Virus record (IMG/VR): IMGVR_UViG_3300034418_006582
Coordinates: 1-64,000 of that record
From: a virus
Length of the DNA: 64,000 bases
Direction: 5' to 3' (one strand)
How positions within the stretch are numbered: position 1 is the first letter of the stretch; the number at the start of each line of letters is the position of its first letter. Made by a program: the position numbers and the translations under genes. The notes beneath the pieces were generated by a model. The model was not told the DNA's origin, made no database searches, and saw nothing but the letters and a program-made list of their open reading frames with translations. Positions 1 to 64,000 of this stretch are shown in pieces.

Positions 1-83
1 ACAAGGTAGAAGTCCAACATAAAGAAAGCCCCTCGTAAAGAGGGGTTTTCCGATTCTATAGATCCAGTATTGCTATTTGTTAG
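1..83. repeat. Left copy of perfect inverted repeat (truncated by window edge)
   Basis: 1-83 is the exact reverse complement of 11266-11348. Confidence 0.95.
25..49. terminator. Intrinsic terminator within the inverted repeat
   Basis: AAAGCCCCTC-GTAAA-GAGGGGTTTT hairpin just downstream of the leftward operon. Confidence 0.8.
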
Positions 84-669
84 TTCTGTATTCGTCAGTT
101 TGAAATTCTTTAGGTATAGGAATTACCCAAGACATCTGATCTAATACATCTTGTGTTTTAATTTTTGTGATGATATCTTTTCTGTTATATCGTCTGTAAG
201 GATGGTAAAGTGCTTTGTCTTTACTTACATATTTATTATATTTTTGGTAATCCTCAGTATAAACATTGCCTTTAGTTAATTTATCAGTCAATAACTGTAG
301 CCAAACTCTATCGATACCAACAAATCTTTGATAAAGATCAAATACAATATAATCTGCCTCGCCATATATCCAACCTGGTTTACCATCACCATTTTGATAC
401 TCAATCCATATAGTTCCCTCGTCTAAAGCGTCTTTTTCAGCTTTAATATCCATTGCACCCCAATGATCATAAGATGAAACAACATCGTATTTTTTGTATA
501 TGTTTTCTTGTAAAGTTGCCCACCTCACTTCATCATCGTATCTTTGTTTAAAAATATTGAAAAACTTTACTTCTGCTAACCTCCCACTATGCCCTTTAGC
601 TGGTTGATTAGATCTAGGGTGTATGTAAGCGTCAGTAGTATTTAATAAATTATCATCATTGTTTGGCAT
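73..669 (-). CDS. Putative PD-(D/E)xK nuclease
   Basis: AE..F, YD, DIKAEK and IWIEYQN..GKPGWIYGEADY motifs; ATG at 669 has a GAAAGGA RBS. Confidence 0.55.
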   Translation of the reverse strand: MPNNDDNLLNTTDAYIHPRSNQPAKGHSGRLAEVKFFNIFKQRYDDEVRWATLQENIYKKYDVVSSYDHWGAMDIKAEKDALDEGTIWIEYQNGDGKPGWIYGEADYIVFDLYQRFVGIDRVWLQLLTDKLTKGNVYTEDYQKYNKYVSKDKALYHPYRRYNRKDIITKIKTQDVLDQMSWVIPIPKEFQTDEYRTNK

Positions 670-1387
670 ATAAAATCCTTTCCCTCGCAATGTCAAAATA
701 TTCTTTCTTTTTTTCGATACCTATAAAATTTCTATCGGTGTTAAATGCTGCAACACCACTTGTACCAGATCCCATACAGTTGTCTAACACAACATCACCA
801 GGATCTGTATAACTTTTTATTAAAAATTCAGCTAAAGCAACAGGTTTTTGTGTTGGATGTAATCCTCTATCTCTTGTAAACTTTTGAATTGTTTTAGGAT
901 ATCTAAAACCGTCATTTTCTGTAAGAGTTCTTTTAAGTGGCTTACCTTTCCAATTCTCACTACTTCTACCAGAATATTGAGAATATGCTTCTCCTTTTGT
1001 AAACTGTGGATTATATTTCATAGGTTGTGTTTTTCCATAAGTAACACGACCTTTTCCAAATATAAGCACATACTCGTGGATTCTAATTGGTTGCCATTTT
1101 GCACTGACAAAATTAGTTCCATTATCTTTTTCCCATACAATATCATATTTGTATAAGTCTGATCCATTTCTGATCAACTCTTGAGCAAATTTCATAGTTG
1201 CGTGCATTGCTATACACCCACCGTCTTTAACAATTCGTCTGTAATGATCAAATAAAATTTTAGAGTCTATTAGTTTGTTGTCCCAATTATTACCAGTTTC
1301 TTTGTATGGTAAATCTACTAATACCATATCTATAGAGTTATCCTCTATGATAGGCAATATGTCTAAACAATCATTGTTGTAAAGCAT
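656..1387 (-). CDS. DNA methyltransferase (N6A/N4C, beta class)
   Basis: DLPY, HPTQKP and VLDNCMGSGTSG motifs; likely start MLYNNDCL at 1387. Confidence 0.92.
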   Translation of the reverse strand: MLYNNDCLDILPIIEDNSIDMVLVDLPYKETGNNWDNKLIDSKILFDHYRRIVKDGGCIAMHATMKFAQELIRNGSDLYKYDIVWEKDNGTNFVSAKWQPIRIHEYVLIFGKGRVTYGKTQPMKYNPQFTKGEAYSQYSGRSSENWKGKPLKRTLTENDGFRYPKTIQKFTRDRGLHPTQKPVALAEFLIKSYTDPGDVVLDNCMGSGTSGVAAFNTDRNFIGIEKKKEYFDIARERILYAKQ

Positions 1388-2165
1388 TTTCAATTCTTTT
1401 CTGTGCGATATCGTAATAATTAATATCTTGATCAATTCCAGTAAAAGATCTACCTAAATTAGCACAAGCTACTCCAGTAGTGCCACTTCCCATGACAGGA
1501 TCTAAGACACTTTCACCTTCTTTTGTATATGTGTTGATAAGATATTCCAGTAATGCTACTGGCTTTTGTGTTGGGTGATGTCCACGATCACCTTTTGCCC
1601 TATTGTTAAAAAGTTGTACAGAGCTAGGATATCTTAGCTCATCATTACCTGCGTCATTAGTTGAATCATGTGTTCCTTTATTTATTCCCTGCCCCATAAA
1701 TTCACCAACGGCTTTTCTTGATTTGTCCGAGTAAGCATATTTAGATCTTGATAAACCTGTGCCTTTTCTTTCCTCTTTTATAGGATAATATTTAGGTTTA
1801 TTTTTCCCAAAGACTAAAACACTCTCATGTTCTTTCATAGGTGCATATTTGGCCTGAGCAAAATTACTTGCACCAGTTTTTTGATATATCCACTCATATC
1901 TAAACATTTCATAATTACTTGAAACTAAAGCACTTGTAAATGGTTGTGACGCTGTAAAAACTAATGCTGCGTGATCTTTTGTACAGTAATCAATAGCTGA
2001 CCATAATTGTTCAAATGGTATAATCGCGTCCCATTTACAATTTGTTGTTCCATATGGTAGATCAGCAAATACCATATCAAAATGTTTAGACGGTAATGAA
2101 TACATTGTTTCTAAACAATTGCCTACAAATAGATCTATATCTATTTGTTTATTTTTTAAGCTCAT
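1371..2165 (-). CDS. DNA methyltransferase (N6A/N4C, beta class)
   Basis: DLPYG, HPTQKP and VLDPVMGSGTTG motifs. Confidence 0.93.
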   Translation of the reverse strand: MSLKNKQIDIDLFVGNCLETMYSLPSKHFDMVFADLPYGTTNCKWDAIIPFEQLWSAIDYCTKDHAALVFTASQPFTSALVSSNYEMFRYEWIYQKTGASNFAQAKYAPMKEHESVLVFGKNKPKYYPIKEERKGTGLSRSKYAYSDKSRKAVGEFMGQGINKGTHDSTNDAGNDELRYPSSVQLFNNRAKGDRGHHPTQKPVALLEYLINTYTKEGESVLDPVMGSGTTGVACANLGRSFTGIDQDINYYDIAQKRIENALQQ

Positions 2166-2877
2166 CTAACCTCTTTTTCGCTACATTATAATAATAGTCA
2201 TCTAACTCATAACCTACAAACTTCATATTATTTTCTAAGGCAACAACACCAGTTGTTCCTAAACCCATAAAAGGATCTAATATTGTTGCGCCCTCGTTAG
2301 CGAAATGTTTTAAGATTGTTTCAACTAATTCTTTTGGAAAAGTAGCTTTATGTTTTTTATCATAACTAGGCTCTCGTCTTATGTCCCATACATTTGATAC
2401 TGTGCCACGATCAAATGGAGCTTTTGTAAATTGTCTTGATATAGCATTATCTTTTTCAAAAACTAATATATTTTCATATTGTGAATTTAAAACTTGTGGT
2501 TGCATTGCTGGTTGTGCAATTACTTTATTCCATATAATAACTTCTTTTAATTGCTCATTTAGATCTCCCATGATACGAAATAAAGCTCTTTTGTTTCCAG
2601 TCAAAAACTGAACATTATAAAAAACTAAATTGGAGATTCTAATAAGTTCTCTTAATACCTCGATGTGAAATTCGTAATATTGATCCATAGTTAGTTTGTC
2701 GTCAAAATTGCTTTTGTATTTAGTGGAAATTGAACTTTCCTCGGATCTAAATAAATATTTACCATATCTAATTCTTAAATTCATATTATACGGTGGACTT
2801 GTAATAGTTAAATCTACTGAATTATCGTCCATTTCTTTAAGAAGTTCTAGACAATTTCCTTTTTTTATCATTATCAC
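2149..2877 (-). CDS. DNA methyltransferase (N4C/N6A, beta class)
   Basis: TSPPY, HKATFP and ILDPFMGLGTTG motifs. Confidence 0.93.
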   Translation of the reverse strand: MIMIKKGNCLELLKEMDDNSVDLTITSPPYNMNLRIRYGKYLFRSEESSISTKYKSNFDDKLTMDQYYEFHIEVLRELIRISNLVFYNVQFLTGNKRALFRIMGDLNEQLKEVIIWNKVIAQPAMQPQVLNSQYENILVFEKDNAISRQFTKAPFDRGTVSNVWDIRREPSYDKKHKATFPKELVETILKHFANEGATILDPFMGLGTTGVVALENNMKFVGYELDDYYYNVAKKRLDELKK

Positions 2878-3041
2878 CTTTCGTTAGTTAGTGGAAGGGG
2901 GTATCTTACCCCCTAGCAACCTCTTAAATTCTCAACTAGTTGAATAGTTCAAATTATGGCTGTCTCCCACCATTTTACAAAGCGTGTAAGCTAGCTTGCT
3001 ATCGATCAACTATTTAGCTGATCTCTTAATGCTTTGTAAAG

Positions 3042-3116
3042 TGGAGCTGGAGGGAATCGAACCCTCGTTAGATTACTGGTAATTGGGGACCAGCAACCTC
3101 TAACCCTGTCAGCCCC
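3042..3116 (-). ncRNA. tmRNA-like tRNA-like domain without an mRNA-like domain
   Basis: GGGGCTG/CAGCTCC acceptor stem with G3:U70 and A73, stemless D loop, 10-bp helix with 8-nt loop, T arm GAGGG-TTCGATT-CCCTC. Confidence 0.75.
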
Positions 3117-3759
3117 TTAGATCCAGTTGATCTTTAATCCATTCAATAATATCTTGTGGACTGTTAGATCCGAGATCTTTAACAATCTTTTCTTCCCATT
3201 TATAAAAGTGATCAGCGTCAATACCAAATCTGTATCGACCTAGTTTAAATCTAATTGTTGTTTCATCATCAGGTTCGTCAATATCCTCTTCCTCAAATAT
3301 GTTGTATTCCATATCATCTAAAAGGTTTTGCATATCATCTAAATCAAAACCAACACCAGAAAGATCTTCAGTATCTGTAGCTACTTTATCTAACAGATCC
3401 ATAAGTTCATCGGTTTTCCAACCACCTTTTTCTACTAATCTATTTGAAGCAATTAAATATGCGTCAGCCTCAGCGTCTGACTTAAAAGAAACACCTGTAA
3501 CAACAGGAATCAACCAATTACCATCATCATCTAAGTTGATGTTTGTTGGTGGATTACTTTTATCTTCTTTTTCTAATAATTTAAGTGTTTCAAGCCGACC
3601 ATGACCAGCAACTAGTTTCCCAGTTGTTTCATTTTTTATAATCGGCTCTACAAAGCCCCATCTTTTAATAGATGAATAGATCTCCCCAATATCATGATCT
3701 TTAGGGTTAGCATCTGCCACCTCTATATCATTTAATGAGAAATATTCTATTTTTGTCAT
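3109..3759 (-). CDS. ParB/Srx-like N-terminal domain protein
   Basis: NPKDHD..SIKRWGFVEPII..LVAGHGRL..ASNRL pattern. Confidence 0.8.
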   Translation of the reverse strand: MTKIEYFSLNDIEVADANPKDHDIGEIYSSIKRWGFVEPIIKNETTGKLVAGHGRLETLKLLEKEDKSNPPTNINLDDDGNWLIPVVTGVSFKSDAEADAYLIASNRLVEKGGWKTDELMDLLDKVATDTEDLSGVGFDLDDMQNLLDDMEYNIFEEEDIDEPDDETTIRFKLGRYRFGIDADHFYKWEEKIVKDLGSNSPQDIIEWIKDQLDLRG

Positions 3760-4197
3760 TTAAAAAGGTAAATCACTATCTGCTGGCTTATTAAATACTT
3801 CATCAGCATTTAATGTAGTATCAGCTTTGGGTGGTGTAGGTGCTGCACCGTTGTTTATAGTTACAGAACCAAATACAACTGAAACGCCAAGTTCGTCAAC
3901 AATTATTTTTGTTGATTTACCCTTAGTGCCATCTTTTTTGTCATAAGTGCTTACTTCTAACTTACCTTTAATGATCACTGGTAAACTTTTAGTTCCACCA
4001 CCAAAACAATCAGAAATTTTATCAGCTAATGCGTTTCTTTCATTGTTGAAAGCAATTACATCAAACCAACCATCTTCTTTGTCTTTACCTTGATATACTT
4101 TTAGACCAGCAGTCATGTAAGAGTTACCACTATTGCTAGTTTTATACTCTACATTACATAATGTTCCACTAATAACTATTTCATTTGGAAATGCCAT
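3760..4197 (-). CDS. ssb: Single-stranded DNA-binding protein
   Basis: OB-fold pattern (WFDVIAF, IIKGKL, YDKKDG) and acidic C-terminal DLPF. Confidence 0.88.
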   Translation of the reverse strand: MAFPNEIVISGTLCNVEYKTSNSGNSYMTAGLKVYQGKDKEDGWFDVIAFNNERNALADKISDCFGGGTKSLPVIIKGKLEVSTYDKKDGTKGKSTKIIVDELGVSVVFGSVTINNGAAPTPPKADTTLNADEVFNKPADSDLPF

Positions 4198-4703
4198 TAT
4201 TCTTCTCCTAACTTATTCTTAACTTTAAAAAGCCCTGAGCTAAAACCTATGCCACCTTCTTCAGCGCATTGTTTTGCGTAGCTTTCTTTTCCACCATCAA
4301 ACCACTCTTTTGAATAATCAATGGTTTCGTATTTTGCTTTAGTGCCTTGCAATTGTCTTTTTTTACCAGACTCATACATAGCATGAGCAAAACTTTCACA
4401 ACCTATTTCTTTTAAATAATCATTTAATGAATATTTTTTTCCCTCAAATTGTGGCACTTCATGATCAGTGTATTCATATCTCATGATCTCCGATGCAGAA
4501 GCATATATTTTTGACGGATTTGGGACAAATTCATCACCAGCTTTAAATGATCTTTCAATAGCACCTTCAATGTGTCTTATATCAAAACCTTTTAATTCAT
4601 CAAAAGCACTAATTGCTTGTTCATCAGTCCAGTGAAAATTTGGCCATTTTAATTTCATAAAATTAACACAGTTTGCCCATTGATTTTTATTCATTGTTTT
4701 CAC
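4197..4703 (-). CDS. Hypothetical protein, possible helicase loader/inhibitor
   Basis: Follows the initiator; F.P.PS.I pattern. Confidence 0.4.
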   Translation of the reverse strand: MKTMNKNQWANCVNFMKLKWPNFHWTDEQAISAFDELKGFDIRHIEGAIERSFKAGDEFVPNPSKIYASASEIMRYEYTDHEVPQFEGKKYSLNDYLKEIGCESFAHAMYESGKKRQLQGTKAKYETIDYSKEWFDGGKESYAKQCAEEGGIGFSSGLFKVKNKLGEE

Positions 4704-5409
4704 TTTCTACCCATGCTTGTAATTCTGCTTTTGATTGTTGATTTACTAATTGTTTATCAATTTGTTTTTTATCTTTAGGTGAAACAACTTGATCTAACCA
4801 AAGCCAATTACCAACTAAAGCATCAGGAGTTGGTCTATCTTTCCAGCGAACAAAATAATTAAATCCTCGCCTGCGTATTTCATCAGGTGTCGCATTTAAG
4901 TCATTTAATTCTTTAGAAGCAACATTTAATTTACCTCTTACTTTTTTAGTTATTTCATCTTTACACTCTGAATAAGGTCTTCCTACACAAACTTCTACTA
5001 ATGCAGTAAAAAGTTCATTGTGTCTAGATTCTATTACTACATCTGTTTCGTTAGTTTCTTTATGTATTCTTTGTTTTCTTTTACGATCACGATCTATTTG
5101 TCTGCGATCAATTAAAGTACCATGATACTCAGCCCAGTCATGAATAATTAATTCGTTATCGTATTGATCTAGCCAACCTGCTTCAACTAATGCTTTTATA
5201 AATTCGTCATTATCGCCATCGTAATTCGCTGCCTTAGCAATTCTTTTCTGATATTTAGTTATATCACCACTGTCTGCATAGGATAAAGCCCACCACCATA
5301 AATAATGTAGATGACCTATTACTTGTGCAGGGTGTAGTTTGAGAATTTCTGCTAGTTCATCAACTTTAGGATGTTGTGATAATGATTCATCACTTTTGAT
5401 CCATGCCAT
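4687..5409 (-). CDS. Phage replication initiator-like protein
   Basis: MAWIK..HPK..GHLHYLWWWA..GWL..IHDWAEY..RKRKQR winged-helix initiator pattern. Confidence 0.75.
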   Translation of the reverse strand: MAWIKSDESLSQHPKVDELAEILKLHPAQVIGHLHYLWWWALSYADSGDITKYQKRIAKAANYDGDNDEFIKALVEAGWLDQYDNELIIHDWAEYHGTLIDRRQIDRDRKRKQRIHKETNETDVVIESRHNELFTALVEVCVGRPYSECKDEITKKVRGKLNVASKELNDLNATPDEIRRRGFNYFVRWKDRPTPDALVGNWLWLDQVVSPKDKKQIDKQLVNQQSKAELQAWVESENNE

Positions 5410-5776
5410 TTTGTTCTCTCTCCTTTTCCCAATTTTTTAACAGTCCATTTACTAATGATTCTAGCTCAGACAATCTTGTAACTAAAAGACCGTCACCAGT
5501 TCCATTAGGCATACATATCATAGCAAAAGGTTTGTCTTGTTGCACCCCTTTTGTAGATTTTAATTTTTGTTCTGTTTGTTCTTCTATTCTAAAAAAAAGA
5601 CTTGCAACTTTATCAACTTGTTTTCCAGCTTTAACTTCAAACTGTACTTCAGAGTTCCAAAGTTCCTCGTCCATGTTTGAAGCACCAAATTCACGATCTG
5701 GCACTCTCAACAACTTTCTTGCTCGTTCTTGCTTTTGCAAGCCAGAACCCATTGCGTTTATTTGTTCGTCTTTCAT
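5390..5776 (-). CDS. PD-(D/E)xK resolvase-like protein
   Basis: FEVKAGKQ motif; paralog of 6012-6524. Confidence 0.5.
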   Translation of the reverse strand: MKDEQINAMGSGLQKQERARKLLRVPDREFGASNMDEELWNSEVQFEVKAGKQVDKVASLFFRIEEQTEQKLKSTKGVQQDKPFAMICMPNGTGDGLLVTRLSELESLVNGLLKNWEKEREQNGMDQK

Positions 5777-6033
5777 ACGAAATTAAATCCTGGATCTGCT
5801 TTAGGTTTATTTTTTATATAATCCATAAGCTCTTGTGTTTCTAAAATAATACTTTTGTTCATGTCTTTTGTTTGCAGTAAGTTGTCGTCATCATCAACGA
5901 GATCCTCTTCGTCAACCCATGCAACAATGCAATCAGATCCATAAGCCCAATCTTTTTCATCGCCATAAATAGTATGGCGATCTTTAAAAGTAATTATTGG
6001 TATTACTGCCATTATTCTTCGTATTCCTCCCAA
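5773..6033 (-). CDS. Hypothetical protein
   Basis: ORF coupled within the leftward operon. Confidence 0.6.
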   Translation of the reverse strand: MGGIRRIMAVIPIITFKDRHTIYGDEKDWAYGSDCIVAWVDEEDLVDDDDNLLQTKDMNKSIILETQELMDYIKNKPKADPGFNFV

Positions 6034-6524
6034 TTCTGTAAGAATCCTACCACAACATTTTCTATATCACTAATTCTAAACATAACTAATCCATCAGTTG
6101 TTCCATCAGGTTTTATTACACCGACAAATGGTTTCATATTTTTTCCGACATCGGCAAGGTTTGCATTTGATTGATCTTCCATTTTCAAAAACTTTGTCCA
6201 TATAGTTTGTATTTGCTTACCAGCTTTAACTTCAAATCTTAGTTCACCACGCCAATTTTCCTCATTGCCCATGTTTGATCTAAATCTGCTATTTGGTATT
6301 TTAAGTTGTTTACGAGCTTCTCGTTGTTTTCTCATACCTTTATTACGAGATCTTTTTCCACGCTTTTGAGCCTCAGTCCAATTAGATGTGTCTTTTCTAT
6401 TTTTTTGACCTATACCTTGCAAGCCTCGTTCTTCTGATTTACGCCTTTTCCAGTCAGAATATGTTTCATCATCTCTTATATCAAATTCTATATTATTATT
6501 CTTCTTCTCTATTTGCCCTGCCAT
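6012..6524 (-). CDS. PD-(D/E)xK resolvase-like protein
   Basis: SRNKG..QRE, FEVKAGKQ and PDGTTDGLV motifs. Confidence 0.5.
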   Translation of the reverse strand: MAGQIEKKNNNIEFDIRDDETYSDWKRRKSEERGLQGIGQKNRKDTSNWTEAQKRGKRSRNKGMRKQREARKQLKIPNSRFRSNMGNEENWRGELRFEVKAGKQIQTIWTKFLKMEDQSNANLADVGKNMKPFVGVIKPDGTTDGLVMFRISDIENVVVGFLQNWEEYEE

Positions 6525-6966
6525 TATTCTCCTTTAAGTTCTCTGCTGCATTTTTAAATAAACTAAATCCTCTACTACCTTCAGTAATAGGCATACCCAT
6601 TTCCTGCCATATTCCAAATATCTGCTGTCTTTTACTAGGTTTTTCTAAATAATCTAAAACATCTTCTATGTTCTTAAAATAATTCAATTTATTTAAAATT
6701 TTTAAAAAGTTAACAAATATAGGCCAGTCTTTCATAACACTTTCGATTCTTTCAGTGAGCATATTACCGTACCAGTCCATCTGTTTTTTTTCAAAAATAA
6801 ATTCTGCTTGTTTTAATAATTCTACTGTAATAGTAGATCTTAAAGAATCTGGTAGCGCTTTACCAAAATCACCGAAGTTACAAGGACAATCTGCTAAACA
6901 TGGTAAAAAAGGTTTAGCTTGACAATACATACAAGTTTCCTTTTCATCTCTTGAAAAATCACCCAT
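6496..6966 (-). CDS. Hypothetical protein with N-terminal Cys cluster
   Basis: Coupled ORF; CMYC..C...C.C. Confidence 0.65.
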   Translation of the reverse strand: MGDFSRDEKETCMYCQAKPFLPCLADCPCNFGDFGKALPDSLRSTITVELLKQAEFIFEKKQMDWYGNMLTERIESVMKDWPIFVNFLKILNKLNYFKNIEDVLDYLEKPSKRQQIFGIWQEMGMPITEGSRGFSLFKNAAENLKENNGRANREEE

Positions 6967-7390
6967 TGATAATATCCTCTACTGAATTGACATTTTCCAT
7001 AAACAAATCAAAAACACCTGATATCTCACAGACTTTTATAAATTCATCTTCTTGATCTTTTTTTCTATATTGTTGAGCCAACTTATTATATTTTTTTATA
7101 CTAAAGTTATCTACTAAATTCTCTACATCTTCAAACAACCCAGCGTCAACATCGATAATTATTTCTTGATTTGGATTGTTGTAATATTCTTTGTACCAAT
7201 TTCTTTTGTCGTTTTTTATATTGTTAATTGTATATCTGTTAAACATTTCAGACATATTATCTAAAAACTCAACTACTTCGTTAAAAGACATATTGTCTAA
7301 AAAATGATTATCAAATTCCAAATCATCATCAATAGGATTATAATTTTCGTCATCATTTTCAAAGGCTTCGTTTGGATCCCACATGTACAT
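6959..7390 (-). CDS. Hypothetical acidic protein
   Basis: Coupled ORF with GAGG RBS. Confidence 0.65.
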   Translation of the reverse strand: MYMWDPNEAFENDDENYNPIDDDLEFDNHFLDNMSFNEVVEFLDNMSEMFNRYTINNIKNDKRNWYKEYYNNPNQEIIIDVDAGLFEDVENLVDNFSIKKYNKLAQQYRKKDQEDEFIKVCEISGVFDLFMENVNSVEDIING

Positions 7391-7563
7391 TACCTCAGTT
7401 TACTTTCTATACAATTATTACAAATCGAATCTTTACTATTTTGTTTCATTTTATTTGCACAAAACATACAGACACCTAAACCAGGTTTAGACTTAACGAC
7501 ACCATTATCAATTTTTTGCTGCCACCAAGCGTCAGATCCGACTTTTGCATTTTTGTAAGACAT
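7390..7563 (-). CDS. Small zinc-finger protein (not in ORF track)
   Basis: 57-aa ORF MSYKNAK..CMFC..CNNC whose stop overlaps the next start. Confidence 0.55.
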   Translation of the reverse strand: MSYKNAKVGSDAWWQQKIDNGVVKSKPGLGVCMFCANKMKQNSKDSICNNCIESKLR

Positions 7564-7584
7564 GTATCCATGTTAGTCGATTTA

Positions 7585-8136
7585 CTAATTCCTTTCTTGT
7601 TTTACTTTTTTGATCCATGACTGCGTATTGCCCCAACACCATTCACTTGAACTCCAATCTTTCCACTGAGATCTTCCATAAATGTCTTGTGACAATAAAT
7701 AACCAAATTTAATATTAAAGTATTCAGTGTATTGAGCTTTTTGGAATGTAAACCCATAAGAAGTTTTTGATACTACTTGATCAGTATATGGTCGATCATT
7801 TTTCATTACTACCCATTCATTCCACATAGGCAAATCATATTTTTCAGCAACCCAATTCCATGTCCAACTCACAAACTGAAATAAACCTGTGTCATAGTTT
7901 CCTTCAGCAGTTCTAACAGCAGTTTCTACTCCTCTAGATTCGCACCATATAACCTTTACTGCTGTACTTAGCTGTTTATGATCTTCCCCAAAGTATTCAA
8001 TTAAAATATCAGCATGTTCTTTAATTTCATCAGATATTATTTGATTACATTGCCTATATTGATCAATAAAATTGAAAGTTAAATTTTGCTCAACTGGAAC
8101 TAATGTATAAAGAAATATTAAACACTCAGCTATCAC
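7585..8136 (-). CDS. Lytic transglycosylase (SLT/lysozyme-like)
   Basis: VIWCESRG..DTGLFQF..TW catalytic pattern; hydrophobic N-terminus. Confidence 0.75.
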   Translation of the reverse strand: MIAECLIFLYTLVPVEQNLTFNFIDQYRQCNQIISDEIKEHADILIEYFGEDHKQLSTAVKVIWCESRGVETAVRTAEGNYDTGLFQFVSWTWNWVAEKYDLPMWNEWVVMKNDRPYTDQVVSKTSYGFTFQKAQYTEYFNIKFGYLLSQDIYGRSQWKDWSSSEWCWGNTQSWIKKVKQERN

Positions 8137-8401
8137 TTAAAACCCCATATCTACATGCACCTGCTTCAATACTAGCAATTGTGCAGTCCTCAGGGATTAT
8201 TTCCTCGCTGTGATCACCAGTGCAAACATAACCGTTACAAAAAGAGATCCAATCATAGCGATCTCTATGTTCACAATCACTTGATCCAGGTACATCTTCG
8301 CAATATATCTGATCATAGTTTGCCCAATAGTAGTTATTACTATAAACTGGGTGGTTACCCCAACCAAAGTTCATACCAAGTCCAATAATTACTGCCCACA
8401 T
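8126..8401 (-). CDS. Hypothetical Cys-rich exported protein
   Basis: Coupled ORF; hydrophobic N-terminus; six Cys. Confidence 0.55.
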   Translation of the reverse strand: MWAVIIGLGMNFGWGNHPVYSNNYYWANYDQIYCEDVPGSSDCEHRDRYDWISFCNGYVCTGDHSEEIIPEDCTIASIEAGACRYGVLSDS

Positions 8402-8733
8402 TATATTTCTACACCATGTTTGTTTAAGTAATCAACAAACAACTGATCATATTTAAGATATGTTGTGACATTTATGTAATCAGGTCTTTTTTTTGATACA
8501 TTCTTATTATTAATTGATGATTTACCTTGCATAATCCTGTAGTAGTTTGGTCTATTAATTTTATGTTCTCTACAAAATTTTGTCACATCTTTATTACTAA
8601 CAGCTAATTCATGAAATGTATGCCAATATGATGGCATTTTCATAGACCATCTTGTTTTCTGATTACAAGTATTACATATGATACTATGATCTTTATCATT
8701 CAATACTTCATAATCTTTTAAATCAATATTCAT
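8401..8733 (-). CDS. Hypothetical protein (CxxC, possible HTH)
   Basis: CNTC; VTKFCREHKINRPNYYRIMQG resembles a helix-turn-helix. Confidence 0.55.
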   Translation of the reverse strand: MNIDLKDYEVLNDKDHSIICNTCNQKTRWSMKMPSYWHTFHELAVSNKDVTKFCREHKINRPNYYRIMQGKSSINNKNVSKKRPDYINVTTYLKYDQLFVDYLNKHGVEI

Positions 8734-9251
8734 ATTCTCCTACTTCCCTCGTCTAAGTTGATAGCCCACTTAGGTGCATTTGATAGCCCTGTATCTATAA
8801 CTTGCAACTTAGGATCAGTGTCCCATTCTTTATGAGTAAAGGTATCTCTAGCTAATTGCTTGTCCATACCTTTTTTGCTTGCTACTGCGTCAAGTCCTCT
8901 AAGTTTTGGAACAAAGTTGTTGCCTACAATTGCAATTAAATTATTTAAAGCATCTTCAGATAATTCTTTACCTGTTGCCCAATCGAGAAGTTTACGAACA
9001 TCTTGTGATACAGTTTTATATCCTTTACTAAAGTTATAAACTCTGCCACCTAATTTCAATGCACCTTTTTCCTCTACATCATTAGCAATCTTTACTTCAA
9101 CAAACTTGTTGATTTTTGTAGTACTGTCTTTAGCCTCAAGTGATACACCTCTAGCAACAATCAATTCAATAGGTTCATCAATTGCTTGAAGTTCTGTGTT
9201 AGCCAGATCTTCTTCTCCACTTTTAGCTATTTCCCAAATAAGATCTCTCAT
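8730..9251 (-). CDS. Hypothetical protein
   Basis: 173-aa ORF with GGAGG RBS. Confidence 0.7.
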   Translation of the reverse strand: MRDLIWEIAKSGEEDLANTELQAIDEPIELIVARGVSLEAKDSTTKINKFVEVKIANDVEEKGALKLGGRVYNFSKGYKTVSQDVRKLLDWATGKELSEDALNNLIAIVGNNFVPKLRGLDAVASKKGMDKQLARDTFTHKEWDTDPKLQVIDTGLSNAPKWAINLDEGSRRI

Positions 9252-9393
9252 TCTTCCTCCTTTACCCCACTTACATCTAAGTTCAAAGAGTAGTGAGCTA
9301 CTTTTAAACTTTCCTCAGCATTTTTAATTGCCTGTTCTTCGCTGTTAGCGAAGAATGTTGTGTGTCCATTTATAAACACTTTATACTTTTTCA

Positions 9394-9642
9394 TTATTCT
9401 TCCTCTCCAAACATTTCAAGCCAACACTTTGGGTGTGTGCCTGTAATCATCTGTTCTCTTAAATCTTTATCTAAAGACTTAACTGCTTCTTGAATGTGCA
9501 TACCTTGATGAAGATAAAACATTTCTTGTGTAAATATCTCTACTGTTCCTGTTTCTCCACAATGAAAACATTGTTTTGTTTCAACGACATACTTGTCGCC
9601 ATTCTCAAAGTCATATTTTTTTTCTATTACTTTATAACTCAT
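9394..9642 (-). CDS. Small zinc-binding protein
   Basis: CFHC..REQMITGTHPKCW. Confidence 0.7.
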   Translation of the reverse strand: MSYKVIEKKYDFENGDKYVVETKQCFHCGETGTVEIFTQEMFYLHQGMHIQEAVKSLDKDLREQMITGTHPKCWLEMFGEEE

Positions 9643-9784
9643 TATTCCTCCTCAAACCATTCTTTTGGAAATGGTTTACTTCCATGCTTTTTTAGATCTC
9701 TTAATTGCAAATAGTAACTCATTCTTTCTGCTGCCTTATCAAAAAGCATTGATAGTTTTCTAAATATTTTATATAAAATTAACA

Positions 9785-10015
9785 TTAGAAAGGATCCTCC
9801 TCTGTTTCTACAAATACTGGCTCAATGTCTTTAACTTTAAAAGCAATTTGCAAGTCAAATGCTTTGATACCATCTTTTTTTAATTTTTTATCAATATATC
9901 TTACAAGTACCGAACGATGAGCCTCATCTGTTTCAGGAACTTCTTGCTCTGTAGCATATAGATCTATTTCAACTTCCCCTGTTATTGAAAAGTGGCCTTT
10001 TATATTTCTACCCAT
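9785..10015 (-). CDS. Hypothetical protein
   Basis: First long ORF of the leftward operon. Confidence 0.6.
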   Translation of the reverse strand: MGRNIKGHFSITGEVEIDLYATEQEVPETDEAHRSVLVRYIDKKLKKDGIKAFDLQIAFKVKDIEPVFVETEEDPF

Positions 10016-10087
10016 AGTACCCCCTAGTGTTGATACTTAGATCACTTATAGCATCCATTTGTCCTCCTTTTTTTTGCACATTACTGG

Positions 10088-10137
10088 TTGCCTTATACTT
10101 ATAAGCATACTATAGTGAAATAATAAAGTATACGCAA
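10088..10137. promoter_or_regulatory. Overlapping divergent sigma70-type promoters
   Basis: + strand TTGCCT-17-TATAGT (10088-10116); - strand TTGCGT-17-TATAGT (10137-10109); the -10 boxes share the palindrome ACTATAGT. Confidence 0.7.
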
Positions 10138-10154
10138 GAAACAAAAGGAGAAAA

Positions 10155-10394
10155 ATGGCAAAGCGTTTAACTGAACCTGATCTGTGGTCAAACTCAGATC
10201 AACCTTTAGGAGTGCAAGAAATTGCAGATCTATTAGGTTATAAAAAAACTACTGTAAGCTCATGGCGACAGAGAAGACAATTCCCTGTACCTGACACTGA
10301 AGTTGCAAACGGAACTATCGGTTTATGGAAAAGATCTACAGTAATAAATTGGGCTAATGCCACTGGCCGAAACAAAACAGGGGCAACAATATAA
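10155..10394 (+). CDS. AlpA/Xis-like HTH DNA-binding protein
   Basis: LGVQEIADLLGYKKTTVSSWRQR..FPVP..LWKRSTVINW. Confidence 0.85.
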   Translation: MAKRLTEPDLWSNSDQPLGVQEIADLLGYKKTTVSSWRQRRQFPVPDTEVANGTIGLWKRSTVINWANATGRNKTGATI

Positions 10395-10495
10395 AAATGT
10401 CAGACCAGTTTAGTAGACTGTTTAGTGACATGACCGAAGTATTCGGTGAATATGGTTGGAGAGAAATACCGACTAATAATATAGGAGAGAAAATA

Positions 10496-11269
10496 ATGAG
10501 CGAAGAAATAATTGTAGAGGCTGAGTCAACAGAAATTGTTGAATCACCTAACAATCAAATAACTACAAATATATTTGGAACTACAAATCCTGCTGACTTT
10601 GTTTCAAAATCACAGGAATATGCTAAAGCTCTAGTAGATGTAGTTGAAAACCAAAATTTATTTGCAGTAATACAAGGTAAAAAGTATGTAACATTTGAGG
10701 GGTGGCAATTCCTCGGATCTATGTTGCCTACTGCTATAACACCACAAACAGAGTGGACAACAGAATTAAGAGATGAAGCAACTGGCGAAACACTAGGATA
10801 TAAAACTCGTGTAGTAGCTAAAGATGTTAACGGAAACGATCGTGGCGCTGCTGAATCAGTATGTATGTATTCTGAAAGAAATTGGGCAGGCAAAGACGCT
10901 AACCACTTGATGTCAATGGCTCAAACTCGTGCAAGTTCTAAAGCACTTAGAATGGCTTTGTCATCAATTGTAAAGCTGGCTGGATATGAACCAACACCTA
11001 AAGAGGAAATGGATGGCATTACTGCTGAAAATTCATTTAGTAATACTGGATCAACTTCAGCACCTACTAACAATGGTGGTAAGGCGAGTGAAAAACAATT
11101 GAAGTTTGCTAAAGACATGATCCGAAAGAATGTTGATCATGAACTTGTGCAAAATGATTATTACAGACCAATATTAGAAAAAATTGCTACTGGCGATATT
11201 AGTGGCAAAGAAGTTTCTGCTGTTCTTGACTGGATAACAGGTAAAACTGATCAATTAATTACTTTCTAA
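10496..11269 (+). CDS. Putative single-strand annealing/recombination protein
   Basis: GKKYVTFEGWQFLG..SMAQTRASSKALR..EPTPKEEM and ASEKQ motifs; ATG at 10496 has a GGAGAG RBS. Confidence 0.6.
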   Translation: MSEEIIVEAESTEIVESPNNQITTNIFGTTNPADFVSKSQEYAKALVDVVENQNLFAVIQGKKYVTFEGWQFLGSMLPTAITPQTEWTTELRDEATGETLGYKTRVVAKDVNGNDRGAAESVCMYSERNWAGKDANHLMSMAQTRASSKALRMALSSIVKLAGYEPTPKEEMDGITAENSFSNTGSTSAPTNNGGKASEKQLKFAKDMIRKNVDHELVQNDYYRPILEKIATGDISGKEVSAVLDWITGKTDQLITF

Positions 11270-11348
11270 CAAATAGCAATACTGGATCTATAGAATCGGA
11301 AAACCCCTCTTTACGAGGGGCTTTCTTTATGTTGGACTTCTACCTTGT
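11266..11348. repeat. Right copy of perfect inverted repeat, containing a terminator
   Basis: Reverse complement of 1-83. Confidence 0.95.
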
Positions 11349-11512
11349 GAGAGAGTTGTAGAATTAACTGATCTTCATTATAAATGGGATTGAAAATATA
11401 TCATAATGATAAGTTAATTATTGTACTGCACGAATAGACTTTGGATTGAAAATGTGCTTTAATGATGAGTTTTGGTTGTGAAGATCGAAAAAGAATAATG
11501 ATCTAAAAGAGC

Positions 11513-11543
11513 AAAAAAAAAGAGGGCATTTCTGCCCCCTTTT
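11513..11543 (-). terminator. Cassette terminator
   Basis: A-tract followed by GAGGGCA-TTTC-TGCCCCC hairpin. Confidence 0.75.
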
Positions 11544-11562
11544 ATCTTTCAGTTTTTTTTAT

Positions 11563-12078
11563 TTATGCGTTAACAACCTCCTTTAAATTATTATTTAATG
11601 CTTCACTAATATTTATAGATATATAAAAAGCTGTGTGAAAATAATCCGTCATTGAGTCTGATTTGTCAAACCATAGATCACCAACGCCAGCATGGAATGG
11701 AGCAGTCTTTATTATTTCCTCCACTTTGTCCAGAAATTTGTTTTGTTCTGGTGTGAATAAAATATAGATTCTTTCAGCAATATCTATATGATGCTCAAAT
11801 TTGTCTGGATTTTGATCCATCCATCTCACCAACTCTGGATAAATTTCTGGTTTATATTCTCTAATTCTGTCAACAGCCAAACTGTATCTAGGCTTAAAGC
11901 TCTCTCTATACAATACCTCCATATCAGAGAATATATTTGTCCAATCTAGATCAGACTTTTTAACATCAACGCATAAGCGCATATGGTCTTGAATACGAAC
12001 ACCAAATTTAGAATTAGGAAATTCTTTCTTTAGTGCCTCTCGGATCGCTTTGGATTCCTCTTTTGTAATATATGCCAT
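11563..12078 (-). CDS. Early protein resembling the LPD29 domain
   Basis: SKAIREALKKEFPNSKFGVR..DSMTDYFH; own promoter, leader and terminator. Confidence 0.6.
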   Translation of the reverse strand: MAYITKEESKAIREALKKEFPNSKFGVRIQDHMRLCVDVKKSDLDWTNIFSDMEVLYRESFKPRYSLAVDRIREYKPEIYPELVRWMDQNPDKFEHHIDIAERIYILFTPEQNKFLDKVEEIIKTAPFHAGVGDLWFDKSDSMTDYFHTAFYISINISEALNNNLKEVVNA

Positions 12079-12342
12079 TTTAAGCTCCTTTTATTTTCTA
12101 TTACTTCTAATAATATTAACTGCCTATCAGATATATGCAAGTATATTTTTAAAAAATATTTAAAGCTGGCCGTTGATCTTCTAGCAGTCATGGATCTAAT
12201 TCTGCGCTGCATAAAGTCGGATTGAAAACGAGCTTTAATGATAAGTCCATAATATGATCACCGATAGAAATGGGATTGAAAATCAGTATTAATGATAAGT
12301 TTTTACTAGTAAGGCCAGAAACGGCTAACGATCAAAAAATGC

Positions 12343-12374
12343 AAAAAAAAAGAGGGACATTTGCCCCTCTTTTT
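12343..12374 (-). terminator. Cassette terminator
   Basis: A-tract followed by GAGGG..CCCTC hairpin. Confidence 0.75.
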
Positions 12375-12722
12375 CCGTAATCGAGATGAGGTTATGCGAT
12401 CATTGTAGGATCGTATTTCAAACCTAATTGTTTTCTACACTCATCGTCTAAGATCAAGATTGCATTTTCGCAACTATCACAAGTGATCACATTATTACGC
12501 TCTAAGTCAGTTGTTGTAAGAACTGCAAGCGTATCACAATTTTGACAGTCTATTTCAAAAAACATTAATCTACCCTTTCTGCTTTAACAATTTTGTAGCC
12601 CTCTTTATAAAAAAGATTTTCTACTGAATACATATCCAATTCCTCAATAGCGTTTTCGATACACTCAGCTTTATTGTTACCCTCGCCATAGATCTCTAAT
12701 TGAACTGTAAATTTATATTCTT

Positions 12723-13052
12723 TCATTTTTTCACCTCAAAACGATCAAGACCATGAATAAAAGCGCCATTGTTTCCCTCAGGATCGCCCATTAATGTGAT
12801 AGTAATAGTTTTTCCTTTACTATCCTTTAATTCGATCACAGGAAAAGCAACATCATCAGACCAGTCTGTTTCCTCGTTGAGTTTCCATTGAGTCTGTACA
12901 AAATAAGTATCTTTAATTCTTAAGCCCTTAAGTTTTTCAAGATCCTTATAGTCATTTAAGTTATGATCAAGATCTGATCTTTTCACAACTTCTCGATAAT
13001 CAGTTGATCCAGTATCACTTTCGATATGATCAACATAATTTTCAGGTTTCAT
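12723..13052 (-). CDS. Hypothetical early protein
   Basis: Conserved leader; MGDPEGNNGAFI motif. Confidence 0.75.
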   Translation of the reverse strand: MKPENYVDHIESDTGSTDYREVVKRSDLDHNLNDYKDLEKLKGLRIKDTYFVQTQWKLNEETDWSDDVAFPVIELKDSKGKTITITLMGDPEGNNGAFIHGLDRFEVKK

Positions 13053-13080
13053 AATTTACCTCTTTCTGTATTACTTCTCA

Positions 13081-13119
13081 TAATTATACTTGCATAGTTG
13101 TGTTATGCAAGTATAATTA
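13081..13119. promoter_or_regulatory. Palindromic bidirectional promoter with operator
   Basis: 16-bp perfect arms with a 7-bp centre; TTGCAT-16-TATAAT on both strands. Confidence 0.85.
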
Positions 13120-13151
13120 AAATTAGTAATAGAGAAAAGAAAGAGGACAAA

Positions 13152-13805
13152 ATGGAAAGAGTAGATCTTTTTAGAGAACCTATAAAAAAATGGGATATGG
13201 ATAAAGACACAAAAGCATTTTTAGTAGAAAATGATTTTGGTATCACTGACACTGGTGGTGGTTGTATCCATTTAACATACAAAGACTGGATCATAAACAA
13301 ATATGAATCAGTTGATTATGATGACATGTACGCACTTAACGAGATCACTTTAAACGATCTATGTATGTGGGGACAAATTTGGAACGATACTGGCGAGGAC
13401 ACATCGTTTTTGAACACTTTAGAAAGTGGAAAACAATTTGTTGATCAATACAAGTTAAGTGGAAGTCAATTTGCAAATAAAACAGATAAGCCGATCAATA
13501 GTTGGATCGAGGTATGGGAAAAAAGTGGTGGCGATCTAGATACTTACGAACAAAACTATTTTTTATGCCAGTGGGAAAACAGTTATTTGGTTTCTAGCGA
13601 AAAAGACTTAATCAAAAACTTTCCTCATGATGTACATGTAAAAGAGTTAGGTTGGTCAGGCTACAACAGAACTAACGGTAAATCTGTTGCAATAGATACT
13701 TTTTGGGACATGATCATGTTTATAAAAAAAGATAATCCTTTTGAGTGGACATTTTTTAGCGACAACATGAATATTACGCTCATGAGAGAAAGTGAAACAG
13801 AATAA
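13152..13805 (+). CDS. Hypothetical early protein
   Basis: ATG at 13152 follows the AGTAATAG..AGAGG leader; TGGGC motif. Confidence 0.75.
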   Translation: MERVDLFREPIKKWDMDKDTKAFLVENDFGITDTGGGCIHLTYKDWIINKYESVDYDDMYALNEITLNDLCMWGQIWNDTGEDTSFLNTLESGKQFVDQYKLSGSQFANKTDKPINSWIEVWEKSGGDLDTYEQNYFLCQWENSYLVSSEKDLIKNFPHDVHVKELGWSGYNRTNGKSVAIDTFWDMIMFIKKDNPFEWTFFSDNMNITLMRESETE

Positions 13806-14363
13806 TGGTTGTTAAAGACAACGAGTGGTTAGATCATTGCACATGCGATGATCTAACTGCGAGAAATTGTATATGCGACTTAAACGAGGGGGAATAATGG
13901 CGAATCGACATAGTTGGCAAGATATGGCTGACTTAACACACAAAACACAAGTAGAGGAATTTAATTTTTGTTTATGCGAGGAACAAGAAGTATTCCCTTA
14001 CGATGATTGCCCAAAAGAAAGTGTAGGGAAGTAATGGAACAAATAATAAATCTATTACAAAAAGTATTAGACATATCTAAACAACTAGACAGTAATGATG
14101 AATTGTCATTAACAACTGACTTAGAAGAAGATATTGAAATATTTATAAAGGATAATTAAAGTGAAAAGAAAATTAATTAAATTAGTTATCAAAATATTGA
14201 TAGAAAGATCAGATCTAGATCGTGATGATCTACACGAGATCTCAAAATATGCCGATAACATTATTGTAAGTAAATTTATAAGAGGTAAAAATTGATTTAT
14301 ATAATTCAAATTATATTGGAAAAACTTAAGGGCAAGAAGTAAAGCTGACACCATAAGTTTTGA

Positions 14364-14392
14364 GAGAGGGGCTTACAAGCCCCTCTTTTTTT
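14364..14392 (+). terminator. Terminator of the rightward cassette
   Basis: GAGGGGCTT-AC-AAGCCCCTC followed by T-tract. Confidence 0.8.
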
Positions 14393-14548
14393 ATTTGAGA
14401 TTGAAAATTTACATTAATGATAAGTCTTTTATTTGATCATGGTAAAAATCGAGATTGAAAATGAGTATTAATAATGAGTTTTTCATAGGATCATCGAAAC
14501 ACAAAAAAAAATGGGGATCCTAAGATCCCCATTTGTATTGTTTGATTG

Positions 14549-15115
14549 CTAAATTTTTAAACGATCTTTTAACTGATGATCGGTATAGATCTCACCAGTC
14601 TCAAAATTCACACGATCATAATTGTATAAGTGATTAAACAAATCGACTTTTGATTTGTCTAACTCTTTAACCATATGATCATAGATCCATTGAAAATTGA
14701 TCAATAGAAAATTATGAAAATCAAGATTGCCAGTTGTTGATCTCTCATGCTTGATCCATTTAGATCTGTAACTCTCTAAATGGCAATTTGAGTATGATAC
14801 ATCGAGGTTAAGACATTTACTACAACCTAACAACAATGCAATAGTCATGACATTTGTATAAGTGTCTTTATTAACTCTTATATCGTAGATCGTATCGAAT
14901 TGATCTCTATAGTCATTTTTTTCACCATTATTTTTACCGATACAATAATGAGTATAAGAGGGATAGATCTTGCCATAAATGTTATTAACTTTTATTGGTA
15001 AATAATCTTGTCTCTTATAATCATCGAATCTTAGATCAACGATGATTGGCTTAAAGTTTTCTAAAACATTTAAGATCATCGCATATTGATCTTTAGTTAA
15101 ATTATGATCGATCAT
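14549..15115 (-). CDS. Hypothetical early protein (GATC-dense)
   Basis: 188-aa ORF coupled to 15112-15456. Confidence 0.7.
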   Translation of the reverse strand: MIDHNLTKDQYAMILNVLENFKPIIVDLRFDDYKRQDYLPIKVNNIYGKIYPSYTHYCIGKNNGEKNDYRDQFDTIYDIRVNKDTYTNVMTIALLLGCSKCLNLDVSYSNCHLESYRSKWIKHERSTTGNLDFHNFLLINFQWIYDHMVKELDKSKVDLFNHLYNYDRVNFETGEIYTDHQLKDRLKI

Positions 15116-15456
15116 GATAAATTGATCTTATCTAAGATCTCATTGATCTTGTTTGCTTTAACTGGATCTTTAAAGACATCGTAATTGATCGCTTTAGAAA
15201 AACCAAAGGGATCATTTTGCGATAGATCCTCTTTTAAGATCTCAATATCCGTATCACTTAAAGTTAGATCCTCTATGATCGTTTTATTGATTAATTCAAA
15301 ACTAAACCAATTATCGATCTTTTGATCCTCTAACTCTTTTAGTAATAATTCTCTAGCAATAGTTTTACCTTGTTTTGTTGCAACAGATACAACCTTTTCG
15401 GTCTTATCCATTAACTTAACGAGATAGTCATATTGCCATAAGTTTTTATTGGGCAT
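15112..15456 (-). CDS. Hypothetical early protein (GATC-dense)
   Basis: Conserved leader and RBS. Confidence 0.7.
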   Translation of the reverse strand: MPNKNLWQYDYLVKLMDKTEKVVSVATKQGKTIARELLLKELEDQKIDNWFSFELINKTIIEDLTLSDTDIEILKEDLSQNDPFGFSKAINYDVFKDPVKANKINEILDKINLS

Positions 15457-15756
15457 AATTTCCTCTTTCTCTTAATTACTAATTTAAGCATATCACACAT
15501 CGGCAATTTATAAAAGTCAATAAATATAAACTTTTGGTTATGGTGATCGGTTAAGGTCTAAATTTAAAATCGCTTAAAACGGCTTAAAACGGCTTGTTTA
15601 AAAAATCGAGATTGAAAATCAGCCTTAATGATAAGTTTTTTAATGGATACTCAAAAAATGTGTTTTAAAATGAATCTCTTAAAATGGATCTAAAGAGGAT
15701 ATAAAGAAAGAGGATCCAGTAAAACTGGATCCTCTTATTTGATTAGTAACCGATGT

Positions 15757-16008
15757 TTAAAACGGATCTGGTATTCTCAATTCATTTTGGAAGTATTCTA
15801 AATTTGCTTGAATTGTACTAGCTCTTTTAAAAGTCAATTCATTAAAATTAGAATTAAAATTTTCAAAGACTTCGATCATATGCCGTTCTAATACTGATAA
15901 TTCATAGATCATTTTGAATTTAGTATCTAGATCATAATTTCTAAATTTGATCGCTGATACTCTAACCTTTAGAATTTTTGCTATCGCTATAAAATGTTTT
16001 TTAGTCAT
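15757..16008 (-). CDS. Hypothetical early protein
   Basis: MTKKHFIAIAKIL..F...N..F...F pattern; GAGG RBS. Confidence 0.7.
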   Translation of the reverse strand: MTKKHFIAIAKILKVRVSAIKFRNYDLDTKFKMIYELSVLERHMIEVFENFNSNFNELTFKRASTIQANLEYFQNELRIPDPF

Positions 16009-16010
16009 TT

Positions 16011-16250
16011 TTAACCTCTTTCTATTTTTCTATATGTATCTAAAGAATTGTAATTTTCTTTAATTAATTTGCTAACCTTAACAACTCTATAAACTCTTTT
16101 ACATGTGATTGGATCACTTATAAACATTTTTACAGAATTGCACTCACCTATTGAGTTATGATCAGCACAACCGTCAGCTTTCTTTTCTAAAATGAAAAAA
16201 AACTGATCACCGTATTTTTTTCCTATTTGATCTAAAGTCATAAACTTCAT
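16011..16250 (-). CDS. Hypothetical early protein
   Basis: Conserved leader and RBS. Confidence 0.7.
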   Translation of the reverse strand: MKFMTLDQIGKKYGDQFFFILEKKADGCADHNSIGECNSVKMFISDPITCKRVYRVVKVSKLIKENYNSLDTYRKIERG

Positions 16251-16593
16251 TGATCACCTCTTTCTTTTCGATTACTGATCTAAGCATATCACAACTATGC
16301 AATTAATTCACTTAAAAAATAATTATTTATTTGAGTAAAAGAGGATCTAAAGAGGATCTAGAAAAAACGCGATTGAAAATCTGTCATAATGATAAGTTTT
16401 TTAATTGATAAGCGAAATAATCGAGATTGAAAATGGCCTTTAATGATAAGTTTTTTATTTGAGGCTCGAAATTAAGATATTTTAGATTTAGCTGAAGTTG
16501 ATCCAGTATTGCCAAATTTAATATTGCGTTGAGAGATCCGTGGCATAAAAAAAGTGGGGCATAAAGCCCCACTCAATCGATATTACTTTATTT

Positions 16594-16941
16594 TTAACTG
16601 TGACAAGTTACGACAAAAGCACATAATCTTTCTTTTATCGCTAAGTCCTCAGGCTTAGTACCTCGCAAGAGCTTATCCAACTCAGTCAAATCACCGTACT
16701 TTCCTCTGAAGTCGATATAAATTTGCTCATCTGCCTCATCGCCTAGAGCTTTAAACAGACTTTCCAAACTGTCTATTGCTTTCAACTCAACAGATTTTCT
16801 TTCAGGTATTTCTATACTGTCATATTGTCCACCGTACTCAGTTTGTTTTTCGTACCAGTCAAGAATATTGCATGGCAAAAAGCCATTTTTAACACTCCAA
16901 ACATGGTCGACAGTAGAAACACCAATGCCGTTTGTCCACAT
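16594..16941 (-). CDS. Hypothetical early protein
   Basis: Single-gene cassette with promoter, leader and terminator. Confidence 0.75.
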   Translation of the reverse strand: MWTNGIGVSTVDHVWSVKNGFLPCNILDWYEKQTEYGGQYDSIEIPERKSVELKAIDSLESLFKALGDEADEQIYIDFRGKYGDLTELDKLLRGTKPEDLAIKERLCAFVVTCHS

Positions 16942-17131
16942 TTTATTTTTCCTTTTTTTAGTCGATTACTAATTTTAATTATAATTGCCTTTTACTTATA
17001 TGCAATAACATTTTTGCAATTAAAGATCCGTGGATAAAATGCAGAGTTAGATCTAATTTTGCCTTGGATCTTTAACTGCATAAAAAAAAGAGGTTGGACA
17101 AACCAACCTCTTTTAATTTTGGCAGAGCTGC

Positions 17132-17710
17132 TTAAGCTATTTCAATAGCCTCGCCCTCTAAAGTCCAAACAGTTTCGCCAGTATCTAGGTCGCCGAAATT
17201 TTCAAAATACCACTCAGTCCAAAACCAGTTATCAAGCCCACCACCAAAGTTCTTTTCGCCAGTTTTAGTATCAATAAGCCTGTGCCACTCTTTTGTATTC
17301 ATTTCTATGCCACCGAACTCATCAGCCCTTTCAATTAAAGAGATGATGAAGTTTCTATTCTCAACTGTTTCCTCATTTAGCAGAGTTAGATCTAAATTAG
17401 GCAAGTGCATATCATGGCAATTACAGTTATCATACTTTTCGCAATCTCTCACTTCACACTCTCTTGAGCAAATCACACTGATATCGCCAATTAAGTAACC
17501 CTCATTTATGCCTTTACCACAATCATCGACTTCGCAATGTCTAGGGTAAACTGTTAAGGTTTCAACTTCTTTTAAACAAGTATCGCACCAAGTTTTGCCA
17601 TTTCCAACTGGTTCGCCTACCTCGGATCTATATAAGCCAACCCAGTATTGCTTGCTTAATGTTCCGAAACTTTTGCAAGTTCCACATATCTCAACGGTTT
17701 TTTCGTCCAT
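17132..17710 (-). CDS. Cys-rich zinc-finger early protein
   Basis: Multiple CxxC motifs. Confidence 0.75.
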   Translation of the reverse strand: MDEKTVEICGTCKSFGTLSKQYWVGLYRSEVGEPVGNGKTWCDTCLKEVETLTVYPRHCEVDDCGKGINEGYLIGDISVICSRECEVRDCEKYDNCNCHDMHLPNLDLTLLNEETVENRNFIISLIERADEFGGIEMNTKEWHRLIDTKTGEKNFGGGLDNWFWTEWYFENFGDLDTGETVWTLEGEAIEIA

Positions 17711-17958
17711 TATTTATTCCTCTCTATACAAGTTTCACACTCAAACTCAGGACCACTACACCATGAGCAGTAACACTCATCGAATAAGCCCTCAGCATGT
17801 TGGCAACAAGTTGCACTATCAAAAGCATGAGTTTCCAATTCAACTGGATAAGTCTTAAACATATATCTGTCTAATACTTTTCCAGTAAACTCCCAAACAC
17901 CTAAAAGCAAAAATGCAATCACGGTTATTGAGAATATAAGAAAAAATGCGTTTTCCAT
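17710..17958 (-). CDS. Small membrane-anchored Cys-rich protein
   Basis: N-terminal TM segment; conserved leader. Confidence 0.7.
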   Translation of the reverse strand: MENAFFLIFSITVIAFLLLGVWEFTGKVLDRYMFKTYPVELETHAFDSATCCQHAEGLFDECYCSWCSGPEFECETCIERNK

Positions 17959-18013
17959 TTTTTATCCTTTCAATCGATTACTAATTTAATTTTGATCACT
18001 TTTTGCTATTTTG

Positions 18014-18391
18014 TCAAGAATAGAAATAGAACTCATAATTATCTCGAAGTTCTTTGTAGTCTTTCTTTTCCTGACAATCATGATCTCTGTCTGCAAAATA
18101 CAAAGTTGGAGTTCTGCAAAAGTCACAGACATGATGATGAATTGCAAAAGAAAAATCGTCACGAGTTGTTATTGTAAAAGCCAACCAACCCAAGTCAGTA
18201 TAAACTTTTATATCTACACCTGGGAAACTATGATTTTTTAAATAGTGTTCTGCACTAAAAACAAGTTGTTCCAAATGTTCTGCACTTTTCAACTTTGTAT
18301 CATCAACAGAATATTTTTCAATATAAGTTTCTTGTGCAAATGAGTTATCGCCTTTAACTCCGATTTTAAATTTATATTTTCTTTGTTTCAT
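18014..18391 (-). CDS. Hypothetical early protein
   Basis: Conserved leader; CDFC..HDC. Confidence 0.7.
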   Translation of the reverse strand: MKQRKYKFKIGVKGDNSFAQETYIEKYSVDDTKLKSAEHLEQLVFSAEHYLKNHSFPGVDIKVYTDLGWLAFTITTRDDFSFAIHHHVCDFCRTPTLYFADRDHDCQEKKDYKELRDNYEFYFYS

Positions 18392-18753
18392 TTTTACCTC
18401 TTTATCGATTACTACTTATTAGAATAACACTATTTTGCAATTAAAGATCCGTGTTATCTATAAATATCTGTGCAGTCCAGTCAAGGTCCAAAAATTCTAA
18501 ACGCTTAAAACGGCTTAAAAGTGCCTGTTTTTTTCAAGTTTTTACAAAATTAGCAATCCTGGATCAAATTCAGCAAATTTGCGATTGAGAATTAGTCTTA
18601 ATGATTAGTCATTTATTTGATAATTAAAACAATTGAGATTGAAAATGTATGTTAATGATGAGTTTTTTATTTGATACTCAGAATTGAGCCATGGATCTTT
18701 TAGTGCAAAAAAAAAGCGAGGTCGAAACCTCGCTCTTTTTTATTTAATGCGAC

Positions 18754-19164
18754 CTATAACATATCAGCAATTTGGTTTTCATATTCAGAATAAAAAGTTT
18801 CAAATTCCTCATTGGTCAATTTATTTTCATGACTTAACGACATGCAAGACTTTTGTATTAAATCCGTAATTGAATTTCGGTTTGCACTTAAGTTAGGATT
18901 GTAACAATCAAGCCAAAACAAAAAATGGTCTGTCCTCATTTTGTAAGTTTCGACTATTTCATTTTTGGCTAAAGAATACTTTTGGCATAAAGTCCAAAAG
19001 TCTGGCTCAGGTTGAGTTAAACAATCAAACAACCATAAATCATAACTATGAGTTTCTGAATTATGTGCCTCAATATCTCTACTGTCAAACATAAGAATAT
19101 AGTTTGACATGTCTAAATTAGGCACAACAAACAACTGTTTCATATTGTCCCAAATATTTTCCAT
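18754..19164 (-). CDS. Hypothetical early protein
   Basis: AGGGGG RBS; followed by terminator at 18707-18742. Confidence 0.7.
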   Translation of the reverse strand: MENIWDNMKQLFVVPNLDMSNYILMFDSRDIEAHNSETHSYDLWLFDCLTQPEPDFWTLCQKYSLAKNEIVETYKMRTDHFLFWLDCYNPNLSANRNSITDLIQKSCMSLSHENKLTNEEFETFYSEYENQIADML

Positions 19165-19174
19165 TATTCCCCCT

Positions 19175-19456
19175 TTAACTTTTGTAATAGTTATTTATTG
19201 CGTTTTGCATTACGCTATCTTTTACAAAAAATTCATCAACTTCTACATTGTCAACAAACTTTTGTACATTGTAATTAAATTCCCAGTATTTTTTTTCCTC
19301 AAATGAAGTATGGTATTCATCATATTGGATTAACCATATGGTCTTACTACTACCTGGGATTATTTGTAAATCACGAAAACATAATTCCTCAAATAAAATC
19401 CAGCAATCGTTTTCAAAATTAACTGGATTTTTTTTAGTGTATTTTGGCTTAGCCAT
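19175..19456 (-). CDS. Hypothetical early protein
   Basis: Conserved leader; perfect operator upstream. Confidence 0.7.
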   Translation of the reverse strand: MAKPKYTKKNPVNFENDCWILFEELCFRDLQIIPGSSKTIWLIQYDEYHTSFEEKKYWEFNYNVQKFVDNVEVDEFFVKDSVMQNAINNYYKS

Positions 19457-19852
19457 TTTTTACCTCTTTTTAATCGATTACTAATAACCATTATAGTTGC
19501 ATATTTGTCTTATGCAATTCAAAAATCTCTGAGATCCGTGTAAAAAAAAAATTGATCACAAATAGCAAAACTGGATCCGTGTTTTGTAAAACTGGCCAAA
19601 TTGCTGCAAAGCTGACGAAACAAAACGAGATTGAAAATGTCTTATAATGATTAGTCCTTTAAGTGAAACTAGAGAGAATTGAGATTGAAAATGTGTATTA
19701 ATAATAAGTTTTAAATTTGAAGATCGAAACTTAGATTTGTTTAAATACTGGTAAAAAAGAGACAAAAAAAAAGAGGGCTTTAAACCCTCTTTTTTAATTT
19801 TATTTGATTAATTAGCGCTTTAATTTCTCAAATATGATTTCTACAATATATT

Positions 19853-20110
19853 TCATAATCTCCTCTCTTTTAATCGTTTTACTATTTCCTCGTATCTTTC
19901 ATGGTTTAAACCAACTTCATGATCTTCTAATTCTTTAGCACCAACTTCATCATTCCATTCATAAAGGGCATCTAATAGATTTTCATAAATATTTGGTCTT
20001 CTATATCTTGTGATAATTTTGGTTAACATGTCGAAGATCATCCCCAACATGAAACCAAAACCAAACATCAAAATTAAACCGTTAACAGATAGCATGTTTA
20101 TATCTCCCAA
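19853..20110 (-). CDS. Small membrane protein
   Basis: TM segment GLILMFGFGFMLGMIF. Confidence 0.65.
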   Translation of the reverse strand: MGDINMLSVNGLILMFGFGFMLGMIFDMLTKIITRYRRPNIYENLLDALYEWNDEVGAKELEDHEVGLNHERYEEIVKRLKERRL

Positions 20111-20442
20111 TTTTGTCTAATATCTTCTTTTTCTTTACCTTTTGCACTATCCCAAGAATTAAAGATCTCCAGTTCTTTCTCACTTAATAACTCAAGGGCA
20201 AACGATAAAGATTCTTTTATTGTTTCTATTTCTTTAGAAAATTTATTTAATTGATTTCCTAAATACTTAGCGCCATTATAAAATCCTGCGTCATACTCAT
20301 TTGTTGAATCACAATCCATCACATACTCGAGTACTTCATCAAAATTTCTTAAACCCATTCCACTTAAATCGGTAAAATTTTCACCTTCAAAATCTTCTCT
20401 AATTTCTTGAATTAGTTCTTCGATCTTCTCGTTTAATGTCAT
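20098..20442 (-). CDS. Hypothetical acidic protein
   Basis: GGAGG RBS; coupled ORF. Confidence 0.7.
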   Translation of the reverse strand: MTLNEKIEELIQEIREDFEGENFTDLSGMGLRNFDEVLEYVMDCDSTNEYDAGFYNGAKYLGNQLNKFSKEIETIKESLSFALELLSEKELEIFNSWDSAKGKEKEDIRQNWEI

Positions 20443-20595
20443 TCTTCCTCCCCTATAACTATAGTATCAGTTTCCGATTCACAATTATGGCAGTACTCCT
20501 CCCCAGCACCGTCTATAATTGTGTCATCGTTTAAATTTTGCCATATATCCGTATAAACATCTTTCGAGCCACACCCACTGCAAACATACGGCATT

Positions 20596-20862
20596 TTATT
20601 GTCTATCTTTCTTTAATTTGATTTCATTAATAATACTTTTGCTACCGTTCCACGCTCCAGTTGTTATTAATTCAACTTCAAACCCCAAACCCTCTAACCA
20701 ACTATTGATTTCATTTTCAATAGCTGTCGCAATATTAAAGGGATGATCTTCGACTTCATAATCTTCATTGTGTTGAAGATCATGAACTTCTAAATCTACA
20801 TTTTCATCCAGTTTTAAAACTAGCTTATATTCAAAATGTAGGTTATCTAATTTGATTAGCAT
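20596..20862 (-). CDS. Hypothetical early protein
   Basis: Conserved leader AGTAATCGAAAAAGAGG. Confidence 0.7.
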   Translation of the reverse strand: MLIKLDNLHFEYKLVLKLDENVDLEVHDLQHNEDYEVEDHPFNIATAIENEINSWLEGLGFEVELITTGAWNGSKSIINEIKLKKDRQ

Positions 20863-21059
20863 ATTTACCTCTTTTTCGATTACTTATTTAATTATTGATC
20901 AACTTCTGATTTATGTCAACAACCTTTTTAAATTATTTTCCAAACGGTCTAAACGGTCTAATAGTTCTTTATGTTGTAACCTTTTAAAATCAATATAAAG
21001 ATAAATTAAACCAACTAAAGAAGCTAATATCAATAAACTTAAAAGCAATTCTAAAAGAT

Positions 21060-21251
21060 TCATTGATGGAGACCACTTCGACAAAATGCCACTTTATAAT
21101 TAAACTTGCCCTCTATTGAGATCTCCAATTCATAAGAACATATTGGGCAATATTCAGCAAAGAGATTTATATCTTTTCTAGTTCTATTTTTAACTTGCTT
21201 ATTTCCTACTCTTTTTCGGTCAATAAGTCTTTTAATGTTTCTCATCATCAT
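21060..21251 (-). CDS. Small zinc-ribbon protein
   Basis: CPIC..CRSGLH. Confidence 0.45.
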   Translation of the reverse strand: MMMRNIKRLIDRKRVGNKQVKNRTRKDINLFAEYCPICSYELEISIEGKFNYKVAFCRSGLHQ

Positions 21252-21475
21252 TAGTTACTAGTGACAAGTTATTAAAAATTTGACCATTTTTTAAAAAAAA
21301 GAATTAGATCATGTGAATTAAAAAAGTAAACAAAAAAAACGAGATTGAAAATGAGTCTTAATGATGAGTTTTTTATAGGATCATAGGAAATGCTGTCAGA
21401 TTATTAAGAGCTAAAAAAAGACAATAAAAAAAGTGGGGTATGAAACCCCACTTTAAAAATAAATTAAATTATTTT

Positions 21476-21850
21476 TTAAATTAACTTTGATTGATCATCT
21501 AAGAAACAACTATTTAAAAAACCGATCATTAATCTTTGATCCGTCTTAGTAGTTGCAACATTAACAAACGGCATAAACCAATCTTGATATTGAGCCTGAA
21601 TATCTTTAATCAAACCATTTTCATCAGTTGACCAGATCCAGCGATAAGCACCACCACCCCACGAGATCAAAATGCCCTCGATATAACCAGCCTTTACATC
21701 TTGTCTAGTTAATCTAGTGTGATCAAGTTTTTCCAAAGCGTACCATTTACCGTTTTCTTTTATTTCTTTTGCTAATTCTTTCAAATAACTTTTGTGGTAT
21801 TTGGTTCCCTCAACATGTAATTTTTCTAGTGTTTCAGCCATTATTTCCAC
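21476..21850 (-). CDS. Hypothetical early protein
   Basis: LISWGGG..YQDWF motif. Confidence 0.75.
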   Translation of the reverse strand: MEIMAETLEKLHVEGTKYHKSYLKELAKEIKENGKWYALEKLDHTRLTRQDVKAGYIEGILISWGGGAYRWIWSTDENGLIKDIQAQYQDWFMPFVNVATTKTDQRLMIGFLNSCFLDDQSKLI

Positions 21851-22191
21851 CCCCTAAATGTGCTATAACTTTGCCAAAATTCAGTAGTTAGATCGATTAA
21901 TATTTTTCCATTTTCATCAAAAATATTTGTTTCTAACATTGAATTTAAAACTTCAGAAAAATTATTTTTTGACAATAATTCTTTAGCAAGTTTCTTGTTT
22001 TTATTTGCTTGAATATGTGAAAACATTAACGCAACTATTTCATGTGTTGCGCCATATTTTTCCATAAGATCCAAAGTCATATTTATATAGTGCTTAAAAG
22101 TTATATCCTTGTTTTTAAATTTACTTTCAATAACATAAAGCTGGTACAGTCTGACTTGATCGCCAGTCAAACCAATATTTAATTCAGTCAT
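21841..22191 (-). CDS. Hypothetical early protein
   Basis: AAGGA RBS; coupled ORF. Confidence 0.7.
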   Translation of the reverse strand: MTELNIGLTGDQVRLYQLYVIESKFKNKDITFKHYINMTLDLMEKYGATHEIVALMFSHIQANKNKKLAKELLSKNNFSEVLNSMLETNIFDENGKILIDLTTEFWQSYSTFRGWK

Positions 22192-22192
22192 T

Positions 22193-22336
22193 TTAATTAT
22201 TTCCTTTCAAATAATATTTCTTGTTTAATCTGTCTATTAATCTTTCAAAAAGATAATTAGACAGAAAGCCTAAAGCAAAACAACCCAAAACAATAATTAA
22301 ATATTCAGTTGGGTTTAAAGTGATTGTATCAACCAT
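22193..22336 (-). CDS. Small membrane protein (47 aa, not in ORF track)
   Basis: MVDTITLNPTEYLIIVLGCFALGFLSNYLFERL.. directly after the conserved leader. Confidence 0.65.
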   Translation of the reverse strand: MVDTITLNPTEYLIIVLGCFALGFLSNYLFERLIDRLNKKYYLKGNN

Positions 22337-22634
22337 TTTTTCCTCTTTCTTTTTCGATTACTAATTTTAATATTAATCGCATATCAGAGTTATGCAAATC
22401 AAAAAAATGTTTTTTTATGTATGATTGCTGATCGGTGGAACCTTAGCCCCACCGATTATTTATTTAATGTTTATTAATAGGGGGTAGGGGTACTTTCAAA
22501 ATCGCGATTGAATATTTGTGTGCTGTGAATAAGCACTGCGCAAATTTTTTTCAAATTTTTCAAAGCCTATCTCTGATAGGCAGGTTTGTTAAAAACCTGT
22601 TGTCGTTACATTGAGTCTTTGCTATTATTGATCT

Positions 22635-22743
22635 GTAAGCTAATAGAAAGAAGTTGTTGATTGGACACTGGCAACTTGGTTTTCTTTAGAATTACGAAGC
22701 AGGACAGTATAAAGGGGTAGAGCAATCTGCCCCTTTATTATTT
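22635..22743 (+). ncRNA. Candidate small RNA A
   Basis: TTGTCG-17-TATTAT promoter with extended -10; long irregular hairpin; terminator; no ORF. Confidence 0.5.
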
Positions 22744-22777
22744 CCTAAAGCTCTTAGATCTACTAGTAGAATAGAAG

Positions 22778-22843
22778 TATCTTGCGACTTGGCTAGGTCT
22801 AGGGGTTTCGCCTCCTTTACCCTGGATCTAGCCACCCTTTTTT
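22778..22843 (+). ncRNA. Candidate small RNA B (anti-SD loop)
   Basis: 15-bp stem at 22790-22834 with loop containing CCTCCTTT, followed by T-tract. Confidence 0.5.
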
Positions 22844-22864
22844 AATTTGTGCTATACTTTTTAT

Positions 22865-22946
22865 TAGACATTGGGAAGTCCTTTCTCACTGGCTAGGTGT
22901 AATTTATATTGAAAGAGGAGCTGAAGACTCCTCTTTCTTTTTTTTT
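22865..22946 (+). ncRNA. Candidate small RNA C
   Basis: Extended -10 TGCTATACT; strong terminator GAAAGAGGAG..CTCCTCTTTC plus T-tract; no ORF. Confidence 0.4.
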
Positions 22947-22985
22947 CTAGAAAAACTTAAAAAACTCTTACAGTCTTATTTATAT

Positions 22986-23192
22986 ATGAAGAAATTAATA
23001 AAACTACTACTGAAGATCCATAAGAAGAAAGTAATTATAGGTTGCGCTTGTACACATAGGTGTAGTGAGTGCGATGAGTTAATAATGGCTCATAAACCAT
23101 ACCAGATCACCTTTATAAGCCTCTCAGAGAGACTTTCTGGTCATCATGGGACAATTACCTGTAGAGAGTGTGTGGTGGCTCTGAAGTCATAA
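22986..23192 (+). CDS. Small zinc-finger protein
   Basis: CSEC..CREC. Confidence 0.5.
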   Translation: MKKLIKLLLKIHKKKVIIGCACTHRCSECDELIMAHKPYQITFISLSERLSGHHGTITCRECVVALKS

Positions 23193-23451
23193 CTAGCCTT
23201 TCCTTACCAGCCTCTCTCAACTTCCTAACTTCCTAACTCCCTATCTATGTCAGGAAATAGGTGTTTTTGATACCTCCACAGCGCAATTCATAATGATATA
23301 GTATGAGTTCGGATATAGGCACCAGAAATCCAAATATAAATTAGATCCGAGAGAACAAGATCAGAGCAAAATTCGAGAGAAATACGAGATATATAGCAGA
23401 TATTGATCCAGATACGCTAGATCCGAGTATTTATCTATACAATAAGGGTAT

Positions 23452-23970
23452 ATGAGTGATGAAATAGAAATTATTGACTCGGTTGATGAAATTGATCGCA
23501 GCGGGAATACAGATATAGCTGTTGCGGATCAAGAGGATTTCGATATAGAGATTGTTGGTAGGCCAAGCAAATTAACCGATGACACAGTAAGGAAATTATC
23601 CTCTGGCTTGAAAATGGGTTTAAGTCAGAAAAAAGCAGCAGATTTTGCTGGAATATCAGAAACTACTTTTTATAGGTGGCAAAGAGAGTTCCAGAAGATC
23701 GATAAGGCTTGTTTAGGTAACCCAGATCGTATAAATAACGCTGATGATCTCAATTTATGGGAGTTTTGGCAGTCCTTAAAAAAGGCAAAGATCGAGGGCG
23801 AGCTTTCCCATATAGCTGTAATCACAGAGGCAGCGAATAATGGAGTATGGCAGGCTAGTGCTTGGTTCTTAGAGCGATCTAATCCACAAGATTGGGGTAA
23901 AGACAAGCGAGAACTTGAAGCTCATTCAGAGGGTAAGACAATAGAATTTAATATTAAATACAGTTCATAA
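23452..23970 (+). CDS. Terminase small subunit-like HTH protein
   Basis: GRPSKLT..AADFAGISETTFYRW..WQASAWFLER..WG. Confidence 0.75.
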   Translation: MSDEIEIIDSVDEIDRSGNTDIAVADQEDFDIEIVGRPSKLTDDTVRKLSSGLKMGLSQKKAADFAGISETTFYRWQREFQKIDKACLGNPDRINNADDLNLWEFWQSLKKAKIEGELSHIAVITEAANNGVWQASAWFLERSNPQDWGKDKRELEAHSEGKTIEFNIKYSS

Positions 23971-24003
23971 GTTTTCCGATATCGGAAAAGTGTTACACAA
24001 GAC

Positions 24004-24104
24004 AAAAACCCTCCATTGCTGGAGGGCTTGTTGCCAGTAATACGAAAAAAAGGAGTCGTCCTGTGGTCTAGAAAGACCGAAGAGGACTCTTTTGATTCAG
24101 TACT
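24004..24104 (-). ncRNA. Candidate antisense sRNA complementary to the shared early leader/RBS
   Basis: TATGGT -10 then AGTA start; 5' hairpin; CTCCTTTTTTTCGTATTACTGG; terminator CCCTCCA-GCAA-TGGAGGG-TTTTT. Confidence 0.6.
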
Positions 24105-24153
24105 TATTTAACCATAAGTAGATTTATATGCAACAATATATTAAAATATTTTT

Positions 24154-24699
24154 ATGACGGTAATACCTTTTCCTGATAAAAAATACAACATTATTTACGC
24201 AGATCCTCCCTGGTCATTTAAGAACTTTAGTAAAAAAGGCGAGGGTAGAAATCCTAATCAGCATTATGCAACACAAGATCTGAACTGGATCAAGTCTTTA
24301 CCTGTAAATGACATAGCTGATAAAGATTGTGTTTTATTTTTATGGGTAGTGAACCACTCTTTACCACAGGCATTTGAAGTTATTGAAAGCTGGGGGTTTA
24401 CTTACAAGACAGTAGCTTTCAACTGGGTTAAAAAAAATATGAAATCTGAGGGATTTTTCACTGGTTTAGGATATTGGACAAGAGGAAATCCAGAAATATG
24501 TTTATTAGCAACAAAAGGTAAACCAAGTAGAGTTTCTAAAGCTGTGAAAGAATTAGTAATAGAGCCTAGATCTAAACACAGCAAAAAACCAGACAGAATT
24601 AGAGATGATATTATTGACTTGTGTGGTGATCTCCCTAGAATTGAATTGTTTGCAAGGAATACGACTAAAGGATGGGATGTATGGGGGAATCAGATTTAA
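24154..24699 (+). CDS. MT-A70 family adenine methyltransferase
   Basis: IIYADPPW, LFLW, HSKKP and RIELFAR..GWDVWGN motifs. Confidence 0.93.
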   Translation: MTVIPFPDKKYNIIYADPPWSFKNFSKKGEGRNPNQHYATQDLNWIKSLPVNDIADKDCVLFLWVVNHSLPQAFEVIESWGFTYKTVAFNWVKKNMKSEGFFTGLGYWTRGNPEICLLATKGKPSRVSKAVKELVIEPRSKHSKKPDRIRDDIIDLCGDLPRIELFARNTTKGWDVWGNQI

Positions 24700-25229
24700 T
24701 ACCTTTTCCAGAGAAAAAATATAATATTATTTATGCCGATCCACCGTGGTCTTATGATTCAGGTTTTCTTAAAAGAAATTGGGACGGTAAGTACAATCAG
24801 ATGAAACCACAGGAGATCTATGATCTACCAGTGCAAGATATAGCAGACGATAATTGTATTTTGTTTATGTGGATCACTTATCCTAAATTACTTATAGGTT
24901 TACAAGCTATGGAAAGTTGGGGATTCAAGTATCGCAGTGCAGCATTTACTTGGGTTAAAAGGAATAAGAAAGCAGACACTTGGTTTTGGGGTATGGGACA
25001 TTGGACTAGAGCTAATGCTGAGGTCTGCTTTCTAGGTGTAAAAGGAAAACCTCAAAGAGAAAGTGCTAGTGTTCACTCAATCGTTGATGAAAGAATACAA
25101 GAACACTCAAAAAAACCAGATGTAGTTAGAAATAAAATTGTAGAGCTTTGTGGAGATCTACCTCGTATAGAATTATTTGCAAGACAAAAAGTAGAGGGTT
25201 GGGATAGTTGGGGAAATGAAATTATTTAA
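24672..25229 (+). CDS. MT-A70 family adenine methyltransferase
   Basis: IIYADPPW, HSKKP and RIELFAR motifs; tandem paralog. Confidence 0.93.
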   Translation: MGCMGESDLIPFPEKKYNIIYADPPWSYDSGFLKRNWDGKYNQMKPQEIYDLPVQDIADDNCILFMWITYPKLLIGLQAMESWGFKYRSAAFTWVKRNKKADTWFWGMGHWTRANAEVCFLGVKGKPQRESASVHSIVDERIQEHSKKPDVVRNKIVELCGDLPRIELFARQKVEGWDSWGNEII

Positions 25230-25905
25230 TGGTGATTGTTTAGAAGTTATGAAAGAGTTACCAGATAACTCTATTGATTTAATTGTTACAAGTCCACCTT
25301 ATGAAGATATTTCTGGTGCAGGATATCAAGCTAGTAACAAAGATATTCTATTTTTAAAGCTGTACTCAGAATTTATAGATCAAGTCTTTGAACAATACGC
25401 CAGGATCTTAAAACCTAACGGCCAGTTGTTTTTTAATATTAAAAGCAAAACAGCGCAAAAAAAATTAAGGACACCTCATTGGTTAGAATTTACAAATGCT
25501 TTTCAACAGCTTGATTTCAAAAGTTACATTATTTGGAAATATGCTGGTAGCTTTGATAGTTCCAAAGCTAGATTCCATTTAGATTACGAAATTATATATC
25601 ACCTTGCAAAAGGAGATGATATTTATTTAAACAGTGATTGTGGTATAGATGATCCATTAACTTCTGTATGGTATGTACCACACAATATACCAAAAGCAGA
25701 AAGAATACACCCTACACAAATGCCATTAGCTCTGGCAGACAGAATATTAAAAATTGCCTCAAAACCAAACGATGTTGTTTTAGATAATTTTATGGGAAGT
25801 GGAACTACTGGTGTCGCTTGTATAAAAAACAATGTAGATTTTATTGGAATTGAATTAAACAACGATAATTACAAATTAGCAAAGGAGAGAATTGAAGCTA
25901 TTTAA
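25216..25905 (+). CDS. DNA methyltransferase (beta class)
   Basis: TSPPY, HPTQMP and VLDNFMGSGTTG motifs. Confidence 0.93.
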   Translation: MKLFNGDCLEVMKELPDNSIDLIVTSPPYEDISGAGYQASNKDILFLKLYSEFIDQVFEQYARILKPNGQLFFNIKSKTAQKKLRTPHWLEFTNAFQQLDFKSYIIWKYAGSFDSSKARFHLDYEIIYHLAKGDDIYLNSDCGIDDPLTSVWYVPHNIPKAERIHPTQMPLALADRILKIASKPNDVVLDNFMGSGTTGVACIKNNVDFIGIELNNDNYKLAKERIEAI

Positions 25906-26815
25906 TGGCGATTGTTTAGAGTTTATGGAAACTTTAGATCATTCTTCTGTTGATCTTATCTTATGTGATCTTCCCTATGGATTAATGAAAGATATAGGCA
26001 AAGATGATGGTAGATACACTAATGGTATGCTTGGAAAGTTTGATTGGGACAGCTCAATAGATTTAGACAAGTTTTTTCTGATGTCGGAAAGATTACTAAG
26101 GGAATCAGGTAGATTAATACTTTTTGGAGTACAACCGTTTACAACAAACCTTATAAATCATAGTTCTTATAATTTAAACTTTTCTTACACAATGATCTGG
26201 GAAAAGGATCACTTTGCAAACGCTTTTCAGGCTAAGAGAGCGCCTCTTAACTATTTTGAAGATATTATTGTTTTTACAAAAAGATACGACACCATGAACA
26301 ATAATCCATTGCGACAATATTTTTCTTGGTTACAAAAACATATAGGTTGGAGTAAAGCAAAATTAATTTTAGAATTTGGACAAAGAATAGACCATACCTT
26401 TAGAACAGAAAGCACACAGTTCAAATTATGCACCGAAGAGGCTTATAACGATCTCATTGAAAGATTCAACCTTGAAAATAACGAAAAATTTATTCCTTAT
26501 AAAGAATTAAAAAAAATAAACAACAAGCATTTACAAACATTTAATTTAAAAAAAGGCGAAAAAATAAAAAGCAACATATTGAAATATCCTAGAGATGAGG
26601 AAAAAATACACCCAACACAGAAACCTGTTGATCTTTTAAAGGATATTATTTACAGCTTTACCAACAAAGGAGATCTTGTTGCAGATTTTACAATGGGTAG
26701 TGGCAGTACTGGAGTTGCAGCATTAGAATTAAAAAGAAATTTTATAGGATCCGAGTTAGATCCAGAGTTTTACGAAAAAGCAAAGGAACGAATTGATAAC
26801 ATTATTTCAAGGTGA
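25892..26815 (+). CDS. DNA methyltransferase (beta class) with internal helical insert
   Basis: DLPYG, HPTQKP and DFTMGSGSTG motifs. Confidence 0.92.
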   Translation: MKLFNGDCLEFMETLDHSSVDLILCDLPYGLMKDIGKDDGRYTNGMLGKFDWDSSIDLDKFFLMSERLLRESGRLILFGVQPFTTNLINHSSYNLNFSYTMIWEKDHFANAFQAKRAPLNYFEDIIVFTKRYDTMNNNPLRQYFSWLQKHIGWSKAKLILEFGQRIDHTFRTESTQFKLCTEEAYNDLIERFNLENNEKFIPYKELKKINNKHLQTFNLKKGEKIKSNILKYPRDEEKIHPTQKPVDLLKDIIYSFTNKGDLVADFTMGSGSTGVAALELKRNFIGSELDPEFYEKAKERIDNIISR

Positions 26816-27455
26816 CGCTTTAGAAATATTAAAAGAAATGCAAGATGACTATGTAGATCATGTTTTTACTAGTCCACCATACAATATTGGCAGAAGTAGA
26901 TCTATACAATCAAAAGCAAAAGGTAAATATGAACATTTTGAAGATAGTAATGAAAACTATTTTGATTGGTGTACAAAAATCATTGACCAGCTTTTAAGAG
27001 TTTCTAGTGGGTATGTTTTTTGGAATATACAAGCAAACTCACAAAATAAAAAAGATGTTTTTAAACTAATAGGTCATTATGCAGATATTTTAGAACAAAA
27101 CTTTATTTGGTATAAGCCTAATGCGACACCTAGTTCAAAACAATATTATGTTTCAAATGTAGTTGAATATATTTTATGTTTTTCTAAATCTAAGGTAAAA
27201 GGAAATAAACATTTTTTAAGAAATCATGTTGAAATAAATAAAGGAACTAAGTATATAAAAAACTTAAATGCACAAATGCCTCTTTCTTTAGCTGATCATT
27301 TTATTAAAAATTACACACAAAAGGGCGAAATTGTACTAGATCCTTTCTTAGGTAGTGGAACAACTGGAGTAGTTTGCATGAATAGACAAAGAAGTTTTAT
27401 TGGTATAGAATTAGTACCAGAATATTTAGAAATAGCAAAAGAAAGAATCAAATGA
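26793..27455 (+). CDS. DNA methyltransferase (beta class)
   Basis: TSPPY and VLDPFLGSGTTG motifs. Confidence 0.92.
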   Translation: MITLFQGDALEILKEMQDDYVDHVFTSPPYNIGRSRSIQSKAKGKYEHFEDSNENYFDWCTKIIDQLLRVSSGYVFWNIQANSQNKKDVFKLIGHYADILEQNFIWYKPNATPSSKQYYVSNVVEYILCFSKSKVKGNKHFLRNHVEINKGTKYIKNLNAQMPLSLADHFIKNYTQKGEIVLDPFLGSGTTGVVCMNRQRSFIGIELVPEYLEIAKERIK

Positions 27456-29062
27456 GACTTGGCAGCATGTTTGCAGGTATTGGTGGTATAGAACTTGGCT
27501 TAGTTAGATCAGGACTTGTTACTGATGTCAAATGGCAAATAGATAACGATGAATTTTGTACAAAAATATTAAAAAAAAATTTTCCTGATAGTTTAGTTTT
27601 AAACAAAAATGTTGAGGAAATAAACACAAAAGATTTACCAGAGGTAGATATTATCACAGCAGGTTTTCCTTGCCAGCCAGTAAGCGTGGCAGGAAACCAG
27701 AAAGGAGTATTAGATGAAAGATGGTTATGGGATGAAGTCGAAAGATTTATTAATGAGTTACGACCACCAGTCTTCATGTTGGAAAATGTCCCCAACATCC
27801 TCAGAGCAAGCAACGGAGAAGCCATTAATCGTGTCCTCAAAGGTGTGGCCGAAATGCGCCATTATAGATTTGAATGGCAACTTATATCAGCAAAGTTCGT
27901 TGGAGCAAGGCACAAAAGACAAAGATGGGTGGGAGTTGGAATCGTGGGAGACACCGAACACTATGGATCACTTGCCAGCGAGATCAGGGGACGCTTTGGA
28001 GAGAGCCTTGTATCGTGGAGATCCAGAGAGGAAGAGCAAAAGAAAATCTACTGGCAACTTGCGAGAGAATCCGAAAATTTGGTTAACACCCACAACAATG
28101 GATCAGAAAGAGGACAGCCTGAAACACGCAACGAAACTCATGCAGGGGAAAACACGCAGAGCGACAGGTCACAGAATACAGAGAACTTTGAGCGATCAAG
28201 TCTGGATGGACATGATAGAAAAGGATCCGAGCCTAATGGAGTATTACCAGGATCACGAGATAGTGAAACGACCAATGCTTCCAGATCAAATGGAGTTCGT
28301 GGAATATCTGAGGAGTCAGACATCAGCAACCAAACTTCAGAAATTGACAGGAATAAAGAAATCAACAGTGGATCATTGGTTCAGGAAAGACAAATACTTC
28401 AGTCATCCAACAGTGGATCAATGGATTCAGATCAAACCTCATCTACAGGAGATCAAATACGACAAGGAATTGATGACAGTGGAAGTGATGGAGTGGAAAA
28501 CCAAAGAGGAAATGGAGATGTGGCCGACACCATCGACACAGGACAACGAACACAAGAATTTGGAACTGAACGACAAGGGCAGGAGAGTAGCGAAAAGTGG
28601 GGGCGAGAGCAGATCCCTCAATCTAGCAGACAAAGTGCAAGTGAGGGAAAAGGAAACTTTTTCGACACCAGCAGCAAGTCAAGCCTCAAAGCCAGTCAAT
28701 CGCCATACCCCATCAGCGAGAGCAGGGAAACACGGCTCTACTTTGGAACAGGACATTGGGGAACGAGATCCAACATTGATTGGCAAGCGCCTCAACCCAG
28801 CATGGGTGAACAGACTTATGGGTTACCCAGATGGTTGGCTGAACTTGGACTAACTAACGATTGGGGAATTGATAGCGAGTGGGAAAAAGGACAAGAAAGA
28901 GTAGCTGAACGCAAAGATAATGATGTTGACAGACTTAAAGCTCTAGGAAATGGCGTAGTGCCACAATTCTCTGAGCTTGTAGGTCGATTAATCATCAGAT
29001 CCATGATTGCAGAAACTTTAGTCTTTGATCCAGAAATCGTTAAGGTAGATCGTCCTCAGTAA
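27452..29062 (+). CDS. C5 cytosine methyltransferase, alpha chain (motifs I-VIII and X)
   Basis: FAGIGG, GFPCQ, ENV, HKRQR and RLKALGNGVVP motifs. Confidence 0.88.
   Translation: MRLGSMFAGIGGIELGLVRSGLVTDVKWQIDNDEFCTKILKKNFPDSLVLNKNVEEINTKDLPEVDIITAGFPCQPVSVAGNQKGVLDERWLWDEVERFINELRPPVFMLENVPNILRASNGEAINRVLKGVAEMRHYRFEWQLISAKFVGARHKRQRWVGVGIVGDTEHYGSLASEIRGRFGESLVSWRSREEEQKKIYWQLARESENLVNTHNNGSERGQPETRNETHAGENTQSDRSQNTENFERSSLDGHDRKGSEPNGVLPGSRDSETTNASRSNGVRGISEESDISNQTSEIDRNKEINSGSLVQERQILQSSNSGSMDSDQTSSTGDQIRQGIDDSGSDGVENQRGNGDVADTIDTGQRTQEFGTERQGQESSEKWGREQIPQSSRQSASEGKGNFFDTSSKSSLKASQSPYPISESRETRLYFGTGHWGTRSNIDWQAPQPSMGEQTYGLPRWLAELGLTNDWGIDSEWEKGQERVAERKDNDVDRLKALGNGVVPQFSELVGRLIIRSMIAETLVFDPEIVKVDRPQ
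27714..28853 (+). CDS. C5 methyltransferase beta chain (TRD plus motif IX), nested in another frame
   Basis: WETP/WLTP/WPTP/FSTP repeats and RLNPAWVNRLMGYPDGW. Confidence 0.8.
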   Translation: MKDGYGMKSKDLLMSYDHQSSCWKMSPTSSEQATEKPLIVSSKVWPKCAIIDLNGNLYQQSSLEQGTKDKDGWELESWETPNTMDHLPARSGDALERALYRGDPERKSKRKSTGNLRENPKIWLTPTTMDQKEDSLKHATKLMQGKTRRATGHRIQRTLSDQVWMDMIEKDPSLMEYYQDHEIVKRPMLPDQMEFVEYLRSQTSATKLQKLTGIKKSTVDHWFRKDKYFSHPTVDQWIQIKPHLQEIKYDKELMTVEVMEWKTKEEMEMWPTPSTQDNEHKNLELNDKGRRVAKSGGESRSLNLADKVQVREKETFSTPAASQASKPVNRHTPSARAGKHGSTLEQDIGERDPTLIGKRLNPAWVNRLMGYPDGWLNLD

Positions 29063-29226
29063 GTTTAAAGTTAATAGCATGAAAATTAGCGTGTGATGAA
29101 ACTTGCCTTATTCTTTTGTGTTTCTTTACTTTACCCCATTTGGCTTCATACAGAGATTTACCATCTGTCATTCCTACTGCCATTTGAGTTAAGTAATCTT
29201 TTATATCTAACATAAGTTTTCCATAA

Positions 29227-29242
29227 TAGAACATTTGTTCGA
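29227..29242. promoter_or_regulatory. LexA (SOS) box-like site
   Basis: TAGAAC-ATTT-GTTCGA versus actinobacterial consensus TCGAAC-N4-GTTCGA. Confidence 0.4.
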
Positions 29243-29453
29243 TTTATAAAAACAATTTATGTTAAAAATATGTTAAAAATATTTCACAAAATATTTAGAT
29301 TGTGAAAAAATACAAAAAATTTGCTACAAAGTCGTTAAATTGTGAAATTGCATAACAGTGCTTGCCAATCAGTGAATTTTTCCGATATCGGCTACATTGA
29401 AAAAAGCCCATAAACATTGACTTTGATTTTTTTTGTGTCCGAGTCACTTTCCT

Positions 29454-29560
29454 CGGAATTCCGCGGAATTCCGTGTGACACCACCTCGGAATTCCGTGGC
29501 TAGAGTAGAGTAGAGTAGAGAAGAGTAGACTAGAGTAGAGAAGAGTATATAATATATATT
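29454..29560. repeat. Iteron-like cluster, probable replication origin
   Basis: 3x CGGAATTCCG, 9 tandem WAGAS pentamers, then an AT-only tract. Confidence 0.6.
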
Positions 29561-29578
29561 AGAAAGGTCAGGTAAGAA

Positions 29579-29956
29579 ATGAATATTATGGTTAGTTTTG
29601 AAAGCACTGAAGATTATATCTTAAAAGCTGAAAATGAAACTGAAGCAATAAAAATAGTACAAATGATTTGGGATCATAAACAAGAATCACAAAACGATCT
29701 ATTAAAGCAATATGACATAGATTACTCACTTGATGTTAGTAAGAAGTATGTTGAAGTAGAAGATCAAGAAGAAGACAATATTGTTTTAGATTATAAAGTC
29801 ACATTTGTTATGACTGGAAAAAGTCCAGAAGATGCTATAGACAATTTCCACGAAATGATGAAAGGTGGGCTAGACTATATACCACCAATTGTTGAGCCAG
29901 TTATAAATGATGAGTATGAACTTTTAACTGGGATCAAAGCAGAAGGGACAGCATAA
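29579..29956 (+). CDS. Hypothetical protein
   Basis: 125-aa ORF. Confidence 0.65.
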   Translation: MNIMVSFESTEDYILKAENETEAIKIVQMIWDHKQESQNDLLKQYDIDYSLDVSKKYVEVEDQEEDNIVLDYKVTFVMTGKSPEDAIDNFHEMMKGGLDYIPPIVEPVINDEYELLTGIKAEGTA

Positions 29957-30150
29957 TGGCAAGTGAATTTAATTTTCCAGCAGGAACAAAAAGAAAAGAT
30001 GCACTGCATGAATTAATTGATTCTGATGATTTTATGGAAGTTGTTTTAAAACAATTTAATTACATGAGGATCAAAGGAATTAATTTAGTACAAGACGCAG
30101 ATGATCTAGTAAATTTATATTTAAAAGTTTGCAAAGAAATTCCTGAGTAG
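29956..30150 (+). CDS. Hypothetical protein
   Basis: Coupled ORF. Confidence 0.65.
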   Translation: MASEFNFPAGTKRKDALHELIDSDDFMEVVLKQFNYMRIKGINLVQDADDLVNLYLKVCKEIPE

Positions 30151-30162
30151 TATAATTTTTTT

Positions 30163-30263
30163 GTATTCATCTATGGATCAATCCATAGTAAGCTGTAACA
30201 GAAAACGCCTTTCGTGTTACTGACTGAATAAGAAAGCGAGGTCTTCAACCACCTCGCTTTTTT
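30163..30263 (+). ncRNA. Candidate small RNA D (three-way junction)
   Basis: TTGCAA-16-TATAAT promoter; closing stem TATTCA/TGAATA with two hairpins; terminator. Confidence 0.55.
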
Positions 30264-30301
30264 ATTTACCTTAAACTTTATAGGGATAGTCTATGATTAT
30301 T

Positions 30302-30368
30302 AAGTCGGCTACTAAACCGACTTCCTCCCATCATCGGCTGTATCTAACGGTACAGCCTTATTTTTTTT
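30302..30368 (+). ncRNA. Candidate small RNA E (exposed CCUCCCAUC)
   Basis: TATGAT -10; hairpin, linker, terminator. Confidence 0.55.
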
Positions 30369-30539
30369 AAGGATCTTTTTTTCTCTTGCTAAATCGTCTC
30401 GAATTTTTTTAGCAAGTCTTCTACGCTCTTTTCTGTTTAAAGTAGGTGCGTGATCTTTCTCTACTGTAAATATTTTCTTCATAATTTAAGAATACTAAAA
30501 GTTTTAAAAAAATCTTGCTTATGCTACTATGGAAAAACT

Positions 30540-30863
30540 ATGATTAAGAAAGTCGATGAAAGTAACTTTAACGAAACAATTAATAGAGATGAAATTACCA
30601 CTGTAGTTAAATTTGAAGCTGATTGGTGTATGCCATGCAAAGAAATTACGCCAGCAGTTGAATCTCTAAATCAGGAATGGAAAGACCGAAAGGTCGAATT
30701 TGTTGCTTTTGATATTGAAAGTGACACAAGCATTACTAATCAATACGGTATTTTCGGTGTACCAACTTTTATAGCTTTTCAGAATGGTCAGCCAGTTTCT
30801 GAAGTTCGTTCAAGAGTTAACATTGGAAATATTAAATCATCATTTGAAAAGTTCTTAGTCTGA
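30540..30863 (+). CDS. Thioredoxin
   Basis: FEADWCMPCK and YGIFGVPTF motifs; likely start 30540. Confidence 0.9.
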   Translation: MIKKVDESNFNETINRDEITTVVKFEADWCMPCKEITPAVESLNQEWKDRKVEFVAFDIESDTSITNQYGIFGVPTFIAFQNGQPVSEVRSRVNIGNIKSSFEKFLV

Positions 30864-30971
30864 TACTCGTTCAGGATCTCTAGGTTTTTTATTTGTTTTT
30901 CCCTAGCTGATCCTGACATGCTTTTTTATTTTTTTAGATTTTGTCACAAAGATATGTTATAATTTTTAGTT

Positions 30972-32066
30972 ATGGGAGAGATAATAAATACAGAAAATCG
31001 TAGAGAGGCAACTTATATGCAGTTGTCTGATGAAACAACTTTTGAACAATGGTTGGACATAGGATCAAAACTTATACAAACTACACAAAATATTATGTGG
31101 TGGCTAGGTGATTGGTGGAACTTTGGTGAAAGAAAATACGGCGAGGCAGCAAGTCAGGCTTTATCAATGGAAATACCTTATTCTACTTTTAGTAAAGCCA
31201 GTTATGTAGCTAGGCAAATTGACAAAGAGCGTAGACTTCCAGAAGTTTCATGGTCTGTTCATAATGAAATTGCACAGTTAGATCAAGAAGATCAGGATAA
31301 GTTTTTAATTAAAGCTCGTGATGAAAAATTTACAGTAGCTAGAGCTAGAGAAGAAGTAAAGAAACATAAAGTACAAAAATTAGTTGATCCAAGTACAAGC
31401 AATGATGTAATGCTTTATCAAAATATAAATATTAAATCTAGTAATGTTTGGACTTTTGGAAAGGCATTAGGAAGTTATGGTGTTGAGGACGATCAGAAAA
31501 CACCACCTCAAATGATAGCGAATTTGTTTTATTGGTTTGAAAATAGAGAACTTGAGGAAAATACAAAAGTAGTTGATCTTACTGATAAATATCAAGTGAC
31601 ATATGATGTTTGTAGAGATTTTGCTTTTCAATGCAATAGTTATGATCTTTATCCTCATGCAGATGCAAAGAAAGTCCAACAAGCAGATTGGACAGTAGAT
31701 AATTACCCTGATCCTGTACATGAGGCAGATATTGTAATTTTAAATATTTTAGATTACTTAGATAATGCAAGCGACATTGATCCAGAGAATTTTTTAAGAA
31801 AACAAATTGTAGATCTTGGGGTAGCAATGAAACCAGGATCTCAACTTTTTCTCATATGTCAAGATTTAGATGATTGGAAATTAGAAAATACTTTTTCTTT
31901 AATTTATGAGGAAAATGATTTTTCAGTTGTAGAATTTGTATCTATTCCTAATAAAATTAGTTACTCAAAAGATGATGAGGTTAAAGCAATAGCTAATAGA
32001 GAGCTACTTAACAAATTTGGTTATGTATTAGTTCTTGAAGTTATTGATGATTCTTCTCAGTTTTAA
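30972..32066 (+). CDS. LmbU-like N-terminal domain fused to a degenerate methyltransferase-like domain
   Basis: FEQW..IG..WWLGDWW.FGERKYG..SWSVH.E; C-terminal NVWTF..PPQMIANL..VVD. Confidence 0.5.
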   Translation: MGEIINTENRREATYMQLSDETTFEQWLDIGSKLIQTTQNIMWWLGDWWNFGERKYGEAASQALSMEIPYSTFSKASYVARQIDKERRLPEVSWSVHNEIAQLDQEDQDKFLIKARDEKFTVARAREEVKKHKVQKLVDPSTSNDVMLYQNINIKSSNVWTFGKALGSYGVEDDQKTPPQMIANLFYWFENRELEENTKVVDLTDKYQVTYDVCRDFAFQCNSYDLYPHADAKKVQQADWTVDNYPDPVHEADIVILNILDYLDNASDIDPENFLRKQIVDLGVAMKPGSQLFLICQDLDDWKLENTFSLIYEENDFSVVEFVSIPNKISYSKDDEVKAIANRELLNKFGYVLVLEVIDDSSQF

Positions 32067-32080
32067 CTGTTAGACTTCAT

Positions 32081-33343
32081 TTGATGGAGTCACAAAATAT
32101 AAAAAAATTAGAAGTCAAAGTTGGTGCTGATACTTTTGTTATTGGTTTCCCAGCTTTACACGAAGCACAGCAAACAGTTTCAGATAGTAATGCTCGTTGG
32201 AAGATCTTGTGTGCTGGTAGGCGATTTGGTAAATCAAGACTTGGTGTCCAATTATGTATGGAAAAAGCCTTGCAAGGTAAAAGAGCTTGGTGGGTTGCAC
32301 CTACTTATTCAATCGCAAGAGTTGGTTGGCGTGATATTCAAGAATCAGCAAGATCATTCCCAGAACTTTTAGAACCTAATATTTCATTAGTCAATATGGA
32401 AGTAAAATTCCCTCAAACAGGTGGATCTATTGCAGTTAGATCTGCTGATACACCACATAGACTTCGTGGTGAAGGTTTGGATTTCTTAGTAATGGATGAG
32501 GCAGCATTCGTTAAGCCTGATGTATGGCAACAAGTTCTAAGACCTACTCTTACTGAAAGAAAAGGTGGTGCTTTATTTATCTCAACACCAATAGGTATGA
32601 ACAATTGGTTTTATGAATTGTGGGAAATGGCTGAGGGTAGAGAGGATTGGGAAAGATTCCAATTTCCTAGCTGGTCTAATCCTCTTGTAGATAAAGCAGA
32701 AGTTGAACAAGCTAAAACAGAAGTTGGATCTATTGTTTACGCTCAGGAATATTTAGCTGAATTTGTAGAGGCTGGACAAGGTTTATTAAAACCTGAGTGG
32801 CTTAGTTATTTTAAAGAAAAAAATGGTAGATACTTTACTGGTTCTGAAAATGTAGAGTTATCAGAATGTACAAGATTTGCTACAGTAGATCTTGCAACTA
32901 GCATTGATGAAAACGCAGATTATACAGTTATAGCCAGTTGCGCAGTCACACCACAAGGTAAAATACTTATTTTGGATATTCATCGTGAAAGGATGCAAGC
33001 ACCAGACATAATACCTAAAATAAGACAAAAAATGAAAGAATTTGATTTACAATGGGTTGGTATGGAACGAGCAGGTTTCCAACTTTCGCTTATCCAGTTT
33101 GCTAAAAGAGATGGTCTAGCTGTCAAGGAATTGAAAGCTGACAAAGATAAAATTAGTCGTGCCATGCCTTTAGCAGCAAGGATGGAGTCTGGAGATGTAT
33201 ACTTTAGACAAGGTGCGATGTGGTTACCTGAAGTAGAAAGAGAATTAATGACATTTCCAGTAGGTCATCATGATGATGTAGTGGATGCATTAGCATACGG
33301 AGTTTTATGCGCTCAAGTGCGTAGAGAATGGATAGCATTTTAA
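32081..33343 (+). CDS. terL: Terminase large subunit
   Basis: Walker A GRRFGKS, Walker B LVMDEAA, ISTP, nuclease HDDVVDAL. Confidence 0.95.
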   Translation: MMESQNIKKLEVKVGADTFVIGFPALHEAQQTVSDSNARWKILCAGRRFGKSRLGVQLCMEKALQGKRAWWVAPTYSIARVGWRDIQESARSFPELLEPNISLVNMEVKFPQTGGSIAVRSADTPHRLRGEGLDFLVMDEAAFVKPDVWQQVLRPTLTERKGGALFISTPIGMNNWFYELWEMAEGREDWERFQFPSWSNPLVDKAEVEQAKTEVGSIVYAQEYLAEFVEAGQGLLKPEWLSYFKEKNGRYFTGSENVELSECTRFATVDLATSIDENADYTVIASCAVTPQGKILILDIHRERMQAPDIIPKIRQKMKEFDLQWVGMERAGFQLSLIQFAKRDGLAVKELKADKDKISRAMPLAARMESGDVYFRQGAMWLPEVERELMTFPVGHHDDVVDALAYGVLCAQVRREWIAF

Positions 33344-36019
33344 ATGGCAGATAATAAATCAAGAATAGGTAGATTTGTTGATTACCTTAATCAACCAACA
33401 CAAAGACAACAACAAAAATATAGTAGATATAATCAGCAAACAAGTTTAGACAGAGCAGTTTACGGTTACAATACAGATGCTGGTTACTGGCCAGTTTCAG
33501 AATTAGATGATATCGGAGATGGATCAAACAATTCAGCAGTAGTTGCTTGTTTGAATGTATTGACAACATCTTTTGCAGAACCAAAAAATATTGTTATTGA
33601 TGATGAAGCAGAATATGGAAATGATCGAATAAAAAATCATCCAGTTTTAAAATTATTAAATAGACCAAATCCATTTACTTCAGGTGTGTTAATGGCTCAT
33701 TATATTGTTACAGCATTATCAGCTTATGGAGATGCTTATCTGTATAAAAACCGAAATGTAGATGGAAATGTGGTAGAGCTGGTACCTTTAATGCCAAATA
33801 TGGTTGAACCTAAAGGTGATGAAAATACTTTAATTACACATTTTAAATACAGTCCTTATGGTGGACTTGGAGGTAATAGTATAATCGTTCCAACTAACGA
33901 TATAGTGCATATTCGTCAAGGAATAGATCCAAATAACCATAGACGAGGTTTCGCTCCTCTAAAATCAGTATTAAGAGAAATCTTAGGAGATGAGGCGGCA
34001 GGACAGTATGCAGCAGCACTCTTACATAACATGGCTGTACCAGGTGTCATACTCTCTCCAAAAGATGACTCAATGGGTGGTCCATCGAAAGAGGAAGCTG
34101 AGGCTATCTCTGCGATGTACAAGCAGAAGTTTGGTGGCAAGAACAGAGGTGCGCCAATGATCTTGTCAGGTGCGATGAATGTTGAAGTCGTGTCTTTTTC
34201 ACCAGATCAAATGAACTTAACTGAACTTAGGAAATTGCCTGAAGAGAGAGTATCTGCTGTTTTAGGTGTCCCAGCTATACTCGCTGGACTCGGCGCTGGT
34301 TTAGACGCAGCAACATACAACAATACTCGTGAATTAAGAGAATTTTTTACAGAACAAAAATTAGTACCTTTATGGAAATCTGTAGCATCAGAGCTTACAC
34401 ATCAATTATTAAGAAAAGATTATGAAGCTGAAGGGTTAAGTATTAAATACGATCTTGAAGATGTAAGGGCATTATCACAAGATAAAGATGATCTTTATAA
34501 AAGAATGAATACTGCTGTTCAAGGTGGTTGGATAACAATTGGTGAGGCTAGAAAAGCAGTAGGACTTGATGTTGATGACAGTCATGAGGTTTATTTAAGA
34601 CCAATGAATATGATCGAAACAGCACCAGGTCAAAATAATATACCTCAAGAAGAACAGGAAACAGAACCTGTACAAGAAGATCCAGTTTTGCAAATTGCAA
34701 AACAATTAATTGATAAAGTTTTGACTACTGGTGGCGCAAGCGTTGACTCAACTAGATCTCCAGTGGTAAAACCAACACCAACTTATCTAGATGAAGAGGA
34801 AATGAAATATGTTGCTGAAATGCCAAATGGTGCATGGTGTATTTTAGATCATGATACTAATGATGTTATAGAGTGTTTTTCATCTGAAAGTGAAGCAAGA
34901 GATGAACTTGAGAGAATGAAAAAAGATGTGAAAGCACCTAAGAAAACTAACTTTCCTAGTTCAGGTGATAATCAAACTATATCGATCAGTAATAGCAAAT
35001 TTAAACAATTTCCAGATTATAACTATGTAAAAGACTTAAAAGAAAACTGGCCAGAGATTTGGCGTAGAGCTGGTACAGGTGGTAATCCACCAACTTCATT
35101 TACTGGCAATGACGCATTTAACAGATGGACTAAGTACAGATCAGGCGATAGATCAGAATCTGTTTTAAATTGGGTAAAGCGTAGAGAAAGTTTTATGGCA
35201 AGACATTCTGGGAATACAAAACTAAATGGTTACATTGCAGTTATGAAGTGGGGTGGAGTTACTAAAACTGGCGTTTCTGCTATGAAAAAAACTGTAAATG
35301 AATACAAAAAAGTTGTCAGGGAAAGAAGAAAGATACAAGAGGAATTACTTGCTGAAATTGAGAGCAAAGCATTATCACAAGTAGTTAAAGATTCTTTAAA
35401 GAAAAAAGTGGAAGATCATAATGCAAAAAATCCTAAATACAGAGCTACATTAAGAATGTTGACTGCAAGTTATAACAGAGGTTTAGCAGCATATCAAAAT
35501 AATCCTGGATCTGTCAGGGGTAATGTAAGTTCACCACAACAATGGGCAATGGCCAGAGTGAATGGACTATTAACAGCTTTAAGAACTGGTAAATTCAAGA
35601 GGACTGCTTATGATACAGATTTGTTACCAAGCAATCATCCTTTAAGCTCTAAAAAAAATAATGAAAATATTATTGAGGAGATCAATGTAAGCACTGAAGA
35701 GGCAGAAGCTCTTTTTGAAGTTGAGTTTGAAAGTGCAAGATCTGAAAAAGCACCAGCAGGATCAATTAAAAAAGGTGACGCTGTTTCATGGAGTATAAAT
35801 AAAGATCCACAACCAGCCTCAACAGCTAATGGAATTGTGACAAGTGTAGCTACATCTGGATCTATCTCAGTAGGTCAAGAAAAAATGGACGCAACACCAG
35901 AAAAGCCTATAGCTAAAATTAAAGTTTGGGCTATTAATGAAGATGGATCTAGAACAGAAACTGATAGATCAGTAATACAACCAGTTTCTAAACTTCGTAA
36001 AATCTCCGATTTTCGCTAG
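33344..36019 (+). CDS. HK97-type portal protein with long C-terminal extension
   Basis: LLNRPNP, GDAYL, IVHIR..GFAPL, GVPAIL and GWITIGEAR motifs; about 450 extra aa. Confidence 0.9.
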   Translation: MADNKSRIGRFVDYLNQPTQRQQQKYSRYNQQTSLDRAVYGYNTDAGYWPVSELDDIGDGSNNSAVVACLNVLTTSFAEPKNIVIDDEAEYGNDRIKNHPVLKLLNRPNPFTSGVLMAHYIVTALSAYGDAYLYKNRNVDGNVVELVPLMPNMVEPKGDENTLITHFKYSPYGGLGGNSIIVPTNDIVHIRQGIDPNNHRRGFAPLKSVLREILGDEAAGQYAAALLHNMAVPGVILSPKDDSMGGPSKEEAEAISAMYKQKFGGKNRGAPMILSGAMNVEVVSFSPDQMNLTELRKLPEERVSAVLGVPAILAGLGAGLDAATYNNTRELREFFTEQKLVPLWKSVASELTHQLLRKDYEAEGLSIKYDLEDVRALSQDKDDLYKRMNTAVQGGWITIGEARKAVGLDVDDSHEVYLRPMNMIETAPGQNNIPQEEQETEPVQEDPVLQIAKQLIDKVLTTGGASVDSTRSPVVKPTPTYLDEEEMKYVAEMPNGAWCILDHDTNDVIECFSSESEARDELERMKKDVKAPKKTNFPSSGDNQTISISNSKFKQFPDYNYVKDLKENWPEIWRRAGTGGNPPTSFTGNDAFNRWTKYRSGDRSESVLNWVKRRESFMARHSGNTKLNGYIAVMKWGGVTKTGVSAMKKTVNEYKKVVRERRKIQEELLAEIESKALSQVVKDSLKKKVEDHNAKNPKYRATLRMLTASYNRGLAAYQNNPGSVRGNVSSPQQWAMARVNGLLTALRTGKFKRTAYDTDLLPSNHPLSSKKNNENIIEEINVSTEEAEALFEVEFESARSEKAPAGSIKKGDAVSWSINKDPQPASTANGIVTSVATSGSISVGQEKMDATPEKPIAKIKVWAINEDGSRTETDRSVIQPVSKLRKISDFR

Positions 36020-36197
36020 GGATATAATTAATACCTCTAGATCTCAATTCATTAACTAACTTAACTTGTTCATCAGAATTAATTAATGCTAATTCATCAG
36101 TAATTAACTTATTTCTGTTGGATTTATCAGCTTTCGCTAAAGCGTCCATGAACATGTGAAAAGGTGCTACAGATTTTGTAGTTCTTTCTTCAGCCAT
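35988..36197 (-). CDS. Hypothetical protein (antisense to head operon)
   Basis: Fills the gap between portal and protease. Confidence 0.5.
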   Translation of the reverse strand: MAEERTTKSVAPFHMFMDALAKADKSNRNKLITDELALINSDEQVKLVNELRSRGINYIPSENRRFYEV

Positions 36198-36436
36198 TTT
36201 AATAACTCGTTCCTATCCTCAGCGCCATATGTAAAATCTTTAGCGCTAAAATTGTCCGATACTCTTATTTTAAAATCATTTAAAGACAATGGGACCTCAC
36301 GATCAAAAATATCCAAAGTAGCTGAACCGTCAGACATGACTTCAAGCCTGAAAGATCCAGATCCAATGTGCAAAGTTGATATTTTTACTATCTCTAAATT
36401 CACAATATTAGTATAGCAGTGATTGGCAAATATCAA
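36167..36436 (-). CDS. Hypothetical protein (antisense to head operon)
   Basis: Overlaps the preceding ORF; start uncertain. Confidence 0.45.
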   Translation of the reverse strand: MIFANHCYTNIVNLEIVKISTLHIGSGSFRLEVMSDGSATLDIFDREVPLSLNDFKIRVSDNFSAKDFTYGAEDRNELLKWLKKELQNL

Positions 36437-36557
36437 GTGGCAATCGGAAATACACTAACTTTAATTTTTTTTCTATAAAATACCATTGTTGTACTGTTTA
36501 GGCAGTAGAGCTGTGCGCACCAATTAAATATATATATTAGATAGGAGCTATAGCAAT

Positions 36558-38036
36558 ATGTCTGAAGAGTATAAAAAAATAGATGTAGAGTTTAGTAAAT
36601 CAGAAGGTGAAGAAGGCAAAGTCAAAGCTGTATTTTCTGTTTTCAACGATGTGGACAGTGACGGTGATGTCGTTTTACCTACAGCTATCAAATCAGGTTT
36701 TGATCCAGTAAATGAAGAAGTACCAATGGTCTGGGCGCACCAATGGGATAAGCCAATAGGTAGAGGAAAGATTGTAAAAGATGGTGAAAAAGCAGTTTTT
36801 GACGGTGAGTTTTTTATGGACACTGACAGTGGATCAGAGGCTTACAAACTTGTCAAGAATATGGGTAATTTGCAACAATGGTCTTTTGGTTTTAGAGTAG
36901 AAGATTCAGAATATGGAAAGTTTAAAAAATCATCTGATCAAGATGAGCAAGATGTTCGATACCTCAAAAATTTATCGGTATATGAAGTTAGCCCAGTTTT
37001 GGTTGGAGCTAACCAAGATACATTCACTATGGCAATTAAGTCAACAAACAAAGACACCGATGAGAAAGGTGTTCTTGGACACGACAGTTTCCAATCTGAA
37101 GATCAAGATGAAGAAGTTGAAGAGAAAAATAAATTAGCTGGAGATCTATACAACACACAAGAAGAAGCTGAGGAAAGAGCAAAACAACTTGGCTGTTCTG
37201 GATCTCATAGTATAGATAGCAATGGATCCGTGTATTTTATGCCATGCGCAACTCATGAACAATATGAGGAAAGTATGAAAAAAGAAGCTAAGACACACAC
37301 TGAACAACATGCAGCAATGGAAGCTCTTGGAAATATTGCAAATGACATGAAAGATATTTTACAAGCAATTCCAAAAGATGAAAATGCAGACTTGCCACAG
37401 TGGTGGGTTGATTTAGTCAGGGAAGTTGCTGAAAAAATGAAACAGGTTAAAGACAATCTTATAGAACCTGATCCTGAAAAGATACAAAATTTAGAAGTTT
37501 CGGAAAAGAGTGCCAGCGTGCAAGGTAAACGCTTTTCTGATGAGGTAAAAGATGTGCTTGCAGCATTGAATAGCCTAGTCGCCAGAGTTCAAGCTATAGG
37601 AGAACTCCGACAAAAGAATGGTAGGAAGTTGGGGGTTTCAGCAACAGAAGCTCTCAGAACAGTTCAAGAAAGTGTCGCAGATGCTTTTGATGAACTAGAT
37701 AAATTCGTAGAAGAATTTGGAAGTGAGGGTGCATTGGAAACTGAAACAGTTGAAAATACCGAAATAGAAGATCAAATAGCAGAAACTGAAGTAGAAATTT
37801 CAGACGAAGTTGAAACTGAAGAGGAAGTAGTAGAGGAAGAACCAAAAGCTGAGGCTGAGGTTGTAGATCCTGCTGAAGAACCAGAGGTTGATACAGGTGA
37901 TGAAAGAGAAACTGAGGAACCTGTTGATCAAGTAGAAGTAGAAGTAGACACAGAGTTAGATAATCTTTGGCTAGAAAGTCAAGAAGTATTGTCTGACATT
38001 ACATTAACCGACATTGAATTAGAAGACACAGAATAA
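36558..38036 (+). CDS. HK97-family prohead protease with insertions and acidic tail
   Basis: VFNDVDSDGD, WAHQW..PIG, WSFGF and YEVSPVLVGAN motifs. Confidence 0.92.
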   Translation: MSEEYKKIDVEFSKSEGEEGKVKAVFSVFNDVDSDGDVVLPTAIKSGFDPVNEEVPMVWAHQWDKPIGRGKIVKDGEKAVFDGEFFMDTDSGSEAYKLVKNMGNLQQWSFGFRVEDSEYGKFKKSSDQDEQDVRYLKNLSVYEVSPVLVGANQDTFTMAIKSTNKDTDEKGVLGHDSFQSEDQDEEVEEKNKLAGDLYNTQEEAEERAKQLGCSGSHSIDSNGSVYFMPCATHEQYEESMKKEAKTHTEQHAAMEALGNIANDMKDILQAIPKDENADLPQWWVDLVREVAEKMKQVKDNLIEPDPEKIQNLEVSEKSASVQGKRFSDEVKDVLAALNSLVARVQAIGELRQKNGRKLGVSATEALRTVQESVADAFDELDKFVEEFGSEGALETETVENTEIEDQIAETEVEISDEVETEEEVVEEEPKAEAEVVDPAEEPEVDTGDERETEEPVDQVEVEVDTELDNLWLESQEVLSDITLTDIELEDTE

Positions 38037-38053
38037 ATTATCGAGGAGTAATA

Positions 38054-39292
38054 ATGGATGTAAAAAAAATCCGTGAAGACATCGCTAAAGAATCTGCTGA
38101 ATTAAAAGGTCTTTTTGACCAAATCTCAGAACAAGACGGTGGCGCTACTTCAGAGCAAAAAAAATCTATCGTTGATAGAAATGAAGCTCTTAAAGGTTTA
38201 AGAGATGATCTTAAAGTAGCTGAAGCTAAATCTAAATTAGATATGAGCGACAGCCCTGTAGCAAGCATACCTAACCCATCAGAAGAATCAAAAGGTTCAT
38301 CTTTTGGTGCAGAAGTTCTAAAATCAGCAGCTTACAAAAGCTATGTTGAAAATGGTGCTAAGAATATTCAAAGCACAGTTCCTTTTGAAGTTAAGACTAA
38401 CTTAACTACAACTGGATACCCACCAGAGTCTTTAAGACAACCTGGTATTTTGGAAACAGCTCTTCGTGATCCTAATGCAGTTATTGGATTGTTTGATCAA
38501 ATTCAAACAGATCAAAACGCTTTCGTTTATTTGGAAGAAACAACTTTCACAAATAACGCAGCTGAAGCCGCAGAGGCAGCAGCAGTTGGTGAAGCAGCAT
38601 TAGCATTCACAGAGAGAACAGCCACAATTTCAAAACTTGGTGTAAATATACCAGTTACTGATGAATTAATGGCAGATGTTTCTGGCCTTGAGGGATATTT
38701 GAACTCAAGATTGCAAACAATGATCAGACTTCGTTTGGACAGCCAACTTCTTTCAGGAGATGGTACTTCCCCAAACCTAGAAGGTATCTTAGACGCTGGT
38801 AAAGCAAGCGTTGGATCAACTGATTATTCCAGCTACGCAGGTGGCTTAGGCAGAATTGGCGCAATTTATAATGCAATTACCGATATTCGTGTAAATGCTT
38901 TTACTGAGCCAGATGCTGTTGTTATCCACCCTAATGATTGGGCGCAAATCGTACTTCAATTAGATGAAGACTTTGCAGGCACAAGCTCTGCTGGATATAC
39001 AGCTAAAAGCCCTGTATTTGCTAGCGCAGGTGGTTTTGCTGGAGGAGTAGCTAATCAATTGTGGGGACTTAAAGTCGTTCCTTCAACAGCTATTTCCGAA
39101 GGTACCATGCTAGTTGGTAAATTTGGTGGTGGAGAAGCTGCACATGTTGTCATGAGACAAGGTATTGACATCGCAGTTTCTGATTCACATGGTGAAAACT
39201 TTACAAAGAACATCATGGTGATCAGAGCTACAATGCGTGTTGGATTCCCTGTTTACAGACAAGCAGCATTCCATAAGATCACAAACGCTTAA
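38054..39292 (+). CDS. Major capsid protein (HK97 fold)
   Basis: Coiled-coil delta domain; DSQLLSGDG, IHPNDW, LWGLKVV and FTKN..IRA..R motifs. Confidence 0.95.
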   Translation: MDVKKIREDIAKESAELKGLFDQISEQDGGATSEQKKSIVDRNEALKGLRDDLKVAEAKSKLDMSDSPVASIPNPSEESKGSSFGAEVLKSAAYKSYVENGAKNIQSTVPFEVKTNLTTTGYPPESLRQPGILETALRDPNAVIGLFDQIQTDQNAFVYLEETTFTNNAAEAAEAAAVGEAALAFTERTATISKLGVNIPVTDELMADVSGLEGYLNSRLQTMIRLRLDSQLLSGDGTSPNLEGILDAGKASVGSTDYSSYAGGLGRIGAIYNAITDIRVNAFTEPDAVVIHPNDWAQIVLQLDEDFAGTSSAGYTAKSPVFASAGGFAGGVANQLWGLKVVPSTAISEGTMLVGKFGGGEAAHVVMRQGIDIAVSDSHGENFTKNIMVIRATMRVGFPVYRQAAFHKITNA

Positions 39293-39310
39293 TTTTATTA
39301 AGTAGTTTTA

Positions 39311-39334
39311 GTATGGGGGCTAACGCCCCCATAC
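39311..39334 (+). terminator. Hairpin after the capsid gene
   Basis: GTATGGGGGC-TAAC-GCCCCCATAC. Confidence 0.65.
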
Positions 39335-39390
39335 GCATTTAAGAGGCAAAAACCCAAAAAGTATTAAAAGTAAGTTAGGATTAAATCATT

Positions 39391-39627
39391 ATGGCAGAGA
39401 AATTTATAACATTAGAGAAAGATTTATGGCAAATGGGCGATGGATCCTTTTTTGAAGGACCTAAAGCTGAACTTCCAAAATCAAATGCTTCTAAGTTAGG
39501 TGGCGCTGGTAAAAGCTACCCAGAAAGTTATTTGAAAGAAATTGGATATATTAAGCCAGAAAAGAAAGTTTCTAAAAAGAAAGTTGAAAATAAGGCTGTT
39601 AAGCCAAAAGATGTAGAAGATAAGTAA
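39391..39627 (+). CDS. Small Lys-rich virion-associated protein
   Basis: Position after capsid; ENKAVKP motif. Confidence 0.65.
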   Translation: MAEKFITLEKDLWQMGDGSFFEGPKAELPKSNASKLGGAGKSYPESYLKEIGYIKPEKKVSKKKVENKAVKPKDVEDK

Positions 39628-39638
39628 GGAGATCCTAA

Positions 39639-40277
39639 ATGGCTCTCTGTAGTTATTCTGATGTAGAAGCTATTGTCCAAATTGACTTTAGCTCTACATT
39701 ACAAACATCAATCACAAATAATATTATTCCATTTGCTGATCAGGTTATTAAAACATATTTAGGTTATGATATTGAATTAGCAGATCATACAGAAATATTA
39801 TTCGGTGATAATATCAGGGAACTTGCTTTAAAGCATATTCCTGTAAATTCGATAACATCAATCACTGAAGATGGTAATAGTTTATCAGAGGGTAATGAAT
39901 CTGATTATGTTTACCATAGTAATGGTAGAGTCGAAAGAGTACTAGGTCGTTGGTCTGGTGCTAAACCTAAAAACATCACAATTGTTTATAACGCAGGATA
40001 TTCTACAATTCCTGACGACATAAAGTTTACAAGTGCAAGAGTTTCTGCAAGAATTGTCATGTCTGCCTTAAACTTGAGCAGTCAAGCTAAGACAGGCACA
40101 GTTGAAACACATTTAAGTGATTCAACTAATGGGGCTACTATGACAAATGTAATTGAAGAACGCATTGGAGATCTTGCTGTGAGATTTGCTGATCCTTTAG
40201 CATATTTCGATGGCGAAGTTCTCAAGCAATCAGATAAACTCTTATTACAACCATATAAAAAGCAGGTATTCGTTTAA
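39639..40277 (+). CDS. Head-tail adaptor
   Basis: PVNSITSI..IVYNAGY..IPDDIK; synteny. Confidence 0.8.
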   Translation: MALCSYSDVEAIVQIDFSSTLQTSITNNIIPFADQVIKTYLGYDIELADHTEILFGDNIRELALKHIPVNSITSITEDGNSLSEGNESDYVYHSNGRVERVLGRWSGAKPKNITIVYNAGYSTIPDDIKFTSARVSARIVMSALNLSSQAKTGTVETHLSDSTNGATMTNVIEERIGDLAVRFADPLAYFDGEVLKQSDKLLLQPYKKQVFV

Positions 40278-40422
40278 TGGATCTTGCAACATATGTGTAT
40301 CTAATAGGATTTCTAAACTATCACGGTTTAATGTCTGTTTACCTAAATAATTACACAAGAGAGAGAGTTGATATGGAAAGTTATGTCAACCAAAAATTTA
40401 GTGAAATTATTGCAGGTGAAGA

Positions 40423-40716
40423 GTGGAATATAAAGAGGAATCTCTAAGTAATTTATTAAGATTACAAGAACTATGGTGGCAAGTCGATGCCAACTGTAAA
40501 GACGCTGATCCAGACATCTTTTTTCCTGAAAGAGGTGCAAGCACTAGACAAGCAAAAGAATTATGTAATTCCTGTAAAGCTCAAGAACACTGTTTAGAAT
40601 ATGCAATAGTAAATGCAGAAAAGTTTGGAATATGGGGTGGCTTATCTGAAAGAGAGCGTAGGAAAATTCGTAAACAAAGAGGATTAACTAGAAAGCGTAG
40701 GAAAAATGCCAAGTAG
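40423..40716 (+). CDS. whiB: WhiB family transcriptional regulator
   Basis: ANC..DPDIFFP..AKELCNSC..C..FGIWGGLSERER. Confidence 0.95.
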   Translation: MEYKEESLSNLLRLQELWWQVDANCKDADPDIFFPERGASTRQAKELCNSCKAQEHCLEYAIVNAEKFGIWGGLSERERRKIRKQRGLTRKRRKNAK

Positions 40717-41251
40717 AAGATTGCCTAGTGTAGAAGAAGCATATGAATTATTTAAAAAAGATCCATATAAGCGTTTAAGTGAATGGGCTAAAGAATGGGA
40801 CTGTTCACACGAAAGAGTTAGACAGTTAAGAGATCAAGCAGGATTTCCGAAAATATCAGAAATAGATTACAAGATATCTAGGAAAGTAGTTGAAAGAATT
40901 AGATCAGGTGAATACACATTAACTAGGCGAATTACATATGCTGACCTTCCTATTGGTTATGAAAAGTTTGTAAGTTGGTACGAAGAGGATCCAGCCATAT
41001 ATCTCGCTGTTCTTGAGGCTCAACAATGGGCATATAATCAAAAAATGAACCCTACTGAAAAAGTTTGTGAGGGCTGTAAAGAAAAAAAGCCTATTGATCA
41101 ATATAAGCGATCTGCTAAATATATTGACGGATATTCAAAATATTGTAAAGATTATCCAGATTGTACCAACATTGATATAAAAGAAAAATTAAATAATTTA
41201 GAAGATATGCGTAGCAGGTTAGATAAACTTAGAAAAAGTTTAGATACCTAA
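40706..41251 (+). CDS. HTH plus zinc-finger protein
   Basis: SHERVRQL; KVCEGC..YCK..C. Confidence 0.6.
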   Translation: MPSRRLPSVEEAYELFKKDPYKRLSEWAKEWDCSHERVRQLRDQAGFPKISEIDYKISRKVVERIRSGEYTLTRRITYADLPIGYEKFVSWYEEDPAIYLAVLEAQQWAYNQKMNPTEKVCEGCKEKKPIDQYKRSAKYIDGYSKYCKDYPDCTNIDIKEKLNNLEDMRSRLDKLRKSLDT

Positions 41252-41281
41252 AAAATAGCTTTTAATTAGTAAAGTATAGGT

Positions 41282-41617
41282 ATGTCTTACAACTACCAAA
41301 CATATCTAAAAGAAACTGTCGTATTCCAATCTGCTGGAACATCTACAGTCGATGAAAGAGGATTGTATAATTCTGATTGGGTTGATGATATTACTACAAA
41401 ATGTCGTATTGATCCAAGGACATCAGATGAGGATAGTGGAACTAGAGATACTGAAGTATCTGAAATTGATATCCATATTCCTGCAAATGTAAATGTAAAA
41501 ACTTCACACAGAGCAGTATTGAATAGTAAATATTACGATGTATTGGGTATTGAGGAAAAGAAAAATAGATATTCAAACCCAGTAATCAAAACAGTCACAA
41601 TGCGTAGGAGTGGTTAA
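41282..41617 (+). CDS. Head closure/stopper protein
   Basis: DERG..W..CRI..YYDV; synteny. Confidence 0.7.
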   Translation: MSYNYQTYLKETVVFQSAGTSTVDERGLYNSDWVDDITTKCRIDPRTSDEDSGTRDTEVSEIDIHIPANVNVKTSHRAVLNSKYYDVLGIEEKKNRYSNPVIKTVTMRRSG

Positions 41618-42675
41618 TGGGTGTAAAACAAATAAATCCTTCAAAAGTTAACAGGTTTAGAAATTTTTTATACAATACTTCATCAGCAAGATACGGAACT
41701 GGTAACTTAATATCTTTAAATGTTTATCAAAATAATTTAAGAGGTATTCGTAGGATTTCTCTTACAACAGCAAGGCTTACTTCAGATTTAAAATCTATAT
41801 CACCTGGTGGTCAGGGTATAAAGTTTAGGGTAGGTCGTAGAGTTGCAGGTCGTATTGCTGGTAAATTTGGTCAAGCTGTAATTCCACAGGGTTTAGGATT
41901 TGCGTCACGATTAGCTAACAATTTTTACGGTAGATATGTTGGTAGAGAAATACAACAGTTCTTTAATAGAAAAACACAAATTCAAGCATACATAAATGGA
42001 TATGCTATGACAGAAGAAGCCAAGAAAGCAATTTTACTAGAACCTAAAATGCAAAGGCAATATCAGGCAGCAAAGTTTAGTTATGAAACTTCTGGCGTTA
42101 GTGTGTCGGAATATAGCCCAGTAAAGTTTTTGTCAACTATACAAGCATATATGATTGGTTTAAATTCAGGTGGAATGGCAGGTGCGCCTATTCTTTCTGG
42201 TTCATTAATTGATAGTATTAATAATCGTGGATTTACAACTAATGATCCAGAAGCGCTAGTTGCAGGAACTATTACAGTAGGATCTTCTGAAGGTAATTTT
42301 GGCGATGTTGCTGATCTAGCACCTTATTGGTGGAAAACAATATACAAAGGTGCATTTTATGATCTTCGTAAATTTGGAATTAATAATCATAGTCAGTGGA
42401 TAAATTCTAGTAAACCTTATTGGTGGGGACATGCAGTTAAAATGGCTATAGCAGACGAATTACCTAAAAGATTAGAAGTTGCTACTAAGCATATAGAAAA
42501 CTGGGAGTTTCAATTTAGACCTCAAAGTGCTTTAACACCTAAATATTTACAACCAGGTATTCCTAAAGGTGGTTGGAACTCTTTTGAGCTTTCAGCTAGA
42601 AATGTTACAGATGAGGATCGTAGTTTATTAAGAGCAATGGGGTATGAAGCAGGTGTACCAGGAAAGATGAGATAA
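41617..42675 (+). CDS. Neck/tail-completion protein (gp10-like) with basic extension
   Basis: APILSGSLIDSI..APY; synteny. Confidence 0.55.
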   Translation: MGVKQINPSKVNRFRNFLYNTSSARYGTGNLISLNVYQNNLRGIRRISLTTARLTSDLKSISPGGQGIKFRVGRRVAGRIAGKFGQAVIPQGLGFASRLANNFYGRYVGREIQQFFNRKTQIQAYINGYAMTEEAKKAILLEPKMQRQYQAAKFSYETSGVSVSEYSPVKFLSTIQAYMIGLNSGGMAGAPILSGSLIDSINNRGFTTNDPEALVAGTITVGSSEGNFGDVADLAPYWWKTIYKGAFYDLRKFGINNHSQWINSSKPYWWGHAVKMAIADELPKRLEVATKHIENWEFQFRPQSALTPKYLQPGIPKGGWNSFELSARNVTDEDRSLLRAMGYEAGVPGKMR

Positions 42676-43148
42676 TGCAAGGAATTGAATATGCAAATAT
42701 GCCACCTGACGCTGAAATTATATTTCGCCAATGGTTATTAGATCAAACAGCAATTACAGATCTAATTAGTACAAGAGTTGCTACAAGGCTACCTTTAGAA
42801 CCAACACTTCCATTTGTTGTCATAACTAATAGAGGTAGTGCATTAATTAACCCTGCAAGCCAAACAGCTATCAATGAGTCAGATTTTTCTATTGATTGTT
42901 ATGCAGGTCGTTGGGGTGGAGATGGAACTAAACCAGAGCCAGATTATTCTACAGCTTCAAATGTAGCACAAGTAATATCTTCACAAATATTTAAAGCTGG
43001 AAGTTCAATGGTGGAAACTTCTGGTGGAACTAAAGCAAAAATATATGGTTTTGAAATAACTTCTATGCCTACAAGAGTTGAGGAAGAAGAGATACTCGTA
43101 GCTAACTTTTCTATAGGCGTAACTATGTTCTATAGACATTCCGAATAA
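42675..43148 (+). CDS. Tail terminator
   Basis: RVATRLP..LPFVVI..IDCYA; synteny. Confidence 0.75.
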   Translation: MQGIEYANMPPDAEIIFRQWLLDQTAITDLISTRVATRLPLEPTLPFVVITNRGSALINPASQTAINESDFSIDCYAGRWGGDGTKPEPDYSTASNVAQVISSQIFKAGSSMVETSGGTKAKIYGFEITSMPTRVEEEEILVANFSIGVTMFYRHSE

Positions 43149-43194
43149 CACTAATCTGCAAATTAATCCTCTAATATATTGCTTGAGGTAAATT

Positions 43195-43503
43195 ATGGCA
43201 AATAGTAAAAAGATTAAAGTTAAAGTTAATCCGATCTATCCAGCAGATAGTATTGGTGACGCTATTACTGGTATTAAATTTACCAAAGATGTATGGGAAG
43301 AAGTAAGCCTTAAAGACTGGAGTAGGTTAAAAGAATCCAGAGGTCGTATGTGGGATCATAGCATGCCAAGATTTATCACAGAAGATCAAGACTGGAAAAT
43401 TACAAGAGTCAAAGAATCTGAATTGACTATAGACAATATGGTTGATCCAGTTGTTGAAGAGCCTGACATTTCTGAAGATTGGTATGGATCCGAGGAAGAG
43501 TAA
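43195..43503 (+). CDS. Hypothetical protein
   Basis: GAGG RBS. Confidence 0.65.
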   Translation: MANSKKIKVKVNPIYPADSIGDAITGIKFTKDVWEEVSLKDWSRLKESRGRMWDHSMPRFITEDQDWKITRVKESELTIDNMVDPVVEEPDISEDWYGSEEE

Positions 43504-43549
43504 AAGATATGTTTGCAAACATATTAGAAGTATAAGTTAGGAGTATTGT

Positions 43550-44203
43550 ATGTCAACAACATCATATAATACATCAGGTACAATATCTGATGTGCTTATC
43601 GGCACAGGTGTTTTGTATGCAGCTAATAAAGGAACAGCGTTCCCAGGTGCAGACAGCACTACAGCTACTGAGTGGGCAGAAATTGCCTCTGGGTGGTCAG
43701 ATGTTGGTTATTCCGAAGATGGATGGACTCTAGAGTACGATAAGTCTTTTGAGGACATCATGGTTGCAGAGGAAATTGATCCAATTAAATCAGTTAAAAC
43801 TGCACAAGAAATAAGAATCACTGGAACACTAGCTCAAGCAAGTTTAACAAACTTAAACCTTGCTTTTGGTGGTGGAACTCTAGATGAAGATGACACAGCA
43901 TACGGAGATGGATATGACACATTAGTGCCACCAGCTACAACTGGTTTTAACGAAAAGTCATTATTGTTAGTAACTGAAGGTGCCTCTGGTGCAATCAGAC
44001 ACTTTCAAATTCCTAGAGCTGTCAATGTTGGTGCATTTTCTATGGCTCATCAAAAAGCACCTCAAAAAGTGCTTATTGCTGTTGAGTTTAAAATTCTAGT
44101 TCCAGATTCAAGTTCAACATCTGTTGGAACAACTGATGGAAAAGAAAATCTATTTAGAATAGTAGAAAATACTAACGGCTCAACTGAAGGAGTTGTTAAC
44201 TAA
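43550..44203 (+). CDS. Major tail tube protein
   Basis: VLIGTGVLY..WSDVGYSEDG; synteny. Confidence 0.85.
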   Translation: MSTTSYNTSGTISDVLIGTGVLYAANKGTAFPGADSTTATEWAEIASGWSDVGYSEDGWTLEYDKSFEDIMVAEEIDPIKSVKTAQEIRITGTLAQASLTNLNLAFGGGTLDEDDTAYGDGYDTLVPPATTGFNEKSLLLVTEGASGAIRHFQIPRAVNVGAFSMAHQKAPQKVLIAVEFKILVPDSSSTSVGTTDGKENLFRIVENTNGSTEGVVN

Positions 44204-44231
44204 TTCGCTTTAAAGATGGGAGGAGAAACAC

Positions 44232-44582
44232 ATGAGTAAGCGTTTTAAAGATTTTAGTGCTGCGAAAGAGGGCGTTAATAAGGAACCAATTGTGATTGGG
44301 GTAGACGGAGAAGAATTTACTTTTCCACCTTTCCTTACAGCAGAGACTGTTTTAACACAGTTAACATGGCTGGAAGAAGATGGCTCAATCGCAGCACCAA
44401 ATCTACCAAAATGGTTTGTCGCAATTATGGGACAAGACAATTTTGATAAAATATCAGCAAAGGTAGATCTACCTACATTGCAAGAAATATCACAACATCT
44501 TATGTCTGAATACGGTATGACACCAGAAGATCTTAATGCTGTACCAGTTGAAGACGAGGATGAGGGTGATAGCCCAAAATAA
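44232..44582 (+). CDS. Tail assembly chaperone (G)
   Basis: Between tube and tape measure; ends in slippery C CCA AAA. Confidence 0.8.
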   Translation: MSKRFKDFSAAKEGVNKEPIVIGVDGEEFTFPPFLTAETVLTQLTWLEEDGSIAAPNLPKWFVAIMGQDNFDKISAKVDLPTLQEISQHLMSEYGMTPEDLNAVPVEDEDEGDSPK

Positions 44583-44926
44583 GTTATTCAATTGATGACA
44601 TACTAGATAAATGGTCAGCAGTTGAATCAGACTTTATAAAAATATATAACATATATGAACCATTAGAAATTGAATGGCGCAAATTTTACAGATTGCTTGG
44701 TACAATTCCTATAGATCAATCATTATTCTTTGCAGACGCATATAAGGCAATAGTGGATGGTGATGATCCAACGGAAGCATTGTCTAAAGATCCACCAAAA
44801 AATTGGTATAAAGAGGAACTAGACAAACGCAGAGGTAGATCGAAAAGGCAAAGAGTTGCCACTTCCATAGATGATATGATCACAGATCAAAAGAGAATAG
44901 GTAAAGAAGATGCCCCCACAAGCTAA
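44573..44926 (+). CDS. Tail assembly chaperone -1 frameshift extension (T)
   Basis: -1 frame is open from 44573 through the 44693-44926 ORF. Confidence 0.75.
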   Translation, partial: PKISYSIDDILDKWSAVESDFIKIYNIYEPLEIEWRKFYRLLGTIPIDQSLFFADAYKAIVDGDDPTEALSKDPPKNWYKEELDKRRGRSKRQRVATSIDDMITDQKRIGKEDAPTS

Positions 44927-47900
44927 GGTTGGATTTCTAAAATTAATGATCGGTGCTACACCAGTAGGTGATGCACTTCGTAATGACATACAACAAAGTG
45001 GTCAGGCTATGTCCGATGCCACCAAAAAACTTCAATCAGCGCAGTATGCAATTATTTCAGGTGCTTTAGTTGGTATAGCAGCAGTAACATTTGAATTGAT
45101 AAAAGCTGTACAAGCTACAGCAATGTTTGAAAGTGCTTTTGCAGGAATAAGAAAAACAGTAGAGGCTAGTGAGTCTCAATTTGAAGATTTATCAAGATCT
45201 ATTTTAAGAATGTCAACAACAATACCTGTATCAGCAGGTGAGCTGGCAAGAATTGGTGAGTTAGGTGGTCAGTTAGGTATATCTGTACAAAACTTACCAG
45301 AATTTATTTCTACTGTTTCTACTCTTGCAACTACTACTAACTTAACAGTTGACAATGCAGCGCTTGGTCTTGCACGACTTGACGCAATTGCTCAAACTAA
45401 TGGTGAAACATTTTCTAATTTAGCTTCAACAATTGTAGATCTTGGTAACAACTTTGCAGCTACTGAATCTGAAATTATGACAACTGTTTTGCGTATTGCT
45501 CAGGCAGCAGCACAGGTTGGTGCAACAACACAAGATGCTTTAGCTTTTGCAACTGCACTTCAAGCTATTGGTGTTCCAGCTCAGGCTGGTGGTACTGCTG
45601 TAGCTCGTGTATTTCAGAGTATTCAATCAGCAATAATACAAGCTGGTGAAGATGCAGAAATATTTGCTAAAGTTGCTTCAAGATCTGGAAAAGTAAGTGC
45701 TGAAGGTTTTGCACAAATGTTTGGTGAGGATCCAGCTTATGCAGCTCAATTATTTATTGAGGGCTTAGGTAATATGAATGAAGCTGGTGAAGATGTCATA
45801 ACAGTACTTGATAAATTAGGATTATCACAAAGAAGAACTACTCTTGCGATATTAGGTTTAGCTGAAGCAGAAGATCTATTAGATAGAGCAATGAACACTA
45901 GTAGAGATGCTCATGAGGCAAATACAGCAGCTACTGAAGAGGCTATTAAAAGATATTCAACTTTAGAATCTCAGCTACAAATAACAAAAAACGCATTTAA
46001 CGAGTTACAGGTTCAAATTGGTGAAAATGTTGCACCAGCAGTAAAAGGATTTAACGATATTATTCAAGAAACAATTATAGGTTTAACTAATTCTGGTGCG
46101 GCATTTAACATATTAGTAGGATCAGTAGCTGTATTCTCAATTATGATCTTAAGAGCAATTGCTCATATGTACTCTATCAAAAAAGTTTTAAAACAGTTAC
46201 AGTTTTCTTTTGCTTATGCTTTTACAGGACCAGCAGCTTGGATTGCAGCTATTACAGCTGCGCTTGCATTTTTAGCAATTAAAATTGCTAACGCAAAAGG
46301 CGAAATGGATCAGTTGGTCAGATCCGTGGAAACATTTGTACAAGACGGTGATATAACAAGAAATACAATAAAAGGTTTAATAGATACAACACAAGAATTT
46401 GAAAAAGCACTTCGAGGATACAACGAAGAAGCAAGAAAAACTATCAAAGAAAATCTTATAAATAATTTAACAGGTACACCAGAAGAGAGGCAAGCATATA
46501 TAGACAGTATTGAACAAGTCATTGATAAAAATGAAGATCTTATAAATGTAACAAATGGCTTGTTAAAGCATGCTTTTGGTAGAGATATGCGAGAAGCTGT
46601 TAGAAATGGAACAATGGATTATGAAGAATTTGTAGCTGAAATGGAGCGTATCAACAATCTTTCAATTGCATCACCGTTTAGAAATATGAGTGAAGAATCA
46701 TCACAAATGTTATTCCAAGCATTTAAGATGTCAAATTATAGAGGCTACCTACAAGAACAAGAAAATAATTTAAGAAATCAAAATAGATTGTTAGAAGATG
46801 AATTAGGTATAGCAAAAGATCTTACTAAAGCTCTTGAAATTTATGAAAAAAATAGAGATGAAAAAATAAGAAATGACGCAATAGAAGCTCTTGGTATAGA
46901 TAAGTTAGCTGAAGAGGGAACACATTTTAGATATGTTCAAGAAGAGCAGATAAAAGCCTACATAGAAAATAACAAACAACATGATGAGGCAGCTAAAAAA
47001 TATCAAGAAGAACGAGAGGCTATCTTAGAGCTTGATACAGTTTATTCAACAATAACTGACAATATTAAAAAGAATACAGATAGTTTTGTAGCAAGTCTTG
47101 AGGCTTTGCCTGAAGCAACTGCCATGACAGCAGATGAAATGTTAAAAAACTTTAAAGAAAGATTTGCAATAGCACAAATATTTAAAGATCAAATGAAGCA
47201 ACTTGAAGATGCAGGTTATGATGATTTAGGGCTTTTAGTTTCATCATTAGGTCCAGAATTTGCACCAAGTCTTGCAAACTTATTAAAAGATCCAGAAGTA
47301 ATGAATGCTATTGAAGCTGGTTTAGAGGCACAAAGAATAACTGCAAGTGAAAATTTAAAAGAGAATACAGCTAAAGTCATTAATACTTACGGTGATACAT
47401 ATGCAAAATTAGGTAAAGATCTAGCATCTAATATGATGCAGGGTGCTATTGATGGACTAGAAGCTGAAGAAGAAGAGTATTACAAAACAATTGATAAGAT
47501 AATATCAAATGGTATTACTGTAGCTAATTTAGCTGCTGGTAACAAATCTCCATCATGGAAAACAGCTAGAATATCTAAATTCATGATATTGGGTTTTGTA
47601 AAAGGTATTAAAGATAATTACCCACAACTAGAAACAACTTGGAAAGAGACTGTTATTGATTTAGTAACAGTTATAGAGCAAAGTGTTGGTGATGCTATGA
47701 ATAGGATCAACACTGTATTCGGAACTCAATTTGGTTTATTTGGTGCGCAAAATAATTTAATACAAAATGAACAAAAATACAACGAATTATTAGAAAAAAG
47801 AAATGTATTACTAAAAGGTAATACAGCAGAACAAATAATATCTATTAGAGAGGCTCAAGATAAAGTTGATTTTTTAAGAATTGCATATAAAGAAGGTACT

Positions 47901-48680
47901 ATAAGCGCTGAAGAGTTGGCAATAGCAGAACAAGAACTTACTGACGCACAAAATGCAAGACAAAAAGAATTAGATGAAATAAATAGACAAGTTGAGCAGT
48001 CTGAATTACAACAAGCTCAAGCATTGCTTAACTTAGCACAACAGGCTTATCAAATATTACAACTAGGTCCTGAAGGTTTAAATCAATTTAAAGAAATAGC
48101 CGATGTATTAGGTGTAGATTCTCAATTGATAGATAGAGTTTCTACAAAGACTAGTGAATTAGCAAATACAATTGGTACTAAGTTTGGTGGTGTTGTAGAT
48201 GATATGGCAAAAAATTATTTTGATACTAATTTGAAAATTGAACAAGAGAAAATAGATATAGAAGTTGATACAACTCAAGCAGATAATGCGTTTAAAAAAC
48301 TCATAAATGACTATGCAATAGCAAAAGATTTTATTGAGGGAAATTCAGCAAAGCCCAACTTTACAGTACCTGGTTTAGAAATGTATGCAAAAGGTGGCCG
48401 TATACCAATGTATGCTAATGGTGGAAAACTTAGAGGTGGATATGGTTTAGTTGGCGAATATGGACCAGAGTTAATTAGAGCTATACCTGGTGGTGGTGTT
48501 GACATTACACCTTTAGGAAATACTGGGAACAGTAGTATTACAGTTCAAAATCTTAATGTAAATGTAACTGGTGTTCCATCTGATCCAGGACAAGCTAGAA
48601 AGGCTGCAATAGAAATTAAAAAAGCACTACATAAGTTAGATAGAGAAGGTTTAATTGGAACAGGCATAAGAGGTAGATAA
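44910..48680 (+). CDS. Tape measure protein
   Basis: FESAFAGIRKTV, LGNNFAATESEI and C-terminal GG..LVGEYGPELI motifs. Confidence 0.93.
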   Translation: MPPQAKVGFLKLMIGATPVGDALRNDIQQSGQAMSDATKKLQSAQYAIISGALVGIAAVTFELIKAVQATAMFESAFAGIRKTVEASESQFEDLSRSILRMSTTIPVSAGELARIGELGGQLGISVQNLPEFISTVSTLATTTNLTVDNAALGLARLDAIAQTNGETFSNLASTIVDLGNNFAATESEIMTTVLRIAQAAAQVGATTQDALAFATALQAIGVPAQAGGTAVARVFQSIQSAIIQAGEDAEIFAKVASRSGKVSAEGFAQMFGEDPAYAAQLFIEGLGNMNEAGEDVITVLDKLGLSQRRTTLAILGLAEAEDLLDRAMNTSRDAHEANTAATEEAIKRYSTLESQLQITKNAFNELQVQIGENVAPAVKGFNDIIQETIIGLTNSGAAFNILVGSVAVFSIMILRAIAHMYSIKKVLKQLQFSFAYAFTGPAAWIAAITAALAFLAIKIANAKGEMDQLVRSVETFVQDGDITRNTIKGLIDTTQEFEKALRGYNEEARKTIKENLINNLTGTPEERQAYIDSIEQVIDKNEDLINVTNGLLKHAFGRDMREAVRNGTMDYEEFVAEMERINNLSIASPFRNMSEESSQMLFQAFKMSNYRGYLQEQENNLRNQNRLLEDELGIAKDLTKALEIYEKNRDEKIRNDAIEALGIDKLAEEGTHFRYVQEEQIKAYIENNKQHDEAAKKYQEEREAILELDTVYSTITDNIKKNTDSFVASLEALPEATAMTADEMLKNFKERFAIAQIFKDQMKQLEDAGYDDLGLLVSSLGPEFAPSLANLLKDPEVMNAIEAGLEAQRITASENLKENTAKVINTYGDTYAKLGKDLASNMMQGAIDGLEAEEEEYYKTIDKIISNGITVANLAAGNKSPSWKTARISKFMILGFVKGIKDNYPQLETTWKETVIDLVTVIEQSVGDAMNRINTVFGTQFGLFGAQNNLIQNEQKYNELLEKRNVLLKGNTAEQIISIREAQDKVDFLRIAYKEGTISAEELAIAEQELTDAQNARQKELDEINRQVEQSELQQAQALLNLAQQAYQILQLGPEGLNQFKEIADVLGVDSQLIDRVSTKTSELANTIGTKFGGVVDDMAKNYFDTNLKIEQEKIDIEVDTTQADNAFKKLINDYAIAKDFIEGNSAKPNFTVPGLEMYAKGGRIPMYANGGKLRGGYGLVGEYGPELIRAIPGGGVDITPLGNTGNSSITVQNLNVNVTGVPSDPGQARKAAIEIKKALHKLDREGLIGTGIRGR

Positions 48681-48785
48681 TGGTTGATAATTTAACAGGA
48701 AAAGATTTGGAACCTTGTGATAGTTGTGGTGATTATTATTATAAAATGCCAAGTGCTGAAGTATGTATAAGGTGTAGGTTAAAAA

Positions 48786-50018
48786 ATGGCTAATACAGTA
48801 ACTATAGGTAGATTAACATTTACTTCTCCGTCAGCTTTATCAGATAGCAGAAGTGGATCATCTCGTGAATTTTCTATACAAGGTAAGTTTGTTGCAGACA
48901 CAATTGCAGAAGTCAAACATTTAAGAGATGAATTACTAGCTTGTGCTAATGGATATTATGTAGTTCCTTTTAGCTGGACTGGTGATGATACAGTTTCTGG
49001 CTATGTACGAGTTGTTAGTGCTTCTGTGAATACTGCAAGAACAGTTGTAGGTGGTTACGATTATGCAGTTTCTATGGAGTGGCTAGGTAATATAGGTGAA
49101 ATAGAAATGGAAAGTCAATTTTCAGGGGCGTTACTTGAAAATGATCACTCAATTACTTCTACCACTGATCAGTTTTATGCACCACCTGTTGATAGCTATT
49201 CTCATAGTCATTCATCTAATCCAACTAACTTTGAAAGAGTGGGTGAAGATGGATCTATTTACGCAAAATTTAGTTCTAGCTTACGATCTTATAATGCTAA
49301 ATTTTTAGTAGATCCAGATGATTTTTATAAAAATTCTTGTGAAATATTTACAAATGATAGTTCTGATGTATCAAGACTAAGATGTGGTCTTGAAACACCA
49401 AATTTTCCGACATCGGCAATATTGCAAAATGGCTTAGTAAAAATGACATTTGATAACAACAATTCACAATCCAGATTTACAGTTTATAGTTATGATGGTG
49501 ATGGTTATAAATCTGCAAAAGAAATAGCCATATCTAGAGGCGCAAGTGAACAAGAGTGGTTAGGTTGGAGATCTATACAGATACTCAAAAATGAACCAGA
49601 AGTTGCCACTATTAGATTAACTAGTTATTACGATACTGATAGTAGAGATCAAAGACTTACTTTTGATGTTACACTTCGTAGGGGTGCTAGGCATTTTTCA
49701 TTAGTTACTACTCAGTGGTCATCTGGTAAATTTAATATAAAACCAACTGCAACTTTACCTTTTACTGATAACACAAGTTATGCAGTGATGACAAATAATG
49801 ATGCTGACGGAAATCAACTTGTTATGGGATCTCCACAGAATTTTGATGTTGATACAACTAATGGTGGTATTAGTACTACATCGAATACAGCAACTATGAA
49901 ATCATTTATTGGTTTTGTATATGATGGGACCTCTGCAACTTCGTATGATACTGCTGATAGTATTAGGGATCAATATCTTGATAATATTTATGAAGTTGTG
50001 AGGATAGTTAAGTCATGA
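48786..50018 (+). CDS. Minor tail protein
   Basis: Synteny after the tape measure gene. Confidence 0.65.
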   Translation: MANTVTIGRLTFTSPSALSDSRSGSSREFSIQGKFVADTIAEVKHLRDELLACANGYYVVPFSWTGDDTVSGYVRVVSASVNTARTVVGGYDYAVSMEWLGNIGEIEMESQFSGALLENDHSITSTTDQFYAPPVDSYSHSHSSNPTNFERVGEDGSIYAKFSSSLRSYNAKFLVDPDDFYKNSCEIFTNDSSDVSRLRCGLETPNFPTSAILQNGLVKMTFDNNNSQSRFTVYSYDGDGYKSAKEIAISRGASEQEWLGWRSIQILKNEPEVATIRLTSYYDTDSRDQRLTFDVTLRRGARHFSLVTTQWSSGKFNIKPTATLPFTDNTSYAVMTNNDADGNQLVMGSPQNFDVDTTNGGISTTSNTATMKSFIGFVYDGTSATSYDTADSIRDQYLDNIYEVVRIVKS

Positions 50019-53000
50019 GCGTAACAGAAAAATTAATGGCACCAGGTGGTTTTAGTCTTGTACTAAATAAGCAAAACACACCAAATTCAGTAATCAATAC
50101 TATTGACGCTTGGGGACACATCGTAATTATCCCAGCAGATCTAAATGTTCAGGAATTTGATGACGCAACTTTATTAGATTCAGCTAGATATGTCGGAATT
50201 GTAGAATCTTTAGAACTAGGTTTAGAAGATGATGTAAATATTGCAGGTGTAGGTTTAGTTTCATACTTAGGTGATAGTGAAACTAGAGGTATGCCTATTG
50301 CTACTACTGGTGGTCCATCAGGTGTTAGATCTTATAAAAATAAAACTCTAGAGCAAGTATTAGACAGTACTGGATCTCCTAAAGGTATTTTAAGAACAGA
50401 ATCAGGTGGTCAGGGACCTATTAGAAAAGGAACAATAACTGAACCAACAGATAGTTCTACATATACTGGTAAGCATTACACAGAGTCAGCTTTAAAAGCA
50501 ATCAGGTACATATGTCAAGATCTAAATGTTGAATTTAAAATTGATACTAAGGGTTATTTATCTGCTGGTCCATCAGGTACATTATTTGCTGGAATTGACA
50601 GCGATCCAACAGCAATAATAGTTAGAGGTGGTGGTGGACAAGATCCAAATATAAGTGGTATTAATACAACAAGTTTAGTTGCACAATTTGACGCTAGTGA
50701 ATTTGTCAGTTCTGTTGAATTAATTGCGAGTAAGCATGGTGCTGAGGCAAATATTGGAAACGCTACTGTTTCATCAAATCCTTATAAAGATTTGTTTGGT
50801 AGTGACCTTTTAAGAACACAATATGTATCTGATCCACAAACTGAGGGAACTACTAAAACTGAAAGAGCAGGGGCTTATTTATCTGAATTAAATTTAGTCA
50901 AAAAAAGTTTAAATGTTTCTCTTGAGGAGTATGACATAAGTGGGGATTTTAAAGTTGGAGACAAAATATTTATTTTTGATCCTGACATAGGTTTTCAAGA
51001 CACTGAAGTTGATAGAATAAGTGATGGAAGAGACTCTTTATACGAAACTGTTTATCAAGGACAAGTACTTAATCCTACAAAAATTAGAATACTATCAATT
51101 ACATGGCCAGTATTGAATGGATATGGCGTATTTTATAGAGATAAAAATGGTTCATACACTGAACTTACTGATTATGTTGTTTGGGAATCAGGCGATGTAC
51201 AATTAGAAATAGGTGATGTAGCACCTTCAATTAGTGAAAGTTTAAATTTAAGTGGACACACTGTAGATCTTGTAGGTAGTCCAGACAAATCTGTTCCAGA
51301 TACACCATCAGGTTTAACTACTGTAGCTGGATCGTATTCTGACGGTAATGGTATTTCAAAAGCATTTATTAAAATGTCTTGGACAGAACCTACGAATACT
51401 GACGGATCATCAATAACTGACGGATCGTATTACAGAGTAAGGTGGCGTGTAGTTCAAGATACTGATGGTAATAATATTATTGATAGTAATGACGATCAAG
51501 CAACGGAATACAATTATTCAACTTTAGCTTTCGATAAAAGAGAATTTGTTATTTATGATCTGTCACCAAATACTTATTACTCAGTTGGTGTACAAGCTGT
51601 TGATACTTCTGGATTTGATAGCGAATTTACTAGTATAGCCTCATTGCAAACTACTAGAGATGGTGGTGCGCCAAATAAACCAGACGGATTTGCCACAATA
51701 GCTTCAAACCCACTTAGAGTACAATTTATTCATAATTTAGGACAAGCTAAAGATAATGATGGTAATGCAGTTAGTCCAATAGTTAATTTTACCTTAGCTA
51801 AAGATATTGATCATCTAAACATTTATGCCTCTACTACTCAAGGTTTTGATTTGGAATATAACTCTGTAACTAAAAGAGTCTCACAAACAGGTTATAAAAT
51901 AGGTGAACTTAAAGCTGGTAGTGCGCATATTCTTAATACAATTGCAGCAATAGGTTATATTGATCTGGATAATGCAGATACTCATTATTTTAGAGTTACA
52001 GCAGTTGATACATCAGGCAATGAGTCTGAACCATCAGATGAACAAGAAGGTAATGCAGATTTAGTTGACACACAAAATATTGCTAACTTAGCAGTTACTA
52101 ATGCAATTCTTGCTAATGCGGCTGTCACGGATCTTAAAGTTGTAGATGTTTCAGCAGGTAAATTAACAGCAGGTACGATATCAGGTCAAACAATTATTCT
52201 TGATGCTAGTGGCGACACTGGTGCTGACTCTATAATAAAATCATCTAATTATGTATCAGGATCTACAGGTTGGGCAATTAATTCAGACGGAACAGCAGAA
52301 TTTAGAAATGCAACTATTAGAGGATCACTAAATGCTAGTGATATTACAGCAGGTACTTTATCTTCAGACAGACTTGATACTGATTTTATAGCAGTTGGTG
52401 GTGCAGCAAGTGATGTAAACTCAGGATCTACAACTATTGATGGTGGATCAATTACTGCTAACAGTATCACAGCAAGTCAAATAGCCTCAAGCACTATAAC
52501 AACTAACCAACTAAATTTTACACCTTACACAGATGGCGAAAACATTGATAGTGGATCAATAGGTGGTATATCAATAGATAGTGATAGCATACATACTTCA
52601 GGCTATCCTAGTTCAGGTTTTGAAATTACTTCTAGTGGTAATGCAAACTTTTTAAATGTTCTTGCTAGAGGAACAATAAGTGGAACTGTTGATACAACTT
52701 TAAATGCAGGATCTTCAGGATATATACAATCTGGATCTGGTGCAAACAGAGTTCGTTTTGGTGCAGGATCTGGTGCTGCAATAGACTTTATTTATAATTC
52801 AGGAACAGTTGGAATAGTAGAGGCTGTAGGTAGTGATACTTTTAGAATTAGAGGCTATACAACTGGTGATAACATTGAAATGTATGCAGGTGGTTTAGGT
52901 GGTGCTGGTACATTATCTTTAAATCAAGGAACTCTTAATATCTCTGGTGGAACAAATATTGTTACTACTGTAGGAACAAAACTTACATTATCAGGTAGTT

Positions 53001-53854
53001 CAGGAAATTCAGGACAAGTTTTAAAAAGTAATGCTAATGGTATGTCTTGGGGAAATGTAGATACAACATCTACTTTTACTAATAGTAATAACGCAGTAAC
53101 AATAAATAATACAAACTCTACTATCAATATATCCGTAGGTAATGACTCTAATACATTATCAGCAGGACATAACCATCCTTATTTAACAAGTGTTAGTGAA
53201 AATAACCATAACCACTCAAACTATTTAACAAGTTTGCCTAATCACACTCACAATTTTAGTGCTGACATAACAGGATTTAGTGGTAATAATCATGATCACA
53301 GTGCTTATTTATCAGTAAATCATGTTCTTAACACCACCAACCCACACTCAATATCAGGTAATAATCACAATCACAGTAACTACGCAACTGAAAACTATGT
53401 AAATGGACAAATCTTACAACATAGAATTGATTACTATCACTCTGATGAAAGGTTGAAAGAAAATATATCAGAAACTAATTTAGGTCTAGATTTTATAAAT
53501 AGATTACAACCAAGAGACTTTACTTGGAAATCAGATTATTTGGATTATATATGGTCTGATGATGAAAATCTACAGGCACAGAAACTTAAAGGTTTTCAAA
53601 GTAACTTACAACAAGGATTTATTGCACAAGAAGTTCAGGATGCAGTTTATCAAGAAACAGGAAGTAACAATGCTTTTGGTGGGCTAACTTTAGGAGATGT
53701 AAGTGATTTTGAAAAGACTACAACTTCTGATGCTGATGATTTTGGAAGAGTAGATTACACACAATTTATTGCACCATTAGTAAAAGCAGTCCAACAATTG
53801 TCTGCTAAGATAGAAGTACTTGAGGCTAGAGTGGACGAATTAGAAGGTGTATAA
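50015..53854 (+). CDS. Tail tip/central fibre with FN3 domains and C-terminal intramolecular chaperone
   Basis: LSPNTYYSVGVQAVD, YFRVTAVDTSGNES and SDERLKENI..GFIAQEV..LVKAVQQL motifs. Confidence 0.85.
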   Translation: MSVTEKLMAPGGFSLVLNKQNTPNSVINTIDAWGHIVIIPADLNVQEFDDATLLDSARYVGIVESLELGLEDDVNIAGVGLVSYLGDSETRGMPIATTGGPSGVRSYKNKTLEQVLDSTGSPKGILRTESGGQGPIRKGTITEPTDSSTYTGKHYTESALKAIRYICQDLNVEFKIDTKGYLSAGPSGTLFAGIDSDPTAIIVRGGGGQDPNISGINTTSLVAQFDASEFVSSVELIASKHGAEANIGNATVSSNPYKDLFGSDLLRTQYVSDPQTEGTTKTERAGAYLSELNLVKKSLNVSLEEYDISGDFKVGDKIFIFDPDIGFQDTEVDRISDGRDSLYETVYQGQVLNPTKIRILSITWPVLNGYGVFYRDKNGSYTELTDYVVWESGDVQLEIGDVAPSISESLNLSGHTVDLVGSPDKSVPDTPSGLTTVAGSYSDGNGISKAFIKMSWTEPTNTDGSSITDGSYYRVRWRVVQDTDGNNIIDSNDDQATEYNYSTLAFDKREFVIYDLSPNTYYSVGVQAVDTSGFDSEFTSIASLQTTRDGGAPNKPDGFATIASNPLRVQFIHNLGQAKDNDGNAVSPIVNFTLAKDIDHLNIYASTTQGFDLEYNSVTKRVSQTGYKIGELKAGSAHILNTIAAIGYIDLDNADTHYFRVTAVDTSGNESEPSDEQEGNADLVDTQNIANLAVTNAILANAAVTDLKVVDVSAGKLTAGTISGQTIILDASGDTGADSIIKSSNYVSGSTGWAINSDGTAEFRNATIRGSLNASDITAGTLSSDRLDTDFIAVGGAASDVNSGSTTIDGGSITANSITASQIASSTITTNQLNFTPYTDGENIDSGSIGGISIDSDSIHTSGYPSSGFEITSSGNANFLNVLARGTISGTVDTTLNAGSSGYIQSGSGANRVRFGAGSGAAIDFIYNSGTVGIVEAVGSDTFRIRGYTTGDNIEMYAGGLGGAGTLSLNQGTLNISGGTNIVTTVGTKLTLSGSSGNSGQVLKSNANGMSWGNVDTTSTFTNSNNAVTINNTNSTINISVGNDSNTLSAGHNHPYLTSVSENNHNHSNYLTSLPNHTHNFSADITGFSGNNHDHSAYLSVNHVLNTTNPHSISGNNHNHSNYATENYVNGQILQHRIDYYHSDERLKENISETNLGLDFINRLQPRDFTWKSDYLDYIWSDDENLQAQKLKGFQSNLQQGFIAQEVQDAVYQETGSNNAFGGLTLGDVSDFEKTTTSDADDFGRVDYTQFIAPLVKAVQQLSAKIEVLEARVDELEGV

Positions 53855-54066
53855 TGACTGTTACTTATGACACATTAAATATTCCAGATCCTGAAACCAA
53901 TGAAGAATTATTGGACAGATTATTAACAGAAATAAAAGAATTAGAAATGAAATATTATAACTATGAAAATCGCGATGATAAAGAGGATGATATTCTTTTA
54001 TCAATTGAAAATGAAATAACTCTTAAAAAAAGTGAATATTCAGATGCTGGAGGAACTTTCGATTGA
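53854..54066 (+). CDS. Small acidic coiled-coil protein
   Basis: Coupled ORF. Confidence 0.6.
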   Translation: MTVTYDTLNIPDPETNEELLDRLLTEIKELEMKYYNYENRDDKEDDILLSIENEITLKKSEYSDAGGTFD

Positions 54067-54827
54067 AGTTTAATTTGGGGGGAAAAGAATATATAGAATT
54101 TAAAACAGATCTAAAAGGTCTAGACGAATTTGCACCTGTTAAACCATCTAAGTTTTTTTTACCACAGTGGTTTAAAGATATGGATGAATATATTACTCAA
54201 GACGCTGTACACGAAAAAGGTAAAAAATTTTACTTTGGTAGAAGTAAAGAAACTGCTATTAAAACTGCTGGTGGAACAGTGAAACGATGTCCAGCAATTG
54301 TAGATCTTCTTACCGAAGGGTTCATAATACCTATGTGGGCAGATTTTTTAGTTCAAAGAGATATGGAAACATTAGAATGGGACAACAAAGGTATGTTGCA
54401 ATACGGAATTGAATTTCATGGGAAACAGCAAATAACAGGTTGGAAATTAAAAAAAACTGATTTTCCTGAAGGAGTAAAGTTTATAAATCCGTGGAGAATT
54501 TACACACCTAAAGGTTATTCAGTAATGTTTATGCAACCAACTTATCAATTTGAAAACAGATTTACTGTATTACCAGGTATTGTAGAAACAGATTCTTATC
54601 ATCATATAAACTTTCCAACAATATGGCACACAACAAAAGATGCAGTAATAGATCGAGGAACACCTTTTATTCAAGTAATTCCATTTAAACGAGACGAATT
54701 TGATCTAGATGTAGGACAAATGACAGATAAACAAATACAAGATGATTTATTAGAAAAAAATGAATTAAATACAAAATTTAAAAATGCTTATAGGTCAATT
54801 ACGCAAAGATTTAAAAATGAAAGGTAA
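54063..54827 (+). CDS. Conserved phage protein (DUF6065-like)
   Basis: P.WFK..TVKRCP..GFIIP..KFINPW..TPKGYS..PGIVETD..GTPFIQVIPFKR. Confidence 0.65.
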   Translation: MKFNLGGKEYIEFKTDLKGLDEFAPVKPSKFFLPQWFKDMDEYITQDAVHEKGKKFYFGRSKETAIKTAGGTVKRCPAIVDLLTEGFIIPMWADFLVQRDMETLEWDNKGMLQYGIEFHGKQQITGWKLKKTDFPEGVKFINPWRIYTPKGYSVMFMQPTYQFENRFTVLPGIVETDSYHHINFPTIWHTTKDAVIDRGTPFIQVIPFKRDEFDLDVGQMTDKQIQDDLLEKNELNTKFKNAYRSITQRFKNER

Positions 54828-54836
54828 TATTTAGTT

Positions 54837-55028
54837 ATGCCTTATACATATGAATACTTATCAAATGAAGATCAAATATCCTTTGTTCAAGCAAGAATTA
54901 AAAGTGAAGAAGAAAGAATATTTGAAATGGAGCTATCAAATACAGATGGCGAACATGACGATGAAATAGCAGAGGTCACATCAAGAATTACTGATCTAAA
55001 AGCTAAACTTTCTGAACTAGAGGGTTAA
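54837..55028 (+). CDS. Small acidic coiled-coil protein
   Basis: 63-aa ORF. Confidence 0.6.
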   Translation: MPYTYEYLSNEDQISFVQARIKSEEERIFEMELSNTDGEHDDEIAEVTSRITDLKAKLSELEG

Positions 55029-55085
55029 TCAATTACCTTAAATCTATAATTGAATAAGTAATATAAAAGTATCTAAAAGGTATTT

Positions 55086-55343
55086 ATGGCAGAATCTTAC
55101 GAGTTCAATGTGTTTAATGACAGAATGAAACGCCAATATTTATTAGACCAAATCTTACAAGGTGAAGTCGCTATATTTGGTGTTTTACTTAAACCTATGG
55201 CAGAAAATCATCCAGATTATGCTGAATGGAAGCATAGCTTAGAAGAAATGAAAAAAGAAATTGCAAATATGAAAGAAGTTTATGAAAAATTAGGTGGCAC
55301 TTATGAAATACAGGAGATAAGAAATGTCACTGACAAGTCATAG
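55086..55343 (+). CDS. Small coiled-coil protein
   Basis: AAGG RBS. Confidence 0.6.
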   Translation: MAESYEFNVFNDRMKRQYLLDQILQGEVAIFGVLLKPMAENHPDYAEWKHSLEEMKKEIANMKEVYEKLGGTYEIQEIRNVTDKS

Positions 55344-56508
55344 TAGAGATACTCTTGAAATAAACAATTTATCTACTCAAGATGATTTTTTTGATACTTC
55401 ATCTGAGGGCGAAGGATATACACTATCAAATGCTACTGTACAAATAGTTTCACTAAATAACAATTTATATTTAGATGGTAAAACTATAGTTTCTGATGGC
55501 AATTTATCTATTGCAACTTCTGAAACAGATACTTATATTGTTTTAGGTACAGCAAGTACTAAAGCTCTTAAAATAGATAGTTCCCAAAGAATAGATATTT
55601 TATCAGGGAAACTTCGCATAAATGGATCAGATGGTAATCCTGGTCAAGTTTTGACTACAGATGGATTTGGTAATATATCATGGTCGTCAGTAGATAATAC
55701 ACAATATGCTTTTGCTGGTTTTGTCGTTGATGGTTCTGCTACAATCACTGCTAGTTCAACTTCAGAAAATGTTGAATTTGAAGCTGGATCTGGAATTGCT
55801 ATAAGCACGGATACTTCCTCGGATCCAAAAAAAATAACTATTAGCAATACTAATACTGCTGCGAATGCTTTTACTACATTTAATGTGACAGCAGGATCTG
55901 GTTCAGCAAGTGGATCAGATATAGAGGCAGACAGTAGCACTGATACTCTTACTTTTATAGCTGGATCTGGTATAACTCTTACATCAGATGCTAATAATGA
56001 TCAAATCACAATTGCATCAACTGCCAGTGCTTCAGGAGAACAAGATCTATTCAAATTTATTACAGCCCCAAATCAAAGTACTATTTCTGCGACAAGCACC
56101 ACTGATACTTTGAGTTTAGATACTTTTACACCAAGTATTACAAGAACTGAACGAGAGGCGAAAATAGAAATCGAAACAGATGTTTCAGCAAGATCTGTTA
56201 CTTTGAAATCAAAGATACCGATAACTCACAGTCACAGTGGTAAAATGCCAATAGTGTTAAGTGGAGGATCGTCATCAGGTGTTCCTTTAAAAAATCACTT
56301 TATTCCTATGAGTGTAAGTGGTGTAACAGTAAATGGTGGTGGATCAGACTTTGGTGTTAGCACTAGAGCTGTAGAAGTGCTAGAAAGAGATGGAAGCACA
56401 TTATCAAGGTTTATTATGCCACCAACAACAAGTGGTAGATCATTACTGTTAACTTCAACACTAAATGACGGAACTACAGAACAACAAGAAATTAATATGG
56501 GTGAATAA
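55324..56508 (+). CDS. Tail fibre-like structural protein
   Basis: GQVLTTDG.G..SW and AD...DTLTF.AGSGI repeats. Confidence 0.7.
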   Translation: MSLTSHSRDTLEINNLSTQDDFFDTSSEGEGYTLSNATVQIVSLNNNLYLDGKTIVSDGNLSIATSETDTYIVLGTASTKALKIDSSQRIDILSGKLRINGSDGNPGQVLTTDGFGNISWSSVDNTQYAFAGFVVDGSATITASSTSENVEFEAGSGIAISTDTSSDPKKITISNTNTAANAFTTFNVTAGSGSASGSDIEADSSTDTLTFIAGSGITLTSDANNDQITIASTASASGEQDLFKFITAPNQSTISATSTTDTLSLDTFTPSITRTEREAKIEIETDVSARSVTLKSKIPITHSHSGKMPIVLSGGSSSGVPLKNHFIPMSVSGVTVNGGGSDFGVSTRAVEVLERDGSTLSRFIMPPTTSGRSLLLTSTLNDGTTEQQEINMGE

Positions 56509-59500
56509 ATGGCACAAAAATATCCAATAAGACTGAATTATGATGCTGAAAATAATCCAGAGGGTTTTGCTGAATTTCAGAGTGCTGATTACATAGGTTT
56601 ATCAGATGGTGGTACAGGTGGATCTTATTCCTCTTTAGCAGATCTACGAACAGGTTTAGGTTTAGAAATTGGTTCAGATATACAAGCCTATGACGCAGAT
56701 CTCAGCGCAATTGCAGCATTAACACATATAGATGGTGGTTTCATTGTTTCAAATGGAACTACATGGGTAGTTGAAAGTGGATCAACAGCTAGAGATAGTT
56801 TATCTTTAGGAACTGGTGATGATGTAACATTTGCTACTTTGACAACTACAGGATCGGTAACAATACAAGGGAATCTTGATGTTCAGGGTGAGTTCTTAAA
56901 TACTACAGCAGAAATTGTCGTAGTAGATGACGCTTTTGTAAAACTAAATAATGGCAATGGTGAAGTTGACTCAGGTATTATTGTTGAAACTTCAGATACT
57001 GATGACGCAAGATTATTTTATGATGTTTCAAATAATCGTTGGGTACTTGGCGAAAATGGATCATACGATGAAATCCTAACACAAGACTCTACAGATACAT
57101 TAACAAATAAATCTATTGACGGATCTACTAACACTCTTACTAATATTCCAAACTCTGCATTTAGTAATAGTTCTATAACAGTAACTGATGGGACAAACTC
57201 TACAGATATTGCTTTAGGTGGAACGATCACTTTCAGCGATGGTACAGGAATTACAGTTTCTGAAAGTTCAGGAACAATTACTGCAAGTGTAGATTTCACA
57301 GAATTTGATACAGACAATGTTACTGAAGGTTCTACAAATCTTTATTACACAGACGCAAGAGTTTCAACTTATCTAACAGGTGGAACAGGTATAACAGAAT
57401 CCTCTGGAACAATAAGTATTGACTTTACAGAATTTGATACTGACAATGTTGTAGAAGGTAGTTCTAATCTTTACTATACAAATGCAAGAGCAGATGCTCG
57501 TATTGGTTTAGCTAGTATTGGAGATCTAGCAGATGTAACGCTGACATCTACTGCCACAGGTGACATACTTAGATACAATGGATCAGCTTTTATAAACGAA
57601 CCACTTAACTTAGGTACTGACACTGAAGGTGATTATGTTGCAAGTCTTGTAGCTGGAACAGGTATAACCCTAACAAATAATAGTGGTGAAACATCAACTC
57701 CTACTGTTTCAGTAGATATGACTGCTTTTGATACTGATGATTTAACAGAAGGATCGACAAATCTTTACTATACAGACACAAGAGTAGGAAGTTATTTAAC
57801 AACTAATAGTTATGCAACTGAGTCATATGTTGATAGTGCTGTAGCAACTGAAAACGAAATAAGCGAAATGAATGATGTCACATTGACATCTTTAGCTAGT
57901 GGTGAATTTTTACAATACAATGGTACAGCTTGGGTAAATGTAGTACCTGACACAGATGATATTACTGAGGGTACAAATCTTTTTTATACAAATGCAAGAG
58001 TTGATACAGAGATAGATAGTTATGTTACTGGTGGAACTGGTGTAACAGTTTCTTCTGGTCAGATAAGTATAGGTCAAGCTGTAGAAACAACTTCTAATGT
58101 ACAGTTTGCAGACACTCAAATAGATGGTGACTTAACAACTGGTGGTCAAGTAGTCCACGGAACTAATACTATATCTATAAATCAAGACGCAGATGGTACT
58201 GATAATACTTTAAATGTAGAAATAGAATTTTTAAGAGGTAACTTACAACACAAACATTTCTTTTGGGATGAAACCAACGATAGATTTAGCATTAACAGTG
58301 ATGATCTAGCAGTCGGAACTGTAATAGGTAACCTAACAGGTAATGTTACAGGTGATCTAACTGGAGATGTTACTGGTACAGTTTCTGACATATCAAATCA
58401 TGATACTGATGATCTCAGTGAAGGACTTACAAATCTTTATTATACAGATGCTAGAGCTAGATCTTCAATTAGTTATACAGATGCAGGTGGTGACGGATCA
58501 CTTAGTTACGACAGCAGTACTGGAACAATTACATACACTGGTCCTAGTGCAACTGAAGTAAGAGCGCATTTCAGTGCAGGTACAGGTGTATCTATTTCAT
58601 CAGGCGAAATTTCAATTGGACAGTCTGTTGGGACTTCTGATGATGTAACATTTAATGATTTAATTCTTTCTGGAAATCTAACTGTCAGTGGTACTACTAC
58701 AACCATTAACACTGAAACCTTAACTCTTGCTGACAATGTAATTATATTAAATTCAAATGCAACAGGATCTGCAAGTGAAAACGCAGGTATAGAAGTTGAA
58801 AGAGGCGATGACACTAATAAGACTTTGATCTGGAATGAGGGTACTGATAAATGGTCAGTAGGCTCAGAGACATTTGTAGCAGGGACATTCGAGGGTGCCT
58901 TGACTGGAAATGTCACAGGTACTGTCTCAGATATTTCTAATCACGACACAGATGATCTTACTGAAGGATCAACTAATTTATACTACACCGACACAAGAGT
59001 CGGAACTTACCTGACAACAAACAGCTATGCAACACAAACTTATGTTGATAATGCTGTAGCCAGTGAAAATGAATTAAGTGAGATGAATGATGTTACTTTA
59101 ACATCTAGTACCACAGGAGATTTCTTACAATATAACGGATCTGCTTGGGTTAACATTGCGCCTGATACAGACGATATAGCTGAAGGAACAAATCTTTATT
59201 ACACTACTGCAAGATTTGATACTGCTTTTTCAGGAAAGACTACAGATAATTTAACTGAGGGTTCGACCAATCTTTACTATACAGATGAAAGAGCGCAGGA
59301 CGCATTAGGTACAGCTTTAACTATGGGAACACAAACTCTCATAACTGTTACCTATCAAGACAGTACTAATGATTTTGACTTTGTAGTTGATAACGATTTA
59401 GCTAATTACGACAACACAACATCAGCATTTACAACTCTTGCTGACTTTAGTGGTGGTACAAATATTAGCTTTAGCTCAGGAACAATAGCATTTGATAATT

Positions 59501-62500
59501 CAACTGATCTAGATATGGGTGGTAGAAAAGTCTTATTTGCTAACATCTATTCAGCAGAGGGTGATTTACCAAGTGCCTCAACTTATCATGGTATGTTTGC
59601 TCATGTTCATGGAACTGGTAGAGCTTACTACGCACATGCAGGAAATTGGGTTGAGTTAATTGGTGAAAATGAAATTGGATCTGGTTTAACATATTCATCT
59701 GGATCTTTAAGTGCAGACTTTACACCAACAAGCACAGATACTTTAACTAACAAAACAATAAACTTCGAGGACAATACACCAATTATAGAATTTGCAGTTA
59801 CAGTATCTAATGCAAGTGGATCAAATAAGTTTTATCTTGATGGTGAATTAGCAGCAAGTATTCAATTAATACCTGGTGTTACATATAGATTTGATTTGTC
59901 TGATGGTTCAACATCTGGACATCCTTTTGCATTATCAACAACTCAAGACGGAACACATAATTCAGGATCTTCTTACACAACAGGTGTTACAACCAATGGA
60001 TCACAAGGATCTGTTGGTGCTTATTTACAAATCGTTGTTGACGCTGCCACAGCAGATACTTTGTATTATTACTGTACAGCTCACTCTGGTATGGCTAATG
60101 ATGCAGTAATATCTGTTCAAGGAACATCATTATCTGCTAGTGATACTGATGATTTAGCTGAAGGTAGTTCTAACCTTTATTACACAGATACAAGGGCTAG
60201 AAGTGCAATTTCAGTTACTGATGCTGGTGGAGATGGATCGCTAAGTTACGACAACACGACAGGAGTGTTTACTTACACAGGTCCATCAGCATCCGAAGTT
60301 AGATCACATTTTTCTGCTGGTACAGGAGTTACTTTAAGTTCTGGTGAAATAAGTATCGGTCAGGCAGTAGGTACAAGTTCTGATGTAACATTTAATGATG
60401 TCACTGTTTCAGGAGATCTTACAGTCTCAGGAACCACAACAACTGTAAATACTGAAACAATAGAATTAGCAGACAACATAATTGTATTTAACTCTAACGC
60501 TACAGGTTCAGCAACAGAAAATGCAGGAATTGAAATTGAGCGTGGAGATGACGCTAATAAAACTTTAATTTGGGACGAAACATCTGATAAATGGACTGTT
60601 GGATCCGAGACATTTGTAGCCTCTACCTTTGAAGGTAATTTAACAGGAACTGTTAGTGATATAAGTAATCATGATACTGACGACTTAACAGAGGGTTCTA
60701 CTAATTTATACTATACAACAGCTAGAGCAAATACTGATTTTGATACTAAACTTGCAGCAGCAGATACAGATGATCTATCAGAGGGCGCTTCAAATCTTTA
60801 CTACACAACAGCAAGATTTGATACAGCATTTAGTGGTAAAGGCGCTGCTGACTTATCTTACGATAACTCTGATGCTGATACCTTAACTGCAACAAATGTT
60901 AAAGGTGCATTAGATGAATTAGACTTAGCTAAAGTTGATAAATCTACTTTAGCATCTACATTAACTTTTTTTCCTACTGATACAGCAGATGGAAGTATTA
61001 GTGGTTACTACAGAATGGTTACTTCTATATCTGATACTGATTATGATACAACTGCTGTAAATGTATCAACAGGTAATATCACTGCTAATGACCAAGAAGT
61101 AGGTGCAGTAATAGCAGATGCAGACTTATTTACTGGCAATCCAGGTTATATCAATGTTCATGTTGTAGGTAGTATAAGAAACACATCTGGTGGTAGTGCA
61201 GGATTTTACTTTAAAGTTTTCCATAGAGACTCTAGTGGTACTGAGACACTTATGGGTACTTCTAGTTCTACATCTAATGTTACAAACACTACATATCAAG
61301 AGTTCTATGCAGATGCTTTACTTAATAACCCACAAGAATTTACTTCTACAGATAGAGTTGTATTCAAATGGTTTGCAACCAACCTATCTGGTTCTGCAAC
61401 TTATGATTTCCGATATGGTGGAACAGGTCCTGTAAGAGGTAACTTCCCAGTACAGACTTCATTAATTATACACGACCAAGAAGCAGTAGATGTCCAAACC
61501 GATACATCAGCCTTTGCTGGAATATTAAGTACTTCTGAGACAACAGTTCAAGCAGCACTTGATGTTATAGATGATATCGATACAGACAATGTACCAGAAG
61601 GTAGCACTAACCTTTATTACACAACAAGCAGATTTGATACAGCATTTACAGGGAAATCAACTACAGATCTATCGGAAGGAACTAATCTTTATTACACACA
61701 AGCTAGATTTGATACTGCATTTGGTGGAAAAGATACAGATGATCTGTCTGAAGGTTCTACTAACTTATACTTCACTAATGCTAGAGCAGACGCAAGAATT
61801 ACTGCTGCCAATGTAAATGACTTAAATGATATATTATTTGCTGATCCTACATCATCAGATGACGCAAAAGTCATTAGTTATAGTGATACATCAGGTGGTT
61901 TTGTATTGTCATCTCTTGCAGGATTGTCTGGATCTGGTGAAGTAAACACAGCTTCTAATTCAAATGTTGCAGGTATCGGTGTATTTAAACAAAAAACTGG
62001 TGAAGATCTTGAATTTAGAGGTATCAATGCTGGATCAACGAAAATTACAGTTACAAATGATACTTCTAACGATGAAATAGATATAGATCTAGGTACTGTA
62101 TCAATTGATCACTTATCAGATGTAGATACTACTACTTCTGCACCTACAAGTGGTCAAGCACTTAAATGGTCAGGATCACAATGGGAACCTGGTGACGCAA
62201 GTTCTCAAGTATCACAATTAACAGATGTAACATTAACTTCTTTAGCAACTGATGATCTCCTTGTTTATAACGGAACTAACTGGGTTAACACAACACTTGA
62301 TACTGATGATGTTGCTGAAGGATCGACAAACCTTTATTATACAGACGCAAGAGCGCAAGCCTCTATAACAGGTGGAACTGGAATATCTAATACTTCAGGA
62401 ACAATAGCTATTGACTTTACTGAATTTGATACTGATAGTATTACAGAGGGATCAACCAATCTTTTTTATACAAATGCAAGAGTTCAATCATACTTATCAG

Positions 62501-63744
62501 GTGGTACAGGTGTAACACTTAGTGGATCTGGTGAGTTCAGTATTGGACAGGCTGTTGGTACTACTGACAATGTAACTTTTAATGATATGACTGTAAGTGG
62601 AAACTTAACTGTTTCTGGTACTACAACTACTGTCAACACAGAAACAATTAACCTAGCAGATAATACAATAACTCTTAATTCCAATGCTACTGGTTCAGCC
62701 AGTGAAGATGGTGGTATTGAAATTGAGAGAGGTGACGATACTAATAAGACACTTATTTGGAACGAAACTACTGATAAGTGGACAGTCGGATCTGAAACTT
62801 TCGTTGCAGGAACTTTTGAGGGTGAGGCAACAAATATACAAGCAACTGCAATTACAGATCTAACAGAGGATACTTCCCCTGCTGAAGGTGATTATTTAGT
62901 TACTTATGATGTAAGTGCTAGTTCTTTAAAGAAAGTTCAAAAATCAAACATTGCAGCAGCAGTCAGCTTTAGCGTAAATGATGAATTACCACTTACACTT
63001 GCTGACAGTACCTCGGATCCTATACAATTTACAAATGTTGGAACATCAGCTACTGATCTTGATCTTGTTTTAGCAGACGGTACTTCTGATCCTATCCAGA
63101 TTGTAGGGACTTCAAACTCTGCAACAGTATTCAGAGATGGCGATACAGATACTTACATTAAAGTAGAAGATACTACTGATGATGACACAATTAAGATGGC
63201 TACTGCTGGAACTGAAAGACTTATTATTGAAAGCACAGGTGAAGTCAAAGCAAATGGTAAAGACTTAGCTGGTTATTCAAATGGTGTAGAATTTAGCGTT
63301 CAACAATTTAGATTAACTGCAAATCAAACTACTACTGGTGCTGGTACAGACATAACCTCAGGTTGGGAAGTTCCAGATAGCACATTACAAGCAAACTTTG
63401 GTAATAATGTATCAGAATCTTCTGGTATATTTACATTTAGTAAAACAGGTTTTTATAAAGTAGAAGCAGTAGTTAAAGGTCAAAATGGTACTGCTGGATC
63501 TGCACATCATATATTATACATTATAACTTCAGATGATAATTTCAGCACTCAAGCACCTGTAGCAAGAGCTATAACTCAAGAAGGTGGTAATGGAGACACT
63601 GCATATACAGCAGCAGTACTAGATATAACAGATTTAACAAATCATAAGGTCAAATTTCAATATTTCAATAACAGTGGCGAAATAGAAGGAGACACCAACC
63701 AAAATAGAACTTTTGTAACATTTACAAGACTAGGAGATACATAA
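56509..63744 (+). CDS. Giant repeat-rich fibre protein (2411 aa)
   Basis: Many DTDDL.EGSTNLYYT.AR repeats; repeated GIEIERGDD modules. Confidence 0.85.
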   Translation: MAQKYPIRLNYDAENNPEGFAEFQSADYIGLSDGGTGGSYSSLADLRTGLGLEIGSDIQAYDADLSAIAALTHIDGGFIVSNGTTWVVESGSTARDSLSLGTGDDVTFATLTTTGSVTIQGNLDVQGEFLNTTAEIVVVDDAFVKLNNGNGEVDSGIIVETSDTDDARLFYDVSNNRWVLGENGSYDEILTQDSTDTLTNKSIDGSTNTLTNIPNSAFSNSSITVTDGTNSTDIALGGTITFSDGTGITVSESSGTITASVDFTEFDTDNVTEGSTNLYYTDARVSTYLTGGTGITESSGTISIDFTEFDTDNVVEGSSNLYYTNARADARIGLASIGDLADVTLTSTATGDILRYNGSAFINEPLNLGTDTEGDYVASLVAGTGITLTNNSGETSTPTVSVDMTAFDTDDLTEGSTNLYYTDTRVGSYLTTNSYATESYVDSAVATENEISEMNDVTLTSLASGEFLQYNGTAWVNVVPDTDDITEGTNLFYTNARVDTEIDSYVTGGTGVTVSSGQISIGQAVETTSNVQFADTQIDGDLTTGGQVVHGTNTISINQDADGTDNTLNVEIEFLRGNLQHKHFFWDETNDRFSINSDDLAVGTVIGNLTGNVTGDLTGDVTGTVSDISNHDTDDLSEGLTNLYYTDARARSSISYTDAGGDGSLSYDSSTGTITYTGPSATEVRAHFSAGTGVSISSGEISIGQSVGTSDDVTFNDLILSGNLTVSGTTTTINTETLTLADNVIILNSNATGSASENAGIEVERGDDTNKTLIWNEGTDKWSVGSETFVAGTFEGALTGNVTGTVSDISNHDTDDLTEGSTNLYYTDTRVGTYLTTNSYATQTYVDNAVASENELSEMNDVTLTSSTTGDFLQYNGSAWVNIAPDTDDIAEGTNLYYTTARFDTAFSGKTTDNLTEGSTNLYYTDERAQDALGTALTMGTQTLITVTYQDSTNDFDFVVDNDLANYDNTTSAFTTLADFSGGTNISFSSGTIAFDNSTDLDMGGRKVLFANIYSAEGDLPSASTYHGMFAHVHGTGRAYYAHAGNWVELIGENEIGSGLTYSSGSLSADFTPTSTDTLTNKTINFEDNTPIIEFAVTVSNASGSNKFYLDGELAASIQLIPGVTYRFDLSDGSTSGHPFALSTTQDGTHNSGSSYTTGVTTNGSQGSVGAYLQIVVDAATADTLYYYCTAHSGMANDAVISVQGTSLSASDTDDLAEGSSNLYYTDTRARSAISVTDAGGDGSLSYDNTTGVFTYTGPSASEVRSHFSAGTGVTLSSGEISIGQAVGTSSDVTFNDVTVSGDLTVSGTTTTVNTETIELADNIIVFNSNATGSATENAGIEIERGDDANKTLIWDETSDKWTVGSETFVASTFEGNLTGTVSDISNHDTDDLTEGSTNLYYTTARANTDFDTKLAAADTDDLSEGASNLYYTTARFDTAFSGKGAADLSYDNSDADTLTATNVKGALDELDLAKVDKSTLASTLTFFPTDTADGSISGYYRMVTSISDTDYDTTAVNVSTGNITANDQEVGAVIADADLFTGNPGYINVHVVGSIRNTSGGSAGFYFKVFHRDSSGTETLMGTSSSTSNVTNTTYQEFYADALLNNPQEFTSTDRVVFKWFATNLSGSATYDFRYGGTGPVRGNFPVQTSLIIHDQEAVDVQTDTSAFAGILSTSETTVQAALDVIDDIDTDNVPEGSTNLYYTTSRFDTAFTGKSTTDLSEGTNLYYTQARFDTAFGGKDTDDLSEGSTNLYFTNARADARITAANVNDLNDILFADPTSSDDAKVISYSDTSGGFVLSSLAGLSGSGEVNTASNSNVAGIGVFKQKTGEDLEFRGINAGSTKITVTNDTSNDEIDIDLGTVSIDHLSDVDTTTSAPTSGQALKWSGSQWEPGDASSQVSQLTDVTLTSLATDDLLVYNGTNWVNTTLDTDDVAEGSTNLYYTDARAQASITGGTGISNTSGTIAIDFTEFDTDSITEGSTNLFYTNARVQSYLSGGTGVTLSGSGEFSIGQAVGTTDNVTFNDMTVSGNLTVSGTTTTVNTETINLADNTITLNSNATGSASEDGGIEIERGDDTNKTLIWNETTDKWTVGSETFVAGTFEGEATNIQATAITDLTEDTSPAEGDYLVTYDVSASSLKKVQKSNIAAAVSFSVNDELPLTLADSTSDPIQFTNVGTSATDLDLVLADGTSDPIQIVGTSNSATVFRDGDTDTYIKVEDTTDDDTIKMATAGTERLIIESTGEVKANGKDLAGYSNGVEFSVQQFRLTANQTTTGAGTDITSGWEVPDSTLQANFGNNVSESSGIFTFSKTGFYKVEAVVKGQNGTAGSAHHILYIITSDDNFSTQAPVARAITQEGGNGDTAYTAAVLDITDLTNHKVKFQYFNNSGEIEGDTNQNRTFVTFTRLGDT

Positions 63745-63935
63745 TGGAAGTATTTATATCATTTCTAGCAGGTTTATCAATAGGTTGGGCTAGCGTATGG
63801 TTTATTTTTTGTTTGAAAGAGCTAAAAGCCATAGATCATAAAAGTTTAGAATATAATAATGGTGGTGGGAAAACGCTTAGAGAAATCGTAAACTCTAAGT
63901 TTGATCCAGAAAATTATTTAGGAAAAGGTAAATAA
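63744..63935 (+). CDS. Small membrane protein
   Basis: N-terminal TM segment; GGAG RBS. Confidence 0.5.
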   Translation: MEVFISFLAGLSIGWASVWFIFCLKELKAIDHKSLEYNNGGGKTLREIVNSKFDPENYLGKGK

Positions 63936-64000
63936 ATATGGCTGATAGACAACAACTTTTAAGAGTAAAAATGACAGGATCTGACTCTACAGGTCTAGCA

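Follow-up and report, generated by a model that had tools for sequence, protein, structure and literature searches.

Bacteria rescue stalled ribosomes mainly by trans-translation, which is also a drug target. A tmRNA that consists only of the tRNA-like domain (TLD) is known from mycobacteriophage DS6A (Mao et al. 2009, cited in PMC4131195 and PMC11915505). According to these two sources, a DS6A-like molecule strongly inhibited tmRNA in E. coli, whether chargeable or not, and titration of SmpB is given as a possible cause. DS6A is so far the one phage TLD-only tmRNA on record, and in the 2025 tmRNA database it is the phage case among nine 'standard, no CDS' sequences overall (PMC11915505). Message-less tmRNAs also coexist with SmpB in jakobid mitochondria, some plastids have CDS-less tmRNAs, and the message-less genes in Mallomonadaceae plastids are about 65 bp long (PMC11915505).

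The TLD has also been engineered. In a T. thermophilus construct, co-crystallized with SmpB (PDB 2CZJ), the 5' 25 nt and the 3' 34 nt are joined by UUCG. Engineered TLDs bind SmpB, are charged and enter ribosomes in vitro, and a TLD fragment together with SmpB gives template-free polyalanine synthesis in vitro (PMC3929946). SmpB binds the elbow of the TLD and stands in for the D stem and the anticodon stem, helix 2 acts as the mimic of a long variable arm, and the single-stranded D-loop is normally held by SmpB (PMC3968760). In the E. coli protein, Trp122 enters a pocket of A15, U17 and A334, and binding requires G19 (PMC8363625).

The window analysed here is a 64-kb stretch, the first part of a 78,156-bp IMG/VR virus record whose genome is rated complete by CheckV. 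On its minus strand (3116..3042) lies a 75-nt gene, called here the mini-tmRNA. It is very probably functional, a phage-encoded tag-less mini-tmRNA that belongs to one family with the TLD-only tmRNA of DS6A. An earlier note on this DNA had named mitochondria as the place where message-less forms are known; that precedent is correct but not the sole one, and the phage case of DS6A had been missed.

The DS6A element was found at JN698994 28478-28560, where nothing is annotated in the record. Like it, the mini-tmRNA is phage-encoded and of similar length (75 nt, against about 80 nt), with an acceptor stem carrying G3:U70 and A73, a T arm, a stemless D-loop analogue and a closed helix-2 analogue, and it has neither message nor pseudoknots. 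Both are of one type, with a one-piece gene, about 65-90 nt long, whose two tmRNA ends are linked by a closed helix and which has no coding part, and both fall just below the Rfam tmRNA cut-off (43.2 bits for DS6A, also as a global sub-threshold match, and 46 bits for the mini-tmRNA). The differences concern the interior and the surroundings. The joints of DS6A and of many metagenomic members read UCGAC...(G)CAC/GGAC, that of the mini-tmRNA UUAGAG...UAAC. In DS6A and many members the long helix is capped by an inner GAAAACC-hairpin, while the mini-tmRNA has a plain 8-nt loop; the A-rich bulge with a short CC..GG hairpin, a common but not universal feature of the DS6A type, is absent from it. 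Furthermore, DS6A is a GC-rich actinophage, in contrast to the AT-rich freshwater phage studied here, and only in the latter does the stop codon of the upstream gene lie inside the RNA. The earlier note had proposed SmpB titration or tag-less release by the phage RNA, which agrees with the literature on DS6A (PMC4131195 and PMC11915505).

Bacterial ssrA (RF00023) shares with the mini-tmRNA the first 8 nt (GGGGCUGA), the alanine identity elements and the T loop, and the 27-nt 3' end of the latter recurs unchanged in tmRNA genes from Bacteroidota, Acidimicrobiia and others, covering several phyla. In size they differ widely, with 75 nt against 366-442 nt at the bacterial loci with a locatable 5' end. 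The organellar message-less tmRNAs are likewise natural tmRNA derivatives cut down to the tRNA-like part, with SmpB as presumed partner, but most mitochondrial forms are permuted or two-piece and stem from reductive evolution of the organelle, whereas the mini-tmRNA is one-piece, viral and would rely on host SmpB. As in the engineered TLDs, two tmRNA ends are joined via a capped helix 2; those are laboratory constructs with the native joint, unlike this natural gene with its altered joint and conserved loop motif. Finally, the acceptor identity (G3:U70 and A73) and the T arm are those of tRNA-Ala, from which the element differs by the lack of a D stem and an anticodon arm, by A instead of U at position 8 and by a long helix in the place of the variable arm.

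Sequence, fold and model scores

Read as the reverse complement and numbered so that RNA position i is window coordinate 3117 - i, the mini-tmRNA starts with GGGGCUGA and ends with GAGGGUUCGAUUCCCUCCAGCUCCA, so the tmRNA-type termini and the total length of 75 nt claimed from the letters proved right. The gene (3042..3116, minus strand, as all features below) contains the tRNA-like domain only, as delimited by sequence, fold, the Rfam tmRNA model and a model built for this work (R1). Its minimum free energy (MFE) fold reaches -34.2 kcal/mol compared with a mean of -22.2 for shuffled sequences (z = -3.9), and 0 of 200 shuffles were as stable.

The 7-bp acceptor stem is formed by the 5' strand GGGGCUG (3110..3116), which carries G3 of the G3:U70 pair, and the 3' strand CAGCUCC, which together with the discriminator A73 at 3042 occupies 3042..3049. 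After the 5' strand, five unpaired bases, ACAGG (3105..3109), begin a stemless D-loop analogue, and according to the fold and the models their GG is the conserved GG of tmRNA. Sequence and fold thus agree with the earlier note on G3:U70, A73 and the absent D stem. Within the D-loop region, G11-G12, U15 and G17 were placed by model alignment (Rfam tmRNA and R1), and in the model alignment U15, G17 and A49 are the counterparts of E. coli U17, G19 and A334.

The long helix, the P2/H2 analogue, has its 5' strand at 3089..3104 and its 3' strand at 3067..3080, and in the MFE fold consists of 6 + 8 pairs with a 2-nt bulge. Of the '10-bp helix with an 8-nt loop' described before, the loop is right and the helix length is not. 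The loop, CCCCAAUU (3081..3088), has a CCCAAUU core, as defined from the fold and from four related phages. The 5' strand includes UUAGA, which the models align to the UUCGA of tmRNA, and the 3' strand ends in AAC, the counterpart of tmRNA GAC in the fold and the R1 alignment. The joint is therefore UUAGAG/UAAC and not UUCGAC/GGAC, and the MFE fold pairs it as an ordinary helix. The T arm (3050..3066), with stem GAGGG/CCCUC and loop UUCGAUU, is of the tRNA type with a 5-bp stem in the fold and in Rfam, and a T-arm-like motif occurs only once in the 78-kb genome, in the mini-tmRNA.

Past the discriminator A the DNA reads C, U, U, so the CCA end is not fully encoded, as had been observed. Among bacterial tmRNA genes with the same 3' end, CCA is encoded in 14 of 120 and CTT, as in the mini-tmRNA, follows in 16 of 120. 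Since these genes mostly do without an encoded CCA, its absence is normal for tmRNA genes of this kind. The element has no resume codon, tag reading frame, stop codon or pseudoknot ring (PK1-PK4), and its GC content is about 55%, compared with 33% in the genome around it.

General detectors miss the gene. ARAGORN reported 0 tRNA and 0 tmRNA genes both in the 64-kb window and in the whole genome, and Rfam gave no match at the gathering threshold in the window. For the element, the Rfam tmRNA model (RF00023) nevertheless scored 46 bits (E = 1.3e-18) in one run and 37.5 bits (E = 2.8e-14) in another, in both cases below the gathering cut-off of 47. The alignment is global, covering model positions 1-374 with 276 inner positions replaced by 10 nt (10-13 nt when the Rfam and R1 alignments are taken together). 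Besides the acceptor stem, the T arm and the 3' end, it matches the GG-UU of the D-loop and a portion of helix 2. Since the match is global with the inner part deleted, the element corresponds to the TLD of a tmRNA and nothing else. Four weaker overlapping matches to Rfam families of the same clan (CL00001) were left out.

A gapless alignment of 16 diverse phage elements, with neither DS6A nor the subfamily of the window among them, served as the seed of the covariance model R1. The model matched the mini-tmRNA end to end with 43.7 bits (E ~1e-8), its sole match in the 64-kb window, and the DS6A TLD-only tmRNA end to end with 55.7 bits. The RNAs of three related phages reached 29-54 bits, and full-length tmRNA genes merely 18-25 bits. 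Since one model matches both the mini-tmRNA and the published DS6A molecule, the element belongs to an already known kind. Together with tmRNA as the best Rfam family and the lack of a tag frame in the genome, this bears out the proposal of a message-less tRNA-like domain.

Other identities were considered and rejected. A canonical tRNA, named in the earlier note as the competing assignment, does not fit, with no ARAGORN gene, no D or anticodon arm, A at position 8, a 14-bp helix and the CCCCAAUU loop; lacking an anticodon arm, the RNA cannot decode. The other competing assignment, an attP or captured fragment of host ssrA, was discarded because both gene ends are present and the genome has no match to PF00589 or PF00239, hence no tyrosine integrase and no serine recombinase or resolvase. 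For a split tmRNA, the 78-kb genome contains neither a tag-like frame ending in ..LAA or ..ALAA nor a second T-arm motif.

Related phages and the wider phage-borne family

The gene upstream of the mini-tmRNA encodes a 216-aa ParB-like protein assigned to PHROG ParB families (3109..3759, minus strand, ORF 3759..3109). Three related phages, L003, L041 and L374, have ParB proteins 71%, 72% and 65% identical to it, and in all four phages the mini-tmRNA gene directly follows ParB. In L003 and L041, the order and sizes of the ORFs also match those of the window, with replication initiator, a protein of about 168 aa, SSB, ParB and the RNA gene. The four RNAs share one fold (z from -2.1 to -4.2). The sequence of the long helix differs among them while its pairing is kept by compensatory changes, and in L374 one pair of the acceptor stem is flipped from U:A to A:U. 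The CCCAAUU loop is conserved in all four; its complement AATTGGGR is not enriched in the 64-kb window. The joint is UUAGA(G/A)...(A/U)AC in three of the four, as opposed to the usual UUCGAC...GGAC, and GUCGAG...UAC in L374.

The overlap with the ParB-like stop codon reported earlier is real, the TGA (3111..3109) being nt 6-8 of the RNA. The stop is found at the same place in L003 and L041, while the ParB gene of L374 ends in a TAG that overlaps G1 by its final base. Since the stop lies inside or touches the 5' end of the RNA in 4/4 cases, an RNase P cut at G1 would remove the ParB stop codon. The arrangement may be mere genome compaction. Alternatively, the phage might tie ParB to the mini-tmRNA: maturation by RNase P would leave a non-stop ParB message, and the charged RNA with host SmpB would resolve ribosomes stalled on non-stop messages with untemplated alanine and not with the ssrA degron. 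Such a phage-run, template-free rescue pathway would decide the fate of ParB, but we regard it as rather improbable. The mini-tmRNA is a new member of a known and barely described kind and falls into a distinct subfamily, with an altered joint and a CCCAAUU loop. The gain from the window itself is modest, namely one new subfamily and the overlap with the ParB stop.

A search of viromes for similar short forms, suggested in the earlier note, gave many. With the exact two-end pattern and a gap of 35-60 nt, seven further viral contigs were found, and with a looser pattern at least 118. Among the 109 unique matches listed, the T-stem positions left free by the pattern were paired in 108-109, acceptor pairs 5, 6 and 7 were formed in 89, 94 and 107, respectively, and the free stem positions used several pair types. 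A second scan was anchored only in the D-loop, the joint and the T arm, leaving the acceptor stem unconstrained. Even so, among the matches listed, a perfect 7-bp acceptor stem was present in 90 of 94 unique elements, G3:U70 in 90/91 and A73 in 91/91, with pairs 4-6 varying freely and lengths mostly of 74-81 nt. Both scans pooled gave at least 164 distinct elements in viral contigs, which form at least 121 clusters at 85% identity. The GG of the D-loop was present in 80 of 86 family members among the matches listed.

Pairing across the family was assessed by duplex energies and by the gapless alignment rather than in a fixed register, since the joint length varies. In the 16-member seed alignment, 95.9% of cells are paired, compared with 71% after shuffling and 38-52% with slid partners. 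Both sides change in 14 of 23 pairs, distributed across all four helices, and in 7 of 8 pairs of the long helix. For 86 members, the 5' and 3' interior strands of the same element pair at -11.4 kcal/mol, compared with -6.1 kcal/mol for strands from different members (p = 1e-15). Covariation and strand pairing indicate that the family structure is under selection. Charging with alanine also looks selected, as judged from G3:U70 and A73, which are near-invariant though the search left both free.

Regarding distribution, the family was almost entirely phage-borne in the sample examined, and the short form was found at 0 of 120 bacterial loci with a 3' end identical to that of the mini-tmRNA. Among cultured phages there was no close DNA relative. 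The T-arm matches in Cellulophaga, crAss-like, Pseudomonas, Xanthomonas and cluster M mycobacteriophages did not include the short form, and corresponded to full-length or permuted tmRNA genes or, in one case, to a tRNA. Some family elements are located within tRNA arrays. No neighbour gene is common to more than 7 of 86 family loci among the matches listed, and a TGA at nt 6-8 ends an upstream ORF of at least 100 codons in 8 of the 72 listed members that have it. ARAGORN found no gene at nearly all family loci scanned; it called long 'tmRNAs' with implausible tags at four of them and, in at least one match to the looser pattern, L006, an odd tRNA-Ala. The Rfam cut-off missed both elements tested, the mini-tmRNA and DS6A. 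The mini-tmRNA and its at least 164 distinct relatives suggest that a compact RNA directed at ribosome rescue is encoded by many uncultured phages.

Function and alternatives

AlaRS recognises G3:U70 and A73, both of which are present in the mini-tmRNA. Binding host SmpB and competing with host tmRNA is, we infer, its most likely function, and a tag-less mini-tmRNA that competes with host tmRNA for the rescue machinery is the best explanation overall, which we hold with moderate confidence. The RNA would be transcribed as the tail of a replication-module operon (replication initiator, SSB, ParB) and excised by tRNA-processing enzymes of the host, with RNase P cutting at G1, trimming of the 3' end and addition of CCA. 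It would fold as the upper half of a tRNA, with a closed long helix where helix 2 of tmRNA would lead to the message. Recognition of G3:U70 and A73 by host AlaRS would lead to its charging with alanine, and its elbow would be bound by host SmpB. The charged RNA would then rival host tmRNA in recruiting SmpB and EF-Tu and in occupying the empty A site of stalled ribosomes, and ssrA tagging would be uncoupled or blocked during infection, since the mini-tmRNA has no resume codon or tag frame. The content of the genome is consistent with this competition, with no SmpB gene, tRNA gene, tag frame or integrase of its own.

Several observations count against competition for the rescue machinery. The joint is altered and paired as a plain helix in the MFE fold, whereas the D-loop normally held by SmpB is single-stranded. 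The inner AAACC hairpin seen in DS6A and many members is missing, and the Rfam score, 46 or 37.5 bits, is below the cut-off.

An alanine identity this close to invariant suggests that the RNA is more than a passive sponge for SmpB, and the strictness of its conservation argues that charging matters. The identity also makes the question testable, namely whether the RNA soaks up SmpB or enters the ribosome and acts there. In the latter case, the charged RNA with host SmpB would enter stalled ribosomes, accept the nascent chain and add at least one untemplated alanine. Ribosomes would be freed without the ssrA tag, and the phage would gain translation capacity and keep the products of truncated messages. 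Such productive tag-less rescue is an alternative of lower probability. In its favour, G3:U70 and A73 are near-invariant even when unconstrained, which favours charging over simple sequestration of SmpB, TLD fragments plus SmpB synthesize polyalanine without template in vitro (PMC3929946), message-less tmRNAs persist beside SmpB in jakobid mitochondria and CDS-less ones in some plastids, and the 2025 database contains tmRNAs with Ala-Ala-only tags (PMC11915505). However, the DS6A-like molecule inhibited E. coli tmRNA even if unchargeable (cited in PMC4131195). Moreover, the RNA has no stop codon, so release of the peptidyl-TLD needs a further factor, and no release or hydrolase gene is linked, no neighbour being shared by more than 7/86 loci among the matches listed.

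The position of the element at an operon junction, with no promoter or terminator of its own, would also suit a cis-acting processing signal, at which RNase P and 3' enzymes cut the operon between ParB and the methyltransferases and control ParB by removal of its stop, the released RNA having no role of its own. The ParB stop inside or touching the 5' end in all four relatives fits such a signal, as do the 8/72 listed members whose nt 6-8 TGA ends an upstream ORF of at least 100 codons. Yet any tRNA-like fold would do as an RNase P site, whereas tmRNA-specific features (G3:U70, A73, the stemless GG-UU(C/A)GA loop and ..AC before the T arm) are kept over more than 120 clusters in unrelated gene contexts, and some members sit inside tRNA arrays, all of which makes a pure processing signal quite unlikely. 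Less probable still is a role in host defence, in which the RNA would serve as decoy or target for proteins that recognise tmRNA- or tRNA-like RNAs, such as CoCoNuT SmpB-like domains or tRNA-directed nucleases. CoCoNuT type IV restriction systems do have SmpB-like OB folds predicted to bind tmRNA-like RNA (PMC10542128), and the family is almost all phage-borne in the sample, with 0/120 bacterial loci of identical 3' end being short, but no defence or anti-defence gene is consistently adjacent at the 86 family loci among the matches listed. Since ssrA is a frequent phage integration site, a dead remnant was also considered, that is, an attP or captured host ssrA fragment, or a tmRNA or tRNA gene that has decayed and lost its function. 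The 27-nt 3' end identical to tmRNA genes of Bacteroidota, Acidimicrobiia and others would be expected of it. Against it, the gene has both its ends, and the helix between them covaries among relatives; integrase and resolvase are absent, and the element has about 55% GC within a 33% GC genome. Moreover, four phages with ParB proteins of only 65-72% identity retain the gene, and a large family shows covariation. A remnant is thus the least credible of these readings and extremely improbable.

Expression, host and a helix motif

Downstream of the RNA gene, a 164-bp spacer (2878..3041, minus strand) leads to the first of three DNA methyltransferase genes. It contains blocks conserved in relatives, a promoter-like site (2980..2953) and a GC hairpin (2914..2896). 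At the locus, there is no intrinsic terminator after the mini-tmRNA and no promoter directly before it.

The flanking genes are carried by six freshwater metatranscriptome runs, as assembled contigs in which RNA ends and DNA carry-over are not discernible. In three of the runs the contigs end at 3194-3203. One of the three, X12, has a separate contig at 2600-3029, so that the RNA gene is uncovered by its assembled contigs. In a fourth run, one assembled contig spans 2740-3800, with DNA carry-over possible. As assembled contigs, all these data speak neither for nor against expression.

The early-leader motif that the earlier note had seen in the helix is present as CCAGUAAUC at 3079..3071. It is not kept in the three closest relatives, and the early-leader motif CCAGTAATC is weakly over-represented when one mismatch is allowed and is not conserved in relatives. 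The match in the helix is most likely a coincidence, as the note itself had allowed.

As for the host, the 536-aa ORF at 27452-29059 encodes a DNA methylase whose matches are distant and mixed, and those of ParB are likewise distant and mixed. The freshwater origin and the low GC content are at most compatible with a host among the Bacteroidota.

Metatranscriptome contigs around the RNA gene

In metatranscriptomes of three studies, assembled contigs end at window positions 3194-3203, and two of these contigs carry adaptor letters. One of the three runs with such ends, X12, also holds a second, separate contig spanning 2600-3029, while in a fourth run a single contig bridges the whole stretch, including the RNA gene (the 75-nt mini-tmRNA, 3116-3042, minus strand). 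Taken together, these contig ends and the bridging contig would fit RNA processing in the neighbourhood of the RNA gene, although they do not demonstrate it.

Downstream spacer and methyltransferase genes

Three DNA methyltransferase genes of the PHROG 67 and 498 families are found in tandem directly downstream of the RNA gene (656-2877, minus strand), and an additional methylase of 536 aa is encoded at 27452-29062. The spacer on the 3' side of the RNA gene (2878-3041, minus strand) contains blocks conserved in L003 and L041, two viral contigs of related phages. Among these blocks, all on the minus strand, are a box of the TGATGGGAGA type, a sequence resembling a promoter (TTGTAA-16-CATAAT, 2980-2953) and, just 5' of the first methyltransferase gene, a GC hairpin (2914-2896). 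The spacer may be a regulated promoter with a leader.

Variation and annotation of the mini-tmRNA family

The CCCAAUU loop motif (3081-3088, minus strand) is common to all four related phages (the window, L003, L041 and L374), while the helix under it varies. The complement of the loop showed no enrichment in the window's phage genome, and no partner for the motif was identified. In the L374 element (3139-3214), the T loop is an unusual UGCAAUU instead of UUCGAUU, and the D-loop analogue, the stemless stretch after the acceptor stem, lacks its usual GG; both changes may reflect a covarying tertiary contact.

ARAGORN called long "tmRNAs" in four other viral contigs: L016 (7371-7673), L027 (2976-3318), L032 (2273-2616) and L033 (1436-1922). 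Their tag peptides are implausible and their 3' ends are those of mini-tmRNA elements. These calls are probably false constructs, which could mislead annotation.

In some phages, the mini-tmRNA lies in or beside large tRNA arrays (L004, 64-2002 and 2690-2765; L034; L071), and most other loci, the window included, have no tRNA genes. In L071, three tRNA-Ala genes surround the element.

Follow-up and report, generated by a model that had tools for sequence, protein, structure and literature searches.

Co-oriented direct repeats in the early-cassette gaps of an aquatic siphovirus resemble sites for a phage DNA-binding protein

Classical iterons, such as those of R6K, RK2, P1 and F, are head-to-tail direct repeats. 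Mycobacteriophage L5 has more than 20 13-mers, the stoperators, that are predicted to be bound by a monomer and that lose function when inverted (PMC9283540). The PeSL modules of T4-type phages mediate cassette shuffling (PMC2839356, PMC4122927). BldC binds DNA direct repeats through asymmetric head-to-tail oligomerization (PMC5859096), and D29 Gp36, a phage protein of the MerR family, represses phage genes and binds direct repeats that are GC-rich (PMC12266134). Here we describe repeats in an uncultivated aquatic tailed phage, a siphovirus with a 78-kb genome, of which a stretch of 64,000 nucleotides (the window) was analysed. A conserved, one-directional motif of about 22-27 bp occupies nearly every early-cassette gap of this phage and its relatives. 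Our tentative reading, drawn from sequence comparison, is that the repeats serve a DNA-binding protein of the phage as operator- or iteron-like sites and may mark or insulate cassette boundaries.

Repeats between early cassettes

A pattern search of the window for GATTGAAAAT-N6-TAATGATAAGT, allowing 0-2 mismatches over 21 specified bases, returned 14 copies, all on the + strand, in agreement with the preliminary description. In 100 shuffled sequences the pattern matched 0.02 times on average and never reached 14 matches. The whole genome (78,156 bp) likewise held 14 forward and no reverse copies, and the PWM scan proposed earlier, run over both strands of the genome, found nothing else above 12 bits. 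Isolated arms were absent elsewhere, except for a left arm with one mismatch at 31872. The half-site reported near 22504 is a degenerate fifteenth copy (22506-22535, + strand), upstream of the first leftward early promoter. Its left arm matches at 9 of 10 positions (GATTGAATAT) and is followed by a core-like TTGTGT and a disrupted right arm. The copies first reported are real sites, with true starts 2 nt to the right of the positions given.

The copies form pairs or singles at eight loci, spaced as originally described. Locus 1 (11388-11491; copies at 11388 and 11444, 56 bp apart) is flanked by convergent terminators at 11304-11320 (+) and 11518-11543 (-), and its orthologous pairs in relatives are spaced by 57-59 bp. 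All remaining pairs have a spacing of 54 bp. Locus 2 (12220-12321; 12220 and 12274) lies between a - strand terminator (12345-12376) and the sigma70-type promoter and leader of the gene at 11563-12078, while locus 3 (14399-14500; 14399 and 14453) lies between a + cassette terminator (14362-14389) and a bidirectional terminator (14509-14534). The single unit of locus 4 (15610-15657) is 72 nt left of a terminator at 15708-15736; the equivalent place in relatives G001 and L090 holds a pair. Locus 5 (16371-16472; 16371 and 16425) is 101 nt left of a - strand terminator (16552-16574) and upstream of the promoter of gene 16011-16250. Locus 6 (18583-18684; 18583 and 18637) and locus 7 (19629-19730; 19629 and 19683) stand 52 nt left of a terminator at 18715-18734 and 58 nt left of a bidirectional terminator at 19767-19795, respectively. 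Locus 8 is again a single unit (21343-21390), 61 nt left of a - strand terminator (21430-21454).

All eight loci are non-coding, compared with 25% of the region 11270-22400 (p about 2e-5 for random placement). Every locus has a leftward early cassette's terminator at a distance of 30-101 nt and lies upstream of the sigma70-type early promoter that comes next, about 45-150 nt away. Because the distances to promoter and terminator both vary, the motif is free-standing and part of neither element. RNA folding at the motif gave no structure (z -1.7 to +1.4), and an Rfam search of it gave no family.

Orientation was constant, as had been claimed: 24 close metagenome stretches contained no opposite-strand copy, and one distant relative contained two, both degenerate. 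The window holds two rightward cassettes (10155-11269 and 13098-14354) rather than the one originally counted. Constant orientation could merely reflect spread by duplication and recombination, and not a function.

Conservation was assessed over 103 distinct sites from about 25-30 related contigs. Positions 1-6, 8-9, 18-20 and 22 never change, in contrast to their neighbours and the flanks, and the core shared across relatives is GATTGAAAAT-N6-TAAT(G). The conserved unit extends to about 48 bp, with additional conserved bases at G-1, G37 A38 and A46 A47. In an alignment of eight orthologues of locus 2, the arms are invariant and the core and flanks variable; the coding DNA around the repeats has just 68-84% identity to relatives. 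The proposal of conserved arms thus holds in relatives, but that of a free core does not. The 14 copies carry 14 different cores, and all 103 sites have a pyrimidine at position 14, while 71% of them have G at position 13 and 83% have T at position 16. Since invariant positions stand amid variable neighbours and flanks, both in the 103 sites and at eight orthologous loci, this long asymmetric pattern is under purifying selection.

This conservation bears on the proposal that the repeats have no protein-specific function and that terminator-spacer-promoter modules are kept as shuffling homology, as in PeSLs, or spread selfishly. Cassette gene content differs strongly among relatives while the modules persist. 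First and second copies within pairs keep their own signatures (AGTC and AGTT), so pairs have spread as whole units. Plain homology, however, would not hold 16 positions invariant beside variable ones in lineages only ~70% identical. Moreover, 0% of long homology block ends fall within 30 bp of a motif, against 8% for random positions, although this is a blunt test as the blocks cross conserved modules. On balance we consider this proposal unlikely.

Spacing is less constant than orientation. Close relatives use 54, 56-59 or 62-63 bp, and 38 bp is also found. Four distant relatives (L094, L096, L098 and L101) carry head-to-tail arrays of 2-4 copies with a period of 22-23 bp. Promoters could not work independently at such close range, whereas direct repeats that bind proteins are typically arranged in this way. 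As spacing differs among relatives, no fixed helical phase is conserved, and the suggestion that 54 bp represents five helical turns fails.

Promoter, recombination-site and metal-regulator models

The motif does not conform to promoter, RNA, Xer or Fur models. It has the appearance of a site at which a DNA-binding protein docks, and not of a promoter, metal-regulator box or recombination site.

A non-canonical promoter, read by host RNA polymerase with a phage factor, could in principle lie on either strand. Placed on the + strand, it would yield short RNAs that stop at the bidirectional terminator, whereas on the - strand the cassettes would have a second class of promoter. Phage early regions often have tandem promoters. 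The - strand unit has the sequence TTyCgA-N17-TATCAT, in which 84% of sites have A-11 and 100% have T-7, and the + strand has a GA(t)(a)(a)T block at 37-42 with a terminator 30-101 nt beyond it at 8 of 8 loci. However, the -35-like hexamer matches at only 2-3 of 6 positions, T-7 of the + strand "-10" is present in only 57% of sites, and the most strongly conserved part (GATTGAAAAT, 100%) lies in no promoter element. No sigma70 geometry was found in the unit on either strand, and a consensus promoter scan left the units uncalled. Units 22 bp apart cannot serve as separate promoters, and at the loci 11388 and 14399 there is no leftward gene that a promoter could serve. In 3-4 metatranscriptome studies, RNA contigs share ends at cassette borders (11577/8, 12088/9, 15456-63, 16256 and 11287), a weak hint that cassettes start at the sigma70 promoters, away from the motif. 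A promoter role is therefore improbable.

The preliminary description had also offered XerCD/dif-type arm-core-arm recombination sites and Fur/Zur half-sites or decoys. Recombination sites of an integron-like cassette type were considered as well. The 10-6-11 layout does resemble arm-core-arm sites, and the right arm shares the 9-mer TAATGATAA with the Fur-box consensus. For the recombination model, the repeats lack dyad symmetry (at most 5 of 8-10 arm positions are complementary in any register), the cores all differ, and the dif match is at background (14/28, versus 13.3 in random windows of the same genome). Recombinase, integrase and resolvase genes were not found in the phage. Similarity to the Fur box is marginal. 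Best matches reach 10-13 of 19 positions (mean 11.8), compared with a background of 10.0 +/- 1.2 in which 11% of random windows reach 12; no palindrome is present, and relatives that keep the rest of the motif replace GATAAG with GAAATAA or GCACAAA. Both readings are largely refuted, and we regard them as extremely unlikely.

Candidate binding proteins

A sequence-specific protein of this phage clade may instead bind the double-stranded units asymmetrically, as monomers or head-to-tail oligomers. The functional unit would be about 20-22 bp (GG-GATTGAAAAT-N6-TAAT), lengthened to ~48 bp and usually tandemly duplicated in the window's lineage. Each gap, flanked by the terminator of a leftward early cassette and the promoter of the following one, has 1-4 sites, and protein bound to them would build a nucleoprotein boundary. 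This would probably insulate or down-regulate the cassettes, either through early shut-off or through a block to read-through or to antisense RNA polymerase. Protein binding, the binder's identity and the regulatory outcome are what we infer here. Simple repressor sites seldom lie 45-150 bp upstream of promoters, which counts against such binding. The two conserved blocks, 13-16 bp apart, and the 22-bp period do not correspond to an inverted-repeat dimer site.

The leading candidate for the binder, from its modelled fold class and gene neighbourhood, is a putative MerR/Xis/BldC-type winged-helix protein of 79 aa (10155-10394, + strand). Its gene is the first of the rightward cassette whose terminator precedes locus 1, and this cassette leads into the first array, both in the window and in L094, L096, L097, L098 and L101. 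The protein matches Pfam HTH_17 (E 3.7e-5) and Terminase_5 (23.6 bits) and is conserved in relatives at 46-76% identity. Its model (pLDDT 79) predicts a helix-turn-helix, a two-stranded wing and a helix. The nearest folds, all weak Foldseek matches (E 0.03-0.3), are RacA, CarH/MerR, the lambda gpNu1 DNA-binding domain, BldC and Pukovnik Xis. Two observations count against this candidate. In G001, L080, L090 and L095 an 11-kb segment with the gene is inverted, which places it ~11 kb from the arrays. The L100 plus L063 contig encodes a 46%-identical homologue, yet lacks the motif.

Resemblance of this protein to terminase DNA-binding domains (gpNu1, RppC, Pfam Terminase_5) also speaks for a polar signal for packaging, ejection or a terminal-repeat boundary, which the small terminase subunit or an ejection-control protein would read. 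Such a signal would agree with the constant orientation. The 12 kb filled by the repeats stop a short way upstream of terS (23452-23970). Of 40 contigs of relatives, at least 12 start within ~100 bp of terS, and several contigs end at a motif. However, contig ends at repeats or variable-region edges are ordinary assembly breaks, and we know of no pac or cos system with at least eight loci across 10 kb. We judge this highly unlikely. Of the earlier suggestion of a polar stoperator-like or DNA-entry signal, the polar, stoperator-like protein site is the type of explanation that fits best.

The main rival to an operator is that the repeats are iterons of the replication initiation protein encoded at 4687-5409 (- strand; phrog_9474, E 8.6e-39), the alternative candidate binder. 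Arrays would then be the origin, and the dispersed singles and pairs would serve to titrate Rep, to handcuff it or to link replication with early transcription. The array geometry of the distant relatives fits, and no other repeat cluster was found in or beside the rep gene. GATC is very dense around the L094 arrays and across 12-16 kb of the window, and Dam-regulated origins are likewise GATC-dense. On the other hand, the window's lineage has pairs and singles without an array, rep is 5-6 kb from the repeats, and the sites spread over 10 kb at eight or more loci, for which we know of no precedent among origins. DnaA boxes are not clustered (6 TTWTNCACA in 64 kb versus 11.7 expected, none clustered at the loci), and no distinct AT-rich unwinding element was seen. 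Iterons are therefore possible but doubtful.

Comparison with described systems

The resemblance to dif/XerCD sites and Fur boxes, in layout and in a shared 9-mer of the right arm, is superficial: dyad symmetry is missing, cores vary, and similarity is at background level. PeSLs are likewise repeated composite modules of a terminator and a sigma70 promoter, and the early genes that they flank, in hyperplastic regions, are small, variable and mostly ORFans (PMC2839356, PMC4122927). They belong to T4-type phages rather than a siphovirus, however, and consist of a promoter and stem-loop only, whereas here a third element, conserved and strictly oriented, lies between terminator and promoter.

Cluster A stoperators (L5 gp71-type) are, like these repeats, asymmetric, numerous, co-oriented and placed in short intergenic gaps. 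They are 13-14 bp long and genome-wide, while the unit here has 22-48 bp and stays within the early cassette array. Stoperators follow the local direction of transcription in both arms, whereas these repeats keep their orientation beside rightward cassettes and, unlike stoperators, form tandem arrays. Stoperators also belong to the immunity repressor of temperate phages, and neither an immunity repressor nor an integrase was found here.

Iterons (R6K, RK2, P1 oriR/incA, lambda ori) share direct repeats of ~20 bp, a period of 22-23 bp in arrays and extra copies outside the main array; the repeats here differ in being dispersed over 10 kb in at least eight intergenic gaps, apart from rep. Sites of BldC, D29 Gp36 and lambda Xis are similar in their head-to-tail direct repeats and variable copy number per locus, and this phage encodes a small protein of the same winged-helix class. 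The Gp36 repeats are GC-rich and those described here AT-rich. BldC-type repeats are short, whereas the unit that would be bound in this phage spans 22 bp and comprises two conserved blocks 13-16 bp apart.

A co-oriented repeat at early cassette borders

The repeat GATTGAAAAT-N6-TAATGATAAGT, composed of a left arm, a 6-bp core, and a right arm, occurred 14 times in the window with 0–2 mismatches, always on the + strand (copies starting at 11388, 11444, 12220, 12274, 14399, 14453, 15610, 16371, 16425, 18583, 18637, 19629, 19683, and 21343). Shuffled sequence gave 0.02 matches. The whole IMG/VR record of 78,156 bp, of which the window is the first 64 kb, contained the same 14 forward copies and no reverse copies, and a PWM scan of both strands revealed no weaker copies besides these. 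Lone arms were confined to a degenerate copy at 22506 and a left arm with one mismatch at 31872. The 14 co-oriented copies of the preliminary description were thus borne out, with its coordinates being 2 nt too low. The motif is real, non-random, and conserved.

From 11.5 to 22.3 kb, the genes form successive small self-contained cassettes read leftward, and from 22.9 kb on genes run rightward. Read along the − strand, each border followed the order gene stop, intrinsic terminator, motif, sigma70-type promoter, leader, and ATG. The terminator was followed after 30–101 nt by motif copy 2 and then copy 1, and about 45–150 nt separated copy 1 from a promoter of the form TTGCAT-N16/17-TATAAT. Between promoter and ATG, the cassettes share the leader TTAGTAATCGA...AAAGAGG. 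Near-identical sigma70-type early promoters with this leader were located at 12109–12140, 13063–13137, 16952–17016, 22350–22397, and other cassette starts, with 13063–13137 holding two such promoters back to back and divergent. Terminator-like sites numbered 22 (6.0 expected), and one stood immediately to the right of the motif at 8 of 8 loci. All 8 loci were also non-coding, in a region whose non-coding share is just 25%. At 11388 and 14399, convergent terminators flank the locus, and no leftward gene comes after it. A second intergenic repeat family, consisting of AAGCCGTTTTAAGCG with a period of ~10 bp followed by TTTAGACCTTAAC, was observed at 15564–15595 and 18499–18520, at both loci between the motif and the next promoter.

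In assemblies from four metatranscriptome studies, each cassette was covered by RNA contigs of its own, which ended at shared borders near the sigma70 promoters (contigs of 3–4 studies), in agreement, as a weak hint only, with the promoter-terminator map. Motif-bearing gaps were without cover in the assembled contigs of 4 runs, from which short RNAs would be lost and which say nothing on silence. One contig of run X18 ends at 11389, the start of the first locus, although contigs cannot show RNA ends.

The phage genome and its relatives

The phage is a siphovirus encoding TerL, portal, prohead protease, major capsid protein, tape measure, and tail fibres, with TerS located at 23452–23970 (phrog_4102, E 2e-30). 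Further products are an SSB, a ParB-like protein, and a replication initiator (Rep; 4687–5409), and no gene was recognised as encoding an RNA polymerase, DNA polymerase, integrase, or repressor. The 11–22 kb region had no match in a near-identity search against isolated phage genomes, and the portal protein was at most 36% identical to that of any isolate. About 30 related contigs were found through IMG/VR and metagenome scans, representing freshwater, estuarine, and marine samples, including TARA. At least 12 of 40 related contigs start within about 100 bp of the TerS gene start, which marks either a physical genome end or breaks in assembly where the hypervariable cassette region ends.

At least 10 DNA methyltransferase genes (six N6_N4_Mtase, two MT-A70, a C-5 cytosine methylase, and others) occupy two blocks flanking the early region, at 656–2877 and 24154–29062. 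GATC occurred 609 times genome-wide against 246 expected, a 2.5-fold excess, and peaked at 22–26 per kb at 14–16 kb, both within and between genes. In the relative L094, extreme GATC clusters were interleaved with the first motif array. Taken together, the excess of GATC and the wealth of methyltransferase genes suggest that some control may be methylation-dependent. Three tandem-repeat arrays lie in the non-coding stretch 29258–29547 (an 11-bp unit repeated 3.3 times, TTCCGCGGAA 2.5 times, and TAGAG 9.4 times, alternatively a 20-bp unit 2.3 times), which may act as an origin or in some other control.

A perfect 83-bp inverted repeat (1–83 and 11266–11348), with a terminator inside, bounds an 11.2-kb replication/methylase segment, and one of its arms is the very start of the contig. 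This segment shares the window's orientation in L094, L096, L097, L098, and L101, and is inverted in G001, L080, and L090 (in L095 by inference). The same flanking inverted repeat is borne by L080, and the junction 11265/11266 was crossed by RNA contigs. The segment is either truly invertible (or repeatedly inverted) or partly an assembly ambiguity.

Arm conservation in relatives, which the preliminary description had proposed as a check, was found in about 30 contigs. In the nearest large relative, G001, whose syntenic DNA is 68–84% identical, there were 13 motif copies, all forward, forming 6 pairs and 1 single. At a single orthologous locus followed across relatives, the arms were invariant while the core and flanks drifted. 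Conservation across 103 distinct sites showed that the unit exceeds 27 bp. Its 5′ part retained G at −1 and G1, A2, T3, T4, G5, A6, A8, A9, and T10; the middle retained G13, a pyrimidine at 14 (100%), T16/T17, A18, A19, T20, G21, and A22; and the 3′ part retained A25, G26, T27, a pyrimidine at 28, G37, A38, A46, and A47. More distant relatives, with TerS 59–67% identical and the 79-aa product of 10155–10394 57–72% identical, kept only cGA-GATTGA(A/G)AAT-N6-TAAT(G), either singly or in tight head-to-tail arrays of 2–4 units with a 22–23 bp period. At the equivalent place in the more distant L099 and L100/L063, nothing convincing was found as another repeat, which left co-variation between protein and site undemonstrated.

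Spacing between copies was variable. Among 24 metagenome stretches, pair members were mostly 54 bp apart, with 62–63 bp in one sub-lineage and 56–59 bp at the orthologue of the first locus. The window has spacings of 54–56 bp, L096 has 3 units at 38 bp, and L094, L098, and L101 carry the arrays of 2–4 units at 22–23 bp. As spacing varies among relatives, 54 bp is not a conserved requirement, and the suggestion that it reflects helical phasing does not hold. Copy 1 and copy 2 of the pairs each had their own signature, indicating that whole pairs spread as units. Cassette gene content differed strongly among relatives, and the border modules were kept. Ends of homology blocks of at least 400 bp, from 20 related contigs, fell within 30 bp of the motif in 0% of cases versus 8% for random positions, a blunt test because blocks run through conserved modules. 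In the window, the product of the cassette gene at 11563–12078 scored 27.7 bits (cut-off 27) for LPD29, the large polyvalent protein-associated domain 29, which would fit a counter-defence or host-takeover role of the variable cassettes.

The constant orientation noticed earlier also extended beyond the window. Motif orientation did not change along the leftward array or flip beside two rightward cassettes, and in each of the 24 stretches all sites of a contig were co-oriented. The contig L043 has a + copy ahead of a + gene, and two degenerate copies on the other strand. Stoperators, by comparison, are oriented according to local transcription. Constant orientation may reflect a polar function by analogy with stoperators, or may simply have arisen as copies spread through tandem duplication and direct-repeat recombination, two origins between which the data do not discriminate.

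Candidate readings of the site

Several known site types were compared with the motif. As a tyrosine-recombinase core site (dif/XerCD, lox/FRT-like), its arms were complementary at no more than 5 of 8–10 positions in any register or core size. Partner cores of a recombinase site should be identical, and the 14 copies contained 14 different 6-mers. Likeness to dif averaged a best match of 14.0/28, and random windows taken from this genome gave 13.3 ± 1.25. No integrase or resolvase families were present among the scanned phage ORFs. Without dyad symmetry, with a different core in every copy, and with a dif match at background, the arm-core-arm recombination site of the preliminary description was rejected.

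Its second proposal, Fur/Zur half-sites, fared similarly. The 19-bp Fur/Zur palindrome GATAATGATAATCATTATC was matched at 10–13 of 19 positions (mean 11.8) and in one half only, against a background of 10.0 ± 1.2 in which 32% of random windows reach 11/19 and 11% reach 12/19. Relatives with an intact GATTGAAAAT-N6-TAAT have TAATGAAATAA, TAATGCACAAA, or TAAT alone in place of the right half. The match is near background, and the Fur-like half is unconserved.

Promoter readings also fitted poorly. The units were not called by a sigma70 scan, and sigma70 geometry suits neither strand: the best reading, TTyCgA-17-TATCAT on the − strand, matches the −35 at 2–3 of 6 positions, and on the + strand just 57% of sites have T−7. 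No promoter element takes in the most conserved block, units in 22-bp arrays cannot be separate promoters, and two loci have nothing to drive. A Bacteroidota-type promoter (TTG...TAnnTTTG) was rejected on the strong AGGAG-type ribosome sites and a −7-like part unconserved in relatives. Consensuses for IHF, CtrA, and sigma54/28/32/ECF, compared by eye, did not fit. Folding of either strand gave z-scores of −1.7 to +1.4 and all Rfam matches were far under gathering scores, which argues against a structured RNA. A CRISPR repeat or RNA decoy, raised by the resemblance of ATTGAAA to repeat ends, was dismissed on the varying unit centre, the semi-conserved 'spacer', and the lack of a fold or Rfam match.

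The motif is long and asymmetric, sets invariant blocks beside variable positions, and is repeated head-to-tail in variable number in strictly non-coding DNA, with no dependence on how far exactly a promoter or terminator lies. Its asymmetry, head-to-tail repetition, non-coding location, and free distances together point to a double-stranded site for a sequence-specific protein. Most likely, the motif is an operator- or iteron-like boundary element of the early cassette array, predicted to bind protein. A sequence-specific protein would occupy it as a monomer or head-to-tail oligomer, and the likely effect would be insulation, blocking of read-through, or early shut-off. Binding, binder, and effect are alike inferred.

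Three phage proteins have a suitable domain: the 79-aa protein (10155–10394), Rep, and TerS. The first of these is our leading candidate binder. It matches the HTH_17/excisionase-type and Terminase_5 families, is conserved across the clade, and has a model (pLDDT 79) that combines a helix-turn-helix, a wing of two strands, and a C-terminal helix. The folds nearest to this model, all with weak scores, were RacA, the N-domains of MerR/CarH, lambda gpNu1, BldC, and mycobacteriophage Xis. BldC binds direct repeats via head-to-tail oligomerization (PMC5859096), and phage genes are repressed by Gp36 of D29, a MerR-family protein that binds direct repeats rich in GC (PMC12266134). In the window and five relatives, the cassette of the 79-aa protein leads into the first motif array. 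Its partner gene, 10397–11269, encodes a 290-aa protein for which metagenomes supplied more than 80 homologues, all unnamed, at up to 90% identity, and which has no Pfam family. PDB sequence searches with the 79-aa, 290-aa, and Rep proteins returned nothing significant.

TerS (23452–23970) is another candidate. Binding by Rep would make the repeats iterons, a reading that agrees with the 22-bp period and the head-to-tail direct repeat arrays of relatives. Iterons, direct repeats of about 17–22 bp, cluster at a single origin in or next to rep, together with an AT-rich unwinding element and often DnaA boxes. However, the 8 loci are dispersed over 10 kb at a distance of 5–6 kb from rep and show no origin features, DnaA boxes are below chance and unclustered, and no iterons or repeats lie in or near the rep gene.

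A more specific version of the boundary element, which we consider unlikely, is a polar barrier. Here, a small winged-helix protein (or Rep) would coat the head-to-tail sites after each early-cassette terminator and impose a one-way block on a translocating machine, be it RNA polymerase, a replication fork, or an end-entering nuclease. Sites so occupied would amount to a polar barrier network resembling stoperators or Ter sites, in a phage without a recognisable lysogeny module, and through this network the hypervariable early array, probably serving counter-defence, might be protected or timed.

Significance and comparison with known systems

Returning to the broader reading of a protein-binding boundary element, we regard the motif as a cis-signal that had not been described before and is strongly conserved in a widespread clade of uncultivated aquatic siphoviruses, with a mechanism that we infer. 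Its position coincides exactly with the cassette borders in a hypervariable early array whose cassettes are self-contained. In phage genomes, such arrays are where genes for host takeover and anti-defence accumulate. Should a protein bind the motif, it would provide a handle on the insulation, timing, or shut-off of such arrays, and would add to the few known asymmetric multi-site regulators (stoperators and BldC/Gp36-type direct-repeat binders). With at least 21 specified bases, the motif is also a sharp marker for detecting the clade and delimiting cassettes in metagenomes.

A literature search with the motif string returned unrelated matches only, and the motif belongs to no named family. 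The stoperator-like protein site proposed in the preliminary description survives as a class in modified form. Like stoperators, which fail when inverted (PMC9283540), the motif is an asymmetric intergenic site in many copies, located in short spaces between genes. Its length and distribution, its tandem arrays, and the lack of a lysogeny module set it apart. Stoperators are bound by the immunity repressor of a temperate phage, and scans of the phage ORFs detected no repressor, integrase, or lysogeny module. In the PeSLs of T4-type phages, a terminator and an early promoter flank variable ORFans (PMC2839356, PMC4122927). The module surrounding the motif is alike, comprising an early sigma70 promoter, a terminator stem-loop, and variable ORFan genes, and the motif forms a third element that is absent from the PeSL definition. 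With the sites of BldC, Xis, and Gp36 and with iterons, the motif shares its organization as head-to-tail direct repeats.

Follow-up and report, generated by a model that had tools for sequence, protein, structure and literature searches.

A conserved minus-strand element beside a phage methylase operon is complementary to tagged early-gene leaders and may encode a trans-acting antisense RNA

Introduction

What is known of early-gene shut-off in phages concerns mainly proteins, among them RegA and RegB of T4, and to our knowledge each of the known phage antisense RNAs acts on one transcript. The CI RNA of phage P4 is a small immunity RNA that pairs with short complementary sites in a leader and is processed from the operon that it controls. 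A review of phage small RNAs (2025) covers OOP, aQ, sar, c4, 24B_1, VpdS, PreS, IsrK, AgvB, and AsxR (PMC12197685). The c4 RNA of P1 and P7 represses by pairing at or near the ribosome-binding site (RBS) in a leader, with a specificity that differs between related phages (PMC12197685). P22 sar, lambda OOP, and aQ are short, terminator-ended RNAs, encoded opposite a single and fully complementary target, that block the translation of a phage mRNA or lead to its cleavage by RNase III (PMC12197685). VpdS of VP882 and PreS of lambda have their own promoter and terminator, no open reading frame (ORF), and a short seed matching near several RBSs (PMC12197685); the known trans-acting small RNAs (sRNAs) of phages mostly hit host genes or a few phage genes. 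Among proteins, T4 RegB cleaves GGAG and RegA competes with ribosomes on about 30 mRNAs (PMC3014915). In T4-type phages, small early genes come with PeSLs, i.e., a repeated sigma70-like promoter and stem-loop terminator (PMC2839356, PMC4122927).

The locus analyzed here resembles each of these systems in part. It would share with c4 and CI a small phage RNA, short complementary sites near the RBS, and phage-specific pairing, and these two, together with the multi-target trans sRNAs, are the closest described systems by mechanism. However, c4 and CI are processed from the controlled operon and act on one transcript, whereas the candidate has its own predicted promoter outside every target operon, lies 1.7–14 kb from its targets, and would reach ~12 separate transcripts through a common 5′ tag. 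The predicted RNA shares short length and a terminator end with sar, OOP, and aQ but would be trans-encoded and would pair with many targets through bulged, G:U-containing duplexes: it sits between terS and a methylase operon, and the nearest target leader is 1.7 kb away. As in VpdS and PreS, there is a terminator, no coding sequence, and a seed complementary to the RBSs of distant mRNAs, with expression itself predicted; the seed here, however, would read an extreme-5′ tag of the whole early set, and the part complementary to the Shine-Dalgarno sequence (anti-SD) would be masked. By role, RegA and RegB come closest, both acting globally on early mRNAs through a motif in the initiation region, but these are proteins, whereas an RNA that recognizes a phage-specific tag plus the SD is proposed here. 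PeSLs are the closest description of the target cassette array, yet they are described as recombination or regulatory modules with no antisense RNA to a common leader reported, and the element itself differs from them in that its plus-strand leader copy has no promoter and only 7 nt separate hairpin and tag. No RNA addressing a tag common to many early transcripts was found in the literature searched, including the review cited above (PMC12197685).

Results

Genomic setting and tagged early leaders

The window, i.e., the whole 64,000-nt stretch of DNA analyzed, is part of a 78,156-bp IMG/VR virus record of an uncultured phage. The element lies in an intergenic stretch (23971–24153) between a terS-like gene (23452–23970), for which helix-turn-helix matches were sub-threshold only, and an operon of six DNA methylase genes, the first of which starts at 24154. 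By Pfam these comprise two MT-A70, three N6_N4, and one C5 methylase, the last being the ORF at 27452 (tblastn). Among GenBank phages, no near-identity match to 8 kb of this genome was found. The phage is probably virulent, as a search for a tyrosine integrase gave none. In all relatives, a gap of only 5–7 nt separates the −10 box of the methylase promoter from the start codon, and the methylase mRNA is accordingly predicted to be leaderless and untagged; the six-methylase operon is thus probably translated from a leaderless mRNA with neither tag nor SD.

To the left of terS, the 1.1 kb between the last cassette and this gene (22344–23451) are poor in ORFs and contain plus-strand terminator-like hairpins at 22709–22738 and 22911–22937. 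Twelve related contigs (L002, L004, L006, L008–L013, L223, L226, and L227) begin 20–160 nt upstream of terS, which suggests either that the genome physically ends there or that assemblies tend to break just left of this gene. A pac or cos site at the element was considered and rejected, as the contigs of relatives break upstream of terS and not at the element.

The early region consists of an array of small cassettes (Table 1), all on the minus strand except the one starting at 13152, which alone is on the plus strand. The initial annotation had noted AGTAAT 6–7 nt past the −10 box in eleven cassette genes, and all eleven listed starts indeed displayed a −35/−10 pair, a gap of 6–7 nt, (T/A/C)AGTAAT, a purine tract, an SD, and ATG. 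The −10 boxes preceding (T)AGTAAT are of the sigma70 type in the eleven cassettes as well as in the leftward operon at 10087, whose leader (10087–10064) can also be given as CCAGTAAT..AAAAAAAAGGAGG.

Table 1 Positions of the predicted RNA unit, the adjacent promoter, and predicted target leaders in the window
Feature	Position	Strand	Details
−35 box	24128..24133	−	TTGCAT; inside the spacer of the divergent plus-strand methylase promoter
Extended −10	24106..24114	−	TGgTTAAAT; −10 hexamer TTAAAT at 24111–24106
Predicted ORF-less small RNA	24004..24098	−	~95 nt; predicted start ~24098 to end of U-run
Hairpin 1	24044..24098	−	SD-like 5′ arm AAAAGAG pairs with anti-SD CUCCUUUU
Anti-leader segment	24034..24055	−	CUCCUUUUUUUCGUAUUACUGG; 3′ part (~24043–24034, anti-AGUAAU) single-stranded in predicted fold
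Intrinsic terminator	24004..24029	−	Stem CCCUCC/GGAGGG (hairpin 24029–24006), then U-run
Divergent methylase-operon promoter	24119..24156	+	TAGATT, 17 nt, TAAAAT, 6 nt, ATG; read from sequence
Leftward-operon leader, strongest predicted target	10064..10087	−	CCAGUAAU..AAAAAAAAGGAGG
Early cassette array, AGUAAU-tagged leaders	12079..22363	−	Starts 12078, 13052, 15456, 16250, 16941, 17958, 18391, 19456, 20862, 22336

A predicted minus-strand RNA unit

Promoter, terminator, and fold signals jointly point to an ORF-less unit on the minus strand of the intergenic stretch. The expectation of a gene-less minus-strand unit with an anti-leader segment and a terminator was thus borne out, including the hairpin at 24029–24006 with its U-run, but the promoter differs from the one initially proposed. 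TATGGT, first taken as the −10 box with a start at ~24104, is not conserved in relatives, and the conserved promoter puts the predicted start at ~24098. Nor is the −35 box weak, since the conserved register uses TTGCAT at 24133–24128, separated from the −10 by a 16-nt spacer ending in TG; TAAATA at 24110–24105 is an alternative −10 register. TTGCAT, TTGCTT, or TTGTTT occurs at the matching place, 16–17 nt from the −10, in 10 of 11 variants. Across the AT-rich stretch 24106–24114, the invariant columns of an eight-sequence alignment are the TG, the −12T, and the −7T of the minus-strand extended −10, and the remaining variants have TGn followed by a TAnnnT-type hexamer. The promoter is thus a prediction from conserved motifs.

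For the candidate RNA of this phage, predicted folding energies range from −37.6 to −43 kcal/mol (the 107-nt stretch 24104–23998 has z = −6.7), and z-scores against shuffled sequences ranged from −5 to −7 in the variants tested. Hairpin 1 has an apical stem GGUCU/AGACC closed by a UUCU loop (24073–24070). The segment 24034–24055, which reads CCAGTAATACGAAAAAAAGGAG on the plus strand, is the anti-leader of the initial annotation. In the predicted fold its anti-tag part is free to pair; the anti-SD part, however, is base-paired within hairpin 1 throughout the variants. On the minus strand, the SD-like 5′ arm is not followed by a start codon, no conserved ORF was found on either strand among the variants, and a search of the whole window against Rfam at gathering thresholds returned no family (best sub-threshold match Phe_leader, 22.7 bits against a threshold of 55, E = 0.7).

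On the plus strand, GTG GTC TAG lies 7 nt downstream of an SD, AAGGAG (24049–24071). The corresponding mini-ORF reads TTG ATC TAG in most relatives, has 6 codons in L015 and 13 in L204, and is lacking in L194. With lengths of 0 to 27 codons across variants, its start recurs and the mini-ORF as such is not conserved, and it was rejected as a functional part.

Conservation in related phages

Searches of IMG/VR with the terS protein recovered about 15 related contigs from other samples, which represent ~11 variants of the unit (the window; L002–4; L006; L008; L007; L010/11; L223; L226/7; L009/L015; L194/5; L012–14/L204). A loose pattern scan of metagenomes yielded 4 real instances among the at least 120 matches listed, all of them duplicates of known variants. 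Overall, the predicted minus-strand promoter, the hairpin, the single-stranded linker, and a minus-oriented intrinsic terminator are kept in all ~11 variants. The core of hairpin 1 is near-identical in eight of them, which have terS proteins 53–85% identical and scrambled flanking intergenic DNA, and the most distant variants (L015, L194, L204) have a wholly different sequence in an identical layout. Among related phages, none was found that has tagged leaders and lacks the unit, as the proposal had predicted.

Structural features were followed through folds of the individual sequences, as the RNAalifold consensus was poor on roughly cut sequences. The apical stem takes the forms GGUCU/AGACC, GGUCU/AGAUC, GAUCU/AGAUC, AGGCU/AGCCU, GUAC/GUAC, and GUGC/GCAC, and the UUCU loop is kept in most variants, differing in L007, L011, and L204. 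All variants share an SD-like purine run in the 5′ arm (e.g., AAAGAG or GAAGGA) that is paired with an anti-SD in the 3′ arm, and in all predicted folds the linker between hairpin 1 and terminator is single-stranded and constitutes the complement of the tag. The U-run of the terminator always lies on the minus strand, and the stems of the variants differ by compensatory changes. The minus sense had the better minimum free energy in 9 of 11 variants, was equal in one (L204), and was worse in one (L226), in which the terminator hairpin is better in the plus sense and, with U-rich tracts on both sides, looks bidirectional. Evidence from G:U pairs in hairpin 1 is mixed: one apical pair is G:C, G:U, or A:U in the minus sense, and an adjacent position is U:G in the plus sense and a C·A mismatch in the minus sense.

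The L012–14/L204 lineage carries a ~1.2-kb minus-strand gene (10412–11650 in L204) between terS and the RNA unit, and there the unit stays by the methylase promoter and not by terS. Plus-strand copies in the L006/L223/L226 clade, in which early regions are missing, read about TAGTATTGACAAAC and ATGTATTGACAATC. The 58-kb contig of a further relative (G002; L005, positions 513–700) has, at the corresponding site, a minus-oriented terminator and a leader-like plus copy, TAGTACAGACATGAAGGAAA, with a different hairpin (ATTGGC/GCCAAT); no tagged early leaders were found in this contig, its early region probably being missing. In distant terS relatives (L016–L041, ~40% identity), the intergenic regions are unrelated.

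Complementarity to the early leaders of the same genome

Within this genome, the minus strand of 24034–24055 can pair with all twelve leaders over 17–24 bp at −16 to −25 kcal/mol, with bulges required in several of them. The duplex with the 20862 leader is as had been claimed (17 bp, one G:U, one bulge, −19.1 kcal/mol), and the one with the 10087 leader, also predicted, reaches 21 bp with two G:U pairs and −24.8 kcal/mol. When the full-length RNA was cofolded with each of 11 leaders, the apical hairpin was retained and the base of the hairpin opened, and a net gain of −10.7 to −17.2 kcal/mol stayed after that cost (−17.2 for 10087). Shuffled 28-nt seeds never reached the observed mean energy on the twelve leaders (z = −7.3, 0/1000), and 12 of 12 leaders ranked within the top 23 of the 183 gene starts of this genome by duplex energy. 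The similarity spans the predicted transcription start of the leaders to the SD and does not include promoter sequence, as expected of RNA–RNA pairing. A leader HMM run over the genome scored the plus-strand copy at only E = 51, which is not significant and is exceeded at several unrelated places. Leader similarity within a single genome is thus weak evidence, and a comparison with relatives is needed, because a short A-rich motif beside GGAG is not rare at 34% G+C.

Outside the early region, a tag-like CCAGTAATCAAAAC occurs within 41579–41616 (plus strand), 36 nt upstream of a 352-aa late ORF at 41617. Its duplex (−20.1 kcal/mol) is among the better predicted ones, and the site may be a chance match or an additional target.

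The anti-leader changes together with the leaders

We compared the early regions of the closest relative (G003), of two sister genomes (G001, 82 kb, and G006, 85 kb), and of the L204 lineage; L007 contributed one leader, as its first early protein matched only the query itself when relatives were sought. The promoter-proximal leader of G003, AGTAATACGA, is an exact match to the shared seed. G001 and G006 leaders read AGTATCGG or AGTATTGG, that of L007 reads CCAGTAATTGA, and those of the L204 lineage have ATACA..AGACAA instead of AGTAAT, i.e., the tag is fully replaced. In each phage, the plus copy resembles the leaders of that same phage.

A matrix of mean duplex energies covering five lineages, sister genomes G001 and G006 included, was cognate-best in all rows and columns, with diagonal values of −18.5, −20.3, −21.8, −21.3, −17.8, and −23.0 kcal/mol and off-diagonal values of −9 to −20 kcal/mol. 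For the lineage with the replaced tag (ATACA/AGACAA), the RNA has changed too, with −23 kcal/mol for cognate pairing vs −9 to −15 kcal/mol. Against shuffled seeds, cognate pairing gave z = −7 to −9 (0/1000), and the single leader of L007 gave z = −3.5 (3/1000). When the best five duplexes over all ORF upstream regions were used instead, the diagonal was again best for G003, G001, G006, and L204, but the column of the window phage (G000) was not cognate-best (−22.0 for its own seed vs −22.7 for that of G001). Likewise, promoter-proximal early leaders made up 5–7 of the top 8 cognate hits in the four other genomes and 3 of 8 in G000, several of the top hits being leaders outside the hand-picked set. 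The covariation of leader and putative sRNA that the initial annotation had called for was thus found in five lineages, where it follows the lineage-specific changes of the leaders.

Transitions between leader and copy were wobble-compatible in 40 cases and incompatible in 13. This bias lends weak support to a predicted pairing of the minus strand, because the pure A-run of the copy contributes to it, the counts are not independent, and A-rich mock copies skew similarly.

Metatranscriptome contigs

Six freshwater metatranscriptome runs contain parts of the phage, and four were compared over 20500–25500 as assembled contigs, in which strand and ends are unreadable. Contigs in the four RNA runs cover terS, ending at 23963–24002, and parts of the methylase genes. 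No contig covers 24007–24173 in the four assemblies, which says nothing either way on a ~95-nt RNA; structured RNAs of about this length do not usually survive library preparation and assembly of this kind. Contigs from the 20862 and 22336 cassettes end at 20869–20871 and 22343, respectively, in two to three of the runs, i.e., 15–19 nt inside the predicted starts and at about the SD. These ends are a weak hint and could result from assembly fall-off at the 5′ side or from processing.

Discussion

We observe an ordered sequence anatomy, its conservation across variants, and a cognate complementarity to early leaders, and from these we consider it somewhat probable that the locus encodes a trans-acting antisense sRNA against the early regulon. 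The element would be a minus-strand non-coding RNA gene running from ~24098 to 24004, transcribed from a host-type extended −10 promoter back to back with that of the leaderless methylase operon, and its product would end at the intrinsic terminator and comprise three parts, namely a masking hairpin, a free linker, and the terminator. The linker would be complementary to the first ~10 nt of the early mRNAs, i.e., to the AGUAAU tag, and would capture this tag first, in a toehold-type and tag-specific step. Pairing would then spread to the U-tract and the anti-SD, displacing the RNA's own 5′ arm, and the resulting duplex of 17–24 bp would cover the SD, block translation, and probably expose the mRNA to a double-strand RNase. 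Recognition of this kind is suggested by the fold, since the anti-tag alone is free, the anti-SD is held in a stem, and the cofolds are favorable. With the anti-SD masked, the RNA would be specific for tagged phage mRNAs and would not bind just any SD. Of the initial proposal that one trans sRNA acts on ~12 transcripts, the conserved unit, its signals, and its complementarity in five lineages stand; transcription, pairing in vivo, repression, and hence the direction of the effect are predictions from sequence.

Minus-strand complementarity and plus-strand similarity are the same observation, so that a sense copy bound by a tag-recognizing protein, or one maintained by gene conversion, would look alike. 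The functional part could accordingly be the plus-strand leader copy, serving as an RNA or DNA binding site or as a decoy for a tag-recognizing factor such as an RNase, a RegA-like translational repressor, or a protein that represses early transcription. A shared protein site would also predict that the copy resembles the leaders of each lineage, the sequence of hairpin 1 is conserved beyond the needs of base pairing, the plus strand of several variants carries an SD with GTG or TTG mini-ORFs, and proteins of T4 act on many early translation-initiation regions (PMC3014915). We nevertheless judge such a sense-strand role unlikely: the plus copy has no upstream promoter and starts 5–8 nt past a hairpin, the conserved promoter and terminator signals are oriented the opposite way, the mini-ORF is missing from L194 and varies in length among the other variants, and one would expect a DNA operator neither to reach through the SD nor to lie 60–100 bp from either promoter. 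Similarly low is the probability we give to a structured minus-strand RNA with another role, e.g., as a protein sponge or scaffold acting through hairpin 1, as an RNA directed at host transcripts, or as transcriptional insulation between terS and the methylases, with the leader complementarity being secondary. Hairpin 1 is indeed the most conserved part, with its UUCU loop in most variants, and the unit always adjoins the methylase promoter in divergent orientation, also in the lineage with an extra gene behind terS. Such roles would, however, leave unexplained why the linker changes in step with the tag in five lineages, full replacement included, and why early leaders are the best genome-wide matches.

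Cassette arrays with repeated regulatory sequences are known to recombine, as in PeSLs (PMC2839356, PMC4122927), and the element might thus be a non-functional relic, i.e., a piece of an early cassette that recombination left in inverted orientation beside a bidirectional terminator. The plus-sense preference of the L226 terminator hairpin and the statistically weak similarity within the genome would fit such an origin. Yet the element occupies the same place in ~11 variants with terS proteins down to ~53% identity, its core is more conserved than its flanks, key promoter positions are invariant, and the copy has been updated to the tag of each lineage. A decayed cassette leader, which the initial annotation had named as an alternative for the plus-strand copy, would not follow lineage-specific changes of the leaders, and given conservation, invariant promoter positions, and updating in five lineages we consider it very unlikely. 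It is possible that gene conversion or recombination among repeated leaders, of the PeSL type (PMC2839356, PMC4122927), homogenizes the inverted copy with no RNA function being involved.

If the element does act as an antisense RNA, a stoichiometric master off-switch is doubtful, because one RNA gene faces ~12 target promoters. Clearing early mRNAs after their transcription stops, setting a threshold, or acting on incoming phages with the same tag would fit better. Antisense action alone does not account for the strict conservation of hairpin 1, which may reflect a bound protein or a site of processing. More tentatively, tags and anti-tags (AGUAAU, AGUAU, AUACA/AGACAA) may have co-diversified as orthogonal address pairs that could shut off early genes when a phage of the same type superinfects, with tag switching as the means of escape, a scenario that we regard as unlikely. 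Such RNA-based exclusion would resemble the heteroimmunity of P1 and P7 but would concern a probably virulent phage and a whole regulon.

Should no such RNA be produced, there would still be a conserved non-coding element tracking the early leaders that needs explaining. If the RNA is produced, one small RNA reading the standard 5′ tag of every early mRNA would constitute a new layout of viral regulation, the masked anti-SD would provide a simple logic for sparing host mRNAs, and the lineage-specific pairs of tag and anti-tag would represent a natural set of orthogonal RNA switches.
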